DNA from: Takakia lepidozioides
Taxonomy: Eukaryota > Plantae > Bryophyta
Assembly: GCA_030704615.1 (NCBI GenBank)
Contig: CM060734.1
Coordinates: forward strand, 39,742,001-39,806,000
DNA length: 64,000 nucleotides
Direction: 5' to 3'
Part shown: one piece after another, positions 1 through 64,000 of the stretch
How positions within the stretch are numbered: position 1 is the first letter of the stretch
Layout of the letters: each line of letters opens with the position of its first letter
Translations under genes and position numbers: made by a program
The notes under the pieces: generated by a model
Database searches by the model: none
What the model was told of the DNA's origin: nothing
Seen by the model: only the letters and a program-made list of their open reading frames with translations

Positions 1-756
1 GAGCGAGTCAAGCACATAGGGATGATGCATGTGACCTGCAAGAACCCTATCATTTATACTAAGTGGTACAACAGCCCACATGTTGCTATGCTTGGTCGCT
101 TCATCAATTTCTCCCCACACTGAAACAGTTTGAAGGGCCTCACCCCACCGTCACTAGCAATGCAGGAAAGATTGCAAGTTGGTAATATCAATCAAGCCCT
201 TCTTGATACTGTCAACACGATCCAGCCCCTGCATAAACGTCAACCTGAGAACAAGGACTGGATGGCGGAGATTGACCGGAAGCTCGAGGCACATTCTATA
301 TCTATCCGTACAGACCTGCACACCGACATCAACGATATGGAGACCCAGCTTGTAGACTCTATCACACACCAACAACTAGAATACCATAAGTACATGTTAT
401 CGCTACACAAATCCATCACCGAATCCTTGGGCCAAAATCTGGCAAACTTTTACCATCACGCGGGCCTCATTCTCGCAAAGTTGCCCCAACTCCCTGGCTC
501 CACCTCTACTCATGACAACGGGACCCCACCACCTGTGGAGCCTGGCTCTCTCTCTCATCGCCACCGCCCTGTCATAACGAACTTCTTCCATGCGGCACCC
601 GAACTCAATGCAATGCTGCACCCACAGGCCAAATCACGGCTCCCCAACGTGGCTGTCAACCTTGAACGCAGTGGAGAATCGTCACCTGCTCCCAACACAC
701 ACGCCGTTACAGCAGCTTTCGCTCTCTCCGCTGCACACAACGATGCTCATGCGTAA
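1..756 (+). pseudogene. C-terminal part of a putative LINE ORF1
   Basis: Frame 1 is open from base 1 except for TGA at 121-123; the 208-aa ORF has a helical/coiled-coil-like stretch. Position upstream of the APE-RT ORF. No diagnostic motif. Confidence 0.45.
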
Positions 757-3354
757 TTCCCTGGGGCAAAGCTGCACCCAACAGGCTTACTCTAGCTTCC
801 GAGTCGCACTCTATTCTCTTCTATGTGTTGTTTCCTTTCTCGTACTTTTATGTTTCAATGTATCCTGCTCAAAATGTTACTCTACAGCTCTGAATGATTC
901 CACCACGATAGCACACTCAATACAAACTCTCACTTTCTCTCCTACTTACTCTCAATCGTCACTCTGCACTACTGGTGTCCCCTGTCACCACTCTCCCCTC
1001 TCTCTACAATTTGCAATCACATCCCACGGTCTCAATAAAGCCATCAATCTCAATCACTACTAACCTAGGCCAACCGCGCCCTGCCCTGCCACCCGCCTAG
1101 CCACATGTTCTAGTCACGCCACGTGCCATAACCAGATCGCTGCTGACTCTCCCCCACGCACGTTTATATCTCAGCACCCCCACGTCTTCCTCCTCAACCC
1201 CAGCTATATCTGCACCCGAGACCGTTTGTACCCCACCTCTCCCTGCGTGGACCTACCATACCCCGCCACCTGCTGGCCCCTCCCACCTGCAACCCACACT
1301 GACCCTACCACCCACGGATGCACCGCGCGTGCAACCTTCCCCACCCTTGAAATTAACAACCCCCCCCCCCACATGCTCCCAAATTTAAATCTGTATAAAA
1401 TTCCCCCCACCCGTTACCACCCTCGCCCCTTATATCACTGCACCCACCCTGCCCTGCCACCTCAAGTCTCCTGGCATTATTACCTGGCACCCCCCAGAGC
1501 CCAGTGTTCAAATCCCCATACGCCAACACCACGCTTCGTGTATTGTACGGTCCTCTACACTACCCACCATATTACCCGCTAGACTTCCTAACGGTCCTAC
1601 CGACTATACGGTCCTACTAATACGCCCCAATACAAATAAAATTATAGCCCCCCACACTCATATGCCTGCACCAAATAGAATCATACTTTCCCACACTCAC
1701 ACATCCGTGACACGCAACCTGTATTTCATTCATTCGTGGATGCGTTCATCCACGTCCTCACCCAACGCCGTGCATCCACGCAACGCGCCTACCCTCCTTA
1801 TACTCTCCACACTACCAACAGCCACCCCCACCGAACGTCATCTCAGTCACCCTCGGAAACATCCATTCACTACCTGCCCAATTATACCCATATACAAAAA
1901 TAATAAGCCCATACTCCTACCCATGAACACCATGCAAACTTGGATAAATGTACCTCATCCAACCCAGCTAAATACACATACCCCTCCCCGCTACGGCTCC
2001 CCGTATCCCACCCATTTAGACTCATGCTCCCCACACCTTTATAATATGCCACTACATAATCGATACATGCTCACCCCTAACCATACCCCCTGCACTCACA
2101 CTCCTCTTACCCATCACCGACACTCATCCAAATTCAGGGTCCTTCATCCGTGCCTCTGCCCACACTCATCCATCCGAGTATGTCGCCCACTTATCCAATC
2201 TCCCCCACTCTAATTAAATCTATACTCCCCACCCAACATACATCCACATTAAATTTTTACCAACCCCACCACATGCGCTCCTACACAACAAACCCCTTCC
2301 ATGACCACCAGACGACTCCACACACTAATCTCAAAGCAATAAAATCCCCCCCACACACAAAAACAACCAGCTCCACACGTCCCCACCACGACACCACCAC
2401 ATTAACCCCCCTAATACACCTTTTCAACAACTACCCCATGCATCCCTACCCCCCGTTCCCTTAAAATCCAACTTATAATACACTGCCCACATGGGAGATA
2501 TCACCAAAAACCTCTCGCATCTAAACATTCATCTCACCATCCACCGTCCCACTCTAAGCCCTATAAACTTGCCTGTGAAACGCTTATACTACTACGCTGC
2601 GGCGACATCCACCCCAACCCAGGCCCCTCTACCATCACTAGCATCATCAACAAGCTTTCCACAGACCATAAAGCCAGATATGCACTATATTTCCAAGCAG
2701 ACATTGTTTCCCTCGTACTTGCATATCAACACCTTAATGGCCACTTCTCTCCTTTTCTCCCCACCCCTTCCACCAATAACCGCAAACCCACCCACCCAAT
2801 TGCCATCTTTTGGGCTCCCTGCCTGCCAACACCCTTTTCTAGTCAGTGCCACCCATAAACTTAGCACATATCCCATACAACACCTCATATTCTCACTAAT
2901 CATCATCATCTCCCCAATACCCTCAATATGCAACGACTACTTTCGAACCCAACCAGACACACGCATTTGTTCACTACTACAACAATTGCAGGATTTACCC
3001 ACGCTACCTCACAGATATCTAGCACCCCCACACTACCTACACAACCTCCACGAATCTCTTGGCTTACTACAAGCCCAACCTGGAGTAATCCACAGGATTC
3101 TCGGCAAACATCTGGCACACCCACTTGCAACCATTCACGAACTAGATCTCGTCGCCAACAAATTCCCATTCCTCTCCAAAAAAATTCTCACTGCAACCCT
3201 TCAAGCCAGGACCGGCATCCCTGGATATCAACCCCCGCCCATGAAACCGACACCCACTACCCCACCCTACATGGCCAGCTCCACCAGTGACTCACCTCCA
3301 ACCCCCCCAAGATCACACAACCCCCCACACACCTCCTCTTCCCTGCAAGCACAC

Positions 3355-4135
3355 GCACTCAACATACTTCCTTGGAATGTCGGATCACTTGCCACCAGCA
3401 TTCAAAGCCTTATCCATCTCACAGAGTCTACACCCCCGCACATCATCCTACTACAAGAAACTAAACTCAACACACACAACCCCAATAGTTCATATATCAA
3501 CAAACTCCTTCCAGCCTATTATATGTTGTATGGTAGCTCATTCACAGCCGCACAGTGCCTAACTAGACGTTCCGCGCCATAGCATCCTACCCGGGGCGGG
3601 GTGGCTTTTGGTATTCTCCGCACACATCACTCCCCTAGCACCATGGTCAAAATGCCTGTCGCTCTCCCCCTCCGCTCACACCTTCAAATCATCAAACTCC
3701 ACCTCCCCGCGCTCCTCCCCATTATCCTTATACACTTGTACATGCCCACACACGCCGAAGATCTCCCCTTGATCCCTGATATCCTATTTACCATCTCCAA
3801 CACACTAACCCAATCCTCCACCGACTCCCAACACTACATCCTAGGAGGCGATTTCAACAGGGACATTGCCCTGATGGGTCACACATACAACGGCATACGC
3901 AAAACTCCATCCCCTGCAGACCAGGAATGGGCCAAGTTTACTCAATCACACCACCTCCGTTATATACCCGCCGACCATCATTATTCCAGACAAGGTGGAC
4001 ACAACTACTCATCCTTAAGCCTTTTTTACGGCTTCTACCTCAGGACACAAAATGACACCCCAACGTACCTTAACAGTCATGTGCACATTAATAGTTTATG
4101 CAACTCAGACCATTATCCCATTTCAATAACCCTCC
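3355..4135 (+). pseudogene. LINE AP-like endonuclease domain (APE)
   Basis: Motifs ILPWNVGSL, IILLQETKL, ILGGDFNRD, NSDHYPI; one in-frame stop at 3580-3582. Confidence 0.92.
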
Positions 4136-5089
4136 CACCATCCCTCATCCCCTTTAGACCCATTCCACCCATACATGTTCCACCGCCGCAATCTAGAATT
4201 TTATCCCCACTCCCCCACAATAACATAGTCACCTTTCTAAAGCACTTCCAACCAACATCCTGACACATTATGCTAAAACTCTCTGACATACTCTCCGAAG
4301 CAAACCTTGCGCAGTCCCCAGACAAAGCCTGGATCGAAGCCGAGATCATACTCACAACTTCAATGAAAGAAATGACCAAAAGTGTCATTGCCACCTGCTC
4401 TGCCCCTCCTGAAATCCCACAAACTCCACGCTCAAAACAAAATGGTGGCTACCTTACCCGTACTCAAAAACATACATGGACATCACATCTTAACACATAC
4501 CACATGATCAGACGCGCCCTTACTATTATACCTACCACTACCTCCATACACCCGAGGAATAACTAGACATCGGATCCACGTATCACTTGCCTAAATACCT
4601 TGACAACATGTCAAGCACTTATGCCTCCACCTGCCAATCCTCAAGATATTCCTAATTGGATAGCTGCTCTCTCCAAAGTTGGAAGAGATGCCAAAAAAGC
4701 CGCTTACAGTATTACCAAACAAAAAGCCACCGCCAATCACAAAAAAAAATTCTCCTCTTTTAACCAACTACTATGTGACCACCCCAAAAAAACTCACAAA
4801 GCCATCTTTAACCTTGCCCTCAACCCACCAATCGATTGTCTCAAACATAGGCATGGCCACCTGCTAACTAATCCAATGGACATCAACCAAGAAATATGGT
4901 TACAAGCATCCTCGACCTACACTCCCACAGTTACAAACTGTCTACACCCTAGTCTCCACACTGCCAACTGTATGTGTAAAGCTAAATACTATCCATGGCA
5001 TGATATCGATGGCTTCTCGATTGACAGCAGAGGATCCCCAGCGGACCGCATTCTAGACTTATTCACAATAGATCTCTACAAATCATGTC

Positions 5090-6080
5090 TCAAAAAACTA
5101 TCTAAATCTAAAGCCCCGGGCCCTGATCTTATCCCAAATGCCATACTTCAAGTATTGGACCCTCAACTTCATCACCTCTTCTTTAAATTTTTTCAACTAT
5201 GTTACAAACTGAAACGAATCCCACACTCTTGGAAGCATAGCCGCACCATTTTACTCTTTAAAAAAGGTGACCCTACAGATCTTAGTAACTACAGGCCTAT
5301 AGCACTGGCCAACACCATATACAAGCTATTCACCAGCACGCTCACCACAATGCTCTCAAGCTATGGCGAACAACACCAAATTCTCAGTGACCCCTAAGAA
5401 GGATTCTGCGCTACGCGTAGTACAACAAGACAAATACAATATGTTCTATCTGCCCTCGAAGATGCTAAAATTACAAAGCAAGACATATATCTCTTATATA
5501 TCGACTTTAAAAATGTCTTCGGCTCCTTAGATCATGCTAGGCTACTAGCTATCATGCTTGATCTTGGGTACCCCACTGATGCCGTCCAACTTATAGGAAA
5601 CATCTACACAAATAGTACCATTGAATACTTTGGTGCCTACTATGGCTCCACCCCGCCTATCTCCATCCTCCGAGGAACCATCCAAGGAGACACCTTAAGT
5701 CCTTACCTATTCATTATCTTCCTAGAACCCCTACTCCGCTGGCTCGCCCGTGGCAAACTTGGGTATCAATACAAAACCTCCTCAAGTGACATCTCAGCTG
5801 CAGCATATGCAGATGATCTCGCCATCCTAGCACACAAACCACACCACCTAAACCGACAAGTTCATAAACTATTTCGATTCAATCTATGGTCAGGCATGGA
5901 ACTCAGCTTACACAAATGCGCCATCACTGCGCCACACATCACAGTCGGCTCACTAAAGCAGCCATAGCCTCACATTGCAAACTCTACGTACACTACCAAA
6001 ACACACCTTTCCCCTTCCTGGGACCAGATGAGCCATACACCTACCTGGGTATCCAATTAATACCCTCCCTCACCTGGCAC
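5090..6080 (+). pseudogene. LINE reverse transcriptase domain
   Basis: KAPGPDLIP, YRPIALANTIYKLF, YIDFKNVFGS, GTIQGDTLSPYLF, AYADDL, YTYLGI; stop at 5395-5397 and a frameshift near 5940. Confidence 0.95.
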
Positions 6081-7167
6081 ATCCAAAAAAACTCTACATC
6101 ATCCAAACTAGCTACCAACAATCTGGCCCTGCTCAAATCCCCAATTGTCATCCGTCCGAAACTATCAATTATTCAATCCGTACTACAAACACAAATCCAA
6201 TACTCATTTCACGCCGCACCCTTCTCCCTACCAGACATCAAAAAACTTGATAAAAAGCATTATTCAACTTACAAAGCGCGTCTGTGGCTTACCAACTAGT
6301 ACCCCTAATGCCCTCGCGCAACTCCCAACTGACAGCTACGGGATCGGTTCGAGCCCCTTAATCATATCATATGCTCGCACATTAGGTACACAATTAAAAG
6401 AAGCACTCAACGATCCTGGACGACTCGGTCTCATCTATCAGGGCCTCCTCAAACACCTCGCATTAAAATACAATGGTCTTTACTCACTATCATCATTACA
6501 CCCACAAGCCTGCCTACACTCCCCTACTGCCCGCACACTACTCATTCTACGCCAAATGACAATCAGCATACAAACCGACCTGCTAGATTACCCTAACACC
6601 TCGTCACCCCTAGAACGCGCATGGCTCACAAGCCCTTTCTTATCACAATTCGACATCTCTCATCCAAAACAAAAAATCCCCATCCTCACCTATTTCAAAG
6701 AACGCAAATTACCACCATCACCCAACTTACCACCGCCTCCGGCCGTCGACTCTTAAAACCCAGCAAATTCACTCTTAAATTCTCCCGAGCTACTACCAAA
6801 ACCACTCGATACCTACACCATCTCCGAACCCTCTTCTGTCATCCCTCAGCAACCTGCACCCTCCACTGCAATATCCCATGTCTCTACTATCCCCATACGG
6901 TTCAAGACCTACTCCCCCAGTACCAATCCTCCCCTACTACCTCCATCTACCAACACTTAGAACGGCATATGCCGCCAATACCCCACAATCACAGAACCCG
7001 GCCCCCATCTACTAACACTACCTACAAACATACCGAACTTGACCACAACCCGAATGTGCCATTCACCCCTCACCTAATATGCAAGGCTCCCCCACCACTC
7101 CCAACCACTCACCACCCCCCCCCCCCCCCCCCCGTCTTCTCCACACAACGATAACAATAATAATGCA

Positions 7168-7310
7168 TACATCATTGAAGCCATACTAGGAGTCAAAATC
7201 CAAACATCAATCGATGCCTTTGGTGCCACCTGTATTGACACCTACTACCACTGTAAATGGGTTGGTTACTCCTCAGAAGACAACACATGGCAAATAGAAG
7301 ATGATCTATT
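7168..7310 (+). other. Chromodomain embedded in LINE ORF2
   Basis: Frame-1 translation (not in the ORF track): YIIEAILGVKIQ...YYHCKWVGYSSEDNTWQIEDDL, matching the chromodomain consensus YxVExIL...YxVKWxGYxxxxNTWExxxNL. Confidence 0.8.
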
Positions 7311-7777
7311 TGGCCTACATGACGATTGTGACCCCGAACACAATCTTGCCCTTCTCACCTCCTTCCATAAACATACTAACATGGACTACTTAACACACAT
7401 TCACCAACAACATACCACCCCCGCCCAACTTACAGATAGTCATTACATTCACCAGTCGATCTCTGCCCCTAACGTGCACATATGCATAACTGAGTGTAAC
7501 CCCATCAAAGATGTCAAGCACTTTTTTACGCGGGCCCCTGCCTTTCCAATATTTACGCTCAACACGGCCGCTTCATTGGAATCATTCCTAATAACAGATT
7601 AACATGGTTGTGGGAGAAGTATTATGCTGCCAACTCATACCCACAATCTCTACAACCCCCAAAACAAGACTTCGCGACCAAATTATATTGGCTCGTAGAC
7701 CGCTACCTCAAAGACACCCCCCCCCCCCCCCCCCCAAGGAGCCACGATCCCTCACCCGACTAGAAATGGCATGCGCA

Positions 7778-8065
7778 CACCATGCCGTACCCCAAGATAT
7801 CCTCGCCTTGCTTATCCATACATTCCAGCTTACTCACTCATATTACTCCAATCCACTGACATGTCCTATGGACTTGCACACATTTTCCAGCCCGCACCAC
7901 AGGGATTGTCTCTTTGGAGCTACCGGTAATGCTACCCAACATACCTGGGAGGGTAAGGGCTTTGCCCACCCCCCCTCTGGCCCTCTCGCTTATGAAGCTC
8001 TCCAATGGGCAAGATTCGCAACACACTCCTCTCCTTTTGCCTCCACAATCCTCATCCTCACACAA
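7778..8065 (+). other. PCIF1/CAPAM-like N6-adenine methyltransferase-fold segment in LINE ORF2 (catalytic motif degenerate)
   Basis: HAVPQDILALLIHTFQLTHSYYSNPLTC..FSSPHHRDCLFGATG..WEGKGFAHPPS parallels the PCIF1 core as recalled (..LP..VF..L...F.V..ECFASPLNC..Y.S....D..FGS.G....GSFEANPPF). Confidence 0.55.
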
Positions 8066-8489
8066 CAAAATACACCTAGCACCCCCCACCCTCTCCTACG
8101 ACTCCCGAAAGGGGTCAATCTACTCACCACAATTGACCCAAATCAGCTTAAGTACGCTCATACCCCCCTCTTCCCAAGTACCTCAAAAGGAAAGAACCTA
8201 CCGCTAACTCTGATTCTACATGTCCAAAACCCCCTTCACACAAACATACCAACACCTTTTTTCCACCAGCTAGACCAGTTGCTAACCATAACTCATAAAA
8301 TGAAGGCCACCATCCATCACCCAGCTACACCCCCACACACCCGCACAACCACCACATCTCCCCGGATCAGAACAAACAAAGCCTGGGGCATGGCACAACC
8401 GCGCCCCCCCAGGTAATACCAGCAACCCTCCTTCCCCCAATCCCCTTGATATACCAGCAAAACACCACCCTCAAGTATCCCCCGACAAA

Positions 8490-8890
8490 CTCACAATACA
8501 CTGCTAGATCCCTCACCAAACCCAATGCAGGCTATGGAATTTATCACGCCGGCAGCGGTCGGGGTGTTGCCCTCCGGCTCCCTGGCCCTGCCACCATCCT
8601 GAGGGCTGAGCTCATGGCCATCCACGACGCCCTCTCTCTACTTGACGCTTCCCCCCCCCCCCCCCCCCATACTACATTTTTCAATGATAGCCTCACCTCT
8701 CTATTTCTTATTCGAAATCATATCTCCCGCTCTTCTTCCCAATATCATCACCCCGACCGCAACCTCATTGCCGACATTGTCCAAAGGGCCATTTCCAAAA
8801 ACCATCCAGTCCATTTCCTCAAAGTCCGCTCGCACACTGGCATTCATGGTAATGAAGAAGCAGACCTACTCGCTCAACTCGGAGCCTCTC
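8490..8890 (+). pseudogene. LINE RNase H domain
   Basis: GYGIY, ILRAELMAI, FNDSLTSL, FLKVRSHTGIHGNEEADLLA; the first motif reads YTARS instead of YTDGS. Confidence 0.9.
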
Positions 8891-9237
8891 AACCCACAAT
8901 CGAACCCACAACCGACCCTATTCACATCGCCCATACCCACCCCTTCTGGTTCATACACCCCGTCTCGGACCCCCCTGCACCCGGACCAATCCAAAACCTT
9001 TTGACCACTCTAACTAGAGAAGCAAACAAGCAAGTTGCAGCCTCCCTCAGTCACACCAAAGTACACATCCAAAAATGGACTCAATCAAATGTATTACACC
9101 ATAAACTCTCTAATTATTTCTGGCTAACCAAAACTACCACTGATGCACAAATCCGACAAACACTCAAATTCAGATACGCCCAATACATGGGTCACCAGCA
9201 CAAACACATCTTCTGGCCGCATATGTTCCCTTCTCCA

Positions 9238-9906
9238 TACTGCCCATTATGCTCAAGCACTCACCAAGCTCGTGACACCTGGCCACATCTCCTCAACCAA
9301 TGTACACACCCGATCATACATGGCCTTCATATCACGCGACACAACTAGGCAGTCTGGCACCTCCATAAGCTCTTTCTAAACCGTGCTGAAACCAGATGGT
9401 TCTCGCTCATAAACGTTGGCACCTACCAAGGTCGGCCACCCGACCACATTGTGCCACCCTGGATGCTACCGTGTATATGTACCCGATCACCATGCTCATG
9501 CCCTGCTAGGCTTTGTCCGGACATACTCCTTGTACAAGGCCTACCCATTAACACCCTACCCCCCACCTCACCATCCTCACAATTCACCATTCATTTTATT
9601 GAATTCACATTTTGCCACGATCGTTACCCCAATGACTCGATTTTAGAAAAACGTAAAAAATATGCCTCGCTTATCCGTGCAATCAGACGGTATGGATGGA
9701 AAACTGGGCCGTTAACCGTCATCACCGTCGGTACTCGAGGAGGCATTCATAATGTCAGCATCACCGACATACATGATAACTTCAAAATTCCCACTCTTCC
9801 CATTCACAAATGCTTCAAAGCAATTCACCTTACGGCACTCCGTTCACTCACAGCTATTATCACCAACAAATGCCAACTGGAATCCGGCACCTCAATCGCA
9901 CCCTAG
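9238..9906 (+). pseudogene. CCHC zinc finger plus restriction-like endonuclease (RLE)
   Basis: CPLC..DTWPHLLNQC..RHN, then (R>C)PDILL..IEFTF..EKRKKY..GW..VITVGTRGGI, the typical C-terminus of RLE-type non-LTR elements; stop at 9346-9348. Confidence 0.88.
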
Positions 9907-9943
9907 GTCCCTCAGGGTACCCCTGGGTGCCCAGGGGTACCAC

Positions 9944-10937
9944 TGTCGCGCGGCTTTTACTCACCCATCCCTTTGCTATCCGAGGCGGAAACTCCAAGAT
10001 AGAAGAGTTGGAAATCTCTAAGCACTCAGCCCGCTCAGAACAATCAGTCATGACCTACAGCTAGTGTATCATGGGGGTGTTTCCTATTTGTTTTCCTTCC
10101 CGCATTCATGTTAGCTAGTTACCTTACTGTGGTAATTAAGTATCAGTTTGCTTCAGCAATCTATCGGATTTCATCAACTCATCCATTCATTCCACAGCTT
10201 CACTCAGATCTCTCTACACAGTGTGAGTATGAAGTGTGTATCAGATTAATATCTATCAAGTATCAGTCTGAAGCCATGGAGTCTCTAATCTGCTCTACAT
10301 TACAATTCTATAGCTTGCATTTATTAAGCATCAACAGATCGTCCTCCTCCTACTCCGTGCTCTCCCTCTTTCTGCTCAGAGATACGCTCTCTGCCTCATT
10401 TTCCCCCCGTGATATCCGAAGTCCCCCAATAAGTGCTCCCCCACTCCTTCCAGCAGTGATTCCCCAAGAAGTGATCTTTTTCCAGTCTCGCTCCTCGCTT
10501 TATCTTCCTACCCGTTGTTCTAACCGTTTCCCTCACTAACCGTCATCCGTGAACTAACATGTTCCATTCGCAGATGTTGTTCCCCACAGTCGTTCCCTGT
10601 CTGCTATCCGTTCCCTATGGTGTCGTGACAGCTGTGTTCAAGCTGTGTGACTGTGTGTTGGACTGTTGTGTGGAGTGTGTCGTGTCTGTGTGTGTGGACT
10701 GACGGGCTGTGTGTTGGGTGTGAAGAGTGTTGGCTGTGACGGGTGTGTCGGACGAGCTGTGCTGTGACGGGCTGTGTCGGACTGTGACGAGCTGTGTTGG
10801 CTGTGACGGGCTGTGTAACCTCCCCTAAAGTGCACTGCTGTCACCCCTAAGGCTCCTGTTGGTCTCAGTCTGTGCAAAAATTAAGGGTACCCCACAGATC
10901 CCGTAAAAGTGTCTAAGTCCCAGACAGTCCTCTAACA
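9944..10937 (-). mobile_element. Solo LTR of gypsy family C
   Basis: TG...CA ends; aligns end to end with 49419-50464; 5-bp TSD ACCAC at 9939-9943 and 10938-10942. Confidence 0.95.
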
Positions 10938-11076
10938 ACCACAAACTACATTCTACGGTCACCTAGTATCCCACAAGACACCTTTCTTTTATAGGGCCCA
11001 CCCTCGAAAGGGGGCAGTAGCCGCAAGGCGAAGTGGCTCTTAGTTACGCCGGCTTCAGCCGGAGTCTTCTCTCTCT

Positions 11077-11785
11077 TTGAAGCAAACGGATGACATTCGG
11101 GGATATGTTCAGGCTTTTAATAAGCTATTGCTCGAAGTTGCGGATATGGCGGAACCAGAAATGGTCTTCAACTTTGTGGTGTGACAGGCCCGTGGGCCAG
11201 GCGGAAGTTGGAAGAGAAGCCACCTAAGACTTTGAACGAGGCAATTGAAAGGGCTGAATATTTCTCGGATGTCCCTACGGGCGAAAGACAAGGTCGTACA
11301 AAGCTGAACCACAAGAAGACTCGGCGGGAAGGTGACTCCTTCCGACCGGAAAAGAAGTGGGATAGGCCACGCGGCGACAATAGCACATAAAAATCGAAGG
11401 GAGGGCCTTCACACGTCAAGGCAGCACTCGGTGCTCCGAAAAGAAAATCAGGTGCGGCGGCTTATGGCGGACAGAAGGAGACATTCGATGGAGTGTGCTT
11501 TAATTGCGGGGAGCCCGGACACATGGCCAAGAAGTGCGCGAAACCCCGATAATTGAACATGACTCGGGCGACCACGGAGCTATCCGAAGAGTCCATCAAC
11601 CGCTTGGTGGAGGCGGTAGTCGCCAAGACTTGCAAGGTAGGCAACTACGCTTGTGGTTGTACCAGGAGACTGGCCCCTTGCGTAAATGGAGTCGGTTAAT
11701 GTTCGTGAGTGGGATAATTTCCGGAACTATGGTGTCGTTGTTGATGGACACATGAGCGTCATGCAAGTTCGTCGAGGGCTCCATC
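11077..11785 (+). pseudogene. Fragment of gypsy family B gag/protease
   Basis: Homologous to the reverse complement of about 28700-29460 (GPWARRKLEEKPPKTLNEAIERAE; knuckle CFNCGEPGHMAKKC). Confidence 0.9.
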
Positions 11786-12134
11786 CAAAGCCGCATCACA
11801 AGAAACAAACAAACATGTCCAAATTTAAGATGCTAAACAAACTTGTGCACAGGGCTGCCCCTCTCATCAAGCTCATTAAAATTCGTATTCACTTCCATCT
11901 TCAAGCCTTGGAGAAGCTCCACCACCCAAACCCAGAATTAGGACAGCACTCTGAGTTCCATCCACTGCCACCAGAATGAGTCAAAAAATGCCCTTTCAGT
12001 CAAGCTGACTTCCCACCTATGCCGGGTAGACCCCATGATGGTCAATACTCCTAGGAAATGGTGGATGGTCTGAGTAGCTACACAGATCAATGAATGAAGC
12101 AAGACACTCGCATCTTTCCAAGAAAGCATCCTTT

Positions 12135-12810
12135 CACTAGTAATCACCACAAGAACAAATCCCATCTTCAAAGTGGTGAAAGCGGTTAGCGTCTTCTTGA
12201 TGAGACAGAGAGGCATCCTAGGGGTCGTCTGATCAGCCCAAAACCAATGGCCAGCTTCTCACTGTGGTGGCAAAGAGAAAATTCCTTTTCCTCCTCCCCA
12301 CATCATGCAATACAAAGTGCGTGTCATACCCCACCTCCTTCATCTGCCCAGACAATCTTCTCAGCTCAACATGGATTTCCTTAATTCTAGGATGCAACTT
12401 GTCATCTACAATGAAGGTGTGCACCCTGTTGCCAACCTCAATGTAGCAGCGACCTGGCTCCTTTTTAACCCCTCTCACCTTCATCATTCTTCTCACCTAT
12501 GCAGTATCATCCCACTTGCCAACTGCAGCATAGACGTTTGATAGCAACAAGTCGTGACATCCTGTTCATCCTACTTGAGCATAGATGTTGCCACATGTTT
12601 AGCCATCTCCACATTGCCATGGATTTTGCAGGCACCAAGCAAGGCCTTTCATACCACAACATCTGGATTGATTGGCATTTTATTAATCATGTCCACTGCC
12701 TCATCCAGTTGTCCCGCACGTCCAAGAAGATCCACCATGTAGCCAAAGTGCTTTACTGTCGGAGTGATACCATGATCTTGACTCAGGGAATCAAAGTAGT
12801 GTCTTCCTTT
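12135..12810 (-). pseudogene. 3' part of a PLS-class PPR-E+/DYW RNA-editing factor gene
   Basis: GVKKEPGRCYIEV..HTF..HP, CHHSEKLAIGFGLI, RFHHFEDGICSCGDY* (the terminal Trp codon reads TAG); the CxxCH segment is deleted; frameshifts. Confidence 0.92.
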
Positions 12811-13137
12811 TGTCAAGTTATTTTACCACTAGTGTGAAACTAGCTAGGAAATAGCTAGCTTTTACATATTGACATTTGGGATTGGCCCAAGTGTCAATCC
12901 AGGGGTCAAGGCAGATTTAGGCCCTGGAGTGGTTATCTTCACGGCAAGCGCGGGAGGCTCATCTTTCTCGAGTTGAGCCTCACCGCGCCTAGCTATGGCG
13001 CCGTAGTATGATTTCCCCATGGCGTGGGGTGCACTTGGCTTGACTTGTATTTGAGTGATGAGGTTATATATGCATGAGTTTATGCTTCAGCTTTGTGAGC
13101 TCGCATGAGCTTGTGCTTGTATTCTTCCTCTTTATCA
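12811..13137 (+). repeat. Family A LTR segment B (5' terminus)
   Basis: 327 bp, TGTCAAG...TTTATCA; repeated at 23357-23482 (partial), 27164-27489 and, inverted, 52064-52390. Confidence 0.95.
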
Positions 13138-13153
13138 CTCGAGAAAGATGAGC
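13138..13153 (+). promoter_or_regulatory. Self-complementary primer-binding site
   Basis: CTCGAGAAAGATGAGC directly after the LTR is the exact reverse complement of LTR 12957-12972; it does not begin with TGG as tRNA PBSs do. Confidence 0.75.
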
Positions 13154-14514
13154 TCGTATCTGTGAGTGCCAGATACGAGTTAGTTGTAGCACTTGTGATT
13201 TTTGCTTGAGAATGAGAGAAACCAGGTTGTTATGCAAGGAGCACCGTGGAGCTCTTGGTTGTTAGAAGCGGAGGCGATGTGGGTTACGAGGTGGTAGACC
13301 TTGGCATTCGATCTTCAGTTTCAGAGATGAAAGCATCATGCTGCAGGTAATTCCAGAGCACCTTGATGGTTTCAGATTGTGTACATGCATGAGCAAGCAC
13401 GATTGGAAGAGGACCAGTCAAGAGCAGGTTATAGTGGCTTTGGTGGCAAATCTGAGAACTAGCCTTGGGAATGCGAGCTTTCATTGTGTGAAGGATTGCA
13501 GACCAAGCGAAAGGGCTGATTTGGCTTGGGGCAAATCAGTGCACTTTGTGGAGTATGTTGAGATTGGGTTTCAATCTCGAGCTTTAGCATTGAGAGGGCT
13601 CTTGTCATGGCAAGAGTAGGGCTGGAACAGGAGCTAAGAGATGCGGCAAGACAATGGAATGTGCACCTAGGGTTTCAGAGCTTGGAAGAAGAGCTCTTGC
13701 ACCACAAGAGGAGTGTCTTGTGGCTGGAAATGTAAGCCTTAGGGTTTCAGGAGCTTGGCAAAGGCTGTGGAGTGCTTAGTCTTGTCTTAGAGAGCATCAA
13801 TGAGCCAAGGAGCCAAGATAGGGGGCTGATACTCTTGTGTGAAGAGGTTGTGTGTGGAGCATGTATTCAGCTCATTGAAGCTTCCATCTTCAAGCTTGGA
13901 GGGCAAGCAAGGAAGAGGGAAGGGCTGACTTCCTTTATGTGAGGGCAATGCATGTGTGGAGCATGTTTTCAGCCTATTGAAGGCTTGTATTTTCAGGTTG
14001 GTGGGTGCAAGAAAGGAAGCAAAGGGACTGATTCTCTTGTGGTGAGAGTGGGGCATGTGTGGAGCATGCCTTCAGTCCATTGGGCTTTTGTTTTCAAGCT
14101 TTAGAGAACTAGAAGAGAAGGTAAGGGGCTGATCTGCTCTTATGTGACAGTCCGACACTTGTAGAGCGTGTTCTTAGTTGTTGGGTTTCAACCTCAAGCC
14201 TAGATAGAGCATGGCTCTTGAAGTGGCAGATGTAGGGGGCTGGAATAGGCTCTAAAACAGATGCTATGACCAAGGAAAACGCTTGAATGAGTGCTCACAA
14301 GGGCTGGAAACCAGCAAGGCTTGGTTGTTTGCCATTGAGTTTAGTGGCGTGTTTGGGGAGTCTAAGTGAGAAAGAAGGCTTGGTTTGTGGCAACCATCTT
14401 CCTCATGGCTTAGGGCTACTATTGGTGGGGTGTGGGAGCCGAAAGAGCAAGAATGGCTTGGCGTGGCTAAACCCCTTGGAGAAATGGCTAAACTGCCATG
14501 AGTGGCCATGGATG

Positions 14515-15010
14515 GGGCCTATGGCCTGTGGGGTTGTGACCTGTGAGGGGTTGTGACAGGCTGTGCCTGTGGCCTGTGGGGCTGTGACAGGCTGTTCCCT
14601 GTGGCCTGTGGGCCTGGCCCGGCTGTGCCCTGTGCCCTGACCCCTGTGACCTGTGTAGGGCTATGACAGGCTGTGATGGGCTGTGAGGGGCTATGCCCTG
14701 TGGCCTGTGGGGCTGTGACGGGCTGTGACAGGCTGTGGCCTTTGGGGCTGTGACCCCTCTGACCTGTGTAGGGATGTGACGGGATGTGACAGGCTGTGGC
14801 CTTTGGGGCTGTGACCCCTGTGACCTGTGTAGGGCTGTGACAGGTTGTGGCCTTTTGGGGCTGTGCTGTGTGCCTGTGACAGGCTGTGACCCCTGTGACC
14901 TGTGTGGGGCTGTGACAGGCTTTGACCTGTGGCTTTGGGGGTGTGATGGCTGTGGTGTGGGGCTGTGACGGCTGTGACCAGTGATGTGTGTGGGCCTGTG
15001 CTGGTCTATG
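14515..15010 (+). repeat. Degenerate GGCTGTGAC/GCCTGTG tandem array in the family A 5' UTR
   Basis: Visible short-period repeats; longer inverted counterpart at about 35160-36109. Confidence 0.9.
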
Positions 15011-15889
15011 GTGGCCCGTGTTGATTTGTGGACAGCTTGTACTGACTCGTGGAGGCACTGGTGGACTGCCTAAGGACTGGCATGTCTTGAAGGCCGAATT
15101 TTGAAGCTCGTGGAGGACGGTTTGAGGAGTATCTTCATGATATTTCCATGGTCATGCAAGCGAGGGAAGAGAGGAGAGAAGAGTGTTGGGATGAGGGCAT
15201 GCTGGGGTAGGCATTGCTTTAGCTTCTCTTCCTCGTAGTTTTCCACCCTCTCATTAGGCCAAGACCTTTCCGTAGGTGGAGGCAAAAATCAGTCCGGGTT
15301 TGGGCTGGGGTATCCTTGCAGAGCAACACCGTGGAGTTGTTTTGGTGGGAATTGTCTGATTTCTGTTTGGATCCCCTCCATACCTGCATGCTTGACTGTG
15401 CGCCATGTTAGTTTTGTGTGGGCGCTTGTTTTTATAGGTGATTCGTCCGGATTTGATTCACCGGCCAGTCCTAGAGCATGCTGTCGATTGTGAGGCTGGG
15501 GTGATGACCAGTCAGACCATCATTGTTTCTCCTGTGGTGAGGTTGGAGGTGATGACCAGCCAACCATAGGAGTGCTTGCGGTGGATGTAGGTGCAGGTGT
15601 AGGCTATGTTAGGAACCTTAGTATTCCAAACCATAAGCCGCAACAGGTTCTCTACCCCGGTTACCTTGTGGAGAGGGGGGTTAGGGACCCCGGTTGAGTG
15701 ACAGTTTGTCAACACGGAGGTGCCACTAGTTGCTGGGGACAGTGTCGGTTCGAGCACTAGCGATACTAGTGGGTACACGAGACGAGGTGTGCGGTTTAGG
15801 CCACCTTCACCTCCTGTGTCTTCTACGGAAGGTTCTGATTCAGATTGTGAATCAGGAGGACTCACACCGGCGGTGCAAGTTGTTTCCTT

Positions 15890-17100
15890 GCCATTGTTGT
15901 GGGACGCGATGGAGGAGATCTATGGAGCTACCAAGGGGCCACGAAGGTACTCTGGGGCAATAGGCACCATCGAGTTGGATGATTTTATCCAAGAGTTTGA
16001 TAGTTGGTCTATTTGCAGCAAATGCGCAATCCACAACTATTTACGTCTTTCATGGCATGGAAGGGGCTGTTTCAGCACCTTGAGGGGCCGCCTATGGATG
16101 ATACCATGAGTTCAGGGGGGGCATGAGGTTGAGATCGAGGAGTGGAGGATGTACTGGTCACCCGACTATGTCTCCATCATTAGGGGCACTAGAGCCACGA
16201 GGGCAGTGGCTACACCTGCCGCTGCATCGGCAGCTTCAGCAAGCAGCAATGGGACTAGTGGGACTGGTGGTACAGTAGCTACGACGTCCACCCAAGCCAC
16301 TACCGCACCAGCACTAGCACCCGTGCCTGCCTTCAACCCTGTTGTGGAGTTCTTCGAAGAGTTGAGAGGGAACTACCAAGGGGTGAGGACAGAGAAGTTG
16401 CGGAGCTTGCAAGAGTTCCAACGGAAGCCGACCGAGAGCTTGAGGGAGGCTTTCACTCGCATGAGGCGCTTGATAAATGTAACCCAAGGGGTTACGGAAG
16501 CTCAGGCAGTCCAATTCTGGTATGGGATATTGGACAAGGAGCTGAGGAGAAGGGTGCGGGATGCAACTCTCCTACAAGCGGCCCAACCCACCTTAGCAAA
16601 TGTGTTTTTGCTGGCAGAGCGGATAGAGCTCAACATGGTGGAGGAACGAGTGGTCATGGTGGGATTTGCTAAGGAGACACCACGGGGTAGTGGTGCTCCT
16701 AGCCAACCACTACCTCAACGTGCTCAAGGCAACAAGGGGCTCAGGTGAAGCTCAGGGAAGGGCAGAGAGGACCTCAGATGCAGGGGTCTCTCCCTTCATT
16801 TGCTGGCCAACAACGGGCGGATGTGGTGTGTTGGACATGTGGAGGACCCCATGTCAAGAAGGATTGTCCAGAGGGAGGCAAAGGGCCGGCACATGCACAG
16901 CCTGCACAGTTGCAGTGTGGGCATTGTGGCAAGCACGGGCATGGAGAGGCCCAGTGTTATGGTTTGCATCCTGAGTTGCGCCCAGGCCAGTTCCAAGGGA
17001 ACAATGGTGGCCGGGGCGAGGTGGAGCAGCCCAGAGAGGACGAGGTGGCCAGCCACGGGTGAGGCCAAGGGCAAGCTCAACATGGCCAAGGACGCGGAGG
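15890..17100 (+). pseudogene. Family A gag with two zinc knuckles
   Basis: FQRKPTESLREAFTRMRRL; CWTCGGPHVKKDC; CGHCGKHGHGEAQC; frameshifts. Confidence 0.9.
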
Positions 17101-17849
17101 TCAGGGTGTTGACCAAGGCATGGCCAACCGGCTTCAAGCTAGAGCAGAGGCTCGCTGCCATGGCTACAGCTCAGGTGGTACCGGCTCCAAGGCCGGATGG
17201 TCCACCTCCTGCTCCTGAGGGAGGAGATATGGGAGGCATGGGATTCATGTGTGGAGCAGCACTACCACTAGTGCAGGTGGAGTCTGCTGCAGCCGTGACT
17301 CGAGGAGCAGCAGAGTTCCTGAGCCACGAGGTGCAGAGGTGGAGTTGGATCCACAGCGTGGGGAGGCAAGCCGTCAGGCTAGGCTTCCTCAGTCATTCAC
17401 ATTGGCGAGAGACAGTGTCGACGCCATCCATGGCACCTAGTTCTCGCCCGACTGTTACCGAGGCGGAGGTTACTATGCCATTGGGGAGAGCTACACGGGT
17501 AGCACCACTACCTAGTGTTGCCAAGGCTACGGCAGCTAGTGTGCTGCTGGGAGCGGCCACATCTGTGTGCCAGGCTCCATTGTTCTCGGCTACCATGATT
17601 GCGACGCCGGGGGTAAAGACCAGCTGAGGTGTTCAGGCTGGCAGCTACACTCTGTGAGAGTGGGGAGGTTACTTCATCTTCTGCGGAGATAGTGGGAGGT
17701 GTGTAGTGCCGGAGGGATCCTCGGATTTGAGGGTCAAGACTGCCACGGCGGCGCCATGGCAAGCTGCAGCTGCAAGGTTGATGGAGCTGCCAGCTAGGCC
17801 AGCCATTGAGCGCGCCATGGTGACACCTGGAGTTGTCATGTTAGACAAC

Positions 17850-18260
17850 CAGGATGGCATTTTCTGTTTGAGTGGACCGGCAGGCAAGAGGTACCGGCCA
17901 CTGCGGGTCTTGTTGGACTCGGGAGCTCAGCCATTGATGCTGGGGGAGCTGCTATTGCAGGCTTGGGCCTCACGGAGGCGGATATAGAGCCTTGTCCTTT
18001 CAGATACAGACGTCTCTGGGAGGATCGGAGCAAGCTCGGGGCATGACACGGCGTGAGTTGGCTATCAGACTACGGCCGGATCACCCTACAGATGGCTCAG
18101 TGATGCGAGCCAAGGCCATTGTGACAGACGCAGTCTCGTACGATGTCCTGGTTGGTGGGGCAGTGTTGTACCCCATGGGCTTCACCCTGGATTTTTGGGA
18201 AGAGTCAGCTTCCTATAGGCCTGGATGGCAGTCAGGGGAGGGCCGGCGTGTGCAGCTCCC
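17850..18260 (+). pseudogene. Family A aspartic protease
   Basis: RVLLDSGAQPLM and YDVLVGGAVL motifs. Confidence 0.88.
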
Positions 18261-18609
18261 TGTGACGTTCATAGGAGGAGTTGCGGTTACCCAGCGGGGC
18301 AAGATGCCGACACTAGCAGCATTCACAGCAGTGAGTTGGCCTGGAGAGTTGCTTGAGGGCAACTCATTCAGAGGATGTGCCACCTCGGGAGAGCAGGATG
18401 ACATGTATGGTATGGCGGAGTTGCCTGTCATGGTTGCTCAGACTCCATTGTGGGGCACGAGCAAGGATTTGCAGCGGGATGCTGATCGACGGGTGCAACA
18501 AGCCTGGGTGGAGGCTTTTGTACCGTCAAGAGAGGAGGAGAGTGGGGATTGCACCAGGACCACCTATTGTCTCCATTGGACACCACACCTATTGTGTGGC
18601 AGTATCCGG

Positions 18610-19545
18610 ATGAAGGCATTTGTCTTCTGGACTTGTTTGGCGGGATCAGCACCAAATTGGCTGCTGTGTTACAGGCAGGTTTACGAGTTCGGCGTTACCT
18701 ATATGTGGAGAGGGATGAGACTGCACGACGCGTTTCACTTCGCCATGTTGCTCAGTTGGGCAGCGGTACCCTGAGTTGTTGTCGATGTCAATTCGTGGAT
18801 ATCAGCAGGCCTTGCCAACAGACATTTCGTTGCTGGGGGCGCAGGATTTGGAGCGGGTTGGCTCCATTGATCTGGTAGTGGCAGGTTGGCCTGCCAAGGG
18901 CATTCATCAGCCGGGCATGGCAATGGATTGCGAGACTCAAGGTCGGGTCTGTTTTGGGAGATGGTGCGGGTTTTGCGCCACTTGCAGCTTCATCAAGCTG
19001 TATCTCCAGCATACATCTTGGAGAATGTGCCACTGATGGCGATTCTCGGGCCAGGGTGATGGCCAGTGTGCATCAAGTCCGGTCATGGCTTGGGTCAGCA
19101 GTGTTGCTAGATGCAGCTACAGTGGGGTCACGGGCTCATCGTCCACGGCTATGGTGGACTAACTTGATGCCACCCGCACTGCTCAAGCGTGCATTTGATG
19201 GGGTGCAGCGGCCAGCACATCTCACAGTGGATACATTTTGGACACAGGGAGGCAGTCTCAGCGTGTGAGACACGATGACCGTTCGCCTTTGGCAGTGTCA
19301 ACAAGGTGGGTCAACCACGAGCACATTACCTACACTGCTCAGCTTCCCAGGATCGCATGCTTTCCGGGATAGTGGACCTGGCCTCCTGTGGGATGCTCAG
19401 TTGCAGCAGTTAGTGGAGCCTAATGCTGACGAGCGTGAGCGGGCAATGGGTTTTACCACTGGTACCACGGCGGTGCCGTCTCTTTCTGAGGCATCACGTC
19501 GTCAGTGTTGGGGCAAGCATGGATCTCAATTGCTTGACCTGGATT
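18610..19545 (+). pseudogene. C5 cytosine DNA methyltransferase domain (DNMT3-like) within the gypsy polyprotein
   Basis: Motif I LLDLFGGIS, II YVERD, III ADI/TDI, IV DLVVAGWP(C)QG, VI YILENV, VIII HRPRLWWTNL, IX ERERAMGF, X RRQ..G..MD. Confidence 0.92.
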
Positions 19546-19899
19546 ATCAGCTTGGCTCTGGCTGAGCAACGCAGAGTGCGGAGTACACTTCCCTCAATGG
19601 TCTCTCTGCCTACCGAGACGGTACAGGCAGTGAGTGGGGGCGAGCATGAGAGGACCACGGGGTGCAGGCATGCATCCATGGCACACATGGGAGGTGCTCG
19701 AGGTTCAGAGGGAGTTGGCAGCCAGGCGGCTGTGATGGATGAGGTTGGGGATTTTTCTCGGTTGAGGAGGTCCTCAAGGATGAGATGATGGGCAGGATGA
19801 GGCCTTGTCATTGACTGAGCAGGCAGGGAGTAATGCTCAAGAGGTTGCAACATAGCAACCACTGGAGCGTCCTCTACCTCTAAGCCCACTGGACTTAAG

Positions 19900-21285
19900 G
19901 TTGCAGTTACGGAGGACAATTGGGAGCCTGACATTGGACCCATTGTCACCGGAGGAGAGAGACGACGTATACGGCGGTTCCTGAGGGCTTACAGGAATTG
20001 CTTTGCCTTCAGTTTGAAGGACTTGGGAGCACTGAAGGGTCAAGAGATCCGTATTGAGTTGGCCACTGACACGCCAATCTTTCGGAGACCATAGATACAG
20101 TGACATGGAGAGGTCTTTGATTCAGATGAGGACTCAAGATCTCTGGGAGGCAGGTTTGGTGGAGCTCTCTGGTGGAGAGTATGCTTCAGCACAGTGATGC
20201 CAGCCAAGAAGGATGTCTATGGCAATTGGACGGAGAGACGTATGTGCGGTGATTACCGGCCTGTAAATCGTCAGACCAAGTCCGATAAGTATGCCATGCC
20301 AACACCAGAGGAGATCTTTGATGCCATAGGGCATGCTAAGGCCTTTAGCACTTTGGATTTACGATCCGGATATCACCAGTTGCCAATCAAGGAGGCGGAC
20401 AAGCAGAAGACGGCATTCTGGGGGATCAATGAGCACGGCATGCAAGTTTTCAGAGAGTCATAGATAGGATTCTAGCAGGGGTGGACTTTGCTCGGTGCTA
20501 CATAGATGATATCATCATCTTTAGTGTTACGATGGAGGAGCATGAGAGACACCTTCAGGTGGTATTGGAGCGCTTGAGAGCGCACGGATTGAAGTTGCAT
20601 CCGGGGAAGTGCAAATTTTTCCACAACCAGATTGAGTATCTGGGTCACATGATATATCCTGGAGGATTGGGGGTACAGCAGACTAAGGTAGAGGCCATTG
20701 CACAAATTCCACCCCACGGATGTGAGCCGAGTTGAGCTTTCATGGGTTGGCAAACTATTATAGACGGTTTGTCAAGGGATTAGTACCATTGCAAAGGCTC
20801 TAACCAAGCTGACCAAGGTGGACCAGGAGTGGCAGTGGGAAGATGAGCAGGAACGAGCTTTTCAAGAGCTCAAGGCGAGGTTGACCTCGGCGCCTATCCT
20901 GAGACGACCTATCAGGGGGCGTCCCTTTCAGCTGCATACGGATTGGAGCATGCTGGGGCTTGGAGCGGTGCTCACACAGGTGGATGATGAGGGAAGAGAG
21001 TTCGTAGTGGCTTACGCTAGCCGCTCGAACAACGCTGCAGAGGCTAAGTACAGCTCATATGAGGGAGAGTGCTTAGCTGCAGTGTGGGCCGTGGCACACT
21101 TCAGGTGCTATCTATACGGCAATCTTTTCACCCTTGTCACGGATCACCAGCCACTCAAGTGGTTGATGGAGTCAGACAAGCTTACGGGGAAGCTTGCACG
21201 GTGGGCACTCATACTCCAGGAGTATGACTTTCAGGTTGTGCATCGACCGGTTTGGTCAATCGGGATGCGGATGGATTGAGTCGCA
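19900..21285 (+). pseudogene. Family A RT and RNase H
   Basis: [55 protein letters not shown]. The FGLKNAP region seen in copy 2 is deleted here near 20440. Confidence 0.95.
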
Positions 21286-21639
21286 ATCCATGCATGAGCC
21301 AGCAGGATGACACTGGAGCTCGGTGGCATGGTGAGACGGACGAGGAGATGGTGCCGGGATGGCACGCATCTGCATTTTTGTGTATCTTGGCATCGGGAGG
21401 TCAGATTGGACCTACAACAGGGATGACTGTAGACGGAGTGTCTGAGGACCCTGAAGCTAGTGATGAGCCAGGTGGTGCCAGAGATATACATGAGGATTCG
21501 GCTGTGTTGGACTACCTCCGCACGGGAGACACGGCAGCCATTGTGACTGCCCAGGGAGAGGGATCGGATCCTGCAACGAGCCAAGAGGTTCAAGTGGGAG
21601 GGGATACACCTACTTCGAGTGTGGAGGGTGGTCGGGTGA

Positions 21640-22740
21640 GGATTGTGCCTCACCCCACACAGCGTGCACGGTTAGTGCGGCATGCCCATGAGGAGTTGGG
21701 GCATTTTGGAGTGCGACGCACTCACAGTTTACTGGCAGTATTGGTGCGTGGTATGCATACAGAGGTGCAACAGTTTGTGGCTAGGTGCATGGTGTGTGAC
21801 AGGGTGCGTGCTTCGTTTAACGCCCCTACACCACAGTTGCATCCTTTACCTATCATGGGATTGGGGCTACAGTGGAGTCTTGACTTCGCAGGACCGTTGC
21901 CACTGACTATGCGCCACCACAGATATGTGTTGGTGATGGTGGAGCACTTCTCCAAGTGGATTGAGTTGGTTCCATTGCCTGACAAGGCTAGTGAGGGGGC
22001 TGCGTATGCATTCTTGGATCGTGTGCTTAGCCGATTTGGTGCTCCAGCTGAGGTACTCACGGACCAAGGGAGAGAGTTCTTGGGGGAGTTTCAGGCTTTG
22101 TGTGATAAAGCCTTGATAGACCACCGCACCACTTCTCGGGATCATCCTGAGGCCGATGGCTTAGCAGAGAGAGTTTGTTCAGACGGTGAAGAGGGGTTTG
22201 CGCAAGTATGGCTTGCAGAAGGGACACCTAGGAGATTGGGATCTTCAGGTTCCTTGGTTAGCCATGGGCTACAGGTTCAGCAAACAAGCATCACTTGCCT
22301 CCTTCTCACCATATTTCCTTCTCTTTGGCCGAGAGCCGGATTTGCCTGCAGCCATTCGTAGGGACACTGCTCAAGTCCTTAACCTTGACGATCCGGACGT
22401 GTGGGTACGTGCATGTGATCAGCGTGCAGAGTTGTTCAAGAAAGTCATGCCCATGGCTTTTGAGAACCTTGCCATTGCACAGCACCGTGATACGTTGAGG
22501 TATGCCACTATACGTGGTGGAGGATATCGTCCTGGGGTTCAGAGGTTTAGCCCTGGTGACTATGTTTATTTGCAGCAGACTGCTCCTACGACTCTGGATG
22601 TTACTCAGGCGTGTTATTTTGAGGGTTCGAGAGGTGTTGCCCTCAGGGTCCTGATCTTGGAGGGTCGGGATGGCATGACTTGGAAAGACCATGTGCGTAA
22701 TTGTGCGCCATGTCACCTTCCCAATGTCGATGGCAGAGTT
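21640..22740 (+). pseudogene. Family A DDE integrase
   Basis: HEELGHFG..CMVC zinc finger, SLDFAGP, LTDQGREF, ADGLAER. Confidence 0.93.
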
Positions 22741-22774
22741 GACCCAAACTTGCAGTGGTACCTGCAGGTTTGAG

Positions 22775-22912
22775 GTGCATGCTCTGTGGGTCTGCCAAAG
22801 GGGCAGCCACCATGCTGGTGTGTGATCGATGCTCAAGAGTTGGCATATGGGATGCTTGACACCACCTCTTGAGAGGTCTGACGGAGATTGGTTATGTCCA
22901 CACTGCTTGGGA
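22775..22912 (+). other. PHD finger at the integrase C-terminus (copy 1, frameshifted)
   Basis: Same sequence as the in-frame copy at 26569-26710. Confidence 0.85.
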
Positions 22913-23175
22913 TAGTGGCAGTGGACATGACTAGAGGCAGCTAACAAGACATGGGAGGCCAAGCTCATAGGAGTCAATACACGAGATCCCAGGCTCAAGT
23001 TCACAGGTTGCAAGACGGCGACTAACGATGGGGCAACTCTTGCACCCGGCCTCTTGATCTATCGAGTTTGAGTGTAGTAGGGACAGTGGTGGAGGACTTA
23101 GTGAGGCTATGGTAACTATCACATCTTGTGGCTACCTGAACTTAGAGGGACCTAAGCACCAGCTAGGGGGGCGAT

Positions 23176-23354
23176 TGTGTGGACTAGTGACTGCCATAGT
23201 GGGCAGCATAGTAGCAGCCTAGTGACTGACTAGTTGTAGCCTAGTGGTTGGACTAGTGGGCTGGGACTAGTGGTATACTAGTGTGTGGTGTGCATATGTG
23301 TTGTGTGGTTTTGGACAACGATGTAGTTGTGTAGCGATATGTATGCGCACGACA
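23176..23354 (+). repeat. Family A LTR segment A
   Basis: TGTGTGG...GCACGACA, rich in ACTAGT; follows the PPT; repeated at 26974-27161 and 27491-27678. Confidence 0.93.
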
Positions 23355-23482
23355 GCTGTCAAGTTATTTCACCACTAGTGTGAAACTAGGTAGGAAATAG
23401 CTAGCTTTTACATATTGACATTTGGGATTGGCCCAAGTGTCAATCCAGGGGTCAAGGCAGATTTAGGCCCTGGAGTGGTTAT

Positions 23483-23680
23483 TGTTAGAGGGTTTCTTGG
23501 GACTTGGATGCTTTTACGGGATCTGGGGGGGTACCCTTAATTTTTACACAGACTGAGACCAACAGGAGCCTTAGGGGTGACACAGCAACAGGCTTTAGGG
23601 GAGGAGATACACAGCCCAACACAGTCCATCACAGCCCGACACAGCCGTCACAGCCAACACAGCCGACACAGTCAGACATA
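23483..23680 (+). mobile_element. Truncated family C LTR (5' end) inserted into the family A 3' LTR
   Basis: Begins TGTTAGAGG, the reverse complement of the LTR end at 50464/10937; breaks off in the CACAGCC repeats and joins family A RT. Confidence 0.85.
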
Positions 23681-26600
23681 GCCTTCAGTTTGAAGGACTT
23701 GGGAGCACTGAAGGGTCAAGAGATCCGTATGGAGTTGGCCACTGACATGCCAATCTTTCGGAGACCCTATAGATACAGTGACATGGAGAGGTCTTTGATT
23801 CAGATGAGGACTCAAGATCTCTGGGAGGCAGGTTTGGTGGAGCTCTCTGGTGGAGAGAGAGTATGCTTCAGCCACAGTGATGCCAGCCAAGAAGGATGTC
23901 TATGGCAATTGGACGGAGAGACGTATGTGCGGGTGATTACCGGCCTGTAAAATCGTCAGACCCAAGTCCGATAAGTATGCCATGCCAACACCAGAGGAGA
24001 TCTTTGATGCCATCGGGCATGCTAAGGCCTTTAGCACTTTGGATTTACGATCCGGATATCACCAGTTGCCAATCAAGGAGGCGGAACAAGCAGAAGACGG
24101 CATTCTGGGGGATCAATGAGCACGGCAAGGATTGCCTATATCAGTGGCAGTTCTTACCATTTGGGCTTAAGAATGCTCCTGCAGAGTTTCAGAGAGTCAT
24201 GGATAGGATTCTAGCAGGGGGTGGACTTTGCTCGGTGCTACATAGATGACATCATCATCTTTAGTGTTACGATGGAGGAGCATGAGAGACACCTTCAGGT
24301 GGTATTGGAGCGCTTGAGAGCGCACGGATTGAAGTTGCATCCGGGGAAGTGCAAGTTTTTCCACAACCAGATTGAGTATCTGGGTCACATGATATATCCT
24401 GGAGGATTGGGGGTACAGCAGACTAAGGTAGAGGCCATTGCACAAATTCCACGCCCCACGGATGTGAGCCGAGTTCGAGCTTTCATGGGTTGGAAAACTA
24501 TTATAGACGGTTTGTCAAGGGGGATTTAGTACCATTGCAAAGGCTCTAACCAAGCTGACCAAGGTGGACCAGGAGTGGCAGTGGGAAGATGAGCAGGAAC
24601 GAGCTTTTCAAGAGCTCAAGCGAGGTGGTTGACCTCGGCGCCTATCTTGAGACGACCTATCAGGGGGCGTCCCTTTCAGCTGCATACGGATTGGAGCATG
24701 CTGGGGCTTGGAGCGGTGCTCACACAGGTGGATGATGAGGGAAGAGAGTTCGTAGTGGCTTTACGCTTACGCTAGCCGCTTCGAACAACGCTGCAGAGGC
24801 TAAGTACAGCTCATATGAGGGAGAGTGCTTAGCTGCAGTGTGGGCCGTGTGGCACACTTCAGGTGCTATCTATACGGCAATCTTTTCACCCTTGTCACGG
24901 ATCACCCAGCCACTCAAGTGGTTGATGGAGTCAGACAAGCTTACGGGAAGCTTGCATGGTGGGCACTTATACTCCAGGAGTATGACTTTCAGGTTGTGCA
25001 TCGACCGGGTTTGGTCAATCGGGATGCGGGATGGATTGAGTCGCAATCCATGCATGAGCCAGCAGGATGACACTGGAGCTCGGTGGGCATGGTGAGACGG
25101 ACGAGGAGATGGTGCCGGGATGGCACGCATCTGCATTTTTGTGTATCTTGGCATCGGGAGGTCAGATTGGACCTACAACAGGGATGACTGGTAGACGGAG
25201 GAGTGTCTGAGGACCCTGAGGCTAGTGATGAGCTAGGTGGTGCCATAGATATACATGAGGATTCGGCTGTGTTGGACTACCTTCCGCACGGGAGACACGG
25301 CAGCCATTGTGACTGCCAGGAGAGAGGGGATCGGATCCTGCAACGAGCCAAGAGGTTCAAGTGGGAGGGGATACACCTACTTCGAGTGTGGGAGGGTGGT
25401 GGGTGAGGATTGTGCCTCACCCCACACAGCGTGCACGGTTAGTGCGGCATGCCCATGAGGAGTTGGGGCATTTTGGAGTGCGACGCACTCACAGTTTACT
25501 GCAGGGGCAGTAGTATTGGTGGCGTGGTATGCATACAGAGGTGCAACAGTTTGTGGCTAGGTGCATGGTGTGTGACAGGGTGCGTGCTTCGTTTAAGCCC
25601 CCTACACCACAGTTGCATCCTTTACCTATCATGGGATTGGCTACAGATGGAGTCTTGACTTCGCAGGACCGTTGCACTGACTATGCGCCACCACAGATAT
25701 GTGTTGGTGATGGTGGAGCACTTCTCCAAGTGGATTGGTTGAGTTGGTTCCATTGCCTGACAAGGCTAGTGAGGGGGCTGCGTATGCATTCTTGGATCGT
25801 GTGCTTAGCCGATTTGGTGCTCCAGCTGAGGTACTCACGGACCAAGGGAGAGAGTTCTTGGGGGAGTTTCAGGCTTTGTGAGTGAAAGCCTTGATAGACC
25901 ACCGCACCACTTCTCGGGATCATCCTGAGGCCGATGCTTAGCAGAGAGAGTTGTTCAGACGGTTGTGAAGAGGGGTTTGCGCAAGTATGGCTTGCAGAAG
26001 GGACACCTAGGAGATTGGGATCTTCAGGTTCCTTGGTTAGCCATGGGCTACAAGTTCAGCAAACAAGCATCACTTGCCTCCTTCTCACCATATTTCCTTC
26101 TCTTTGGCCGAGAGCCGGATTTGCCTGAGCCATTCGTAGGGGACACTGCTCAAGTCCTTAACCTTGACGATCCGGACGTGTGGGTACGTGCATGTGATCA
26201 GCATGCAGAGTTGTTCAAAGAAGAGAAAGTCATGCCCATGGCTTTTGAGAACCTTGCCATTGCACAGGCACCGTGATATGTTGAGGTATGTCACTATACG
26301 TGGTGGAGGATATTGTCTTGGGGGTTCGGAGGTTTAGCCCTGGTGACTTATGTTTATTTGCAGCAGACCGCTCCTACGACTCTGGATGTTATCTGCAGGG
26401 GCGTGTTATTCTGAGGGTTCGAGAGGTGTTGCCCTCAGGGGTCCTGATCTTAGAGGGTCGGGATGGCATGACTTGGAAAGACCATGTGCGTAATTGTGCG
26501 CCATGTCACCTTCCCAATGTCGATGGCAGAGTTGACCCAAACTTGGCAGTGGTACCTGCAGGTTTGAGGTGCATGCTCTGTGGGTCTGCCAAAGGGGCAG

Positions 26601-27678
26601 CCACCATGCTGGTGTGTGATCGATGCTCAAGGGGTTGGCATATGGGATGCTTGACACCACCTCTTGAGAAGGTTCCTGACGGAGATTGGTTGTGTCCACA
26701 CTGCTTGGGATAGTGGCAGTGGACATGACTGGAGGCAGCTAACAAGACATGGGAGGCCAAGCTCATAGGAGTCAATACATGAGATCCCAAGCTCAAGTTC
26801 ACAGGTTGCAAGACGGCGACTAACGATGGGGCAACTCTTGCACCCGGCCTCTTGATCTATCGAGTTTGAGTGTAGTAGAGATAGTGGTGGAGGACTTAGT
26901 GAGGCTATGGTCACTATCACATCTTGTGGCTACCTGGACTTAGAGGGACCTAAGCACCAGCTAGGGGGGCGATTGTGTGGACTAGTGACTGCCATAGTGG
27001 GCAGCGTAGTGGCAGCCTAGTGACTGACTAGTTGTAGCCTAGTGGTTGGACTAGTGGCTGGACTAGTGGTGGACTAGTGGTATACTAGTGTGTGGTGTGC
27101 ACATGTGTTGTGTGGTTTTGGACAGCGATGTAGTTGTGTAGCGATATGTATGCGCACGACAGCTGTCAAGTTATTTTACCACTAGTGTGAAACTAGTAGG
27201 AAATAGCTAGCTTTTACATATTGACATTTGGGATTGGCCCAAGTGTCAATCCAGGGGTCAAGGCAGATTTAGGCCCTGGAGTGGTTATCTTCACGGCAAG
27301 CCCGGGAGGCTCATCTTTCTCGAGTTGAGCCTCACCGCGCCTAGCTATGGCGCCGTAGTGTGGATTCCCCATGGCGTGGGGTGCACTTGGCTTGACTTGT
27401 ATTTGAGTGATGAGGTTATATATGCATGAGTTTATGCTTCAGCTTTGTGAGCTCGCATGAGCTTGTGCTTGTATTCTTCCTCTTTATCATTGTGTGGACT
27501 AGTGACTGCCATAGTGGGCAGCGTAGTGGCAGCCTAGTGACTGACTAGTTGTAGCCTAGTGGTTGGACTAGTGACTGGACTAGTGGTAGACTAGTGGTAT
27601 ACTAGTGTGTGGTGTGCACATGTATTGTGTGGTTTTGGACAGCGATGTAGTTGTGTAGCGATATGTATGCGCACGACA
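23681..27678 (+). mobile_element. Family A copy 2, 3' half (RT-RH-IN-PHD, then LTR segments A-B-A)
   Basis: Near-identical to about 20005-23482; ends ...GCACGACA at 27678. Confidence 0.95.
26569..26710 (+). other. PHD finger (C4HC3) fused to integrase
   Basis: CMLCGSAKGAATMLVCDRCSRGWHMGCLTPPLEKVPDGDWLCPHC. Confidence 0.95.
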
Positions 27679-30600
27679 TCCCTTCCCGCAATTTCTGGAA
27701 CACCCTTTTGAGATGCTCCAGGTGCTCCTCCTTTGTTTTCGAATACACCAAGATGTCGTCGATGTACACGATCACAAAGTCATCCAACCACTCCTGGAAA
27801 AGGCTGTTCATCAGCGTGCTAAATGTCGCTGGTGCATTGGTGAGCCCAAAAGGCATCACCAAGAACTCATATGAACCATACCTTGTCCTGCACGTGGTCT
27901 TCTCCTCATCTCCTTCCGCCACCCGAATTTGATGATAGCCGGAGCGCAAGTCGATCCGGCTGAAATACTTCGCTCCTACCAACCGATCGAAGAGGTCGTC
28001 AATCCTTGGCAAAGGGTACCGGTTTTTGATAGTCACCTTATTCAGAGCCCTGTAATCGACACACATCCGCAGCGTCCCATCCTTTTTATCTGCAAATAGC
28101 ACCGGGGCTCCGTAAGGTGACTTACTTGGTCGGATGTACCCCTTTGACATTAGATCTTTGAGCTGAGTCTTCAGCTCGACCAACTCTCTGTGGCTCAACC
28201 GGTAGGGCGCCTTGGCAGGCGGTTCCGATCCCGGTATCACCTCAATCTTGTGGTCAACTCCTCTTCGCGGTGGCAAGTCGCTTGGCAAATCCTCCGGCAT
28301 CACATCATGGTATTTCTCCAAAATCCCCTTGATCCAATCTGGCTCGGCTCTCCATCGCCTTCTCCCTTCACTTCTCTAATGTAGAGCAAAAACTGGGGCT
28401 CGTGTGCCTCCTCCACGGCCCACTCCCTTGCTGACAGAAGGTTTATTCACCCTCCCACGGGTTTGGGCGTTTCCGAAACTCGTAAGACCTTGCCACCATT
28501 CCAACATGGCAGCGTGACTACCCTCTTGCGGCCATCTATGACCGCTCCGGATTTGCTCAAAAAGGTCATCCCCAAAATGAGATCCACTCCATCGATCTCG
28601 CAGACGGTGAAGTTCTCACGTCCCTCCCAACTCCCCAGTTGAAGAGGAACATCGAACGCCAACCTCGTCGCCAATTGCGGTTCTCCTTTGGCAGAACGCA
28701 CCTCAATAGAGGCCCCTACGTCAGTTGTCGGGAGTCCCAGCTTTTGTGCCGTTGTCGGTGTCATGAAGGAGTGCGACGCTCCTGTGTCCACCAACAATGA
28801 CACGTTAGTTCCTGATATTATCCCATCCACGAACAATAAGTGACTCCCTTTACGCAATGCGCCAGTTTCCTGATACAACTCACAAGAATATTTGCCTACC
28901 TTGCAAGTCCTGGCGACCACCGCTTCCACCAAGCGACTGATGGTATCTTCGACAGCTCCGTGGTTGCCCGAGTCATGTTCAATTGTCGGGGTTTCGTGCA
29001 CTTCTTGGCCATGTGCCCGGGCTCTCCGCAATTGAAACACACTCCATCAAAGGTCGCCTTCTGTCTGCCATAAGCCGCTCCACCCGCTTTTCCTTTCGAA
29101 GCACCGGTGCCGCCTTAACGTGTGAAGGCCCTCCCTACGATTTCCACGTGCCATTGTCGCCGCGTGGCCTATCCCACTTCTTTTCCGGTCGGAAGGAGTC
29201 ACCTTCCCGCTGGGTCTTCTTGTGGTTCAGCTCCGTACGGCCTTGTCTTTCACCCCTAGGGACATCTAAGAAACATTCAGCCCTCTCAATTGCCTCGTTC
29301 AAAGTCTTAGGTGGCTTCTCCTCCAACTTCCGCCTGGCCCATGGGGCCAGTCCCGCCACAAAGTTGAAGACCATTTCCGGTTCTGCCATGTCCGCGACTT
29401 TGAGCAAAAGCACATTGAAAGCCTGGACATATCCCCGAATGTCGTCTGTTTGCTTCAAATTCCTCATCTTGTCCCGGGCAAGCCAGGACGCGTTGAGGGG
29501 CACAAACTGTCGCTTCATCAATTCCTTGAACCCACTAGTTCAAGGTTTCCGGACTTGGACCTCGGTCGTGAAGGTGTTTCTGCCACCATTGTTGAGCATA
29601 GCCCCTCAAATAGGTGGGAGCCACTTCCACCCGATCCTCGTCACTCAACTTGGCCGCCCGGAAGTACTGCTCTAGCTCCAAGAGCCAGGTGTTGAGTGCC
29701 TTCCGATTTCAGACGCCCTCGAAGGTGCCGGGTTCCTTAGGCTTCACCTTAAACTTTGCCTTAGTGGTGGCATTAGCCGCCTTCAACACGTCTTTCAACG
29801 TCCCGCCAAACTGCGCCAACAACCCTTCCCAAAAAGCTGCTGGCATGGGAGGCATCTGTTGGTCTGTCGGAGCTCTCAGGGATTCCTCGGGCTCCGACTC
29901 CTCGGATTCCTCCCGCTCTTGAGCGGCCTCGTTTTCAGAAACCTGCGTCGCTTCCTCAAACGGCCGCTTCGGTGACACGTCGCCCCCATCGGGCTCACCA
30001 GGATCAACATCTTTTGGGCCGTTCCGCTTTCGCTTTGGCTTGCCCGACCCCATGATGAGGCCAATCCCAAGGACGATCGCGTACTGAACTCTAAGCTTTG
30101 ATACCAAGTGTCGCGCACCTCACTTCGGTAAGCTCCCCTTCAAATCATAGTTACTCGCTTTGATGCGCGCGCCTGACTCCCAACCTGGCCGCCGGGCCAA
30201 CTTGGAGCTTCGGCTGCTCACCGGGACATAACGGTCCCCCTTCGCTCTCCCACTAAACCCTCCACCTATTTGGGCCTAGTGGAATTCCCTTTGGTAGATG
30301 GCAGTCCGGAACAGCTCCCCACTCTTTGGTCGCTTTCCAGCTCGCTCGCTTACTCACTAGTTTTTGGTCACCAACGGGCTTGCACCGTTCTCGGGTCACT
30401 ACTCCCCTATATATACTTCTGTAGCTATCCGCGGGGGTTTCACAACCAGCCATGCCATTTTATGGCGAACCACCACGAAAACCCTCGACTCCCGGTGATG
30501 AGTCGCAGTGAGTCTTGGCCCACTCACCACGGCCCCTATGGACCGTGATGAGTCCCAAGACTCCCCACGACTCCCACCACGAGGTCTCCGTCCCCATGGT

Positions 30601-30834
30601 GAGTCCTTTGCCACCCCCACTAAGTCCCACTAAGCTACCACCACCCCTTGTGGAGCCACCCCCACCGCAACCCGGTGTGCGGGGCTCCACCTAGTGAGCG
30701 CCTCCGCCTCCTTGAGTGCCATGGGCACTCAAGGGTGCTTCAGCCCCCCATACCTATCGCTGCCGCTGCCCCCACCACAAGGGCAGCCTCTCATGTGTCC
30801 CGACCCCCTGTCCACAAGGCAAAGGACTGCGACA
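27679..30834 (-). mobile_element. Ty3/gypsy family B (chromovirus-like), 5' LTR + gag + PR + partial RT
   Basis: LTR 30109-30834 with TGTCGC...GCGACA ends; PBS TGGTATCAAAGC (30095-30106); gag knuckle; LLVDTGASHSF; [27 protein letters not shown]. Confidence 0.93.
30095..30106 (-). promoter_or_regulatory. tRNA-iMet primer-binding site (family B)
   Basis: TGGTATCAAAGC two nt after the LTR CA; one mismatch to the canonical TGGTATCAGAGC. Confidence 0.88.
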
Positions 30835-31530
30835 CCTTGTTGACCACCAAAGGCGAACGGTCATCGTGTCTCACACGCTGAGACTGCCTCCCTGTGTCCA
30901 AAATGCTATCCACTGTGAGGTGTGCTGGCCGCTGCACCCCATCAAATGCATGCTTAAGCAGTGCGGGTGGCATCAAGTTAGTCCACCATAATCGTGGACG
31001 ATGAGCCCGTGACCCCACTGTAGCTGCATCCAGCAACACTGCTGACCGAAGCCACGACCGGACTTGATGCACACTGGCCATCACCTTGGCCCGAGAATTG
31101 CCCATCAGTGGCACATTCTCCAAGATGTATGCTGGAGATACAACTTGATGAAGCTGCAAGTGGAAACCCGCACCATCTCCCAAAACAGACCCGACCTCGA
31201 GTCTCGCAATCCATTGCCATGCCCGGTTGATGAATGCCCTTGGCAGGGCCAACCTGCCACTACTAGATCAATAGAGCCAACCCGCTCCAAATCCTGCGCC
31301 CCCAGCAACGAAATGTCTGCTGGCAAGGCCTGCTGATATCCACGAATTGCAGACACCGACAATAACTCAGGGTACCGCTGCACCAACTGAGCAACATGGC
31401 GAAGTGAAACGCGTCGTGCAGTCTCATCCCTCTCCACATACAGGTAACGCCGAACTCGTACACCTACCTGTAACACAGCAGCCAATCCGGTGCTGATCCC
31501 GCCTAACAAGTCCAGAAGACAAATGCCTTC
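30835..31530 (-). pseudogene. DNMT3-like cytosine methyltransferase domain, copy 3
   Basis: LLDLLGGISTG, YVERD, DLVVAGWPCQG (catalytic PC intact), YILENVP, HRPRLWWTNL. Confidence 0.92.
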
Positions 31531-34500
31531 ATCCGGATACTGCCACACAATAGCTGTGGTGTCCAATGTAGACAACTGAGGTGGTCCTGGTGCAATCCCC
31601 GCACTCTCCTCCTCTCCTGACGGTACAAAAGCCTCCACCCAGGCTTGTTGCACCCGTCTATCAGCATCCCGCTGCAAATCCTTGCTCGTGCCCCACAATG
31701 GAGACTGAGCAACCATGACAGGCAACTCCGCCATACCATATATGTCATCCTGTTTTCCCGGAGGTGGCACATCCTCTGAATGAGCGTTGCCCTCAAGCAA
31801 CTCTATAGGCCAACTCACTGCCGCTGTGAATGCTGCTAGTGTCGGCATCTTGCCTCGCTAGGCAACCGCAAATCCTCCTATGAACGTCACAGGGAGCTGC
31901 ACACGCCGACCCTCCCTTGATTGCCATGCAGGCCTATAGGAAGCTGACTCCTCCCAAAAATCCAGGGTGAAGCCCATGGGGTACAACGCTGCCCCACCAA
32001 CCAGGACATCGTATGAGACCGCGTCTGTCACAATGGCCTTGGCTCGCATCACTGAGCCATCTGTAGGATGATCCGGCCGTAGTCTGACAGTCAACTCACG
32101 CCGTGTCATGCCCCGAGCCTGCTCCGATCCTCCCAGAGACGTCTGTATCTGGAAATGACAAGGCTCTATATCCGCCTCCGTGAGGCCGAAGCCTGCAATA
32201 GCAGCTCTGTCCAGCATCAATGGCTGAGCTCCCGAGTCCAACAAGACCCGCAGTGGCCGGTACCTCTTGCCTGCCGGTCCACTCAAATAGAAAATGTCAT
32301 CCCGGTTGTCTAACATGACAACTCCAGGTGTCACCATGGCGCGCTCAATGGCTGGCCTAGCTGGCAGCTCCATCAACCTGGCAGCTGCAGCTTGCCACGG
32401 CACCGCCGTGGCAGTCTTGACCCTCAAATCCAAGGATCCCTCCGGCACTACACCTCCCACTATCTCCGCAGAAGATGAAGTAACCTCCCCACTCTCAAAG
32501 AGTGTAGCTGCCAGCCTGAACACCTCAGCTGATTTTACCCCCGGCGTCGCAATCATGGTAGCCGAGAACAATGGAGCCTGGCACACAGATGTGGCCGCTC
32601 CTAGCAGCACACTAGCTGCCGTAGCCTTGGCAACACTGGGTAGTGGTGCTACCCGTGTAGCTCTCCCTAATGGCATAGTAACCTCTGCCTCGGCAACAGT
32701 CGGGCGAGAACTAGGTGCCATGGATGGCGTCGACACTGTCTCCGCCAATGTGAATGACTGAGGAAGCCTAGCCTGACGGCTTGCCTCCCCACGCCGTGGA
32801 TCCAACTCCACCTCTGCACCTCGTGGCTCAGGAACTCGTGCTGCTCCTTGAGTCACGGCTGCAGCAGACTCCACCTGCACTAGTAGTAGTGTTGTTCCAC
32901 ACATGAATCCCATGCCTCCCATATCTCCTCCCTCAGGAGCATGAGGTGGACCATCCGGCCTTAGAGCCGGTACCACCTGAGCTGTAGCCATGGCAGCGAG
33001 CCTCTGCTCTAGCTGCTGAAGCCGGTTGGCCATGCCTTGGTCAACACCCTGACCTCCGCGTCCTTGGCCATGTTGAGCTTGCCCTTGGCTTGCACCTCGT
33101 GGCTGGCCACCTCGTCCTCTCTGGGCTGCTCCACCTCGCCCCCGGCCACCATTGTTCCCTTGGAACTGGCCTGGGCGCAACTCAGGATGCAAACCATAAC
33201 ACTGGGCGTCTCCATGCCCGTGCTTGCCACAATGCCTACACTGCAACTGTGCAGGCTGTGCATGTGCCGGCCCTTTGCCTCCCTCTGGGCAATCCTTCTT
33301 GACATGGGGTCCTCCACATGTCTAGCACACCACATCCGCCCGTTGTTGGCCAGCAAATGAAGGGAGAGACCCCTGCATCTGAGTCCTCTCTGCCCTTCCC
33401 TAAGCTTCACCTGAGCCCCCTTGTTGCCTTGAGCACGTTGAGGTAGTGGTTGGCTAGGAGCACCACTACCCCGTGGTGTCTCCTTAGCAAATCCCACCAT
33501 GACCACTCGTTCCTCCACCATGTTGAGCTCTATCCGCTCTGCCAGCAAAAACACATTTGCTAAGGTGGGTTGGGCCGCTTGTAGGAGAGTTGCATCCCGC
33601 ACCCTTCTCCTCAGCTCCTTGTCCAATATCCCATACAGAATTGGACTGCCTGAGCTTCCGTAACCCCTTGGGTTACATTTATCAAGCGCCTCATGCGAGT
33701 GAAAGCCTCCCTCAAGCTCTCGGTCGGCTTCCGTTGGAACTCTTGCAAGCTCCGCAACTTCTCTGTCCTCACCCCTTGGTAGTTCCCTCTCAACTCTTCG
33801 AAGAACTCCACAACAAGGTTGAAGGCAGGCACGGGTACTAGTGCTGGTGCGGTAGTGGCTTGGGTGGACGTCGTAGCTACTGTGCCACAAGTCCCACTAG
33901 TCCACTGCTACTTGCTGAAGCTGCCGGTGCAGCGGCAGGTGTAGCCACTGCCCTCGTGGCTCTAGTGCCCTAGTGATGGAGACATAGTCGGGTGACCAAT
34001 ACATCCTCCACTCCTCGATCTCAACCTCATGCCCCTGCCTAAACTCATGGTAATCATCCATAGGCGGCCCCTCAAGGTGCTGAAACAGCCCTTCCATGCC
34101 ATGAAAGGCGTAAATAGTTGTGGATTGCGCATTTGCTGCAAATCACACCAACTATCAAACTCTTGGATAAAATCATCCAACTCGATGGTGCCCACCGCCC
34201 CAGAGTACCTTCGTGGCCCCTTGGTAGCTCCATACATCTCTCCTCCATTGTGTCCCACAACAATGGCAAGAAATAACTTGCACCGCCGGTATGAGTCCTC
34301 CTGATTCACAATCCGAATCAGAACCTTCCGTAGAAGACACAGGAGGTGAAGGTGGCCTAAACCGCACACCTCGTCTCGTGTACCCATTAGTATCGCTAGT
34401 GCTCGAACCGGCACTGTCCCCAGCAACTAGTGGCACCTCGTGTTGACACTCAACCGGTCATGAACATGTCCCTAACCCCCTCTCCACAAGGTAACCGGGT

Positions 34501-37118
34501 AGAGAACCTGTTGCGGCTTAGGGTTTGGAATACTAAGTTCCTAACATAGCCTACACATGTACCTGCATCCACCGCAAGCACTCCTATGGTTGGCTGGTTA
34601 TCACCTCCAACCTCACCATAGGAGAAACAATGATGGTCTGGCTGGTCATCACCCCAGCCTCACCATCGACAACATGCTCTAGGACTGGCCGGTGATCAAA
34701 TCCGGACCAATCACCTATAAAAACAAGCGCCCACACAAAACTAGCATGGCGCACAGTCAAGCATGCAGGTATGGAGGGGATCCAAACACAAGAAATCAGA
34801 ACGACAACTCCCCCACACCAAAAACAACTCCACGGTGTTGCTCCTGCAAGGACACCCCAGCCCAAACCCGGACTGACTCTTGCCTCCACCTATGGAAAGG
34901 TCTTGGCCTAATGAGAGGGTGGAAACTACGAGAAAGAGAAGCTAAAGCAATGCCTAACCCCAGCATGCCCTCATCCCAACACTCCCTCTCCTCTCTTCCC
35001 TCACTTGCATGACCATGGGAATATCATGAAGATACTTCTCAAACCGCCCTCCACAAGCTTCAAAATTCGGCCTTCAAGACCACATACCAGTCCTTAGGCA
35101 GTCCACCAGTGCCTCCACGAGTCAGCACAGGCCGTCCACAGGTCAACACGGGCCACCACAGACCAGCACAAGCCCACACAGCTCACAGGCCACAGCCTGT
35201 CACAGCCCTACACAGGTCACAGGTCACAGCCCCAAAGGCCACAGGCATAGCCTGTCACAGCCCTACAAAGGTCACAGGGTCACAACCGCAAAGGCCACAG
35301 CCTATCACAGCCCCTCACAGCCCCATAGGCCACAGGGCACAGCCTGTCACAGCCCGACCACAGGTCACAGGGGTCACAGCCCAAAGGCCACAGCCCCACA
35401 ACCCGTCACAGCCCCACAGGCCACTGGCACCCGTCACAGCCCGTCACAGCCCCACAGCCCACAGGCACAGCCACAGCCTGTCACAGCTCGCCGCCTGTCA
35501 CATCCCGTCACAGCCCTACAGGCCATAGGGCACAGCCTGTCACAGCCCCTCATAGCCCGTCACAGCCCCACAGGCCACAGGCCACAGCCTGTCAAGCCCC
35601 TCACAGTCCGTCACGGCCCCACAGGCCACTGGGCATAGCCTGTCACAGCTCGCCACAACCTGTCACAGCCCCTCATAGCCCGTCACAGCTTGCCACAGCC
35701 TGTCACACAGCTCGTCAAGCCCCACAGGCCACAGGGCACAGCCTGTCACAGCCCGCCACAGTCCATCACAACCCATCACAGCCTATCACAGCTCGCCACA
35801 GCCTGTCACAGCCCGTCACAGCCCCACAGGCCACAGGGCACAGCCTGTCACAGCCCCACACAGCCCGTCATAGCCCCACAGGCCACTGGGCACAGCCTGT
35901 CACACAGCCCCTCACAGCCCCACAGGGCACAGGGCACAGACTGTCACAGCCCCTCACAGCCCGTCACAGCTCCAAAAGGCCACCGGCACAGCCCCCTCAC
36001 AACCCACCACAGACCCCAAGGCCACCGGCACAGCCCGTCACAGGCCCTCACAGCCCGTCACAACCCCGAAGGCCACCGGCACAGCCCGACGCAGCCCGTC
36101 ACAGCCCCAAAGGCTGTCGCGCGGCGTTTACTCACCCATCCCTTTGTTATCCGAGGCGGAAACTCCAAGATAGAAGAGTTGGAAATCTCTAAGTACTCAG
36201 CCCGCTCAGAACAATCAGTCATGACCTACAGCTAGTGTATCATGGGGGTGTTTCCTATTTGTTTTCTTTTCCGCATTCATGTTAGCTAGCTACCTTACTA
36301 TTGATAATTAAGTATCAGTTTGCTTCATCAATCTATCGGATTCCATCAACTCATCCATTCATTCCACAGCTTCACTCAGATCTCTCTACACAGTATGAGT
36401 ATGAAGTATGTATCAGATTAATATCTATCAAGTATCAGGCTGAAGCCATGGTGACTCTAATCTACTCTACATTACAATTCTATAGCTTGCAATCATCAAG
36501 TAACAACAGATCATCATTTCTCCTACTCCGTACTCTTCATCTTTCTGCTCAGAGATCCCTCTCTGTCTCATTTCCCTTCCTCATGTCCGAAGACCCCTCC
36601 CGAAGTCATGTCCAGAAGTGATCTCCACAATCGATGTCAAGAACTGATTGCAAGCCGTAATCTCAAGAAGTGATCCTCCTCCCGTCCTCGCTCCTCGCTT
36701 TATTTTCCTACCCGTTGTTCTAACCATTTTCCTCACTAACCGTCATCTGTGAACTAATCATGTTCCATTCGCAGATGTTGTTCCCCATAGTCGTTCCCTG
36801 TCCTGCTATCCGTTCCCTACGGTCGTGACAGCTGTTTCAAGCTGTGACTGGCTGTGTGGCTGTGACGGGCTGTGACTGGCTGTGCGACGTGTTGCTGTGA
36901 CTGGCTGTGTGGCTGTGTCGGCGTGTCGGCTGGCTGTGTGCGGTTGTGTTGGCTGTGGCTGTGATGGGCTGTGTCGGCTGTGTGACTGTGACGGGCTGTG
37001 TTGGCTGTGACGGGCTGTGTCGGACTGTGACGGACTGTGTAACCCCCCTCTACAGTGCGCTGCTGTCACCCCTAAGGCTCCTGTTGGTCTCAGTCTGTGC
37101 AAAAATTAAGGGTACTCC

Positions 37119-40100
37119 TCAGATCCCGTAAAAGTGATATCGAGGTAATCTTTCAGGCATAGGAGACCCCCGTTGCTTCTTCTCTGCCATCTGAATTGCA
37201 TAGTCTTCTCCCATGTCAAAAGAATCCGCCGAAGAAACAGTTGTATCAGAATCCTCATTGCCTCTCAGGTGTTTTAATTGTCGAACTTTTTGTGGAATCC
37301 TCTGGGGCATACAATGTTGTCCCTACCATGTCTGGAAGTTTATATTTTAAAACTTGCTATAAACGCTGAACGGCAAAATTGGTGAAGACACTGAGCTCCT
37401 TGTCTGTCCAGGTGAGTGGGGTACCAATGACTTGTGAATTGTTCAAGTATTTCCATGCCACATGTCCCTTATAGAAAATATCATCAATGCCGAATTTCTG
37501 TGTTGACAAATTGTTCCAGACCGCCTGAAACCATGAACGAATTTGAGAATCCTTTTGCATCATAACTTTTGCCTCATAAGGTACATATGAGGTGGCACTG
37601 AAGGTAAGACCCAATGATCCCCACTGGAATAACTCAGAAAGCGCGATTGCATCTTTTGCTGCTCAATGTGATAACGTACCAGAAAACAGCAGCGTAGTAT
37701 AACCCACATCCATGACAATACTCGCTACCTCCTTGGTCTTGGTATAAATGAATCCATGTACAACTTGGAAGGCAATTAATTCCCTCAACATTGTACTTGC
37801 CTCATGCCAGTATTGTGCAAAGTGATGATCCTCAATTGGTCGATTGTTCGGAACAACTTTAGTCCTAGTTGCCACTGGCAGCCAAATGCGCATGATTTGG
37901 TAGTAATATGACTGCGGAGGACTAAATTCTTTCCAAGCCAAATCCAACATGATGGGAATTTGGTTGAAGGGCATAATCATAGCCCTACTATACTCCCTTG
38001 CAGCTGGAGTTTTAGGTGGGTTAAAAGCAGCATTGCCCCATACCTCAGGCTGTGGTGGCTGTGGGTGGGTTGTAGTAACAACAGGGTCAGCTACTGGCAC
38101 AGTGACTTGTTGTGGTGTTGGTGGCACTGGCTTTGTATCATTGGCATCCCCTGCACCTCCCGTGAAGAAGACTGAAAAGCCAAAGTTTTGGCTTTTAAAT
38201 AAGAAGCCATTAGTTGTTCCTGAGGTATATAGACTCTTTTGTCGATATTTGAAGTGAGGTCCTCCACTTGAGTCTGCAGTCCGTCTACATCCTCCTGTAA
38301 CTCCGCTATTCTACTATAGACATTGTCTATAGTAGTTGTGGCATTGTTTTGCACTTGCAGTCTGAGCTCATTCATTCGCTTTGGGTGAGCTTTCGTGGTG
38401 CTTTGCCCTCTGGCCTTGTGCTAACCAGACCTGCATAGGTTATCCACCAAGTTGCTTGTGGTCCTCTCTGAGAGTGTGCTCCTCTCTTAGTTTGTACACA
38501 TCTAACTGCTGTTGTAAAGCCTCCATGCGCTTCGCATGAGGTTCAACCAAATTCGCATAGGCAGCAAGTAGATTATTGGCTTCCTTCCAAGCCTTGTTAG
38601 TGACCGAGATTTCATTTCTATTGGCCATGATCGTTTGTTGCAACTCCAGGATGTACTTCTCTTGATCAGCTTCAATCTGCTTGTATTGCTTGAAAGTATC
38701 CTCATTGCGATAGATTGTATTCTTCATATCGACAATGAGTTTGATGTGCTCAACATTCTCTGTCTGCCTTCGTACATTTTTCCGCTTGACTGTTTATTTC
38801 TTTTGTAGATTGGTCAAGCATAGTTGTTAATGTAGCATTTTGTATGGCCATTCTGTCATGCACTGTCTGCAACTCCGTATGTAGTGCATTCACTTCTTGC
38901 AACTTGCTTTCATGCTTCACCTGCATTTGGTATAGCTGTTGCTTATGTGCTTCGTGCAATTGGTCTTGCGCGGGCCTGCCTCAATCAATTGTTCCTTGGC
39001 CAATTGCAAAGCCGCTTCTGTATTCTCCAAGTCTTGCTGCATCTTGAGAGTGACCTCTTCATCGACCTTGTTTGCACACTCAGTGGCTAGTCGAGCCTCA
39101 AACTCCTTCCTGAGTTCTTCTCTCAAGGCTGTCAATTGGGTAGTTGGAACATGGATTTGACATAAGTCCCCAACAAATTAAGTGTCCTGCCTATGGAACT
39201 CATAAGCATTGCCTGTTGAGGGTCATCATGGTGAGCTTGCTGCTGTTCTCCTTCTCCCTGATCCTCGACAGTGTGATGTCTCACGAACCACTCAGGCCAT
39301 TGTCCCACCAGATTTTCTTCCTGAACCACTTCATCTGTCACTAATGCTGCAGTGTCTTGGCATTCTACCTGTGGTACCTCCGGCACAGGTGTGTGTATTA
39401 TATGCACTCAGGATTTCCCTGGGCAACTGTTGCACCTCTGGAATCTCTGCCTCCTTGACCAGACCAGAATATTCATAGAGAAGGTCCCCCTTCTCAATTC
39501 TGCCACTATCTGTTCTGTAGTGGGAATATCTAACCCTTCTTTTTCCAAATCAATTATTTCTGGTTGAGCTGCATGGACAACTTGTGGTAACCTTGTGACA
39601 AGCCGATCATCTGGCTGTGATGGCTGTGATACTGAAGTAACTTCCTCTTCCCTCTCTGAAGGTCCTGCTTCTAGTAATAGCAGTTCTCTGTGCTGCTGTG
39701 CCCCTTCCTGCATAAAAACTTGGGAAACATTATCATGCGGATTCCGTGAAGCCAGTGGATCCGCCACTACAGTCTTTCCCCGCCTCTGTCTCTTATTCTC
39801 GGTTTGCCCCTGCCAGTCCACCCTCACTGTGTGAAGAGCCTTGCTCTTCCATTGCAGTGGTTTCTGGCTCAAACACTCCCATCTCCTTTCTTTCTCGCGC
39901 ATCAAGGATGCCAGAATCAAGAATTATTTGAGCAATGATTGGGCCAGACATTATGATAGGAGACTTTGCGGCAGTACCCTGTAATCTTTTCATCTCCTCT
40001 ACCAGTGCGTTGTACATTATGTCCGCCCATTCTACCTCTTCTCCTCTCAGGCTTTGAGTATTTCCTCTGTGAAGCTGCTCAAATACTGTTGGTTCTGTTT

Positions 40101-40730
40101 CATGGCAACAGAACGTTCAATACCTGGCCTACCTCCTTTAGCCCTGGGTACACGGCTTTGGTACAAGCTAACCCTGAGTTTTAAAGAAACTCCCTTCTTG
40201 GAATAAGTCCCCTATTTGCAGTCTTGCCCTGTGCCCCTCCACATGCACTTGACCTGCTGGCAATCGAAACAATTGCTGTAGGTATAGGGGAGTAATTTCT
40301 AATTCCACTCCCTCACCGTTGTTGCTCCTGTCCTTAGGCTCAAGTTCTGCAAGAATTGTAACATGTACTGTCTATGGTGCAATGTCCAATCTTGGTTTTG
40401 CAATCCTTGCAATCTCAGCTCCTTCAGTAACTGTACTGCCTGTGGCAATCGTTTGTTTCTGCAGATTGTGGTGCTCTTCACCCTGATTTCCTCCATTCCT
40501 CTCACTCTCTTCATTCTAGACCCACAGAAATGTTTTTGGCTGTAACAATAAAGAATGCCTGTAGTGCACAAAGCATAAACGTATGGTTGCCACAAAAAGC
40601 TATGGGTAATTTCTTGTAAGCCTGTGGGGCTTGCAAGCATCGATCAAGAGAAAAGATCCGCTCTGTTCTTTCGTCCCTATGCCACTGCGTAAGTAGTATT
40701 GCAAGCGTATAGTCTGTTAGTTCCTCCATA
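37119..40730 (-). pseudogene. Long extra ORF(s) downstream of family C pol; unknown function, central coiled coil
   Basis: Chain of abutting minus-strand ORFs joined by frameshifts; Q/E/K heptad-like region at 38100-39135. Confidence 0.65.
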
Positions 40731-41214
40731 GCTTCAAAGCTATCGCATTGATGGTTTGTCCCGTCGAGACGCCCGTTACTTAGAACGACGCCGACTCTTG
40801 CGCTTAAATTCCCTCCAATTTCTTGATCTTTTTTCTGGCTTTCGATTGCTGTAACCGCTGTGACTGGATTTTAGATTTAATTTTCTTTAGTGGACTTTCC
40901 CTGCTGATTGTCCACTAGGATCACACATGTGACAAGAATTTCGCTTTTCTGTACTTGTCGTTTGTTCCGTTCCCCTTTTTCCGTATTCATTAATGGGCCC
41001 GCCATTCATCCGAATTGACGCGCTAAGTAGGTACTTTGACGGCCATTCTTGTCCTCTTTCTTGATGACACCTGTTCTTTGCACTTCCTCTCTCAGCTGTG
41101 TGTCGCGCCCTGACTTCCACACCTATTTTTAAACTGGTTTCCGTCCTTTCTTCCGTCGGCCATTTTCCTGAAGTTATGTGCGTCCACCTGTCACTGATTC
41201 TATGGATTGTGTAA

Positions 41215-41440
41215 CCCTAGTAGGCTGTGTTGAGCTGTGACAGGCTGTGTCATACTGTGGTACGCTGTGATAGGCTGTGATGCACTGTGGTAAGTTGTGA
41301 TGGCTGTGACACGCTGTGGTAGTTGTGATAGGCTGTGTTGCGCCCGTGATGGCTGTGATAGGCTGTGTTTCGCCTTGATATAGGCGTGATGATGATAGGC
41401 TGTGTCGGCTGTGATAGGCTGTGATGGGCTGTGAACGTCG
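41215..41440 (+). repeat. GGCTGTGA-type tandem repeats just downstream of the family C integrase
   Basis: Repeated taggctgtg/tggctgtga units. Confidence 0.75.
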
Positions 41441-41609
41441 TGATGGGCTTGATAGGCTTGTCACGCTTGTTGCCCGCCCTGTCATATATGCTCGGCCTAG
41501 CGACAAGTGCTCCATACTCCGTTGGTAACACTGGCGCAGCCCGTGACTGCTCTTGCGTTTCAACATGCAAATCATGCTGCAATGGTTTGTCATGGACCAC
41601 TGTACCCCT

Positions 41610-43290
41610 TCAACTTATTGGCATTGACTCTTCCCAGCATTTCTTTGTTAATGGTTTGTAACATGGCGGTGTTGTTATCATACATCTTTTGTATGACATA
41701 AGGTCATTTCCATGGTGATTTAAGCTTAGAAGCTTTAATCTTTCCCTTTTCTGCAACCATAGAACCAAATCTCCCGTCTTAAAAGTTTTTAACTTGCCTT
41801 CATCAAACTGTTCCTTCCTCTTCATCTGAATTCTGGTCATATTATCAGCTGCATCAGCACGTACTTCTTCCACATGGTATAATTCATGTTTCCTGACCTT
41901 AATGGAATCTTGCAATTCCATTCTCTTTCCCCATTCCGTTCTCATGGTAGGTAACAGGAATTCCACTGGAAGTAAGGCTTCCATACCATAAACTAATTGG
42001 AATGGTGTATACTTAGTGGTGACTTTATATGAAGTCCTGTATGACCACAAAGCTGTCAACAGCTTTGTATCCCAATCCGTTCTGTTTGCATTGACTATCT
42101 TAGCCAAGATAGTACATAGTATTTTGTTGGTAGCCTCTGCCTGTCCATTACCCTGTGGGTAATATGTTGTACTCTTCCTATGCACAATCATGAACTCTTT
42201 AGTCAACAATCAATGGTCTCATTAATGAAGTGACTTCCATGATCACTGATAAATTCTAAGGGACAGCCAAATCGTGTAAGTATGTTTCTCATATAAGAAC
42301 CTTGTGTGGACTTGGCTGTGTTTGTCCCTCAAAGCTTTAGCTTCCACCCACTTCGTAGTATAATCAGTGCTGTAATTATGTACCTGTTCCGTGTATTCTT
42401 GGCTGGTGGGTTAATTGGTCCAACAAAGTCTAGTCCCCATTTCTGAAATGGTTCCGTAGGCATTGTAGGATGCAAGGCCATCCTTCCAGATCTCTGCAAA
42501 GGTCCTAGCCTCTGACATTCATCACAACTTTGACAATACTTGTGTACATCTTTGAATAAAGTAGGCCACCAGTAACCTGCGAGTAGTATCTTTCTACTGG
42601 TAGTCTCTTCTCCAAAATGACCTCCAGCCACTCCTTTATGAACTTCCTCCAAAACTTTATTTACTTCATGGTGGTACAAGCATCGTTTTAGTACTCCATC
42701 AGGTCCTAGCTTATACATTCTGCTCCCTACCATAGTGTAAGGTAGAGCTTTGATAGCGATTCTCTTCCTCTGCTCCTTACCATAACTAGGTGGGCATTGA
42801 CCATGAGTAAGGGTAGTATCTGATTGGCCACTGCCAATCTAACCATTCATCTGCACTTCCTTGCACCTCCATTACAAATAAACTCGCATCAGGTAACTGA
42901 TCTTCCACTCCTGTGCGGCCTCCTGTTGTTAGTCGTGACAAATGATCTGCCACAAGATGCAAACGGCCAAGCTTGTAAATAACTTCGAGCTCAAACTCAT
43001 GCAATCATTAACCACCTCGCTATCCTTCCACTTATCAAAGGTTTGTTCACCAGATATATCAGAGCCTGATGATCCACATAAAACATAAACTTTCTTCCCA
43101 ATAGGTAATGCCTGAATTTCTTGACTGCATAATCATTGTCAGTGCTTCTCTTCAGTTGTGCTATAGTTCCTTTCAGCACTGTTCATCAACCTGCTAGCAT
43201 AGTACACAGGTGAATCTATATTTCCTGTGCTCCCAACGCTTTCTCCTGCCATCACAGTGAACATGAAATACTACATGCTAGTGAGGGTTA
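41610..43290 (-). pseudogene. Family C RNase H and integrase
   Basis: FRHYLLG..VDHQAL..GRIARW; H..HF..CQSCDEC; WGLDFVGP; YPQGNGQAE. Confidence 0.92.
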
Positions 43291-43291
43291 A

Positions 43292-45700
43292 TCAGCACAG
43301 TGTAGTTGTTACTGACAGTGTAAGTTCCTCAAACGCCTGTTGACATTCAGCTGTCCAGGCAAACACTGCATCTTTCTTCAGAAGCTTGCTCAATGGTGCT
43401 GCTATTTGTGCATACCTTTTGACAAATCTTCTGTAATAACTGGTTTGCCCAAGGAATCTCCTTAAACTCTTAACATTTAGTGGTGGTGGAGAGGTTTTAA
43501 TGGCCTTTGTCTTCCTGGGATCCACAAGAAGTCCCTTCTTACACACAATGTGTCCCAGAAGCACCCCTGAGTTCACACAGAAAGTACACTTCTCTGGATT
43601 CAGGCCCAGACCTCTCATCCTGCATTTGGCCAGACATAACTCCAATTTATGCAAGTGTTCATTCTTAGAGCTGTACACACTGAAATCATCCAAGAACACC
43701 TGCATGAAAACATCCAGATACTCATGAAAAGATTCACTTATTACTCTCTGAAAAGTTGCTAGTGCATTACAAAGTCCAAAGGGCATGACTTTGTATGCAT
43801 AAGCACCCCAGTCTGTGATGAAAGCTGTCTTTCCTTGATCTTCTTCTGCCACTTGCACTTGATTATAACCACTGAAGCCATCCATGAATGAGTACATCTC
43901 ATGGCCTGCCACAGTGTCCAATACTGCTTCTGTGAATGGCAAAGGGAAATCGTCGGACAAAACCTGCTGGTGCAAATATTCATTAGCGCGCTTGGTGCTC
44001 AAGGGAAATGAGGGTTTTGTTTCTGAGAAAAGTAGTGTATGACCAATGTATCACAGACGCAAGAAGTCACAAAACAAAGAAATCTTTCGCACTTCCCTGG
44101 AAAGGTTAGAGACCATCATACAGACGCACAGACTTTGTTTCCAATTTTCACTTTCATTTTAGGGTTTAACAATCTATGTGAGGTGGGGTGGCAGCCATTT
44201 GGAAAGGTCCCAGCTCTTGAAGACGGGGACTTCCAGATCTTTGGTAAGCTCTCAAACGAACCCCACTGTTGTCTATCTCTATGACACTCCTGATAGTTGT
44301 AATCAGAATATGTATATTACACTCAGTTGTTGTCTCTATGTGTAAGTTTGAGCTTATCTGGATTATGGGTCCGTTTGGCAGAGTCCCGAGCTATAGCAAA
44401 GTATATCCTCAAAAAATACAAGGGTCAAGGCGCACCTGATCTGCTTGGGAAAACTCTGCAAGAGCAAGCCATTGTCAACCAATGGGTGGAAGTGGAGGGC
44501 CAGAATTTCAATCCTCCAGCTGGAGATATCATCAGAGAGCATTTCATTTCCAACGTGATGAAGAGACCTCTCGACAAAGAGCTAATTGTCTCCGCAACTG
44601 CTAAGCTGGAGAAGGTTTTGGATGTCTATGAAGCTCACTTGTCAAAGAACAGGTACCTTGCGGTGACCATTATACCATCTCCTTCACATCCCTGCTCTTG
44701 ACCAAATAATGACTTTGCAAGGGGAGTGCATTGCATCTCGGAAGCACGTGGATGCATGGCAGAAAGACATTCTCAAGCGCAGTGCGTGGAAGAAAGCTTT
44801 GGAATCCAGTTCAACCTCTTTCTGACTCCGCTGATTTAAATAAGCTGGTTTTTTGGGTCAAGATTTCGTCTCAGCTCAGGGCCCCGCTATGTTGACGGTA
44901 CTATGCATGGTGGTATATAAAGTGTGTAGTTTGATTGGAGTAGGGGACTGGGCCCGGTAGACAGTCTGTGCCTGCTTCAACGATGGGACAAGAATCCTTG
45001 TCTCTGCATATAGTCCCCAGATCTTCATGTGGTAATTATGCGAGGCTGCTTCTAAAAGTGTTCAGATTGATTGCAAGAGTACGAGACTCTTCCTCCCCCA
45101 CTTAGGGGGCAAGTGCCTTCATGGCCATGTTCACCTTTCGACAAACGGTTTGTTTTTGTTTGTTCGAAATTCCATTATGAACAGAAAAACATGCACTTCG
45201 CACTTATCAAAATCATTGATTTCTGACATTATAAATCTGCAGTAATAGGCCCCTTCTTGTAGTTCACACATACTCTTAGTTTACCATTCTTCTTGGGAAC
45301 TATAACAAAGGGTGACAACCAAGTTGTATACTCTATTGGGTATATAAACTTAGCCTCAGCCAACTTTTTGATCTCTTCTCCAACCTTCTGTGCGTAGTTG
45401 GGATTCATTCTGTACCTCGCCTGCTTGATTGGTACTGACCCTGGTTCCAGTTCAATCTTATGCTGACAGACTTCAGGTGGTATCCCTTTTAGATCCTCAT
45501 AGCTCCAAGCAAATACATCTCTGCATTTGATGAACAAGCTCTTAGCTTCTTCAAAGAATTCTGGCTCCAAATCAGCTCCTACTTTCACCATCCTCGGTTC
45601 CTCTTTAGTTCCCACATTCACTTCCCTCACCTGCTCATCAGCTGTGATTGTCCAACCAGTCACCACTTCATCCTGTAAACTCACAGTGGCTGGTTCCTCT
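43292..45700 (-). pseudogene. Family C reverse transcriptase, split by the GST insert
   Basis: KLRVCVNYKK | DFPLPFTE, FMDGFSGYNQ, MPFGLCNA, FLDDFSV. Confidence 0.93.
44195..44840 (+). pseudogene. Phi-class glutathione S-transferase fragment (exons 2-3 with intron)
   Basis: 49-bp exon 44195-44243 (PFGKVPALEDGDFQIF), GT-AG intron 44244-44381, exon ESRAIAKYI..QWVEVEGQNF..LDVYEAHLSKNRYLA; frameshift/deletion near 44660-44690; exon 1 not seen. Confidence 0.92.
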
Positions 45701-46042
45701 AGGATTTCCATTTCTCCTTCTCTTTCTTCATAGAAATGTGATGGGTAACTGCTGGTTTCCTCTTCAGTTGGTGTTGCTGTCACTACACCACAGCAGATAC
45801 CTCTTAAACAACTTAGGCTTTCCAGCCGCATCTCTGCAACCTGCTCCCACTCTGGGTGTGCAGCAAATAGGGTAGCTTCCTGCTCCTCATCCAGTCCTCT
45901 CTCCAGTCATACTCTCTGACTCCTCGAGGTCTTCTCGTAGCAGGTAATCTACTAGATTTCTTTGTGGTAATTTGTATCTCGTGTATCCCATTATGCACGG
46001 TTAGTAACTGAGAATTCCAGTCATGGAATACCCTGGCCTGTT

Positions 46043-48000
46043 TCAGCCACGGACGTCCAATAATAAGGAGTAAGCCTCCATGACTTCATCCATCTTCAAC
46101 ACAGTTATTGTGATCATAAAGATCATCTTCTGTATCTGTATCTTAACTCCTCTTATTAATCCCAATGGCTGTACACTTCTTTGATCTGCCATTGTTACTG
46201 TAAATGGGGCTGGTTTCATGTTACTTAGACCAAGCTTCTTTCTTAATTGGTCTGTCATGATATTTACTCCAGAACCTCCATCTATCAGTACATCAGTTAG
46301 TTCTGTGCTTCCAATTCTCAATTGGATTACTGGCATAGAATCATCAAAGTCCATGACTGTTTCTCGCCCTTCCGGCTTCACATTATAACTGGTCACCTTG
46401 CTGTTCAGGTCTGTGTTTCCTGTCTCCTGGGCAATTCGATTGATTGCTTGATACAGCCTGTGCCTACAATAAGGTGCCACAGCCAATAGCTGTCCAATGG
46501 TAATCTTTGCTTTGGTCTGGCATATTACTTCAGCCAAAGTCTCTTCATTACTTTGCATGTCCGCATCTTCTTTCTTCCTTTCATCACTTCTTCTTCTCCA
46601 TCTCAGAAATCTGCCACAGGAATATCAGTACTCTTCTGCATTTCCCTTATGGTATCTGCCACTTCCTTGTGCAGTTCCTTCTCATCTCTCCAAGCCTCAT
46701 CATCTTCAGGCATATCACTTCCACCTTCATTATCATCATCTTCCTCAACTACTGGAGGTATTATTTGCTTTGCTTCTTGTTACTATCATTGTACTTACTT
46801 CTGGTACAACACATGGCCTAACCATGTGAGCTGCCACCACTGGGCCCTCATTCACAGGAGCTCTCATCTCATTCTGGTGTCTTATCCAGAATGAACAGGC
46901 TGCCTTGCGATGTCCTGGCTGATTACAATAGTAACATAGTTCTTCACCATTGGGTCCTCGCCCTTGGTCTGCTCTTGGATTATTTCTGTAATCCTGATTC
47001 CCGGGCTGGTAATTCCCCCTTGGATTACCCTGATAGTTGCCTCTGGAATTTCCTTGGTAATTCCTCTTGAATTACCTCTCCCTTCCATGCCATTGTTATA
47101 ACCACCAGACCTACCATAGTGGTCCTGATCATTGTTTCTTCTTGGCTGGGGCTGCACCTGATGCACCCTTACTTGCCTAGGTTCTCTTGCAGCTGTCCTT
47201 CTGTTGTAGTAACAATTCTCAGTAGAATGGTTATCCATTTTACAGATAGTACAGTGTTTCTCCTTCATGTGGCATTCTGTGGTGGTGGCCTTCATTCTGG
47301 CACTTTGCACACCATACACCCTTCCTCCAATGTGTTGCAGCCTCTGTGGCATACTTCTTCAAGATTTCTTCCAATCTTTTCTCATAGTTATCCCTCTTCA
47401 ACTTCTCCTTCTCTTACTCTTCCTTTTTAGTTCTTGCTCTTCTTCTTCATCTGACTCATCCTCAGAGTCCTCATCATCCCTTTTTCTCTCTCCTGAGCAT
47501 TCCCAATTGCTCAATTCTGTTTGCAGTTTCAAATGCCTCCTCCACTGTATTATGGGGTAACATATCCACTTTCTTTTGCAACTCTGGTCTTAGTCCACTC
47601 ACAAACCAAGTCTTCTGTAAACCTGGTGCTGGTATTGCAGCCAGCTTTTTCATCATCTTTTCCATATACTCCTCAACAGTTTCATGCTTCTTTTGCTTTA
47701 ACTGTTGTAAACTTCCATACACTTCATCCTCAGTTTTACTTGTCCTGAACCTATTTCGGAATGCTGTATTCAAGCCATTCCAGGTTAGGAAATGATTATC
47801 AGGGAATCTTGCATACCATTCACTTGCTTTCTTGATAAGTGAACAAGGAAACAATCTCATCTTGGCATCATCGCCATTCTCATTGTTCACTATACACATG
47901 TGCTCAAATTGGCTAATGTGTACATCGATCCCCTTTTCCTGAATATATTGGAAAATGTGGTTTTGCCCGTGTTGGTTGTAACGCCATCTGTGGCCCTACC
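46043..48000 (-). pseudogene. Family C gag (about three CCHC knuckles) and protease
   Basis: RLFPCSL...A..W, LKQKKHETVEEY, CTICKMDNHSTENC, VLIDGGSGVNIM. Confidence 0.9.
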
Positions 48001-51000
48001 TTCTGCCCACTGACAGGTGCTGGCACCCTTGCTGGTGCTGGTCCTTCAGGACCTGTTGTTGTTATGGTGGATCTTCCACCAAGTGGTGGCCCTTGAGCAC
48101 TCTTTGCTACTGGCCCCACGATATTCACAGTATTCCCAGCTTCAGTTGCACTACTTCCCACACTCCCTGTCCCCCCGAGCCAGATCCAGGCAGCCCGCCT
48201 GATCCCCTTGAGCCGACACCTTCGTTGGCCTGTGATCCAAGTGCTCCACTTGATCCAGGTCCAACGGGTTGGGATGTCCTGGTTGTAGTCTCAACCTCAG
48301 CTGTTGGGTCTACTTCTTCATACTCTTCCTTTCCAATTTCTTCTCCCTGTTTTCATCCTCCAAGTTCTGCCTTGGGTTTCTTCTTCACTCATGTAACTCA
48401 ACTGCAATGGTGTTGGAGAGTCTGAACTCTCCTTTGGCTCTGCCACATCCTCTCCTCCTCCTTCACCTTCCGCTTCAGAAACTGGAGTTCCTGCTTTTGG
48501 TGTTCCATGCCAACTCTTATCAAAGATTTCTGTCAAATCTTTTATCCAGGGATGTACCTCAGATCTTTCACCTCGTGATTGATCTTCTTCCCGTACCAAT
48601 TCCCTTAATCTTTCTTGCAAAGAAACAGAAGGAGTGGCATCCAACTCTAGTTCTTCCGGTATGGGTGATGTACTCTTTGATCTTAATGGTGTGAGAGGTC
48701 CAGATGATTCCCCTATGTCTATTCCTCTCTCCCAAAGATATGGATAATTAGCTTTCAGATAGCTTTCTCTTTTTGCTGAATATCTCTGGCGTCTAGCTTC
48801 TCTTTCATCACTCATGTCCCATGTCTTTCATTTCTTTTAATGTGGCAATAACAAAACTCTCTTCTGTAATATCTCTCGTATATGCCTGGGTTTCTTTCAA
48901 GCTTCAATGCACCCTTGGTTATACTTGAAGTCTCCGTTACCATATAACCATATGGCAAACAAGTCTGGAAAGCTGTTCTTGGTGTGAGTTTGATCCACAA
49001 ATATCCTTTGGAATCCAATTCTTACCAGTACAAGCTCTTCATGCATATGAGTATAAACATTCACCTTTCTTTCCTCCCAGCCTTCAAACTCTACTCGCTT
49101 AATGGATAGCAATGCTATCACATAACCAATGTTGGTAACCAACGTGCTCTTCCTCTACAGGCCACCTGATAAATCTTTATCACTCTTTTCTCCAGACCCC
49201 ACTCAGGGTCAGCATCATGCACTCTCTTAAGAATGTTTTTCTTTACAACCGTCCGACAATTCCAAAAACCTCTGAAGAATCGTTTGGACAATTTTTCCTT
49301 CTCAGTTTCACAGGAATTTGATTCATTCAAATTCTTTAATTCTCCATCCACCATGATCCCACCAGATGCCTGTCACATCTGGTTGTTCATGACCCAGATC
49401 CCCAGTATGGTCGCCAAATGTCGCGTGGCTTTTACTCACCCATCCCTTTGCTATCCGAGGCGGAAACTCCAAGATAGAAGAGTTGGAAATCTCTAAGTAC
49501 TCAGCCCGCTCAGAACAATCAGTCATGACCTATAGCTAGTGTATCATGGGGGTGTTTCCTATTTGTTTTCCTTTCCGCATTCATATTAGCTAGCTACCTT
49601 ACTATTGATAATTAAGTATCAGTTTGCTTCATCAATCTATCGGATTCCATCAAACTCATCCATTCATTCCACAGCTTCACTCGGATCTCTCTACACAGTA
49701 TGAGTATGAAGTATGTATCAGATTAATATCTATCAAGTATCAGGCAGAAGCCATGGTGACTCTAATCTACTCTACATTACAATTCTATAGCTTGCATTCA
49801 TCAAGTAACAATAGATCATCATTTCTCCTACTCCGTACTCTTCATCTTTCTGCTCAGAGATCCCCTCTCTGTCTCATTTCCCTTCCTCATGTCCGAAGTC
49901 CCCTCCCGAAGTCATGTCCAGAAGTGATCTCCACAATCGATGTCAAGAACTGATCAAGCCGTGATCTCAAGAAGTGATCCTCCTCCTGTCCTCGCTCCTC
50001 TTTATTTTCCTACCCGTTGTTCTAACCGTTTCCCACTAACCGTCGTCTGTGAACTAATCATGTTCCATTCGCAGATGTTGTTCCCCACAGTCGTTCCCTG
50101 TCCTGCTATCCGTTCCCTACGGTCGTGACAGCTGTGTCAAGCTGTGACTGGCTGTGTGGCTGTGACGGGCTGTGACTGGCTGTGCAACTGTGTTGGGCTG
50201 TGTCGGGCTCTGGCTGTGTGGCTTTGTCGGCTGTGTCGGCTGTGACGGGCTGTGGCTGTGACGGGCTGTGAGGGCTGAGTTGCTGTGATGGCTGTGGCTG
50301 TGACGACTGAGACGGGCTGTGTCGGACTGTGACGGACTGTGTAACTCCCCTCTACAGTGCGCTGCTGTCACCCCTAAGGCTCCTGTTGGTCTCAGTCTGT
50401 GCAAAAATTAAGGGTACTTCTCAGATCCCGTAAAAGTGTCTAAGTCCTTGGCAGTCCTCTAACAAAGGCCACCGGCACAACCCCCCACAGCCCGTCACAG
50501 CCCCATCCATGGCCGCTTTGGCAGTTTAGCCATTTCTCCAAGGGGTTTAGCCACACTTAGCTAGGGTTTGTGTCTCTTGGACTCTAGGCTTCTTTCCACC
50601 GAGCTATGGCGGCTGTGAGGAAATCCGCAAGGTATTCTTGCTCTTTCGGCTCCCACACACCACCATAGTAGCCCTAAGCCATGAGGTGGTTCCACAAACC
50701 AAGCCTTCTTTCTCACTTAGCCTCCCCAAACACGCCACTAAACTCAATGGCAAACAACCAAGCCCTGCTGGTTCCCAGCCCTTGTGAGCACTCATTCAAG
50801 CACTCTCCTTGGTCATAACATCTGTCTTAGAGCCTATTCCAGCCCCCTACACCTGCTGCTTCAAGAGTTGCGCTCCCTTCAAGCTTGAAGTTGAAACCCC
50901 AACTCACATAGGCCCTACAAGTGCTTTTCTTTCACTCCAAGTGGAAGCCAGCTCTAGACCTTCCGTTCTAGCTCTCTAAGGCTTGAAAACAAGAGCCTCA

Positions 51001-52390
51001 ATGGGCTAAAGGCATGCTCCACACATGCCCCACTCTCACCATAAGAGAATCAGCTCTTTTGCTTCATTTCTTGCACCCACAAACCTGAAAATACAAGCTT
51101 CAGCAGGCTGAAAGCATGCTCCACATGCCCTACAGGGGAAACCAGCCCCTTCCTTCCTTTCTTGCACTCCCACACCTGAAAGTGCAAGCCTTCACCAGGC
51201 TGATAGCATGCTCCACACATGCATTTCCCCTCACATAAGGGAAGTCAGCCCTTCCCTCTTCCTTGCTTGCCCTCCAAGCTTGAAGATGGAAGCTTCAATG
51301 AGCTGAATACATGCTCCACACATGCAACCTCTTCACACAAGAGATATCAGCCCCCTATCTTGGCTCCTTGGCTCCTTGATGCTCTAAGACAAGACTAAGC
51401 ACTCCACAGCCCTTGCCAAGCTCCTGAAACCCTAAGGCTTATATTTCCAGCCACAAGACACTCCTCTTGTGGTGCAAGAACTTTTCTTCCAAGCTCTGAA
51501 ACCCTAGGTGCACATTCCATGGCCTTGCCGCACCTCTTAGCTCCTGTTCCAGCCCCGCTCTTGCCATGGCAAGAGCCCTCATACCGCTGGAGTTTCAGAT
51601 TGAAACCCCCAACTCAACATAGCCACAAATGCATTGGCTTGCATACAAGAGAAATCAGCCATCTCTTTTCACTCATACCTCCTTATGAGCTTTGGAGCCC
51701 GATAACTGTGACTTACATTAACACCCTCGCAGCTCCACATTGCTGCAGCTCCTTAACTTGGCCTGCAGCTGAAGAAGACGACCACCAGTTCACCCACTCG
51801 AGACCAGCATCTCCCCCGCTTCACACTAGAAGCCCAAACTTGGTTGCCATAGCGTTGAGCTATGCAACGCCGCTCTTCAACATAGGCTACCCGCCTCTCT
51901 ATCCATTGCAACCTGCAACCTGTTCGCCTTTGCACTCTATCCACTTTGGATACGCTCATGCACGGATCCCTGCACTCTAGGCTGAACCGCTTCTCATGAA
52001 AACACAAGTGCTACAAAGCAACTCGAACCTGGCACTCACAGACTCGAGCTGATCTTTCTCGAGTGATAAAGAAGAAGAATACAAGCACAAGCTCATGCGA
52101 GCTCACAAAGCTGAAGCATAAACTCATGCATATATAACCTTATCACTCAAATACAAGTCAAGCCAAGTGCACCCCACGCCATGGGGAATCCACACTACGA
52201 CGCCATAGCTAGGCGTGGTGAGGCTCAACTCGAGAAAGATGAGCCTCCCGCGCTTGCCGTGAAGATAACCACTCCAGGGCCTAAATCTGCCTTGATCCCT
52301 GGATTGACACTTGGGCCAATCCCAAATGTCAATATGTAAAAGCTAGCTATTTCCTACCTAGTTTCACACTAGTGGTAAAATAACTTGACA

Positions 52391-52924
52391 CCCTTTTCTT
52401 GCCCTCTCCGCCGCAAGTCTTTCTTCCTCAACCCTCGCCGGGTCCAGTTCAGACGTTTGCACTTCATTCCCATGCCCGATTGAGTCAACCCCATCGATGA
52501 CGCGGTCAATGTCCATTGGTGGCATATTCAAACGCGCCAATATGTCTTGCTCGTTGGTGATTGGCCTCGGGTGCTGAAGCACACCGCGTACGCTGTCGAG
52601 AGTCCCCAACCCCATTCTTTCCAGCAACTTCGCTATTTGCCACCGTTGCAAATGAACAATGTCTTGCAGGTCTTTGATGTGCTGTTCATGTGCGGCCAAC
52701 TGTTCCTCCAATGGAGAGCGTACCTCGCCCCCCTCCACCTCAGACGTTGAAGGCCCGGCTGCGTAGACCTGTTGCGGCGTATAATCTGGAGGTTGGTTTG
52801 CATTCCTTCTTCTTCCACACCGTCGTTTCCATCCGCATTTCCTCCTTCTTCCACCTCGTCGTTTCCATCGAACCGTATGTTCATGCCCCTGACGTATATA
52901 CAAGTCTGGGATATCAGAGAACAT
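52391..52924 (-). pseudogene. Unknown ORF, probably a second gene of the hAT element, cut by the family A insertion
   Basis: About 180-aa protein-like ORF (LEEQLAAHEQHIKDLQDIV coiled coil) running up to the LTR junction. Confidence 0.45.
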
Positions 52925-53807
52925 GTATAGTCTACTTAGTACGCCGTCTCGCAGTGGCAGTTTGCCAATCCACCGGTCGCAATAAAATCAACTCTGTGTA
53001 CAACATGGCCGCAAATAAATACGGAACCTTGTTGTGATGAGCGTTTGACCCACAATGTTGTATTACCTCCTCGCCCTGTGGCGGAAATGCGGGTTGGCGC
53101 AAGAATGCAAGCTATCTTGATTCTGTTTGGTTTGTGGATCATGCCTATTTCTGGGCCACAAACGATTTATATGACATCAGTCCACAAATTTCCTGCAGTC
53201 ACCAAGCGATCACCGCTGCCCCAACTTCCAAACTTCCCAACCTAGTTCCGCAAGAATGTTGGGGTCATTGCATATGTCCCAACGAAGTTGCGCCTAGCCC
53301 CTTTTGGTTTTTTTTTGGGAGGTCCAGGTTCATTATCGTCATCCCTGGGATGACCTCCTCTGTCCTCCTCCTCCGCCATTTATAGCTTTGGCTTACCCCT
53401 ACTCGACAGGTTGTTGCTAAGAAAAATGCTCTCCCAACCCTCCTAAATCGTACCTAATCCTACTCCCTGATGAATCCTCCCCAAGTACTAGAGGCACGTA
53501 TCACTCCCTCGGCAATTCTAAGAGAAATGACGCGATGTGCAATGAAAAAAACGTGGGTGCCAGAGGAGGGCTTCCCGGGAGGTACTCAGCATCGAATTCA
53601 TAGAATCCAACGGCCCAAAATACCCCCCACCCAACCAATAGCACCCCTCTCCACTTGGACTCAATGACAAGGAATGCAACATCCTATCGCCCACTAAGTC
53701 CTGGTGTGGAGAAAAGTGAGGGAGAGAATGGCATCCAAGGCCTTATAAGCCCCCCCTCCACACTCAGGGCGCGCGCTGTCATCATGACTGCGCACGCTAG
53801 TAATGGC

Positions 53808-54720
53808 TGCGACCGCCAGCAGGGGTGGTCGCATTTTCTTTTCTTTTCTTTATTATGTGCGACCACTAGCAGGGGGGTGGTCGCATTTTTTATTTTTTTA
53901 ATAGGTGCGACCACTAGCAGGAAGGTGGTCGCAATTTTTTTTTTATTTTTTTAATGGGTGTGACCACCAACAGGGGGGTGGTCGCAGATTTGTTTATATT
54001 TTTTAATGGATGCGACCACCAGCAGGGGGGTGGTCGCAGTTTTTTTTTTTTTTTTTTAATGGGTGCGACCACCAGCATGGGGGTGGTCGCAGTTTTTTTT
54101 TTTTTTAATAGGTGCGACCACCAGCAGGGAGGTGGTCGCATAATTTTTTTTTTTTTAATAGGCGCAACCTCCAGCAAAAGGGTGGTCGCACAAATTTTGT
54201 TTAAAACAAATAGGTGCGACCATCACCTGCTGGTGGTCGCACTATTTTCCTTTTCTTTAATAGATGCGACCACTAGCAGGGGGGTGGTCGTAAGGGGGTG
54301 GTCGCATAATTTTCCGATTTTTTCATATCTACCAACAGTCAGTAGCTCAGTTGGTTAAGTGTACTCAGTGCGACCCGGACGATTCTGGGGTCAAATCTTG
54401 CTACTTGATGGGTGTGGTATGGTTCGTGTGTGGTGCCCCATTCCTACGCCTCTTGGCGCATAAATGAAAGAGGTTATTTTCTCCTCTCACTACTAAGGGG
54501 CCTGATTTGTGAGCTGTCGCTCCCAAGTGTTTCCCAAAAAAATTAAAAAAATTAAAAAAAAAAATCTGCGACCACCAGCAAGGGTAATCAGTAAATCAGT
54601 AAATAGGTGCGACTACCAGCAGGGGGGTGGTCGCAACATTTTTCTTTTATTTTAACAGTTGCGACGACCGCTACTGGTGGTCACACAATTGTTTTTTTAA
54701 AAATAGGTGCGACCACCAGG
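53808..54720. repeat. Array of palindromic TGCGACCACC-N-GGTGGTCGCA units with T-rich spacers
   Basis: More than 10 copies visible, period about 40-45 bp. Confidence 0.92.
54338..54564 (+). mobile_element. Possible tRNA-derived SINE
   Basis: A-box TAGCTCAGTTGG, weak B-box GGGTCAAATC, tRNA-length head, about 130-bp body, A-rich tail; it interrupts the palindromic array; no clear TSD. Confidence 0.5.
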
Positions 54721-55322
54721 AGGTTGGTTCCCTTGCACCTGTATGTATGTTTGGAGAGACAAATGAAAAACACATGTATCGACTCCCTATGGATTTGTGA
54801 AGGGGAAGATGAATGTTGGGAGCTGCACCTGGCCTTTGTGGCTTTCGAAACCATAATAGGAAATCAACAATGTAAAGGTAATGACGAAACACAAACACAC
54901 GCATACCACCAAACCTTTTCTTGGGTACACATATCCCACCATTTTTATTTCCGTACACGTATGCATGTACCCAAACTGAAACATGGATATCCATGGAAAC
55001 ATACTACACATTATGTGACGGGTCACAGAAGTTATAGCTGTATCTAATTCCGTCTGGCATGACGACGATGGTATGATCTCACGTCTAGTACAAAATCTTC
55101 GTCCCCACTCACTTCACCCCCGTTCCCATGATCAGTGCTAGAATCATGATCTCCATCTGTTTTTTCGTTTCCAGAGGCAACTGACCGTTGGACCTGTAGT
55201 CGTCTTTGAAGTACGTTCAGTTGTCTCTCTAGTCGATTTCCACTCCTATCATGAATACCATCTAGGGTCTCAGGCCTGTTCACAGGTCGGTCACCAACAA
55301 AAGGTTGCACAATTCTCTGCTG

Positions 55323-58022
55323 TTACTGGGTTTGTCCCGGATTTCGTGGTAACCTGGGAGCAGGTCTCGTATGAGGAAGGCTACTCGCACGTACATCAAA
55401 GGGGCCGACATGAGAGGAAGAGGCATGAGATGGACCAGCGAGGGTCGAGGGAGCATGGTTCACATGCGGACGTCGTCGGGCCAGATGAAACGACAATGGC
55501 CGGTCGTCGTCATCCGATGGTTCGACTTGCAGAAGTCCCGCAGCAGAAGAACCATCTCCCAGGATCGGAGTAGCGATGGAAGGAATTACATGAGGGGGAG
55601 AGAGACTAGATGGACCGGCATGGGATGGACCGGCTTGAGAAAGAGAAATATGAGATGGAGCGGGGTGAGATGAAGCACGGTTCACAGGGGCATGATGTCG
55701 GTGAAGGAATGACAACGGCTGGTTATCATCATCCGACGATTCGACCTTCACATCTCCCGCAGTCCGTGGAACTCGTGGTGGCGGAGAGTTGACCTCAACT
55801 ACATTGTTGAGAGTGTGCTCCACTGGGGGAAGGGGGCGAACACCATGTCGCACTTCATCAACAACAAGGTCATCGAAGGATGGATGCATTGCAGCATCAT
55901 CGTCATTAAATTCATATGGATCATGTGGAGGATTGCCCACATCATCGGACCCATCCCAACCGTCGGGGTCGGAGTCCCTCGCGGCGTCAGTGTCATCATT
56001 GCTGCTAGATTGGACCTCTGAGGCAGATTCTTCAGACAACAGATTCTTCTCGTACCATGCAGATGCGTCACTTGCTCTCCTCTCTCGCAGTAGCCTACAA
56101 TTTGTGTAGACATAAACCAATTTGTCAGCCCTGGCAGGATTCAACCTGTTGCGAATCTTGTTGTGAACAAACGAGTAACTGCTCTAGTTCCGCTCACAGG
56201 ACGAGACAGAGCACACTTGAGCAAGAATATGCTTTGCAATGGGAGCTAACGTTCTTGCTCCAGCTTCAATCAGATCCCACCATTCATGTGGCAACATGTT
56301 CATTGTTTTTGGATCCGGCATGTCATGGAAAAGATTCTGCCGATCCGAGAAGCACTGGTACTCGGACAACGCTCGCTCTGCCATGTTCAAGGGTGCAAGT
56401 TGCATGATGACCTGTACAAGCCCGGCTTTGGCATCCACATCGTCTCTCAAATCCGTATTGTCTAGCAAGAATGGATTTAGCAAGGCCCCCGCATAATGCA
56501 AGTTCGTGCGAACCATCCGTTTGCGGTCGTAAAATGCATCCTCGGCCCTTGCCGCCAAATCATCGTCCATAGAAAATGGAGGGCGCCTCAAGGATTGCAC
56601 ATGCTTCTCAAGATTTTCCAATATCAACCATGCTTTACCCATTATTGGTTGTTTTCCATCAACCTCCCGCAAAGCAATCAACACCGGCTCCACCATGTAC
56701 ACAAAATTTGCACATTTCGCCCAGAAATTGTCGGAGCGAATGATTGCGCGGACCCTCCGACTTTTGCTCAAAGACTTGGACTTACGAGAGTCACGTAAGG
56801 TGCCCACATACGCATCCCATTGAGGGTCAATGATCACCTGCTCCAGACCCGCCCTCACAGTCACCAGTCGATCCACCATCAAAAAGTTTGTGGCAAAGTG
56901 GGTTTCACCTGGGTTCCTAAGGTTGTATTTGGGTTCATGCTTTCTAAACAATGTCAGAGGGATGTGATGTGTACGAATGAACGTCACAACCAACTTTGTC
57001 ATTTTTACTAGTTGTTTCATCCATGATTCTTTTCCCCAATCCTCCAAAAAGAGATCAAAGATATGAGCAGCACACCTTGGTAATATAGATGAGGATATCG
57101 TACCATCAAATATCGGCCATATTAACCATGTTAGATGCATTGTCCGTGCACACTTGAACAATTTTATCAGCTCCAATTTTATCGATGTAACTCGTCAATA
57201 ACCCTGCTTGATAACGTGCATCTTTTCTCTCCCCGCTTGTGTCAATGGATCCCAAAAATTGTTCCCCCGTAGGATAGACCAGCATGACATTGAACAATGG
57301 TCGATTAGTAACAGAACTCCAACCGTCCGCACATATAGTGCTTTCATATTTCCGGAGAGAATCATTTGTCTGTTCATTCATCTTTTGGGTGAGGTCAGAC
57401 ATAGCCTCTTCTAGCAATCTTGTGCGGAGATCGCGATAACTCAGAGATGTGTATGTGGACTTGGAATCGGACGTGGCTCTGACAGCAGCCACAAACGCAT
57501 GAAGCCTCGAGATATTGAACGGAATATTGGCCTCGTAGAAAAATTGGGCCCACTTCTTATTCAAAGTCTTCCTGTGCGACAAATTTAAGCCTTCTTGCAT
57601 TGATTGTTGCCTTAATGGTCTGGTCCGTACAAGTGCTGGCGTACAATCGGGTGTTGCTCCTGACCCACCGGCTTCTCCACGAACAACAGACGCCTCGCAA
57701 GAATCCTCTAGGTACAACTCTGAGGGACAGTTTGATTCGAACCTGGAGTGTTTGGCTCAGAAGCCGCGGCCACATCAAGAGACGGTGGGATATTGCCTCC
57801 ATATTGGGCAAAGTGGGCTTTCACTCGCATGGAGGCTTTTGGGCACAAACTAACCTCTGCATTCTTCCCATCTCTGTAGCCGAGGTGATATAACATGCGA
57901 TCTTTGCGACCCGTCAGCTTCAATGCACCAAAATTGCATTGAACACCGTCCTTTTTGTGCGGGTCTATGGTGAACCAAGGGATCCACTCCTCCCTCATCC
58001 TTACACCCAAAACCCTAACCAC
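55323..58022 (-). pseudogene. hAT transposase (BED finger, DUF659, hAT dimerisation region)
   Basis: W..F..VQCNF..R..HL..C; FFYEANIPFN; ADGWS; VQVCTDNASNM; CAAHIFDL; EWW..LA.IA..IL....S.SSCERN; frameshifts. Confidence 0.93.
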
Positions 58023-58364
58023 TGACTTAAGGTTGAACGAAGAACACTAGTAAACTTGATAGATTTGTCAAGAGCAATAGAAGTTAGAACAGAATGCGAT
58101 GGCCCAAAACTACGGCATCAATCCAAGTGGATCAACGCACCATGTAGTATTGTGTTTTTCGACAATTTGCTGCAGTGGCTCTGGTGGAAGCCACAACAGC
58201 AAACGGTCCGCACCCTCCTCTTGGGCTTACACTCTTGCTCAAGGAATAGAGAACATTCATTCGCCACAAAAGTGTTTGCTACAAAAGAAATGAGGGGCAT
58301 TGGGACCACCTTATATACCCTCCAGCCTCCAAGCCTCACACACTCGACGAATCAGATCCAATGC

Positions 58365-59030
58365 TGCGACCGCTCCAGGTCGCACGAGGAAGTCACATGT
58401 TTTTTTTTTAAAAAAACTGCTGCAATCACCCCCATGTTCGTGGTCACAGAGATTATTTAATAAATAAATAAAATAAAATTTTGCTGCGACCACCCCCCTG
58501 CTGATAGTCGCACCTATTAAAAAAACAAAAAATTTCTGCGACCACCCCCTTGCTGGTGTGTCGCACCTATTAAACAAATAAAAAATTTATACGACCACCC
58601 CCATGCTGGTGGTCGCACCTATTAAAAAAAAGAAAAATGCTGCGACCACCCCCATGCTCGTGGTCACAGAGAATATTAAAATAAAAATAAAAAACTACGA
58701 CCACCCCCCTGCTGGTGGTCGCACATATTAAAAAAAACAGAAAAATGCTGCGACCACCCCCATGCTGATGGTCGCAGATATTAAAAAATAGAAAAATGTT
58801 GGGACCACCCCCCTGATGGTGGTCGCACCTATTACAAATAAAATAAAAATTGTGCGACCACCAGTAGCGGTGGTCGCAACTGTTTAAGAAAAGAAAAAAA
58901 TGCGACCACCCCTGGTGGTGGTCGCATCTATTTTTTAAAAACAAAAAATGGTGCGACAACCCCTCTGCTGGTGGTCGCAACTATTAAAAAATAAGAAAAA
59001 TTCTGCGACCACCACCATTTGGAGGTCGCA
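58365..59030. repeat. Second palindromic TGCGACCACC...GGTCGCA array (A-rich spacers), subterminal
   Basis: Same unit as 53808-54720 in the opposite orientation. Confidence 0.92.
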
Positions 59031-59251
59031 CCAATTTAACAATAATGATTTAAAAATGACCTCAACTATTGGCGGATGGAGTAATTTATAAAACAATTCA
59101 TTCACTTGCCAAGGTGTCGCTTGGAATACAACGTGTCAACCTACGTGGCATATTTTTCACGTAACTCATGTTTTACTGATTTTTCGGCAAAACTGACGTG
59201 ACGTTGGTCGAGTCAGCGTCAGGTCCGACGTGACTGACGTGTACAACCCTG

Positions 59252-60170
59252 CCACCCGGGCAGTGTTCAGGATGAATCTGGTGCAATTCCAGCTTTGACG
59301 ATGTCACCATGGACCTCTTTCCCATTTTCCAGAGCTCCCAGGCTTGCACACGCATTGCAACCACAAACAAATATGATGTGGTCAGGCTTCACCCCTTCGC
59401 ACATCTTTTGCTCATAGGTCTCCAAAGCCTTCATACTGCGCCCCTGCTGTGTATACCCTGCAAGCATCGCGTGAGCCTCCATCCCACGCCGTTGCTGTGC
59501 ATATCCTGCAATCATCGCATTCCACGACACCCCATCTTGTTCAGCCATACTGTCGAACACTCCCTTCATACATGTCCACGAGGGTATTGTTCATAATGAC
59601 ATTTGGTACAATTGCAGCTCTGACAATGTCGCCATGCACCTCTTCACCCTTTTCTAGAGGTGCTAGGCTTGCACACGCATTGCAAATGCACAGAAACATG
59701 ATGTGGTCGGGCTTCACCCCTTCCCCCATCATTTGATCATAGGTCTCCAAGGCCTCCATACCACGCCCTTGCTGTGCATACCCTGTAAGCATCGCGTTCC
59801 ACGTGATCAAAGATGGTTGAGGCATTCTCTTGAACACTTGGTGAGCATCCATGATGCTCTTGCACTTAACATAGGGTGTTGAGTAGAAAAACACTTGGTG
59901 GGAATACACTTTGGATAATGTGAGTGTGCATCTGCTTTCCAGCTTCCAGACCTTCCATCTTGATGCACTTAAGCAAGAGACAGACATACGTATCTGAATC
60001 TGCTGAAATGCCTCGTTTTTTTACAGTCTGTAGAGCCTCTGTCAGATTGCTTGCCACACAAAGCATCTTCACATGCCCAGAAGTGCCAGAAGAGGCATTG
60101 TGGACTCCCTCTCTTGATCCCCTTGCAGAAGCTGTGGTCATGGTTGAGGTGCCTGATTTTAGCAAAGCTG
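59252..60170 (-). pseudogene. 5' part of a PLS-class PPR gene
   Basis: Repeats SWNAMIAGYAQQ.RGMEALE.Y..M..EGVKPD.I.F..CNACASL..LE.G.EVH; frameshifts and an internal duplication; cut by hAT at 59251. Confidence 0.92.
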
Positions 60171-60880
60171 CCGCTGCAACTGTTGCCTTTAGGTGACCAT
60201 CTACCGATGCAGGTTTCTTGTAGCTATTGATCCACAGGGAATCATAGGTAATTTGGAGCTTGAAGTTCTAGGAAACACCCAACTCAACTTATCACACTAG
60301 TTTGTATGCTCAATTGCATCTGCTACTCTCTGTAATCCAACAGGCATTCACCTTTTTGCCTCAGTTGTCCCACCATTAACTGGGGTCAGGAAAAGTATTC
60401 ATTCCACAACTTCTCATCAGCTCTATTACATGTTTCTGGATACTTTCCTGTTGTCACGTTGGCCGTATCATGTCATTCACTCCAAACTATCAAAGGTTCA
60501 TTCAACCAGCTAACATGCAGAATTCAACACGGAAATTTAGGGCCGACTCTGATAAGAGGAAAAAACAGGGTGAAATGTGTTGAAGAAGGTGCTTTCATTA
60601 GCAATGTCTGACCGCTGCCGCTGCGGGTTGCAGTTGACCATCTGTTTCTTGTACCTGTCCTTCCACAGGGAATCATAGGTGATCTGGAGCTTGAAATCCG
60701 GCCCTCTTAGATGAATCTGGACCCACCCTATATCCCTGCTCCTTCAGTTATTTGTGCGGAGAGCCTCTGTCAGTCTGCCTGCCTCACAAAGCATCTTCAC
60801 ATGTGCAGAAGTGCCAGAAGAGGCATTGCGGACTCCCTCTCTTGATCCTCTTTCAGAAGCTGTGGCCATCGTTGAGGTGA
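60030..60880. repeat. Direct duplication of the PPR N-terminal region (about 60030-60270 and about 60610-60880)
   Basis: Both encode RGSREGV.NASSGTS.HVKMLC.A..LTEAL and share the CCACAGGGAATCATAGGT block, in rearranged order. Confidence 0.75.
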
Positions 60881-62439
60881 GCATTCCAGAGCTTCTCCTC
60901 GTCTCTGTTATCTGTTTTTCGATTCTTTCCTGTTGCCACATTGGCAGTAACATGTTAAAATCACTCCAAAACCACCATAGATCCACCAACGAGCTATCTT
61001 GCAGAGTTCAACATCAGAATTTAGGGACGACTCTGATAACAGGACTGAGGGCCAAGTCTCATGAGAGGTAAAATAGGCTGAAACAGGTCGAAGAAGAAGG
61101 TGCCCTCACCACATTGCGTGAAACCCCTCCGCGCTCGAGCACGCCCTTCCCTGCGCTGCTTTTCGGGCATTTCGGGCAGGTTCCAAAGAAATTGACGACG
61201 ACGATGACGTGTTTACGATGACTTGGCTACGATGATGTGGCGACGAAACGTGGCTACGATGATGTGGCACTATGGCACCCTATTCCTGCTCTACGCTTAA
61301 CTAGCTTCCAACCTTCGGTCGTCGCTAGAATTTTGTTCCACTAATTTTTTTTTTCATGAAACTAATGCTTATTTCTGCAAATGTAGCAAGATGACACATA
61401 TTGTACTAACTAGTGGAGGTACATCTTCCAAATTTGGGTGTAGGTATTATCTGGTGTAGATAGATCTAAATTTGGGTTTTTAACGGAGGTGTTATCTGGT
61501 ACAGGTATTATCTAGTGCGGGTATTATCTGGTGTAGGTACATCATGATCTTCGCTCTCATCAGCACTGATGCGTGGTCTCCTCTTGAGGGAGGAGCCAAT
61601 AAACTTGCTCTCAAAGGGCTTCCTCCCCTTTCCCAAAAAGGAAAGAAAAACAAAAAAAAACAAAAAACAAAAGTGTGCTGAACAAGGCGTTCGGACATGC
61701 ACTTAGGCCCTGCCATTTACATAGATAAAATATATATTTTTCATTTATATATTACATCTGATTGGTTTAAGCAATAAGATTTGATGATCGTTTAGATTCT
61801 ACAACCGGGGACGAATAACTAGCACTAGTGGAATGAGGGAGCTCTGCTAGCGTATATTAAGAGAGAAGACTGGGGAGGTCGAGATGATCAGACAATGCAA
61901 GTTAATGTATATTGTTTGCCCCTCTAGAACCCCGCCAAATGAGGTTGTAGTGGTAGAGCAGGAATATGAAGGTGCTCTTTATACCTAGTTAGTTTACGGC
62001 TCCAGGACTTCAAATTGGTCAACCTGTCATGGGTGATGGCTGATTTGACTTGGTCTCCAACAGCAGTTTGTCGATCAGTGGCCTATGTACCGTCTTTAAG
62101 GGCTTAATGCCACTACTGGAATCCTCTATTTTCTGATACAAACTATTTCGAGATAGTACGAGTTACGTGTTTGTGTGGAGGTTGAGAGGTGGTGTTGTCG
62201 TGATCACTGTTTACTGAAACTCCAATAATTTTCCATTGAAGTACTAGTAACTACTCTCTCTGCTGGTGCTGATTCATGGTCAACTACCTAGGTTATCAGA
62301 TCTCGATAAACATCAATTTGCTTTCAAAAGTCTTTACTAGTGCATAGATCTACAGTCAAACCTAGATAAATGTTACATCTTTTTTTGTTATATCATCCTA
62401 AAAGTTATGGTTTTCTTACTCTGTAAAAATATACACTAA

Positions 62440-64000
62440 GGGCCCGGCCGCACATGTCAGTTAGGAAGTCAATTAGGTTAGCTAATTGGTGTTAATGGCA
62501 CGGTGACGGCCGCACCTGCCGATTACGTCGCCCGCTAGCTAACCGGCGATTAACTGACATTAAAATTTGGAACGGGGAGAGGCCGAGATTTAACACCTCC
62601 TCCATGGAGGTGTTAAACCTCGGTCAACAATTAAAAATCGGACAGCGGAGCAGGCGTTCTCATGAACTCGTTCCATCATGAATCAGAGTGCAGGGGCCAT
62701 CGCATTCTTAATCAACTCGTTCTATCAAGTGACTTGTTGGCAACAATCCAACTTTTCCACTGGTCTATCAGATATACATTCGGATTATGAATCTGTACGT
62801 TTCATGCGGGCACAGTCAAGAACCGAGAGCTAACAAATACCTTCGACAATCCAACTTTTCCACTGGTCTATCAGATATACATTCGGATTATGAATCTGTA
62901 CGTTGCATGCGGGCACAGTCAAGAACCGAGAGCTAACAAATACCTTCGACAAGAAGCTTCAAGGCACATAATCATACGCACTTATTCCAACCCTGCAGTC
63001 ACTTTAGACTGCATGGTTGATCTGATTCTATTTCTGCTCTTTGACGTGCACCAACACGAAGCTTGGCTACACCTTCCAAAACTTGACTACACAAAGGTTT
63101 TGTCGCTGGCTGTTCTACACTTATTTATTCTGTTGATGGCAATATGCATTAATGTGGGGGATGTAAGCATCCAGGCAACAGTGATGTGTAACCTCGTAGA
63201 GATCATTAAGGGGAATCCGCCATCCTGACTGGGCTGAATCCTCCTTCTTTTGTCAAGGAGATACAAAAGCCTTTCTACGAAGCGAATGCACAGCTGTTGA
63301 TGATTAATGAACTTTTGCCAGCACTTGCTGGGGCCTTGGCTGCAATCAGTGACCATTGATACTGCTCAAGAGAGCTGAGTCTTACAAAACACAAACTCAA
63401 ACATACGGCTACTAGGCAACCTGCATGTAATCGCAATGGATCACATAAGGGCAGTCTAGGAAAGTTTTGAACTTGGTGCTTTGATTACAAAGTACATCTT
63501 CAGTCATATGCTGTGGGTATGAAGACCTTACAAAGAGCCAGACTTTAATTATCAAAGTCTCGTATTTTGCTTCATCATGTCTTTGGGCTCCTCCATATTG
63601 TAGCTGAGACTGTGCATTCTTGGCAAGGCATCCAGTCACCATACAACAGATCAAGCCGGTTTGCTAAGCCCTGGCTGGATTGGTTAAAGTGGACCCTACT
63701 ATTTTCCATGTTTGTTTGGAGGTCCCTGGCATTTATCATTAGCTTGAAAACGGCTGCCATATGTGAATGAAGATCTTGCATATTTTAAGGTCTTGGATTC
63801 ATAATGACATAGGTTGGACAGAGCCACAGACATAGCTTGTGCGCACGAGGAGAGAGAAGATGGCGATGCCGTCGTGCAGGCAGGAAACCAGTTCGGGCAG
63901 CAGCGCGGCTAACAAACCGCATTGCACCAGTTAAACTTAACTAGCATGTGCAGCCGGCGATTAATTAACTATCCGGCCAGTCACGTAACTGACCGGTTAG
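62440..64000. mobile_element. Possible non-autonomous PIF/Harbinger-like TIR element running off the window end
   Basis: TAA then GGGCCCGGCCGCAC at the start; related CCGGCGATTAA/GGCCGCAC motifs recur near 62510-62550 and 63945-64000. Confidence 0.35.
62743..62948 (+). repeat. Tandem duplication, 2 x 103 bp
   Basis: 62743-62845 and 62846-62948 are near-identical (one visible substitution). Confidence 0.95.

Follow-up and report, generated by a model that had tools for sequence, protein, structure and literature searches.

A dual endonuclease is given as the defining trait of Dualen/RandI LINEs in PMC5029228, and Dualens are regarded in PMC4640811 as the link between RLE-type and APE-type LINEs. 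The initial annotation of the locus studied here described the group as mainly from green algae, which is right but incomplete, because Dualens have also been published from cryptophytes, where they bear a C48 protease (PMC5029228). 2A-like peptides have been published in Haematococcus Dualens, and RandI tails were other than poly(A) in 8/8 cases (table in PMC3747384). According to PMC9977147, the only Dualen reported as active is Dualen-4b_cRei.

We analyzed a stretch of 64,000 nucleotides, here called the window. With high confidence, it holds a decayed copy of a Dualen/RandI LINE that is present in many copies, very likely in a land-plant genome, and whose ancestor likely encoded one long polyprotein. 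The ancestral polyprotein would have carried, in order, a 2A-like motif, APE, RT, chromodomain, PCIF1-like domain, RNase H, CCHC, and RLE, and would have inserted DNA copies of its RNA at new sites via target-primed reverse transcription.

Identity, extent, and decay of the LINE copy

The domains were found in the expected order on the + strand at 3355-9906 (Table 1), and the assignment to Dualen/RandI, with APE and RLE in one LINE, was upheld. The span first proposed was correct for these domains but not for the full element, which is larger. The initial annotation overlooked the 2A-like motif, the chromodomain, and the PCIF1-like domain, and it stopped short of the true 3' end, which lies beyond a solo LTR.

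Table 1. Features of the LINE copy, in window coordinates
Feature	Position	Strand	Basis or remark
Dualen/RandI-type LINE copy	2300..11076	+	5' limit approximate (~2300-2500), perhaps further upstream
2A-like ribosome-skipping motif (predicted)	2583..2627; core DIHPNPGP 2604-2627	+, frame 3	Sequence
APE endonuclease	3355..4140	+	Pfam and motif residues; stop 3580; conserved Asp substituted at 4027
RT and downstream thumb region	4600..6630; core 5263-5931; YADD 5806-5817	+	Stop 5395; frame changes near 5929 and 6250
Chromodomain	7168..7311	+	Pfam Chromo E 3.3e-5, 24.2 bits vs 25.1 cut-off (just under)
PCIF1/CAPAM-like adenine-methyltransferase-fold domain	7542..8320; core 7769-7975	+	Catalytic-site motif HPPS
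RNase H	8497..8886	+	Pfam 8524-8886, E 8.4e-10
CCHC knuckle, RHN, PD..E..K RLE	9241..9906	+	Internal stop 9346; ORF stop 9904-9906
Solo LTR (TG..CA) in LINE 3' UTR, separate from LINE	9944..10937		Target duplication ACCAC
Distal 3' UTR, short (CT)n tail	10943..11076	+	219 X1 contigs depart with CT-repeat starts

APE, RT, PCIF1-like domain, RNase H, and RLE occurred in the same order and in one unbroken ORF in 40 of the 94 retrieved proteins. The successive spacings were 615, 854, 240, and 249 aa in the window and 412-802, 811-1160, 222-318, and 224-335 aa in the relatives. The relatives are single ORFs, whereas the frame of the window copy is broken; indels seen in other copies, at 2808 and 5929, are consistent with a single frame.

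The RT core matched Pfam with an E value of 6.5e-26 (5263-5931), and the RT matches included Josephin-bearing proteins named from Pleodorina and Haematococcus. A quick IQ-TREE of 90 rows (5 short ones dropped), anchored by three named algal proteins and built without Repbase references, placed the window inside a 75-row group holding named algal proteins (SH-aLRT 90) and separate from the most divergent RTs in the retrieved set. The window RT was grouped with the named Pleodorina, Haematococcus, and Parachlorella proteins, and an RT profile scored R2 higher than L1, with L1 ORF2p far below R2. The nearest named algal proteins showed 37-44% RT identity to the window, and the close relatives' group showed 33-52% identity. 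As to origin only, horizontal transfer from an alga to the plant lineage, rather than inheritance from a green-plant ancestor, is unlikely but keeps some weight: by eye, no Dualens are listed in the land-plant rows inspected in a table of PMC4438587, but RT identity to the nearest named algal proteins is no more than 37-44%, and the close group is a deep one, in keeping with an old lineage.

Contigs of run X1 matched the window at identities of at least 80%, with 2-4 contigs at the listed sites between 1770 and 2335, 16 at 2531, 26 at 7199, and 55 at 9296, and 219 contigs departed from the window after 11076. The counts thus rose from 2-4 upstream of 2340 through 13-55 at most body sites listed to 219 at the 3' junction, a pattern that 5' truncation would give. 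Run X1 is possibly related to the source of the assembly and perhaps is not independent evidence; summed contig depth was left out as a measure of copy number, and none of the contigs listed spans the whole LINE. In a second study, X5 (plant metagenome), contigs were found in 30/30 bins of 1700-7900. A scan of metagenome contigs with the relative P0153 gave short RNase H-like matches alone at 7/7 loci, which were set aside. No RNA run was listed among those carrying the sequence; two putative RNA runs had contigs over 1-972 and short LINE parts, and none over 1201-4000, from which we infer nothing about expression.

In the Pfam run on the stop-read-through frame of the window, APE was matched at 3373-3861 (E 1.7e-4) and Exo_endo_phos_2 to about 4120 (E 3.7e-4), both below the Pfam cut-off. 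The motif residues N3376, E3457, Y3739, D3850, N3856, D4108, and H4111 agreed with those of relatives, but position 4027 is Tyr in the window versus Asp in 72/72 relatives. Across relatives, both nucleases keep their catalytic residues. These observations bear on the reading that the element is a Dualen by descent in which one nuclease, most likely RLE, was still working and APE was already vestigial in the lineage. The missing Asp, the APE scores below the cut-off, and the failure to find a long target duplication are in its favor; however, the closest relative, P0004, retains both this Asp and the remaining APE motifs, with its frame intact, and the APE region of the window, which many contigs cover, is 43.5% identical to P0004 inside one long alignment. 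We regard an already vestigial APE as improbable.

Five frame changes were located from tblastn frames (about 5929, 6250, 7530, 7725, and 8320-8400), and five stops lie in the conserved path (3580, 4261, 4564, 5395, and 9346), along with three frame-1 stops in a linker. The copy is thus not the single long open ORF2 that had been described. The earlier statement that it is dead but reconstructable stands as regards "dead", given these changes, but the accompanying remark that many stops fit transitions does not, as this was borne out at one of the five stops when compared with relatives: stop 5395, opposite Gln in 115/119 alignments, is the sole stop clearly facing Gln. Stop 9346 faces mostly Lys (75/138 listed) and stop 3580 mostly Tyr. 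Because any stop codon can arise by one transition from CAA, CAG, CGA, or TGG, the remark is in any case uninformative.

Upstream region, 3' end, and host

The 2A consensus is a D(V/I)ExNPGP core following a hydrophobic stretch. The 2A-like core of the window is preceded by LILLRCG and has His at the Glu position, as in P0041, whose core is identical. Such cores were present in 6/152 proteins compared, all six of which are Dualen-type. Other copies have a 1-base deletion at 2808, which joins the motif to the APE frame. A separate upstream ORF1, as first suggested, is unsupported, as the region upstream of APE holds the 2A-like motif, which the 2808 indel places in the APE frame. ORF 124-756 was rejected as ORF1: it had no Pfam family and no match among 338 Dualen-related proteins, and its best Atlas value of 0.80 is a lead at most. 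At 2805-3065, an apparent further CCHC-like stretch (E 2e-4, 338 queries) was discarded because the frame shifts at 2808 in other copies. Several relatives carry a cysteine protease after the 2A-like motif (by eye; Pfam Josephin or OTU), with OTU in P0005 and P0020, but none was found after the motif in the window by Pfam in three frames of 1-3300 or by matching of the 338 Dualen-related proteins; a decayed protease may lie further upstream.

At the 3' end, the solo LTR is flanked by the 5-bp duplication ACCAC (9939-9943 and 10938-10942) and is skipped in two contigs (9870>10989); further copies lie at 36114 and 49419. The LINE tail at 11076 is a microsatellite, (CT)n, not poly(A). A comparison of 11071-12500 with 1-3400 for a LINE target-site duplication gave chance 10-14-mers only, with the 5' end not fixed, so the dual-nuclease cutting step has no local support. 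Rfam gave no matches in 1-12000, and hairpins of the 3' UTR folded no better than shuffles (z -1.1, -0.14, and -0.41); thus, we make no claim of a ribozyme or structured tail. The window also holds a Gypsy element with a cytosine methyltransferase.

A PPR-E-E+-DYW pseudogene lies at 11900-12900, about 0.8 kb from the LINE 3' end (E motif E 2.5e-10, DYW 2.7e-6), and Streptophyta was commonest among its Atlas neighbors. The PPR-E-E+-DYW architecture is typical of land plants. Judged from sequence, the host is very likely a land plant, in agreement with the initial annotation, as this pseudogene is nearby and the LTR within the LINE recurs twice in the window. In the C-terminal tree, the window joined 17 close matches, apart from algal-type proteins (SH-aLRT 99), although these rows were picked as close matches and the clade is partly a product of selection. 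A host other than a land plant, either a charophyte alga or algal DNA joined into a plant assembly, would agree with the algal or cryptophyte origin of published Dualens, with the description from Klebsormidium of a Gypsy with cytosine methyltransferase, as in the window (PMC5890265), and with the resolution of the Atlas to Streptophyta only. Against it stand the adjacent editing-factor pseudogene, the recurrence of the LTR elsewhere in the window, and the C-terminal grouping, which make such a host very improbable. Retaining the land-plant host, we note that it may not be new for the group. Kojima and Fujiwara, in the Dualen founding paper of 2005, are said to have already listed Arabidopsis sequences, which makes land-plant novelty uncertain.

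Domains between RT and the C-terminal endonuclease

The open frame of the chromodomain (7078-7602) also holds a motif that by eye resembles the one preceding the methyltransferase-like domain of algal-type Dualens. Variants of the chromodomain were present in other copies, and the contig joints 6928>7163 and 7412>7536 bridge both flanks. No homolog of the chromodomain was found in the 338 Dualen-related proteins by phmmer; in a Pfam scan of 22 relatives, weak Chromo matches occurred in 2/22 and PHD or PHD_2 in 5/22.

The PCIF1-like domain was present in 60/94 retrieved proteins. Pfam PF12237 matched the window with an E value of 0.027, compared with values as low as 9.7e-18 on relatives, and was found in 15/22 members scanned. 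The family profile of the domain matched the catalytic half of human PCIF1 (6irv) with an E value of 1.4e-9. The catalytic motif of PCIF1 is NPPF. The window has HPPS at this site, the closest relatives have HPPD and IPPH, and (N/S/H)-P-x-(Y/F) is present in 14/60 relatives, with NPEY in 10 of those 14. The structure model of the window domain was mediocre (pLDDT 64.5), and its VIA Z values against Dam (6.2) and PCIF1 (5.8) both fell in the range of noise. Foldseek with this model returned nothing at E<=0.001, with PCIF1 at ranks 2, 4, and 39; PDB searches started from single sequences of the methyltransferase-like part and of the RLE part yielded chance matches only, and 6/6 Dualen proteins scanned had no PHROGs methyltransferase match. 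The PCIF1-like domain of Dualens was not found in print in our literature search. With its altered catalytic motif, the domain of the window is likely an inactive methyltransferase-like part.

The first acidic residue of RNase H is substituted in the window copy, whereas other copies have Asp there (25 contigs carry the allele at 8504). At the C terminus, C9241, C9250, H9286, C9301, R9337, H9340, P9517, and D9520 were invariant in 38/38 aligned rows, E9601 was shared by 37/38, and K9649 by 29/38. The top seven PDB matches of the RLE structure model (pLDDT 80.6) were R2 retrotransposon proteins (E 8e-5 to 1.7e-3). The conserved motif columns and the modeled fold, which matches the R2 endonuclease, confirm the earlier reading of the C terminus as RLE. 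That an APE-type and an RLE-type LINE were joined as a chimera or by nested insertion has next to no probability, since, despite the frame changes and a linker (6630-7150) without detectable homology to relatives, the five domains are collinear in one ORF with matching spacing in 40/94 retrieved proteins, alignments to P0153 and P0306, both close relatives, run from the PCIF1-like domain to the RLE, and contig joints link the linker to the chromodomain and the chromodomain to the next part.

Proposed mechanism and comparison with known systems

By analogy with other LINEs, the ancestral element would very probably have used target-primed reverse transcription that started at a nick and in which the 3' tail was recognized. 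We lean slightly toward the use of both nucleases, in which one would nick the strand priming RT and the other would make the second cut; for Chlamydomonas Dualen-4b, whose long duplications are described in PMC9977147, dual action has been put forward as the reason for their length. The 2A-like motif may, with even chances, have released or down-tuned the N-terminal moiety, standing in for a separate ORF1. Somewhat more tentatively, the chromodomain could have read methylated histone tails, biasing insertion to repeat-rich chromatin. The PCIF1-like domain was probably a catalytically dead nucleic-acid or SAM-binding module in this lineage, whereas a motif that would be compatible with methylation of adenine persists in a minority of algal-type relatives. 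A broader proposal, which we consider possible but rather doubtful, is that Dualens survive in non-seed land plants as a diversified lineage of long standing, and that the group throughout carries a previously unnoticed set of epigenetic functions between RT and RNase H. This would combine a swappable chromatin reader (chromodomain or PHD) with a PCIF1-like adenine methyltransferase, which would be active in part of the algal elements, where it would mark the element's own RNA or cDNA, and would be retained in the plant lineage as a dead binding module.

The copy in the window is dead, and no function is evident for it. The range of Dualens would be extended by a multi-copy lineage in land plants, and such elements can be mislabeled in plant repeat annotation. 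A PCIF1-like domain across the group with an adjoining chromatin reader would extend methyltransferase capture by retrotransposons, a recently reported phenomenon, to LINEs.

Among known systems, R2 (8gh6, 9dou, and 9nl2) provides the closest solved fold for the CCHC-RLE module of the window. R2 is rDNA-specific and is without APE and RNase H. In ordinary plant L1/RTE elements, APE is the sole endonuclease, and the window differs by its RLE. The catalytic half of the cap-adenosine N6-methyltransferase PCIF1/CAPAM (6irv and 6irx) is matched by the Dualen family profile, the window alone being weak; in the window, the domain is embedded in a LINE polyprotein and has HPPS instead of an NPPF-type motif. 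DAM-LTR, DIRS-MT, and EpiLTR also pair an adenine-methyltransferase fold with a chromodomain, but they are LTR or DIRS elements with phage-Dam-like domains, whereas the window holds a LINE; the main text of that study names no PCIF1, RandI, or LINE class (bioRxiv 10.64898/2026.05.21.726589). Dualen-4b_cRei of Chlamydomonas reinhardtii, compared by its description in PMC9977147, shares the dual endonuclease design and makes long target duplications (median 900 bp), none of which was found in the window. The Dualen subgroup bearing a Josephin-type protease has a cysteine protease upstream of APE, and none was found in the window (1-3300). Compared with Dualen/RandI as a whole, the window differs in its very likely land-plant host, in that Josephin, OTU, and C48 proteases were not found, in its (CT)n tail, in being dead, and in a clear chromodomain between RT and the PCIF1-like domain. 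It shares with Dualen/RandI the combination of APE, RT, RNase H, CCHC, and RLE, likely once encoded as a single polyprotein, as well as the RT grouping, the microsatellite tail, and the 2A-like motif upstream of APE.

Domain content and relatives of the LINE

Domains were detected on the + strand by three-frame translation combined with Pfam searches. Pfam gave no match to the C-terminal region with CCHC, RHN, and PD..E..K motifs, and this region was examined by alignment and structural modeling instead. The four zinc ligands, RH, and PD were invariant in all 38 aligned rows, and the Glu was kept in 37 of 38. The AlphaFold model of the region (pLDDT 80.6) had R2 retrotransposon proteins as its top seven PDB matches, six of them with E values of ≤0.001. 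These motif columns and the predicted fold support the reading of the C terminus as an RLE. Together with the APE domain recognized by Pfam, they bear out the initial annotation, in which two endonucleases had been placed in one LINE; judged from sequence and modeled structure, both are real.

Features of the LINE copy, in window positions
Feature	Position	Strand	Basis or remark
2A-like motif	2583-2627	+	Absent from the initial annotation
APE	3373-4120	+	Pfam
RT	5263-5931	+	Pfam, E 6.5e-26
Chromodomain	7168-7311	+	Pfam, E 3.3e-5, slightly below cut-off; absent from the initial annotation
PCIF1-like domain	7542-8320	+	Absent from the initial annotation
RNase H	8524-8886	+	Pfam, E 8.4e-10
C-terminal region with CCHC, RHN, and PD..E..K motifs		+	Three-frame translation
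LTR, 994 bp, TG..CA, inside the LINE 3' UTR	9944-10937		Target duplication ACCAC

The window copy is dead, as had been proposed: its conserved path contains five frame changes and five stops, and an APE Asp that is invariant elsewhere is substituted at 4027. The first RNase H Asp is also substituted, and the Asp codon is present in 25 contigs of sequencing run X1. The accompanying remark that stops fit single transitions was uninformative; against the relatives it holds for one of the five stops.

A search with the RT region returned 93 proteins at E ≤ 1e-20, which with the related protein P0003 gave 94 stored representatives. Iterated profiles detected APE in 72 of these, the PCIF1-like domain in 60, RNase H in 64, and RLE in 59, and all five domains in the order of the window in 40. 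Because this order recurs and the domain spacings of the window lie within the ranges of the 40 five-domain relatives, a chimera of two joined elements is set aside, and the APE-to-RLE stretch is read as one element.

Named RT matches came from Parachlorella, Pleodorina, and Haematococcus, with Josephin domains in the Pleodorina and Haematococcus proteins. In a quick RT tree of 90 rows, from which P0076, P0081, P0084, P0087, and P0093 were left out as short, the window paired with stored protein P0004 (SH-aLRT 99; identity, 61%), and the pair fell within a 75-row group including the named algal proteins (SH-aLRT 90), in line with the earlier assignment to a Dualen-like lineage. An RNase H-RLE query against 1.84 billion representatives found a closer set at about 40 to 53% identity, mostly short fragments; in the C-terminal tree, 17 members of this set, picked as close matches to the window, grouped with it and separately from the algal-type proteins (SH-aLRT 99). 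The LINE carries the defining features of the Dualen/RandI group.

Separately, P0149, a Dualen-type polyprotein in the cluster of P0017, combines, ahead of RNase H, a PCIF1-like domain (E 9.7e-18) with a match to C5 DNA methylase (E 1.2e-7); the shorter P0145 of the same cluster also matches C5 DNA methylase. The two are possibly a LINE counterpart of the dual-methylase "EpiLTR" elements.

Upstream motif, reader slot, and PCIF1-like domain

The initial annotation had an apparent separate ORF1 upstream. Instead of an ORF1, the region is best read as a 2A-like motif joined to the APE frame, into which a one-base indel at 2808 brings it in other copies. A motif of this kind occurred in 6 of 152 stored proteins, all Dualen-type, and 2A-like peptides in Haematococcus Dualens are reported in part of a preprint (bioRxiv 2026.06.17.732966). 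In several relatives a protease was seen by eye downstream of the motif; in the window, none was detectable after it by Pfam or by a search with the stored proteins. Farther upstream, an ORF at 124-756 (+) has 210 open codons, is coiled-coil-like by eye, and is without a family match. It is covered by contigs from two presumed RNA runs, one of which extends beyond the window start.

Other copies carry variants of the chromodomain, which contig joints connect to both flanks. The same interval in 22 scanned relatives gave weak Chromo matches in 2 and PHD or PHD_2 in 5, so this position looks like a variable reader slot.

In the window alone, the PCIF1-like domain was weak (Pfam E 0.027; model pLDDT 64.5), as were the model's VIA Z scores to Dam (6.2) and PCIF1 (5.8). 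The family profile, built from 21 relatives and only the C-terminal part of the window, matched human PCIF1 with an E value of 1.4e-9. Across 60 relatives, the likely catalytic motif followed (N/S/H)-P-x-(Y/F) in 14, 10 of them NPEY, and was altered in the others; the window reads HPPS at this site, and its closest relatives read HPPD and IPPH. A group-wide methyltransferase-fold domain adjoining a chromatin reader is the likeliest surprise for specialists.

Extent, copies, and host

The LTR in the 3' UTR is one of three copies of its family in the window (the others at 36114-37136 and 49419-50465; 83 to 94% identical), and two contigs skip it. A perfect 11-bp hairpin beside its insertion site, right after the stop codon (9916-9942, +), folded no better than shuffles. 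A short (CT)n run closes the LINE at 11076, and there 219 contigs of X1 pass into other sequence. Among the listed sites, 2 to 4 contigs were found at 1770-2335, 16 at 2531, and 13 to 55 at most body sites. The strand skew of 1000-2400 is the same as that of the body; this segment could be a divergent N-terminal part of the LINE, and the 5' limit is approximate. Comparison of the 3' flank with 1-3400 found no target duplication. On 1700-7900, 1,144 of 2,734 contigs were under 90% alike, indicating an old and varied family. Runs X1 to X4 are one sample that may be related to the assembly source; X5 belongs to a second study, on a plant metagenome, and also had contigs in all 30 bins of this interval.

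The last ~65 bases of the tail (11011-11076, +) are common to contigs differing upstream, and runs X6 and X7 have loose contig ends before 11011-11036. This tail is possibly used by a SINE family; part of PMC3747384 describes SINEX elements sharing a tail with RandI in Chlamydomonas.

A pseudogene carrying PPR, E, E+, and DYW motifs (11900-12900, -) is located about 0.8 kb from the LINE 3' end. This architecture is that of a land-plant organellar editing factor, and the E+ stretch may be moss-like. The Atlas neighbors of a second decayed PPR gene (59000-60400, -; remnant 59544-60020) were commonest in Streptophyta. These two genes make the proposed land-plant host very likely, and the LINE is a real, multicopy, decayed Dualen/RandI element.

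Gypsy and hAT debris makes up the remainder of the window. In a Gypsy-type element at 30800-33900 (-), gag and a protease motif (by eye) precede a C5 cytosine methyltransferase domain (Pfam E 1.7e-7); a second copy within 14522-19308 (+) is 92.8% identical and is followed by RT, RNase H, and integrase at 20104-22358 (+). Gypsy-DNMT elements are described from Klebsormidium in part of PMC5890265, and a section of PMC6338049 gives transposon methylases as absent from tracheophytes, so that an example in a land plant may merit separate attention. At 25514-26710 (+), a Gypsy integrase region precedes a PHD finger (E 2.4e-11). A hAT-type DUF659 remnant (57109-57756, -) is flanked by two arrays of ~50-bp tandem repeats in inverted orientation (53800-54720 and 58410-59045), possibly the ends of one element.

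Proposed mechanism and relation to known Dualen elements

The ancestral LINE would have encoded one polyprotein and inserted by target-primed reverse transcription, with RNase H removing the template. We think that both nucleases would cut, one strand each; dual nuclease action is proposed in part of PMC9977147 to account for the long duplications that active Dualen-4b makes, but this locus gives no support for it. Targeting was likely biased by the chromodomain; the repeat-dense setting is consistent with such a bias but does not prove it. In the window lineage, the PCIF1-like domain is probably a binding module that is catalytically dead. Streptophyta are given as without abundant genomic 6mA in part of the DAM-LTR preprint (bioRxiv 2026.05.21.726589), whose supplements may be relevant to domains carried by LINEs. 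This scarcity would fit plants having lost the catalytic activity, a link that is weak because the motifs are altered in most algal-type relatives too.

A full-text literature search, mostly by title, turned up no paper about Dualens of land plants or about LINEs with a PCIF1-like domain. The abstract of Kojima and Fujiwara (2005) reportedly names Arabidopsis thaliana as a source besides Chlamydomonas, so a land-plant Dualen may already have been published, and there could be additional entries in Repbase. By eye, the PMC4438587 supplement marks RandI/Dualen for Chlamydomonas, Volvox, and Chlorella and leaves it unmarked in the land-plant rows covered, where Selaginella is the sole nonseed plant; the survey also took in portions of PMC5029228, PMC4640811, and PMC8557442. 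Against these systems, the window LINE is a Dualen variant without a detectable protease, in which a 2A-like motif occurs together with a chromodomain and a degenerate PCIF1-like domain.

Follow-up and report, generated by a model that had tools for sequence, protein, structure and literature searches.

A chromodomain with an intact aromatic cage is encoded inside a LINE of Takakia lepidozioides, between the reverse transcriptase (RT) and the RNase H. The window analyzed here, a stretch of 64,000 nucleotides, harbours one decayed copy of this element (Table 1). The chromodomain is a feature of the LINE family and not a stray insert. By analogy with MAGGY, it may steer insertion of active copies to silent chromatin, a reading that is given a probability of about 0.55.

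Table 1 Features of the LINE copy and of the LTR within it, in window coordinates
Feature	Position	Strand	Basis and remarks
2A/StopGo-like motif (predicted), upstream of APE	2598-2627	+	motif, D-I-H-P-N-P-G-P variant
APE endonuclease	3373-4122	+	W-N-V, Q-E-T, G-D-F-N and S-D-H motifs; broken by a stop at 3580
Reverse transcriptase and thumb	4600-6612	+	RVT_1 73.7 bits; Y-A-D-D at 5806; stops and frame changes
Stop-to-stop frame	7078-7602	+	poly-Pro linker, chromodomain, C-N-P-x-x-D motif (7495)
Chromodomain, classical (group I-like)	7168-7314	+	PF00385, PDB matches, cage residues, variants in other copies
PCIF1/CAPAM-like methyltransferase-fold domain, frameshifted	7548-8182	+	profile from relatives; PF12237 E 0.0012, below cut-off
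RNase H	8497-8886	+	PF00075 42.9 bits; alignment with relatives
CCHC zinc knuckle	9241-9303	+	motif, alignment with relatives
Restriction-like endonuclease (RLE)	9517-9906	+	PD 9517, E 9601, K-K-Y 9655; stop codon 9904-9906
Solo LTR (TG...CA) in the LINE 3' end	9944-10937	.	5-bp duplication 9939-9943, 10938-10942

The chromodomain and its host element

In the initial annotation a chromodomain was read in frame 1 over 7168-7311, in a frame absent from the ORF track, and this reading is exact. The first Met of the stop-to-stop frame lies downstream of the domain, so that an ATG-based track would miss it. The Pfam chromodomain profile (PF00385) scores 31.4 bits (E 1.7e-7) on 7141-7380, above its curated cut-off of 25.1, and 29.0 bits (E 1e-6) on the whole frame. 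A sequence search of the PDB returned 48 sequences at E ≤10 (top E 5.2e-5), the top row being followed by Chromo domain-containing protein 1, chromobox proteins, HP1, CDY and MPP8. The single-sequence AlphaFold2 model of the domain has a pLDDT of 32, too low to read a fold. The three cage aromatics, Y7168, W7258 and Y7267, are intact, as had been claimed. The acidic residue past the cage, D7279, matches the chromobox 1 alignment and presumably has a functional role. In HP1 numbering the cage aromatics are Y24, W45 and Y48 (excerpts of PMC3350952). The third strand reads TWQ (7285-7293) instead of TWE, and this holds family-wide, the variant listed at 7293 being silent and none replacing the residue. 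TWE is a conserved motif, with green algae and a few classical domains as exceptions (excerpts of PMC3350952). The loop joining strands 1 and 2 is unusually long.

The domain lies inside a LINE coding region, as initially proposed, with RT upstream (RVT_1, 5404-5928) and RNase H downstream (Pfam 8524-8886). Window positions 1 to ~10000 form a single C-rich block. A search with the RT region yielded 165 long proteins, the best 120 of which (P0001-P0120, the listed relatives) show RT identities of 38-51 % and lengths of 1363-4130 residues. Many of these contain APE, RT, PCIF1_WW and RNase H, and some Josephin, OTU, Ulp1 or PHD; named matches among them are Haematococcus, Pleodorina and Parachlorella proteins. 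In the window copy the APE was recognized in pieces, both under the Pfam cut-off (PF03372, E 0.012; PF14529, E 1.8e-5), and tblastn with relatives agrees. The RLE region has no Pfam match and was assigned from relatives and from what we take to be the RLE motif pattern, applied to 9517-9663; it is matched by 39 of the 120 listed relatives and by the top matches of a large HMMER search. In the 2A-like motif His replaces Glu. Such motifs occur in 17 of the 120 listed relatives, one with the same His variant, and P0091 has two.

RT and RNase H are located between the two nucleases and the CCHC knuckle precedes the RLE. The combination of APE and RLE has been described as unique to the Dualen clade (excerpts of PMC9977147 and PMC4640811), and judged by its domain order the host element is a multi-copy LINE of Dualen/RandI layout. 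No integrase match was found in the flanking frames, and RT, RNase H and nucleases are of LINE type, not those of a chromovirus. Neither Josephin (profile from 44 proteins) nor OTU (from 7) was found in window positions 1-10500, where the 5' part is decayed; many listed relatives likewise have no Josephin. A long target duplication has been reported for Dualen (excerpts of PMC9977147), and in algae its 3' microsatellite tail is (ATT)n or (CTATTT)n (PMC3747384). No tail of this algal type is present in 10943-11090, where another repeat begins at 11076.

The window copy is dead, having stops, frame changes and Ala in place of the first catalytic Asp of RNase H. Because stops and frame changes separate RT from chromodomain in this copy, their fusion is taken from the relatives, by which active copies would make one long polyprotein. 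Upstream of the LINE, 124-756 (+) holds a 210-residue open frame without a match among the listed relatives.

The C-N-P-x-x-D motif, in the same frame as the chromodomain, precedes the PCIF1-like region in relatives. In the window this region is matched by a profile from relatives at 7548-7730 (E 5e-9) and 7769-8182 (E 2e-21); both signature motifs are altered and the domain is probably inactive. A PCIF1-like domain is found in 101 of the 120 listed relatives, always between RT and RNase H. Among 100 aligned relatives E-R-F-A-S-P-L-N is kept in 26, and N-P-E-Y, at the catalytic position, also in 26, the others being degenerate. Loose ends in three runs show other copies departing from the window at 7520, and the window copy seems locally altered around 7520-7545.

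The initial annotation had also considered that a targeting role fits the insertion of the LINE into a nest of transposable elements. This argument fails locally. The solo LTR, inserted 37 bases past the LINE stop codon, lies inside the LINE with a target duplication, so that the LINE is older and the LTR came later: the LTR entered the LINE and not the reverse. Since the LTR is the later arrival and no target site of the LINE itself can be seen, its location is no evidence for targeting, and in a genome rich in transposable elements lying among them proves nothing. The solo LTR is 83-84 % identical to the LTRs of a 14.3-kb element at 36115-50464, which has LTRs that are 94 % identical to each other and its own 5-bp target duplication.

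Elsewhere in the window an inverted Ty3/gypsy-like pair, at ~17938-18774 (+) and 31108-31857 (-), is 93 % identical over 4.9 kb and carries a C5 cytosine methyltransferase fragment (PF00145, E 2.5e-8). A degenerate PHD finger at 22772-23173 (+) follows a Ty3/gypsy-like integrase (PF00628, E 0.0036, below cut-off). The decayed transposase at 55326-57756 (-) (DUF659, E 4.6e-23) is presumably hAT-like, and a motif at ~59486-59545 (-) resembles what we take to be plant PLS-class pentatricopeptide repeats, pointing to a host among land plants.

Copies of the family and the corresponding slot in relatives

Copies of the element were sampled from Logan contigs with a filter of 80 % likeness, the single decayed copy in the window serving as reference. 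Positions 7150-7345 are covered by 103, 109 and 97 contigs in runs X1-X3, which stem from one sample, and by 7 contigs in X5, a run from another study. One further run, presumed to be RNA, gave 0 contigs, which is no evidence either way. No indels occur among the variants listed over this segment. One contig links 6766-6919 to 7162-7308 across a gap of 232 letters (242 in the window), and another links 7172-7436 to 7733-7975 across 295 letters (296 in the window). In X1 one single contig skips the domain wholly (6635 to 7564) and one partly (7205 to 7356). The initial annotation had staked its identification on a profile or structure match and on presence in the family; both were found, the latter in about 100 contigs in each of runs X1-X3, with near-identical spacing in the two linking contigs.

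Forty variants are listed, spanning 7194-7311, and 13 more exist. In the chromodomain frame 30 of the 40 are at third positions and 29 are synonymous, 10 replace a residue and one is a stop if taken alone. Only 6 and 7 of the same 40 are synonymous in the other two frames. With a chance expectation of 20-28 % the binomial p is ~1e-8 or less, for sites that are not independent. The W7258 codon has no variant among those listed and Y7267 has one, which is silent; by eye, in the loose ends of more diverged contigs the first cage position reads Tyr and the third either Tyr or Phe. This pattern indicates that the chromodomain frame was under purifying selection during activity of the family, on counts that stop short of a formal dN/dS.

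A Pfam-level chromodomain occupies the slot between RT and PCIF1-like domain in none of the 120 listed relatives. PF00385 has precomputed matches in two of them, both Ty3 integrase chimeras, and the window chromodomain matches none of the 120 at E 0.01. Directly upstream of the PCIF1-like anchor, a divergent chromo-like module is found in 86 of the 120 (83 of the 101 anchored), with the pattern Y..E.I..I, Y.V.W.PT, helix, GY, V.W..WEP, helix. At least 34 of the 120 have a PHD finger inside the module according to a regular expression, a count that is a lower bound because several PHD-like rows carried other labels. Reader modules, chromo-like or PHD, are the rule in this slot among the relatives, and the window domain occupies this clade-wide reader slot. 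The initial annotation was thus right about a chromodomain in a LINE, and missed the Dualen type, the PCIF1-like domain and the slot shared by the clade.

The fold of the module was called from Foldseek and sequence profiles. A profile of 25 aligned PHD-free modules, chosen from 38 candidates, matched seven PDB sequences at E ≤10, six of them chromodomain proteins, in two pieces and with a best E of 0.035. Pfam Chromo reaches E ≤5 in 6 of the 25 members (best 5.7e-7). An AlphaFold2 model of the module (pLDDT 94) shows two strand-strand-strand-helix repeats. Foldseek with this model gave nothing at E 0.001 and put an unrelated protein first by E-value; among the rows shown, a probability of ≥0.9 was reached only by the MPP8 and CDY1 chromodomains (0.90-0.96; TM by target 0.65-0.70; E-values 0.34-0.9). 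The module therefore probably adopts a chromo fold, tandem or split, without the third cage aromatic. Most relatives lack this aromatic and yet have intact elements, so that transposition does not require a cage.

A search with the module profile gave no match to the window chromodomain. Aligned by hhalign, the two give a probability of 0.8 %, and the collapsed module profile scores the window domain at 0.7 bits, shuffles at up to 3.9 and a Ty3 chromodomain at 21.4. The window domain ends 70 residues short of the N-P motif at the start of the PCIF1-like region; for 67 relatives the median distance is 81. The slot holds two short units in P0002 and P0008 and a near-canonical single unit in P0012, so that it is plastic and descent possible. 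By eye, residues ~2110-2290 of P0012 comprise the near-canonical chromodomain and then a Tudor-type-looking domain; Pfam called neither type in this slot.

Protein homologue searches with the chromodomain frame and with the RNase H-RLE region gave nothing at E 0.001, and two metagenome scans gave no locus of a close relative spanning RT to RNase H. HMMER against 1.84 billion proteins returned RNase H-RLE fragments; 0 of 149 new proteins match the chromodomain. RT trees were built from the window and its relatives, without named Dualen reference elements or outgroups. The IQ-TREE tree (56 of 121 rows) places the window lineage deep, without a resolved sister. A position next to six proteins, with a FastTree support of 0.98, was not kept by IQ-TREE on those 56 rows.

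Two origins of the domain appear evenly balanced. In this lineage a canonical chromodomain newly acquired from a chromovirus or a host reader may have replaced an ancestral divergent module, or the lineage may have kept an ancestral canonical domain from which those of the relatives decayed. The missing sequence link between window domain and module argues for capture, as does the single unit in the window where most relatives have two repeats. The identical position ahead of the PCIF1-like domain, the units of P0012, P0002 and P0008 and the deep placement in the RT tree argue against it.

Possible roles of the chromodomain

In the targeting reading the chromodomain of active copies would bind a methylated H3 lysine (H3K9me or H3K27me), and this binding would tether the RNA-protein particle to silent, repeat-rich chromatin. 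APE and RLE would nick the DNA there for target-primed reverse transcription. Binding of methyl-lysine as such is likely, judged from the cage. Group I chromodomains, that of MAGGY among them, bind H3K9me2/3 and are linked to insertion into heterochromatin (excerpts of PMC3350952 and PMC5006619). TWQ in place of TWE, the failure of the module profile on the window domain, the two contigs that skip it and the intact relatives without a third cage aromatic count against the targeting reading, as do the stops and frame changes between RT and chromodomain in the window copy.

The main alternative, which is somewhat less probable, is that selection keeps the domain in the LINE protein for a role other than steering insertion to heterochromatin. 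Its ligand could be a different one (an active mark, RNA or a methylated non-histone protein), or the domain could serve chromatin retention or silencing evasion, perhaps acting jointly with the PCIF1-like domain. The same conservation data agree with this as with targeting, and so do the TWQ variant, the long loop and the PHD fingers and cage-less chromo-like units with which relatives fill the slot. However, the domain retains the three cage aromatics and the following acidic residue, and the proteins of solved structure nearest to it in sequence are, as we take it, H3K9me/H3K27me-type readers. Chromodomains can bind DNA, RNA and proteins as well (excerpts of PMC3350952), in line with a role other than steering.

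Targeting by the window LINE may also be part of a wider scheme, which as a whole is doubtful. The Dualen clade would possess a swappable histone-reader slot coupled to a PCIF1-like adenine-methyltransferase fold, holding a tandem chromo-like fold, a PHD finger or, in the window lineage, a canonical methyl-lysine chromodomain. Each lineage would pick the chromatin state for its insertion and possibly place marks on its own RNA or on new DNA. If true, Dualen would be the LINE counterpart of the chromoviruses.

That the domain is a passenger, either a chromovirus integrase tail or host exon fallen into one copy or a segment carried without function, is very improbable and largely refuted already: Ty3/gypsy elements abound in the window, the collapsed module profile is fitted better by a Ty3 chromodomain than by the window domain and the listed relatives have no Pfam-level chromodomain in the slot, but the window holds neither an integrase match in the flanking frames nor a second copy of the domain, the contigs of each run show steady spacing, no listed indels and mostly synonymous variants, and the frame is shared with the C-N-P motif at a distance close to that in the relatives.

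One Dualen family is active in Chlamydomonas (excerpts of PMC9977147), so that a living element is available in which to test both the PCIF1-like domain and the reader slot. The chromodomain is short and easily expressed for peptide assays.

Comparison with known retroelements

Chromodomains occur in fungal LINEs of the Tad1 clade, for which the literature search gave no confirmation. The founding paper on Dualen/RandI is reportedly that of Kojima and Fujiwara from 2005. LINE chromodomains are absent from the available sections of PMC4112212, PMC4427930, PMC4408406 and PMC2864245. Dualen/RandI elements are described in PMC4640811, PMC9977147, PMC8557442 and PMC13405545, and the excerpts of these four accounts name neither a chromodomain nor a PCIF1-like domain. 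In the literature searched, Dualen and chromodomain were paired only in the title of a Ty3 reference, and no report of either domain in Dualen was found; the founding paper, Repbase-type descriptions and Craig's 2021 thesis with its supplements lie outside this search, and the thesis may already describe both domains.

The window LINE resembles Dualen/RandI in that a single element has both nucleases, APE and RLE, besides RT and RNase H, and its RT similarity extends to listed proteins of that layout, including Josephin-bearing algal ones. The motif upstream of its APE recalls the 2A-like peptide of Haematococcus Dualen/RandI (excerpts of PMC13405545). It differs in the cage-intact chromodomain between RT and RNase H, and in that no Josephin or OTU protease was found in the window copy. 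Dualen bridges RLE-type and APE-type LINEs.

Chromodomains and PHD fingers are widespread in retroelements (excerpts of PMC6673714), and PHD is common in Chlamydomonas elements (excerpts of PMC8557442). The PHD of CR1 LINEs and Chlamys and the MBD of CopiaMBD are likewise captured readers with a proposed role in target choice (excerpts of PMC6673714 and PMC8557442), but differ from the window LINE in domain and position. DIRS1 elements also have a PCIF1-like domain in a retroelement polyprotein, with catalytic motifs that are often altered; these are tyrosine-recombinase elements, whereas here the domain stands beside a reader module in a LINE clade (excerpts of PMC4738411 for DIRS1).

Group I chromoviruses (MAGGY, Tcn1, Chlamyvir and Skipper-1) share with the window LINE a classical three-aromatic chromodomain in a retroelement polyprotein. 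However, the chromoviruses are LTR elements and have the domain at the C-terminus of their integrase (excerpts of PMC3350952 and PMC5006619), while it is internal in the LINE, which lacks an integrase and uses nicking and priming for insertion. For these LTR elements, which use an integrase, targeting by means of the chromodomain is established. A selected cage-intact chromodomain in a LINE would put the same solution onto target-primed reverse transcription.

Follow-up and report, generated by a model that had tools for sequence, protein, structure and literature searches.

What does a stretch resembling the catalytic core of the adenine methyltransferase PCIF1/CAPAM do inside a LINE, and could it still methylate? 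The question arises from the window, the whole stretch of 64,000 nucleotides analysed here, in which the first-pass annotation had picked out four PCIF1-like sequence blocks beside a chromodomain and had read them as a possible reader and writer cassette within one LINE polyprotein. An answer calls for the identity of the host element, the ancestry and fold of the segment, its distribution among related elements and the state of its catalytic motifs.

A decayed Dualen/RandI element and its surroundings

The segment lies in the coding region of a decayed non-LTR retrotransposon of the Dualen/RandI type (about 2415-9906, plus strand), recognised from open reading frames, Pfam matches, a reverse transcriptase (RT) search and long relatives. 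Along the plus strand follow a 2A-like motif (GDIHPNPGP, 2601-2627) upstream of the APE, the APE endonuclease (3373-4122; Exo_endo_phos E 0.012, Exo_endo_phos_2 E 1.8e-5), the RT (5041-5964; RVT_1 E 2e-20, with the RT search and tree), the chromodomain, the PCIF1-like domain, RNase H (8497-8886; Pfam E 7e-11), a CCHC zinc knuckle (9241-9303; CPLC...H...C in the sequence) and a restriction-like endonuclease (RLE, 9514-9663) recognised by its PD...E...K motif. The RLE region has no Pfam match, and a homologous C-terminal region is found in 76 of the 120 best long relatives out of 191; in the same best 120 of 191, 2A-like motifs occur at 24 places, and such peptides are mentioned for Dualen in the accessible part of 10.64898/2026.06.17.732966. 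The hallmark pair of APE and RLE is present, with RNase H between RT and RLE, and since APE and RLE together define Dualen/RandI in the portions of PMC5029228 and PMC4640811 available, the element is assigned to that clade. In a tree that holds neither Repbase-named Dualen elements nor an outgroup, its RT groups among top RT relatives with Dualen architecture, Josephin included. Josephin, C48 and OTU proteases are common in the RT relatives, and none is matched in the decayed 5' ORFs of the window copy.

The LINE context proposed by the first-pass annotation is thus sound, with APE, RT, RNase H and RLE on the plus strand; the Dualen identity had gone unnoticed, and the supposed polyprotein is broken here. 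While intact relatives encode one long polyprotein, the window copy has several stops and frameshifts, including one in-frame stop in the APE and one in the RT (5395-5397), and the position of the first catalytic Asp of RNase H reads YTARS against YTDGS in close relatives. The element belongs to a multi-copy family, for 255-478 contigs per run cover 7400-8500 in the one sample through whose contigs sister copies were viewed. A single match in a scan of metagenome loci (L001) proved to be a short peptide on a bacterial-looking contig and was set aside as chance. The element also shows marked C/A asymmetry between its strands, with a GC skew of about -0.45 for positions 1-10000, and four poly-C runs of 11-19 bases (1360-1370, 7115-7133, 7717-7735, 8651-8668), one of which coincides with a frameshift.

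The remainder of the window is rich in other mobile sequences. A DUF659 domain at 57109-57756 (minus strand, Pfam E 5e-23) is presumably a remnant of a hAT-like DNA transposon. Repeats of about 1 kb, possibly LTRs, are present in three copies 83-94% identical (9943-10938, 36114-37136, 49419-50465), the first starting at 9943, 37 bases past the Dualen stop codon. Two tandem Gypsy pol segments with RT, RNase H and integrase are 94% identical (20005-23482 and 23681-27288, plus strand), and a PHD finger follows the integrase of a Gypsy pol (26285-26710, Pfam E 2.4e-11). Remnants of PPR genes of the PLS type, with an E+ motif and PPR repeats, lie on the minus strand at 12233-12493 and 59544-60020 and suggest a land-plant host; short-period tandem repeats are common to 14500-15150, 35000-36200, 53800-54350 and 58400-59050. 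A Gypsy-like element present as two inverted copies 93% identical (14522-19308, plus; 30833-35628, minus) carries a remnant of a C5 cytosine methyltransferase, matched by Pfam DNA_methylase at 31108-31857 (E 2.5e-8) and again near 18486-19265. It resembles the Gypsy-Dnmt3 of Klebsormidium, as far as the accessible text of PMC5890265 describes it, and sits here in an apparent land-plant genome; elements of the Gypsy-Dnmt3 type are said, in the available part of PMC6338049, to be absent from land plants such as tracheophytes.

A PCIF1-type domain conserved across Dualen

All four blocks lie in the single open frame of ORF 7595-8416 (plus strand), as a direct check of the sequence confirms, and a profile of the family aligns them to PCIF1 in the motif order and spacing that had been noticed by eye. 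Block 1 spans 7781-7831; the strand-1 motif SYYSNPLTC (7838-7864) aligns to ECFASPLNC of PCIF1, with Ser in place of the acidic residue; the D-x-x-F-G motif (7889-7927) is the most conserved block of the family; and block 4 (7952-7978) contains the catalytic motif IV position, where HPPS (7967-7978) replaces the NPPF of PCIF1. The first-pass annotation had placed the module correctly and drawn it too short. Its Rossmann methyltransferase core, as delimited by the profile, AlphaFold2, Foldseek and VIA-align, runs over about 7769-8230, and an N-terminal part is found at 7551-7718 in the frame of ORF 7500-7763 (family profile E 4.6e-9). This part comprises a hairpin and two helices ending in LYWLVDRY, and the family profile aligns its last helix, in 6IRX and 6IRV, with the helix that immediately precedes the active-site loop of PCIF1. 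A change of reading frame within the module falls at a run of 19 C (7717-7735), which may be either a mutation of the window's copy or a sequencing error. Repeat comparison and a scan with the family profile found no second copy of the domain within the 64-kb window.

Taken alone, the window's ORF resembles PCIF1 faintly. PCIF1_WW (PF12237) is the only Pfam family it matches, over residues 59-127 with E 0.0012, and the score of 18.9 bits falls below the curated cut-off of 31.1 bits; phmmer with the single ORF retrieved no PCIF1 from the PDB, and a word-index protein search with the PCIF1-like domain gave no match. Its relatives supply what the single sequence does not. Among 1.84 billion representative proteins, phmmer found 122 relatives at E<=0.001, 66 of which match PCIF1_WW at E<=0.01 and 21 of which pass its curated cut-off (hand count); the Dam profile (PF05869) is matched by none of the 122 and nowhere in the window. 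A family profile built from the window segment and 84 of these relatives matches, below E 1, nothing in the PDB except PCIF1 from zebrafish (6IRX, 2.2e-8) and human (6IRV, 1.2e-5). The alignment spans about 200 columns and pairs the strand-1 motif with ECFASPLN and HPP with NPPF, which bears out the earlier placement of HPPS at the catalytic site. Because the profile of relatives matches PCIF1 alone in the PDB, the window segment is a true PCIF1/CAPAM homologue. The best three matches in a viral library come from giant viruses; two are named as PCIF1 WW domain proteins and one as a WW domain-containing protein. The ESM Atlas offers a lead and no more, with clusters at 0.91, one of which has Dam on 14% of its members and the others no name, and a PCIF1_WW cluster at 0.87.

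Modelling points the same way. Folding the single window sequence without an alignment reached a pLDDT of 29, whereas the AlphaFold2 model made from the relatives' alignment has a pLDDT of 89.3 and a pTM of 0.85 and predicts a class I Rossmann methyltransferase fold whose nearest known structure is CAPAM. In Foldseek, ranks 1-6 are all CAPAM (TMq 0.61-0.66) and no other match falls below E 0.001; KsgA/Erm and further methyltransferases come next. VIA-align gives Z 12.7-14.3 against CAPAM (rmsd 2.9-3.4 Å, 156-167 residues aligned), Z 9.6-9.7 against RlmJ and ErmE and Z 8.5-8.6 against E. coli and T4 Dam. The part of CAPAM that the model covers is human residues 476-668 only. The methyltransferase fold that the first-pass annotation had supposed is thereby supported.

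What the earlier view of a single element had missed is that the domain belongs to the clade. An RT search limited to proteins of 1361-4332 aa gave 191 matches, the best 120 of which were analysed; they were gathered by their RT and not by the PCIF1-like domain. A precomputed PF12237 label is attached to 43 of these 120, and a profile finds the domain in 93. Among the best 120 of 191, it is present in 88 of the 90 proteins that reach RNase H, where it always follows the RT and precedes RNase H, and in 75 of the 76 that have RT, RNase H and RLE. It is fused in frame within intact ORFs of 2,000-4,000 aa. Given its place between RT and RNase H in 88 of 90 relatives, the PCIF1-like domain is a core Dualen domain. 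The profile made from these RT-found relatives, scanned against 1589 six-frame pieces of the window, returns ORF 7595-8416 at E 1.7e-19 against E 1.3 for the best unrelated piece; the window's ORF had itself seeded the profile by which the domain was initially located in the long relatives. The nearest relatives by RT are long single ORFs, and those with a named source come from Haematococcus, Pleodorina and Parachlorella. A quick, unrooted RT tree without an outgroup was made from the window and 61 representatives (80% RT identity) of the 93 domain-bearing proteins; the window's own sub-clade has no member among these 61 intact representatives, and its best RT identity is 49%.

The chromodomain said to adjoin the module is real: Pfam Chromo (PF00385) matches 7168-7311 (plus strand) at E 1e-6 and 29 bits against a cut-off of 25.1, and Chp1, CBX1 and CDYL are matched in the PDB. 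We take Tyr 7168, Trp 7258 and Tyr 7267 to be its aromatic-cage positions, the alignment showing the cage only in part. A chromodomain of Pfam grade was matched at this place only in the window and in one relative (P0003), and a chromo-like W..WEP signature lies upstream of the PCIF1-like domain in 17 of 61 representatives (shuffled mean 1.25); a partly circular profile raises the count for a chromo-like module to 35 of 61, and a PHD pattern is found in 10 of 61. The window's chromodomain matched none of the long relatives (best 120 of 191), and a chromo-like profile from long relatives matched P0003 and not the window's chromodomain. It is thus position, together with P0003, that argues for homology of the two modules. 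A reader module seems to be ancestral as well, lying upstream of the PCIF1-like domain. In six relatives (P0150, P0163, P0186, P0198, P0199 and P0243) a PHD finger precedes the PCIF1-like Pfam match by some 160-210 aa; in P0150, P0186, P0198 and P0243 it stands directly before the chromo-like W..WEP.

Decay of the catalytic motifs and a proposed role of the domain

Active enzymes of this class read [DNSH]PP[YFW], the final aromatic residue stacking on the target base, as set out in the accessible text of PMC4738411, and mutation of the catalytic motif inactivates CAPAM, according to the part of PMC8287941 available. The family consensus is not the NPP[FY] that the first-pass annotation had in mind. 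Motif IV in the 61 intact representatives is canonical once (SPPF) and NPEY in 20, the others being nearly all mutually different. These 20, scattered over the RT tree, keep E..FASPL as well as NPEY. NPEY requires nine changes on that tree, of which well-supported branches force at least three, and the four nearest neighbours of the window's RT also have it (unrooted quick tree). The combination of E-x-F-A-S-P-L and NPEY is probably the ancestral Dualen state, lost several times, which the first-pass annotation had missed.

In the window's surroundings the decay goes further. An acidic strand-1 residue is present in 54 of the 61 intact representatives and in only 14 of the 102 relatives that cover both motifs, 67 of which have Ser there; in the window's clade of a domain tree made by a quick method from 69 sequences with 95 or more aligned residues each (56 rows, SH-aLRT 98), none has one. 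The fourth residue of motif IV is aromatic in 9 of the 88 relatives without the acidic strand-1 residue. The best-preserved close relatives of the window read HPPN, HPPD, IPPH and HPHT, and the variability among close relatives is inflated because many of the 122 are fragments of decayed copies. Among sister copies, His125 is fixed, with no Asn variant among the variants listed (40 of 43 rows), while the codon of Ser128 shows three base changes in run X1, all non-synonymous, which account for 33%, 41% and 8% of the depth. The rest of the domain is a different matter. P87, D104, F107 and G108 are kept in 58, 59, 59 and 58 of the 61 intact representatives, and of the 40 variants listed over 71 bases around the motif, 19 are synonymous where 11.6 would be expected (p=0.01, from a single sample whose rows are not independent). 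The window family is kept under selection, and this synonymous excess, together with near-invariant N-terminal motifs beside a variable motif IV, indicates a drifting motif IV within a retained fold. To judge from these motifs, catalysis in the window's lineage is doubtful. The proposed writer role finds no support in a lineage with a fixed His, a variable fourth residue and no acidic residue left in strand 1; the hedge that the module is possibly inactive fits the altered motif IV and the missing acidic residue well.

On balance, we lean towards a catalytically decayed domain that binds nucleic acid, whether the element's RNA or an RNA:cDNA hybrid, and does not methylate it; the NPEY forms of algae may still be methylating enzymes. 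Binding rather than methylation is likely because the catalytic motif is altered in the window's lineage, and the predicted fold and the position of the domain suggest what it may bind. An ancestral Dualen would have captured a PCIF1-family enzyme lacking both WW and the greater part of the helical domain that binds the cap; starting from E-x-F-A-S-P-L and NPEY, motif IV would then have decayed repeatedly with the fold retained. Anchoring the ribonucleoprotein on chromatin would fall to the upstream chromodomain, or in algal elements to a chromo-like remnant or a PHD finger; the PCIF1 fold, placed between polymerase and RNase H, would keep hold of the template or hybrid while target-primed reverse transcription proceeds. 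There are precedents, in that the methyltransferase domains of DIRS elements were considered RNA binders that are likely inactive (accessible text of PMC4738411) and eukaryotic DAMs yielded no 6mA in E. coli (available part of 10.64898/2026.05.21.726589). Against a pseudo-enzyme, the N-terminal half is very well conserved, so that cofactor binding could be kept; His is permitted as first motif residue, and some sister copies read the canonical HPPY.

It is unlikely that, descending from an NPEY enzyme, the fold in the window's lineage has become a ligand-free structural spacer for the folding of the polyprotein. The drift of both catalytic motifs in the window's clade and the largely absent cap-binding helical domain, CAPAM being covered over 476-668 only, would suit a spacer; however, the domain is missing in just 2 of 90 relatives whereas accessory Josephin, OTU, C48 and PHD modules come and go, and loop residues round the pocket remain conserved. 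Quite unlikely, in our estimate, is a non-catalytic domain whose ligand is SAM/SAH or a partner protein, and which would either sense metabolism or imitate host PCIF1 and so bring the ribonucleoprotein to transcribing Pol II or capped RNA. An N-terminal half far more conserved than motif IV speaks for it, as does the mimicry proposed for DIRS domains in the accessible text of PMC4738411, but the acidic strand-1 residue is missing in the window's clade and no WW domain, the binder of the Pol II CTD in the available part of PMC8287941, was found.

An active N6-adenine methyltransferase in the window's family too, with functional HPPY copies that mark the element's RNA or new cDNA beside the chromatin read by the chromodomain, as in the earlier reader and writer cassette, we hold to be decidedly improbable. 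HPPY does fit the [DNSH]PP[YFW] pattern, and a Monosiga PCIF1 homologue has HPPF (PMC4738411 and its supplement, accessible parts). The A at 7977 reaches about 40% of depth in runs X1 and X4, and HPPY is read in at least three contigs of run X2 (six with 7977A, minus two with 7976C and one with 7978A); the canonical motif occurs in 4 of 116 closer relatives, and those four read HPPY. More 6mA is reported on DAM-LTR copies in the available part of 10.64898/2026.05.21.726589, but the same part says that streptophytes are without abundant genomic 6mA; moreover, the fourth motif position is free among sister copies and relatives, with the low aromatic count in the non-acidic group, and the acidic strand-1 residue is gone. 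Finally, a chance resemblance or a fragment of a host PCIF1 gene inserted in one copy, as the sub-threshold Pfam score, the phmmer result and the alignment-free pLDDT might suggest, is next to impossible and is refuted by the 122 relatives, the profile and fold matches, the conserved position in 88 of 90, the in-frame fusion in intact ORFs and the hundreds of sister-copy contigs over the region.

Significance and comparison with known systems

The Dualen polyprotein hereby gains a near-universal and apparently undescribed domain, and LINEs join DIRS and LTR elements as carriers of an adenine methyltransferase fold, here in a domain nearer to PCIF1 than to Dam. In literature searches, conducted outside Repbase and the original Dualen paper, no account of a Dualen element with a PCIF1 domain came up; an earlier mention is quite possible, since automatic Pfam labels already display the association. 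The broken copy of the window matters as a pointer only. Further, motif-intact (NPEY) and motif-decayed domains exist as natural pairs within the Dualen clade, and because Dualen-4b is active in Chlamydomonas reinhardtii lines (accessible text of PMC9977147), the role of transposon methyltransferase folds has become testable in a tractable host. A wider reading, which we put forward tentatively and consider possible rather than probable, is that Dualen LINEs, the clade joining RLE-type with APE-type retrotransposons, ancestrally carried a cassette of chromatin reader and PCIF1-derived methyltransferase, that NPEY forms are active N6-writers acting on the element's own transcript or nascent cDNA hybrid, and that pseudo-enzymes arose from them repeatedly. 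If true, the NPEY Dualen elements would be the first LINE-encoded m6A/m6Am writers.

The element shares APE, RT, RNase H, CCHC and RLE with Dualen/RandI non-LTR retrotransposons, which reportedly go back to Kojima and Fujiwara in 2005. The accessible portions of PMC5029228 and PMC9977147 list SET, C48, Josephin, APE, RT, RNase H, CCHC and RLE for Dualen, and name there neither a PCIF1-like or adenine methyltransferase domain nor a chromodomain. In the available parts of PMC5029228, PMC4640811 and PMC9977147, Dualen is placed in green algae and cryptophytes, whereas the window copy probably lies in a land-plant genome.

With PCIF1/CAPAM itself (PDB 6IRV-6IS0; PF12237), the domain shares the fold over the whole methyltransferase domain and the order and spacing of the motifs, at 17-20% identity and embedded in a retrotransposon polyprotein. 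NPPF has become HPPS in the window and NPEY or other variants in relatives. PCIF1/CAPAM has an N-terminal WW domain, whereas none is matched in the flanking ORFs of the window or in the 15 relatives scanned, and a chromodomain stands upstream instead; only the C-terminal end of the cap-binding helical domain appears to be kept in the window family.

Among methyltransferases of other retroelements, SymbioLINE-Dnmt is also a LINE product, but its enzyme, as described in the accessible text of PMC5890265, is a cytosine C5 methyltransferase in ORF1 unrelated to the PCIF1-like domain. A parallel is provided by DIRS elements, whose methyltransferase domains belong in the PCIF1 clade (Iyer et al. 2016, PMC4738411, accessible part); the terms 'Dualen' and 'Exo_endo_phos' are absent from the supplement as available, and the portion of its PCIF1 list at hand holds no LINE architecture. 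The preprint on DAM retrotransposons (10.64898/2026.05.21.726589, available part) covers DIRS and LTR elements, including combinations of chromodomain and DAM, and its main text mentions neither PCIF1, CAPAM nor Dualen. As described in the accessible literature, the Dam domains of DIRS and DAM-LTR/EpiLTR elements likewise place an N6-adenine methyltransferase fold in a retroelement polyprotein, sometimes with a chromodomain, yet they are of the PF05869 type, travel on tyrosine-recombinase or LTR carriers and mostly keep NPP. The carrier in the window is in contrast a LINE with APE and RLE, the relatives match PCIF1_WW in 66 of 122 cases and Dam in none, and the predicted fold stands nearer to CAPAM (Z 14) than to the Dam of E. 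coli or T4 (Z 8.5-8.6).

Follow-up and report, generated by a model that had tools for sequence, protein, structure and literature searches.

Why would a retrotransposon carry a cytosine methyltransferase of its own, and what would the enzyme do during replication? The question is raised by a Gypsy element of Takakia lepidozioides, copies of which lie in a stretch of 64,000 nucleotides (contig CM060734.1, positions 39,742,001 to 39,806,000); this whole stretch is hereafter called the window. An initial annotation, made from the sequence alone, placed a DNMT3-like domain between the protease and the reverse transcriptase (RT) of the element and proposed that the polyprotein delivers the enzyme to the particle, with the element's own cDNA or the integration site as possible targets. 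Beyond that annotation, the window shows split terminal repeats, a self-priming signature, a readthrough signal and an integrase PHD finger (Table 1).

The reading that we favor, with a probability of roughly 0.55, is that the element, a land-plant member of a green-plant Gypsy (Ty3) lineage, packages a methyltransferase made at the level of Gag, methylates its own cDNA within the particle and integrates as joined cDNA. DNMT-bearing retrotransposons described so far reside in algae that are hard to manipulate. Close relatives of the Takakia element with intact first open reading frames (ORF1) are found in Marchantia polymorpha, where they are annotated as hypothetical genes, so that the role of the enzyme is testable in a model plant. 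Bryophyte annotations also list too many DNMTs because element copies are counted among them.

Copies of the element and their surroundings

Table 1. Features of the methyltransferase-bearing Gypsy element, numbered from the first nucleotide of the window
Feature	Position	Strand	Remarks
Repeat A1, left end of copy 1, starts TG	12811..13137	+	within PPR gene; flank matches PPR_1 and E+ motif
Predicted transcript 5' end = self-primer	12957..12972	+	exact complement of the 16 nt after A1
Primer-binding site (13138-13153) and adjoining 10-bp hairpin	13138..13179	+	
Minisatellite within long 5' leader	14510..15010	+	
gag with zinc knuckles (ORF1, frameshifted)	15909..17800	+	tblastn with Marchantia P0006; weak Retrotrans_gag, E 0.0012
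Aspartic protease, catalytic Asp 17916	17880..18250	+	Asp_protease_2 in homologues
Predicted DNMT3-like C5 methyltransferase domain, copy 1, motifs I-X, ~8 frame breaks	18612..19560	+	
ORF1 stop, readthrough context TAG CAA CCA (fits CAR YYA)	19853..19861	+	
Reverse transcriptase and RNase H (ORF2)	19918..21230	+	
Integrase: zinc finger, DDE core, C-terminal PHD finger	21630..22910	+	
Polypurine tract, B1 (23174-23354), GC spacer, A2	23162..23482	+	fragment of another LTR cuts A2 at 23482
Copy 2: 5'-truncated RT-RH-IN-PHD and polypurine tract	23681..26971	+	PHD, E 2e-11
Copy 2, complete right end: B1 (26972-27161), GC, A2 (27164-27489), B2 (27489-27678, ends CA)	26972..27678	+	
Palindromic junction, copy 2 right end	27158-27167	+	
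Copy 3, 3'-truncated: leader, gag, protease, methyltransferase motifs I-VIII (31548-30830)	30833..35628	-	
Copy 4, left end only: A1, primer-binding site, diverged leader	50628..52390	-	

The flanks of the interval 12811-27678 differ, and its interpretation as a single insertion was rejected. Copy 2 is inserted cleanly into the RT of another Gypsy element, with the break at 27679, and the A1 and A2 repeats are identical at 322 of 326 positions. No tRNA genes were found within the 64-kb window.

Several other features surround these copies. Copy 1 interrupts a PPR gene fragment with an E+ motif (11941-12822, minus strand), a kind of gene in keeping with a land-plant host. A repeat of about 1 kb bounded by TG and CA, probably the solo LTR of another family, occurs at 9944-10938, 36115-37136 and 49419-50465 and as a fragment at 23482-23678; three of its four copies adjoin the DNMT element, and the leader minisatellite is common to both. 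Two Gypsy elements without a methyltransferase lie on the minus strand (27679-30830 and 41174-48000). A LINE-like element (3583-9906, plus strand) encodes an endonuclease, RT, a chromodomain (E 1e-6) and RNase H; it also gives a weak PCIF1_WW match below the cut-off (E 0.0012), possibly an adenine-methylase-like fold that would make it a second methyltransferase-bearing retroelement. Finally, inverted arrays of ~52-bp repeats (53800-54330 and 58410-59060) flank a region with a DUF659 (hAT-like) transposase (55323-57756).

Integrity and identity of the methyltransferase domain

When copy 1 was translated in three frames and read by hand, the C5-methyltransferase motifs appeared in sequence from I to X, downstream of the protease aspartate (17916) and upstream of the RT (from 19918): motif I at 18630-18644, the acidic residue of motif II at 18708, and motifs IV, VI, VIII, IX and X at 18884-18900, 19021-19029, 19140-19148, 19431-19454 and ~19508-19530, respectively. 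The ordered motif set of the initial annotation was confirmed. All three frames hold some of the motifs, the reading frame changes about eight times along the domain, and a one-base indel interrupts the catalytic Pro-Cys motif; the assembled copy 1 therefore lacks an intact ORF. In the Pfam check, none of the four ORF pieces of copy 1 tested gave a match; copy 3 matched PF00145 (E 9e-9, 35.6 bits, cut-off 22). In copy 3, motifs I-IV lie in a single frame, with Leu for the usual Phe in motif I; one break precedes motif VI, and the sequence ends after motif VIII.

The frame breaks are not family traits, because copies 1 and 2 are separated by more indels (63) than mismatches (42) over 3467 aligned bases and short-read contigs from four runs of two samples carry an extra base at no fewer than five breaks within the domain (at least 18889, 19037, 19296, 19323 and 19518, in a comparison listing 12 of 22 indel rows). 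Errors in the long-read assembly probably account for many of the breaks in copy 1. In one run, about 24,000 short contigs map to a 2.6-kb stretch, a figure that is not a copy number and that points to a family of many variants. Compared with the read majority, the window at 17850-20500 differs by A>G at 20 places and T>C at 6-8, in all four runs.

By profile comparison with the PDB, the best match of the domain is DNMT3A/B (E 1.3e-18), followed by DRM-type enzymes (1e-8) and HaeIII (4e-7); the best solved relatives by sequence are DNMT3A/B/C. A fold model of the intact metagenome locus L019, built from an alignment of 53 rows, has a pLDDT of 95 and a TM score of 0.74 to DNMT3A (E 2e-20), and all 31 matches listed in a fold search with this model are DNMT3. 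The catalytic Cys, the motif VI Glu and the motif VIII Arg are invariant in all 53 aligned rows. The initial annotation had likened the domain to DNMT3/DRM-type enzymes. The DNMT3 half of this assignment holds by profile and fold; DRM was rejected because the motifs run from I to X in the window and in homologues, without the rearrangement that places VI-X before I-V. Judged from sequence and model, the domain is a DNMT3-like C5 cytosine methyltransferase and a predicted enzyme. Bacterial contamination was rejected as its source: P0030, an element protein filed in NCBI as a methyltransferase of a bacterial metagenome-assembled genome (MAG), is 94% identical to the element at L019 and is likely plant DNA in a bin.

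The domain is under purifying selection between lineages, with dN/dS of 0.09-0.13 in 10 pairs, five of which compare window copy 3 with metagenome loci. Decayed siblings evolve near neutrality (0.6-1.0 in five pairs), and window copies 1 and 3 give 0.24-0.51 over few sites. Among 51 full-length domains from 80 loci, the catalytic motif is intact in 37 and only six domains are free of stops. In a distant subfamily, Glu replaces the Pro that precedes the catalytic Cys, and the same Pro-to-Glu change is seen in several clades.

Relatives of the element and position of the domain

A search with the copy 3 piece detected 38 homologues among 1502 candidates, which argues against a chance match; the best are 71-78% identical, and Marchantia, Calypogeia and Sphagnum are the named top homologues. 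A profile search raised the number to 121 among 7996 scored and added Klebsormidium, Closterium, Haematococcus, Chromochloris, Monoraphidium and Cymbomonas; no vascular plants were found among the named matches, most of the 121 being without a species name. At 50% identity, 432 clusters score E 1e-30 or better.

In 136 homologues, the domain follows the protease or precedes the RT in 62, lies between RNase H and integrase in 66 and stands alone in eight, and among named homologues the two positions divide as streptophyte versus chlorophyte. The chlorophyte-type relatives, with the methyltransferase between RNase H and integrase, include P0036, P0037, P0084, P0103, P0105, P0131 and about 60 more. 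As read from these arrangements, the domain has changed position within the lineage. A one-off capture of a host gene was rejected, given the same location in 62 homologues; the initial view of a family feature, seen at one place in two window copies, is thereby borne out.

The methyltransferase tree, a quick version without bootstrap (88 rows from 136) that comprises element domains only and no host DNMT3, DRM or bacterial enzymes, places the window domain in a 100% clade with bryophyte elements. In the RT tree (43 of 104 rows kept, P0136 and one duplicate left out), the window RT groups at 99% with Marchantia, L004, L019 and L033. In both trees the deep forks, those of the K. nitens elements included, fall under 95, with only two long-branch outgroups.

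Layout of the first ORF and stop readthrough

Across the 80 metagenome loci, the order of domains is gag-protease-MTase-RT-RH-IN-PHD. Intact homologues such as P0006 (Marchantia Mp4g09160) end 60-170 residues beyond the methyltransferase domain. In the near subfamily, the domain and the RT share one frame in 20 of the 25 loci that span the linker, and in all 20 of these a stop followed by Gln occupies the same place. Counted by hand, with some loci representing the same insertion, the stop contexts printed read CAR-YY in 14 of 14 and the full CAR-YYA in three of 14, to which the window adds another (TAG CAA CCA at 19853, with an indel just downstream that shifts the frame in the assembly). This stop context is a sequence signature that matches the TMV-type readthrough consensus UAG CAR YYA, about 10% efficient in TMV as reported in the source (PMC2754532).

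ORF1 likely encodes Gag, protease and methyltransferase, and the stop before the RT is likely leaky. With the domain at the end of ORF1 and a readthrough-type stop behind it, translation would likely yield methyltransferase at the level of Gag, in excess of RT and integrase. The initial annotation was right about the placement between protease and RT but, for this subfamily, not about a pol ORF enclosing the domain, which instead ends the Gag-protease ORF before a conserved stop; this layout also makes the proposed delivery to the particle plausible. In near-subfamily loci an ATG lies two codons past the stop, so that reinitiation is possible there; it is absent in the window, L019, L022 and L033. 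The distant subfamily has no stop, the linker being open in nine of 16 same-frame loci. This open linker, the Pro-to-Glu change and the 66 of 136 domains located after RNase H indicate that Gag-level dosage is not needed throughout the lineage.

Split terminal repeats, self-priming and integration

The element has the Ty3/Gypsy order gag-protease-RT-RNase H-integrase with a DDE integrase. A chromodomain is absent from the C-terminus of the integrase, which carries a PHD finger instead. Two complete LTRs flanking the body were not found; the ends are arranged as A..B-GC-A-B or A..B. In the window, the layout runs from A1 (12811-13137) to B1-GC-A2-B2 (26972-27678), and the B-A junction forms the palindrome GACA-GC-TGTC. 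Among 18 distinct right ends, 11 have B-GC-A(-B) and seven have B only; B-GC precedes the left end at none of 24 distinct loci. The junction CA-GC-TG is kept across families only ~40% identical in protein, and this conserved site holds CpG and symmetric CHG cytosines. Inserted copies start with TG (of A), end with CA (of B) and retain one uncut CA-GC-TG palindrome inside. A 4-bp target duplication is exact in four of the six elements with both ends, matches at three of four bases in one and is missing in one; the window shows none because its two ends come from different insertions.

The polypurine tract lies directly before B1. In all six left ends tested, the 11-16 nt that follow A1 can pair with a site located 147-165 nt into A; three unrelated sequences are involved, and none of 300 shuffles in each case gave such a complement. 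The predicted leader RNA folds with a z score of -8.0. This is a Tf1-like self-priming signature that gives a predicted transcript start.

Reverse transcription should give an LTR of the form B-GC-A, whereas insertions occur at the midpoint of that repeat. In our reading, the reverse-transcription unit would be a normal LTR element, self-primed as in Tf1, whose two cDNA ends are joined into a 2-LTR circle with an A2-B2 seam; the integrase would then cut the palindrome in the upstream LTR in a staggered fashion, which would yield A-body-B-GC-A-B, the only arrangement that could be transcribed and copied again. Such a cut would leave CA ends with a 2-nt overhang, as ordinary end processing does. 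Retroviral (HIV) integrase can cut a palindromic circle junction in vitro, as described in PMC1905944, and cleavage of the retroviral 2-LTR junction by integrase is also treated in PMC1180852. Taken by itself, circle integration is somewhat more probable than the full reading that includes the methyltransferase. Right ends with B only would fit 1-LTR circles or later B1-B2 recombination equally well. At locus L027:5680-5720, about 11 nt of primer-site sequence lie between A and B; this locus was not counted, because a primer retained at the circle seam and an internal deletion fit equally.

The arrangement A1..B1-A2-B2 is also that of DIRS-type elements, and the split repeats could come from a DIRS/PAT-like route: the transcript would cover B1-A2-B2, its internal junction would serve as template for the ends, and no LTR-type cDNA would be joined. 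We regard this as unlikely: the purine tract before B1, the self-priming site after A1, the DDE integrase and the 4-bp duplications are all of LTR type, and no tyrosine recombinase was seen among the domain matches, which include rve and H2C2. On the same grounds of a DDE integrase and no tyrosine recombinase match, membership in DIRS/PAT/Ngaro was rejected.

2-LTR circles are usually treated as dead ends. If circle integration is correct, every replicating copy would resemble a permuted circle, and the family would be a natural example of a DDE integrase that inserts circles; programs that find LTR elements by their paired LTRs would overlook it.

Possible roles of the methyltransferase

In the favored reading of cDNA methylation inside the particle, readthrough of the leaky stop and release of the methyltransferase domain by the protease would supply the packaged enzyme, which would methylate the double-stranded cDNA. 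New copies would arrive pre-methylated and could blend into, or stay quiet in, host chromatin, and the PHD finger would recognize histone H3 where the copy inserts. Methylation of cDNA in the particle has also been offered as a reading for DIRS-borne enzymes in the account of PMC5890265. CpG or CHG depletion as a footprint of self-methylation was not found in the window: the element is CpG-depleted (observed/expected 0.51), and this value lies within the range of other window elements (0.31-0.82), so that it gives no such footprint.

Action in trans on chromatin, at the integration flank, other copies or host loci, would make the enzyme a brake on copy number or a modifier of host methylation. 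Production at the level of Gag would leave enzyme free, the methyltransferase comes together with a PHD finger, and moss DNMT3 performs de novo and CHH methylation according to PMC10952607. However, ORF1 has no targeting domain, the PHD finger being on the integrase, and the K. nitens methylome looks ordinary as described in PMC5890265; we consider such action improbable.

The enzyme might instead serve the integration route, marking one of two identical attachment palindromes as in a restriction-modification pair with the integrase; variants of this idea have it protect all cDNA from autointegration or genomic junctions from being cut again. A 2-LTR circle could be cut in two ways, and the copies reflect only one of them, given that no left end carries B-GC; the conserved site holds cytosines that would offer targets, and the domain and split repeats co-occur in Klebsormidium and in both subfamilies studied here. 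The asymmetry could stem from the purine tract, the seam or the loss of dead forms, and we rate this explanation slightly below action in trans. Its extension to a green-plant-wide Gypsy group that integrates circles through an LTR-internal site, with a packaged DNMT3 marking the spared site (a methylation-gated integrase), is held to be just as doubtful.

Least probable is that the domain has been retained to bind nucleic acids or act on RNA, without DNA methylation. The Pro-to-Glu change before the catalytic Cys in several clades and the inactivity of the algal enzyme in yeast could be cited for this; against it, the key catalytic residues are invariant in 53 of 53 rows, and human DNMT3B failed in the same yeast assay, whose outcome for KnitGypsy-Dnmt3 the authors call inconclusive (PMC5890265).

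Comparison with known systems

KnitGypsy-Dnmt3 of Klebsormidium nitens (de Mendoza et al. 2018, PMC5890265) is described there as a Gypsy element with a Dnmt3-like domain under selection and DIRS-like repeats. It shares with the Takakia element the unrearranged Dnmt3-like domain in the Gypsy polyprotein region, purifying selection and, by its published description, DIRS-like A1..B-A2-B repeats. The K. nitens proteins KFL_009030040 (protease-MTase-RT-RH-IN) and KFL_013780020 match our profile with E values of 8e-73 and 4e-69. By its sequence, the Takakia element is of the same kind. The initial proposal of a land-plant family stands as a land-plant lineage with bryophyte relatives, but probably not as a separate land-plant invention. 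As far as the text description of KnitGypsy-Dnmt3 goes, the Takakia element differs in its land-plant host, in the place of the domain at the end of ORF1, with a readthrough-type stop behind it, where the algal domain lies in a single pol ORF, and in self-priming, the purine tract, the junction palindrome and target duplications.

Streptophyte Gypsy-DNMT3 elements are mentioned in passing in PMC12344493, and a 2026 preprint (bioRxiv 10.64898/2026.05.21.726589) names 'streptophytes (Gypsy-DNMT3)' as known; in the text of PMC10952607 and PMC11982613, mention of DNMT3 refers to host DNMT3 only. The literature searched, in which subscription journals are thinly covered, yielded neither a land-plant description nor a mechanism for the permuted LTRs; the figures of PMC5890265 and the supplements of the preprint may already show the PHD finger, the ORF layout or land-plant members. 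With this scope, the features that appear to be new are the position of the domain at the end of the Gag-protease ORF, before a TMV-type readthrough context; the Tf1-like self-priming signature in a Gypsy-DNMT3 element; the A...B-GC-A-B ends, with their palindromic junction, polypurine tract and 4-bp target duplications, best explained by an integrase that would cut joined cDNA inside the LTR; and the chlorophyte-type relatives with the domain between RNase H and integrase.

SymbioDIRS-Dnmt3, as presented in PMC5890265, also combines a retrotransposon-borne Dnmt3 with split repeats, and its enzyme methylates CG de novo in yeast; it differs in having a tyrosine recombinase, an unrelated RT and a dinoflagellate host. 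The EpiLTR/DAM-LTR elements of the preprint (bioRxiv 10.64898/2026.05.21.726589) are likewise Gypsy-like, with methyltransferases and chromatin readers, but according to that description their cytosine enzyme is sister to DNMT4 and is accompanied by an adenine methylase and a chromodomain. Tf1/Sushi and plant Tcn1 (PMC7175516, PMC6317226) share an RNA 5' end complementary to the primer-binding site, whereas they are described with ordinary paired LTRs and a chromodomain and without a methyltransferase, a term absent from the main text of PMC6317226. Cleavage of the retroviral 2-LTR junction, as reported in PMC1905944, has in common with the Takakia element a DDE integrase and an internal cut at a palindromic CA..TG; in retroviruses it is a side reaction at the LTR-LTR seam, whereas the site of the Takakia element lies inside the LTR and its cleavage would be, apparently, the normal route.

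Follow-up and report, generated by a model that had tools for sequence, protein, structure and literature searches.

The stretch of Takakia lepidozioides DNA analysed here (the window, 64,000 nucleotides) holds a land-plant Ty3/Gypsy retrotransposon, now broken. A genuine PHD finger, kept by selection, closes its integrase, and the element also encodes a DNMT3-like cytosine methyltransferase (DNMT). Our preferred reading, to which we give a probability of roughly 0.55, is that the PHD finger tethers integrase to chromatin unmethylated at H3K4, while the methyltransferase is made separately, together with Gag, and methylates the element's own cDNA. The preliminary description of this DNA, which saw in it a coupled epigenetic targeting system, is partly supported.

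Organisation of the element

The Gypsy order of protease (PR), reverse transcriptase (RT), RNase H (RH) and integrase (IN) is present, with a DDE integrase, and every copy in the window is frameshifted. The features are:

12811-13137, plus strand: 5′ terminal repeat A, starting TG, inside a decayed minus-strand PPR gene
15921-16960, plus strand: gag of copy 1 with zinc knuckles, frameshifted (tblastn with the relative P0004; weak PF03732 match, E 0.0012; ORF translations)
17904-18228, plus strand: aspartic protease (LLDSG), frameshifted
18615-19544, plus strand: DNMT3-like C5 cytosine methyltransferase of copy 1, non-permuted motif order, frameshifted
19853-19861, plus strand: TAG-CAA-CCA, the stop closing Gag-PR-DNMT, in a predicted readthrough context
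19987-21279, plus strand: RT and RNase H of copy 1, frameshifted
21687-22719, plus strand: integrase of copy 1, with H2C2, DDE core and SH3-like C-terminal part (PF17921, PF00665)
22776-22915, plus strand: copy 1's PHD finger, which single-base losses disrupt in the assembly, followed by a stop
23174-23482, plus strand: copy 1 repeat B (23174-23354), GC, cut repeat A (23357-23482)
23482-23680, no strand: some 200 bp from the repeat of a different family, at the junction of copies 1 and 2, matching 10737-10938 inverted
23681-26512, plus strand: copy 2, 5′-truncated, with RT, RNase H, integrase and SH3-like part, frameshifted, lacking gag, PR and DNMT
26570-26713, plus strand: PHD finger of copy 2, C4HC3, complete and in frame, then a stop (PF00628, E 2.4e-11)
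26972-27678, plus strand: split direct repeats B (26972-27161), GC, A (27164-27489), B (27489-27678, ending CA)
30827-35628, minus strand: copy 3, gag-PR-DNMT part, cut within DNMT (PF00145, E 2.5e-8)
52064-52390: 5′ repeat A of copy 3

The DNMT of copy 1 sits between protease and RT, and copy 2 begins at RT; of these two copies only copy 1 carries DNMT. A purine run lies directly upstream of repeat B in the 26972-27678 block. Three relatives (L007, L026, L042) have repeats in the order A-coding-B-A-B, and the window shows this order in composite form. All three complete relative loci have 4-bp target duplications; identity with Phygy was set aside, as its NCGN target motif is absent from these three duplications. 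The 4-bp flanks at the two ends of the window element (12811 and 27678) differ, and this part of the window therefore joins two insertions.

Copies 1 and 2 look like genuine separate copies: they differ by 39 substitutions, 32 of them transitions, and 18 of these 32 fall at CG/CHG sites (p=0.002). The 63 indel events between them may largely be read errors; the repeat ends show 1 indel against 9 expected on that basis. Short-read contigs cover the whole element, at a depth that is about even along it and is not a copy number. CpG observed/expected is 0.51-0.53 in this PHD/DNMT family, 0.85 in a neighbouring Gypsy element and 0.34-0.71 elsewhere, and by this measure no specific sign of self-methylation was seen in the window.

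A PHD finger at the end of integrase throughout the clade

The preliminary description had placed a C4HC3 PHD finger at the end of pol in copies 1 and 2, and a PF00628 search bears this out. The finger of copy 2 (C-x2-C-x11-C-x2-C-x4-H-x2-C-x14-W-x-C-x2-C at 26570-26704, with the stop at 26711-26713) has all C4HC3 ligands and the conserved Trp, and scores 43.9 bits against a cut-off of 24, over positions 1-47 of the 47 in the profile; its predicted model matches solved PHD fingers in structure comparison. Copy 1 has the same finger at 22776-22906 (stop 22913-22915), spread over two frames. Both lie downstream of integrase's SH3-like C-terminal region; in the intact relatives P0041, P0073 and P0075 integrase and PHD form a single ORF ending just past the finger. 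All eight zinc ligands are retained in 53 of 59 loci, and the finger is under purifying selection (pN 0.225 versus pS 0.631, 58 loci).

Relatives occur in liverworts (Marchantia included), Sphagnum and green algae. In a survey that used an integrase query, and hence was not selected by DNMT, 131 related integrases had room for a PHD finger after the SH3-like part, and 130 of them carried one, whether or not DNMT was present; the finger is nearly constant across the clade. No chromodomain was found in the C-terminal ORFs of the window, in the relatives' precomputed Pfam lists or in 29 scanned proteins. The proposal that the PHD finger "replaces" a chromodomain is consequently right as to position, after integrase, and is not supported as history. 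A pattern scan of viral contigs gave 12 matches, none of them a relative.

The co-occurrence survey that had been called for found the PHD in 106 of the 107 algal-type polyproteins with DNMT, and the order RT-RH-DNMT-IN-SH3-PHD within one ORF in 82 of the 120 proteins of the homologue set. Among metagenome loci long enough to show DNMT, 30 of 40 have it upstream, and the remaining 10 have suffered truncation or deletion. There is no DNMT in P0300 and P0336, which extend from protease to PHD. Where it is present, DNMT takes one of two slots, and the slots are scattered on the integrase tree; these are quick SH-aLRT trees of subsampled rows with one or two outgroups (one of them long), in which the root is not fixed and one DNMT gain is not separated from two. 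The pairing of PHD and DNMT is the norm across a widespread family that is already described in part, from green algae through bryophytes; it was not invented by the window's family, contrary to the suggestion of an independent combination.

The DNMT domain itself is intronless, non-permuted and DNMT3-like, with its catalytic motifs, as judged from sequence. For the relative P0004 the best solved matches are DNMT3A/B/C (DNMT3A at E 1.7e-8), and the motif IV Cys is present in 137 of 142 DNMT domains.

Does the finger read histone H3?

PHD fingers that read H3K4me3 have a cage Trp two residues before the His. At this position the window finger has Gly, which is also the residue in 30 of 31 fingers of land-plant type and 93 of 105 of algal type, and it thus lacks the cage Trp of an H3K4me3 reader; the earlier remark that no aromatic cage is evident was correct. 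Among the matches listed, the closest solved fingers are those of CHD4, KDM5A/B PHD1, ATXR5, DPF, PHF21A, BAZ2A/B, UHRF1 and AIRE, and no ING, BPTF or TAF3 chain is found among the best 60 of 81 matches. The finger probably belongs, by its residues, to the cage-less, unmodified-H3 class of the ATXR5/KDM5-PHD1 type.

H3 binding by the land-plant finger is nevertheless unsure, because acidic residues kept in algal relatives are lost, and a preference for H3K4me0 appears weakened accordingly. An N-terminal acid is found in 2 of 31 land-plant versus 78 of 105 algal-type fingers (Fisher p=6e-12), the acidic loop is gone, and mean net charge is +3.1 versus -4.9. The acid of ATXR5 that serves H3R2 (Asp44) is Ser in the land-plant finger, the Asp three residues earlier being kept; in PAIPP2, mutation of the Asp44 equivalent to Lys abolished H3 binding. 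These losses are what would be expected if the land-plant finger were no longer an H3 reader, having kept its fold and turned basic as a DNA- or protein-binding module or a structural part of integrase. We consider this rather unlikely, since the H3A1 pocket (ATXR5 Pro60 and Gly62; Pro in 30, Gly in 28 and Trp in 31 of 31 land-plant-type fingers) and the Asp that follows the third Cys (29/31) are kept, the H3 contacts of the ATXR5 type are mostly main-chain, and the Asp44 equivalent is uncommon in algal-type fingers too (13 of 105 have Asp there).

A conserved stop between methyltransferase and integrase

An in-frame stop stands at one alignment column, between Gag-PR-DNMT and RT-IN-PHD, in all 24 land-plant-type loci with a recognisable linker, although these are near-copies and not 24 independent cases. 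In these copies DNMT is in the frame of RT yet cut off from it by the stop. The Gag-PR-DNMT proteins of Marchantia and Calypogeia stop 88-90 residues past DNMT, at about the same place. In the window the site (19853-19861) is an exact match to CAR-YYA, the plant-virus readthrough consensus (PMC2194720), and hence a TMV-type context, but it is off frame with RT as assembled; variants at 3% or above were sought there in the contigs of three runs and none was found. In the metagenome loci the stop is in frame and followed by CAA-CCC, one base off CAR-YYA, and then by ATG, so that re-initiation or splicing could serve in place of readthrough. Downstream of the stop no clear RNA structure was seen: z is 0.0 for the window and ranges from 0.0 to -2.6 over six loci. 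The DNMT-RT ORFs of P0035, P0246, P0292, P0325 and P0340 are unbroken. The conserved stop suggests that DNMT and integrase-PHD may be made, and may act, separately in land-plant elements; in the algal-type elements DNMT directly precedes integrase within one ORF, and a fused DNMT-IN-PHD unit is possible there.

Proposed roles of finger and methyltransferase

We propose that the PHD finger would tether integrase to chromatin at H3 tails without K4 methylation, helping to choose insertion sites. Readthrough of the stop could yield much Gag-PR-DNMT and little RT-RH-IN-PHD, and the protease would separate DNMT from IN-PHD; DNMT, made at the level of Gag, could then methylate the element's new cDNA. 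Finger and methyltransferase would thereby serve one life cycle, landing in silent chromatin and arriving methylated, with no coupling of the ADD-DNMT3 kind.

Such coupling was the core of the preliminary description: the PHD finger would read unmethylated H3K4 and bring or activate DNMT at the insertion site, as in animal ADD-DNMT3. The very high co-occurrence of the two domains, the particle that DNMT and IN-PHD would share and the one-ORF algal order, from which a DNMT-IN-PHD product could come, all fit this idea. We find it improbable, as PHD exists without DNMT (Gypsy-7a_cRei too has the finger, and its figure legend in PMC9940879 lists no DNMT), the slot of DNMT varies, and in land-plant copies the stop and some 1000 residues lie between the two. 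A passenger role for the finger, or a meaningless assembly artefact behind the two copies, as the frameshifts in all window copies, the excess of indels over substitutions and the unshared target duplication might suggest, is very improbable, being largely refuted by purifying selection on the finger and its clade-wide presence, and opposed by the methylation-type substitutions between copies and by short-read contigs spanning the entire element.

A more far-reaching form of our preferred reading is put forward only tentatively. A split-repeat Gypsy clade as old as the green lineage might use its PHD finger to steer to H3K4-unmethylated chromatin; in land plants a leaky UAG might give DNMT3 at capsid level, so that particles with many methyltransferases methylate the cDNA beforehand, and perhaps also the site of insertion. 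If this is true, such a self-silencing, heterochromatin-seeking element may contribute to bryophyte methylomes. The discussion of PMC5890265 raises the question of why retrotransposons retain a DNA methyltransferase. The clade offers natural contrasts (PHD with or without DNMT, DNMT in two slots, acidic versus basic fingers, a dose-setting stop), and its presence in Marchantia and green algae means that chromatin maps and genetics there could test targeting and self-methylation.

Comparison with known systems

In animal DNMT3A/B the ADD domain adjoins the catalytic domain and controls its activity. The window element likewise combines in one genetic unit a catalytic domain of DNMT3 type with a finger of the putative unmethylated-H3K4 class, but its finger is on integrase, behind a stop and likely protease sites.

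The probable nearest kin is KnitGypsy-Dnmt3, of the streptophyte Gypsy-DNMT3 elements (de Mendoza et al. 2018, PMC5890265; named in 10.64898/2026.05.21.726589), with which the window element shares the Gypsy domain set, the intronless non-permuted DNMT3-like domain inside the polyprotein and the DIRS-like A-coding-B-A-B repeats, compared by description; the homologue searches brought up no named Klebsormidium sequence. It differs in its land-plant host and in the conserved stop that parts Gag-PR-DNMT from RT, the text of PMC5890265 placing DNMT within the Pol ORF; a PHD finger is named neither in that text nor in three supplementary files of the paper (Fig. 4c aside). When the KnitGypsy DNMT was tried in isolation on yeast DNA no methylation resulted, an outcome that the authors themselves regard as inconclusive.

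Chromoviruses (REXdb, PMC6317226) have a chromatin-reader domain at the same site, after the SH3-like end of integrase. Theirs is a chromodomain, with two equal LTRs, in contrast to PHD and split repeats here, and there is no sign that the window element's clade ever had it. The green-algal Gypsy-7a_cRei, likened by its description in PMC9940879, has a PHD finger in a Gypsy Gag-Pol and differs in the absence of DNMT from its legend; its insertions in intergenic DNA are reported there at 2.6 times the frequency expected by chance, and the same source cites REM1 as a PHD-bearing green-algal Gypsy element. The EpiLTRs of Cymbomonas and Euglena (10.64898/2026.05.21.726589) also join a chromatin reader and a cytosine methyltransferase in one LTR element, although with a chromodomain, a DNMT4-sister enzyme and DAM, and their authors call this a separate acquisition. 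A reader and a writer in one element are thus not in themselves new, given the EpiLTRs and the PHD-bearing algal Gypsy elements.

Domain order of the family A copies

The window holds several retrotransposons, all frameshifted, and in family A, a Ty3/Gypsy element, a PHD finger is positioned after the SH3-like end of the integrase:

22776-22906, plus strand, copy 1: the same finger as in copy 2, over two frames as assembled
26570-26704, plus strand, copy 2: complete C4HC3 PHD finger, with a stop after it (PF00628, 43.9 bits, E 2.4e-11)

The preliminary description, in which a canonical C4HC3 finger ends pol in both copies, is confirmed by the complete finger of copy 2 and the frame-split finger of copy 1; the PHD finger is genuine, and the copy that bears it is broken. 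Copy 1 has the order gag, protease (PR), DNMT (18615-19544), reverse transcriptase (RT), RNase H (RH), integrase (IN) and PHD, copy 2 begins with RT, and copy 3, on the minus strand, has only gag-PR-DNMT. The DNMT resembles DNMT3 and has its motifs in unpermuted order. Copies 1 and 2 are separated by 39 substitutions and 63 indel events; CG/CHG sites hold 18 of their 32 transitions (p=0.002), an excess that fits the expectation for two real methylated copies. The 40 single-base indels suggest read errors, yet the terminal repeats have fewer indels than that predicts.

Relatives and the pairing of PHD and DNMT

Searching with the DNMT ORF gave 35 longer proteins (named hosts Marchantia, Calypogeia and Sphagnum), and the integrase end plus PHD gave 54, at 48-90% identity. 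On the upstream side of the best 80 of 390 metagenome stretches (several being one copy from different samples), 40 were too short, 30 carried a DNMT (identity at least 45% in 29, 44% in one), nine lacked DNMT and also gag and protease, and one had a deletion spanning gag to integrase. The DNMT region of P0033, a related protein, retrieved 151 long proteins, with Haematococcus, Monoraphidium and Chromochloris among the named hosts; of the best 120, 82 have RT-RH-DNMT-IN-SH3-PHD, three have gag-PR-DNMT and the others are partial, with a PHD in 106 of the 107 that have room for one.

Of the best 150 among 461 integrase relatives (E 1e-30), 131 have room for a PHD and 130 of them carry one; the first half of the PHD in the query gives this count a small bias. 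Both RNase H and integrase occur in 53 of these 150: the DNMT lies between them in 38 and before RT, in the same ORF, in four; two long proteins run from a protease-like stretch through to the PHD without a DNMT; and nine begin at RT or later, too far in to show a DNMT before RT. This near-constant PHD, together with the varied DNMT layouts, indicates that the PHD is a property of the clade and the DNMT a movable, sometimes absent, addition. Land-plant and algal types separate alike in DNMT and RT trees, and DNMT layouts are scattered across the wider integrase tree. The expected co-occurrence of PHD and DNMT is borne out, by the P0033-DNMT relatives and the 30 metagenome loci; the suggestion that family A combined them independently is not, since relatives with both range from bryophytes to green algae.

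A large chlorophyte group (for example P0154 from Haematococcus, P0156 from Monoraphidium, P0202 from Chromochloris) has one ORF with the DNMT between RNase H and integrase, plus a PHD, some members additionally giving G-patch or Tudor-like matches. P0246 is a 2710-residue DNMT-RT-RH-IN-PHD polyprotein with CCCH zinc fingers close to its start. The precomputed Pfam lists show no chromodomain among relatives from the DNMT-ORF, integrase-PHD and P0033-DNMT searches, and scans of 29 proteins gave none either.

A conserved stop codon between DNMT and RT

DNMT and RT share one frame, with a stop between, in eight of the nine full loci first examined. Wherever a linker could be recognised (24 loci), the stop occupies one linker column (19 TAG, 5 TAA), and CAA-CC follows it in 22. 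The window has TAG-CAA-CCA at 19853, a site covered by contigs of three runs (two samples), its nine bases having no listed variant at 3% or above; in the window copy the spacing from stop to RT is off frame. Several whole Gag-PR-DNMT proteins terminate 84-138 residues past the DNMT.

With such a stop, Gag-PR-DNMT would be abundant and RT-IN-PHD scarce. Such unequal amounts would argue against a unit like ADD, the PHD-like domain of animal DNMT3, and hence against the coupled reader-writer action proposed earlier; they would favour a DNMT acting on cDNA inside the particle. Such a role is proposed in the available text of PMC5890265, where the Klebsormidium enzyme was negative in a yeast test that its authors judged inconclusive.

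Selection on the PHD finger and its class

The finger is under purifying selection (pN 0.225 vs pS 0.631, uncorrected, 58 loci). Its structural model is moderate (mean pLDDT 67.8); the nearest solved relatives by sequence and model fold are fingers such as CHD4, KDM5 PHD1, ATXR5, DPF2/3, BAZ2A/B, PHF21A and UHRF1, and the titles of several of these structures name a complex with unmodified H3. A Gly stands where K4me3 readers have the cage Trp. By the ATXR5 numbering in the available text of PMC7718874 (Pro60 and Gly62 contacting H3A1, Asp44 contacting H3R2), applied to the alignment with solved fingers, the window finger retains Pro60 and Gly62, has Val and Met for Leu39 and Leu37, and Ser for Asp44. 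Parsing succeeded for 31 of 43 fingers of land-plant type and for 105 of 107 of algal type; an N-terminal acid is present in 2 of the former vs 78 of the latter, and mean net charge is +3.1 vs -4.9. The earlier assignment to a cage-less class preferring unmethylated H3K4 is right as a class prediction, but stands on firmer ground in the algal fingers than in that of the window.

Ends, repeats and neighbouring DNA

The element's split terminal repeats, A and B, are laid out as A (12811-13137), coding region, B, GC, A, B (end at 27678). The whole layout is seen in three of the 80 metagenome loci, all three with 4-bp target duplications and ends TG...CA (5' end decayed in one). In the window the two outer flanks differ, so two insertions are joined in this stretch. 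No tRNA primer site is evident 3' of the 5' repeat. The inner B-A junction, a short palindrome ACA-GC-TGT (right end CA, two bases, left end TG) also found in loci L007, L017, L019, L022 and L054, looks like a circle junction, which a DDE integrase could open directly. The junctions and neighbouring features are:

1-9900, plus strand: strongly C-rich, frameshifted ORFs that match RNase H at 8299-9348 and probably belong to a LINE-like element
9943-10938, 36114-37136 and 49419-50465: three copies of a third-family repeat of ~1 kb, a piece of which is also at the copy 1/copy 2 join
11900-12810, minus strand: remains of a PPR gene that has a DYW-like end and is interrupted by the 5' end of the element; this gene suggests a land plant as host
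14495-15070 and 35100-36110: GCTGTG-rich degenerate tandem repeats, in the 5' leader and neighbouring repeats
23348-23363 and 27155-27170: B-A junction palindrome
27680-30770, minus strand: second Gypsy family, between copy 2's 3' end and copy 3's cut DNMT; nested insertions with rearrangement afterwards
41985-43975: long RT-RH-IN element inserted in copy 3's leader, flanked by the latter two third-family copies
53800-59090: DUF659 match (57109-57756) between inverted arrays of ~52-bp repeats; likely a hAT-type DNA transposon

Comparison with known elements

PHD fingers are described as widespread in retrotransposons in the available text of PMC6673714, PMC8557442 and 10.1101/2021.11.30.470311; Gypsy-7a_cRei carries one and favours intergenic DNA (PMC9940879), and one LTR element combines chromodomain, DNMT and DAM (10.64898/2026.05.21.726589). 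The accessible part of REXdb (PMC6317226) mentions neither PHD nor methyltransferase, and those of PMC12344493 and PMC9033089 add nothing on a PHD. Our literature search (figures, theses, Repbase entries, preprint supplements and most subscription papers lying outside its view) found no PHD named in a Gypsy-DNMT3 element, no Gypsy-DNMT3 in bryophytes or chlorophytes and no DNMT-RT stop; DNMT3 retrotransposons were found described only from streptophytes and dinoflagellates. The main value of these findings, in our view, is that the stop codon can be tested and that the clade itself offers natural contrasts. The A-coding-B-A-B layout is, in the available text of PMC5890265, that defined for DIRS elements, and the Klebsormidium KnitGypsy-Dnmt3 described there, with DIRS-type repeat structure and Gypsy domains, has both in common with the window element.
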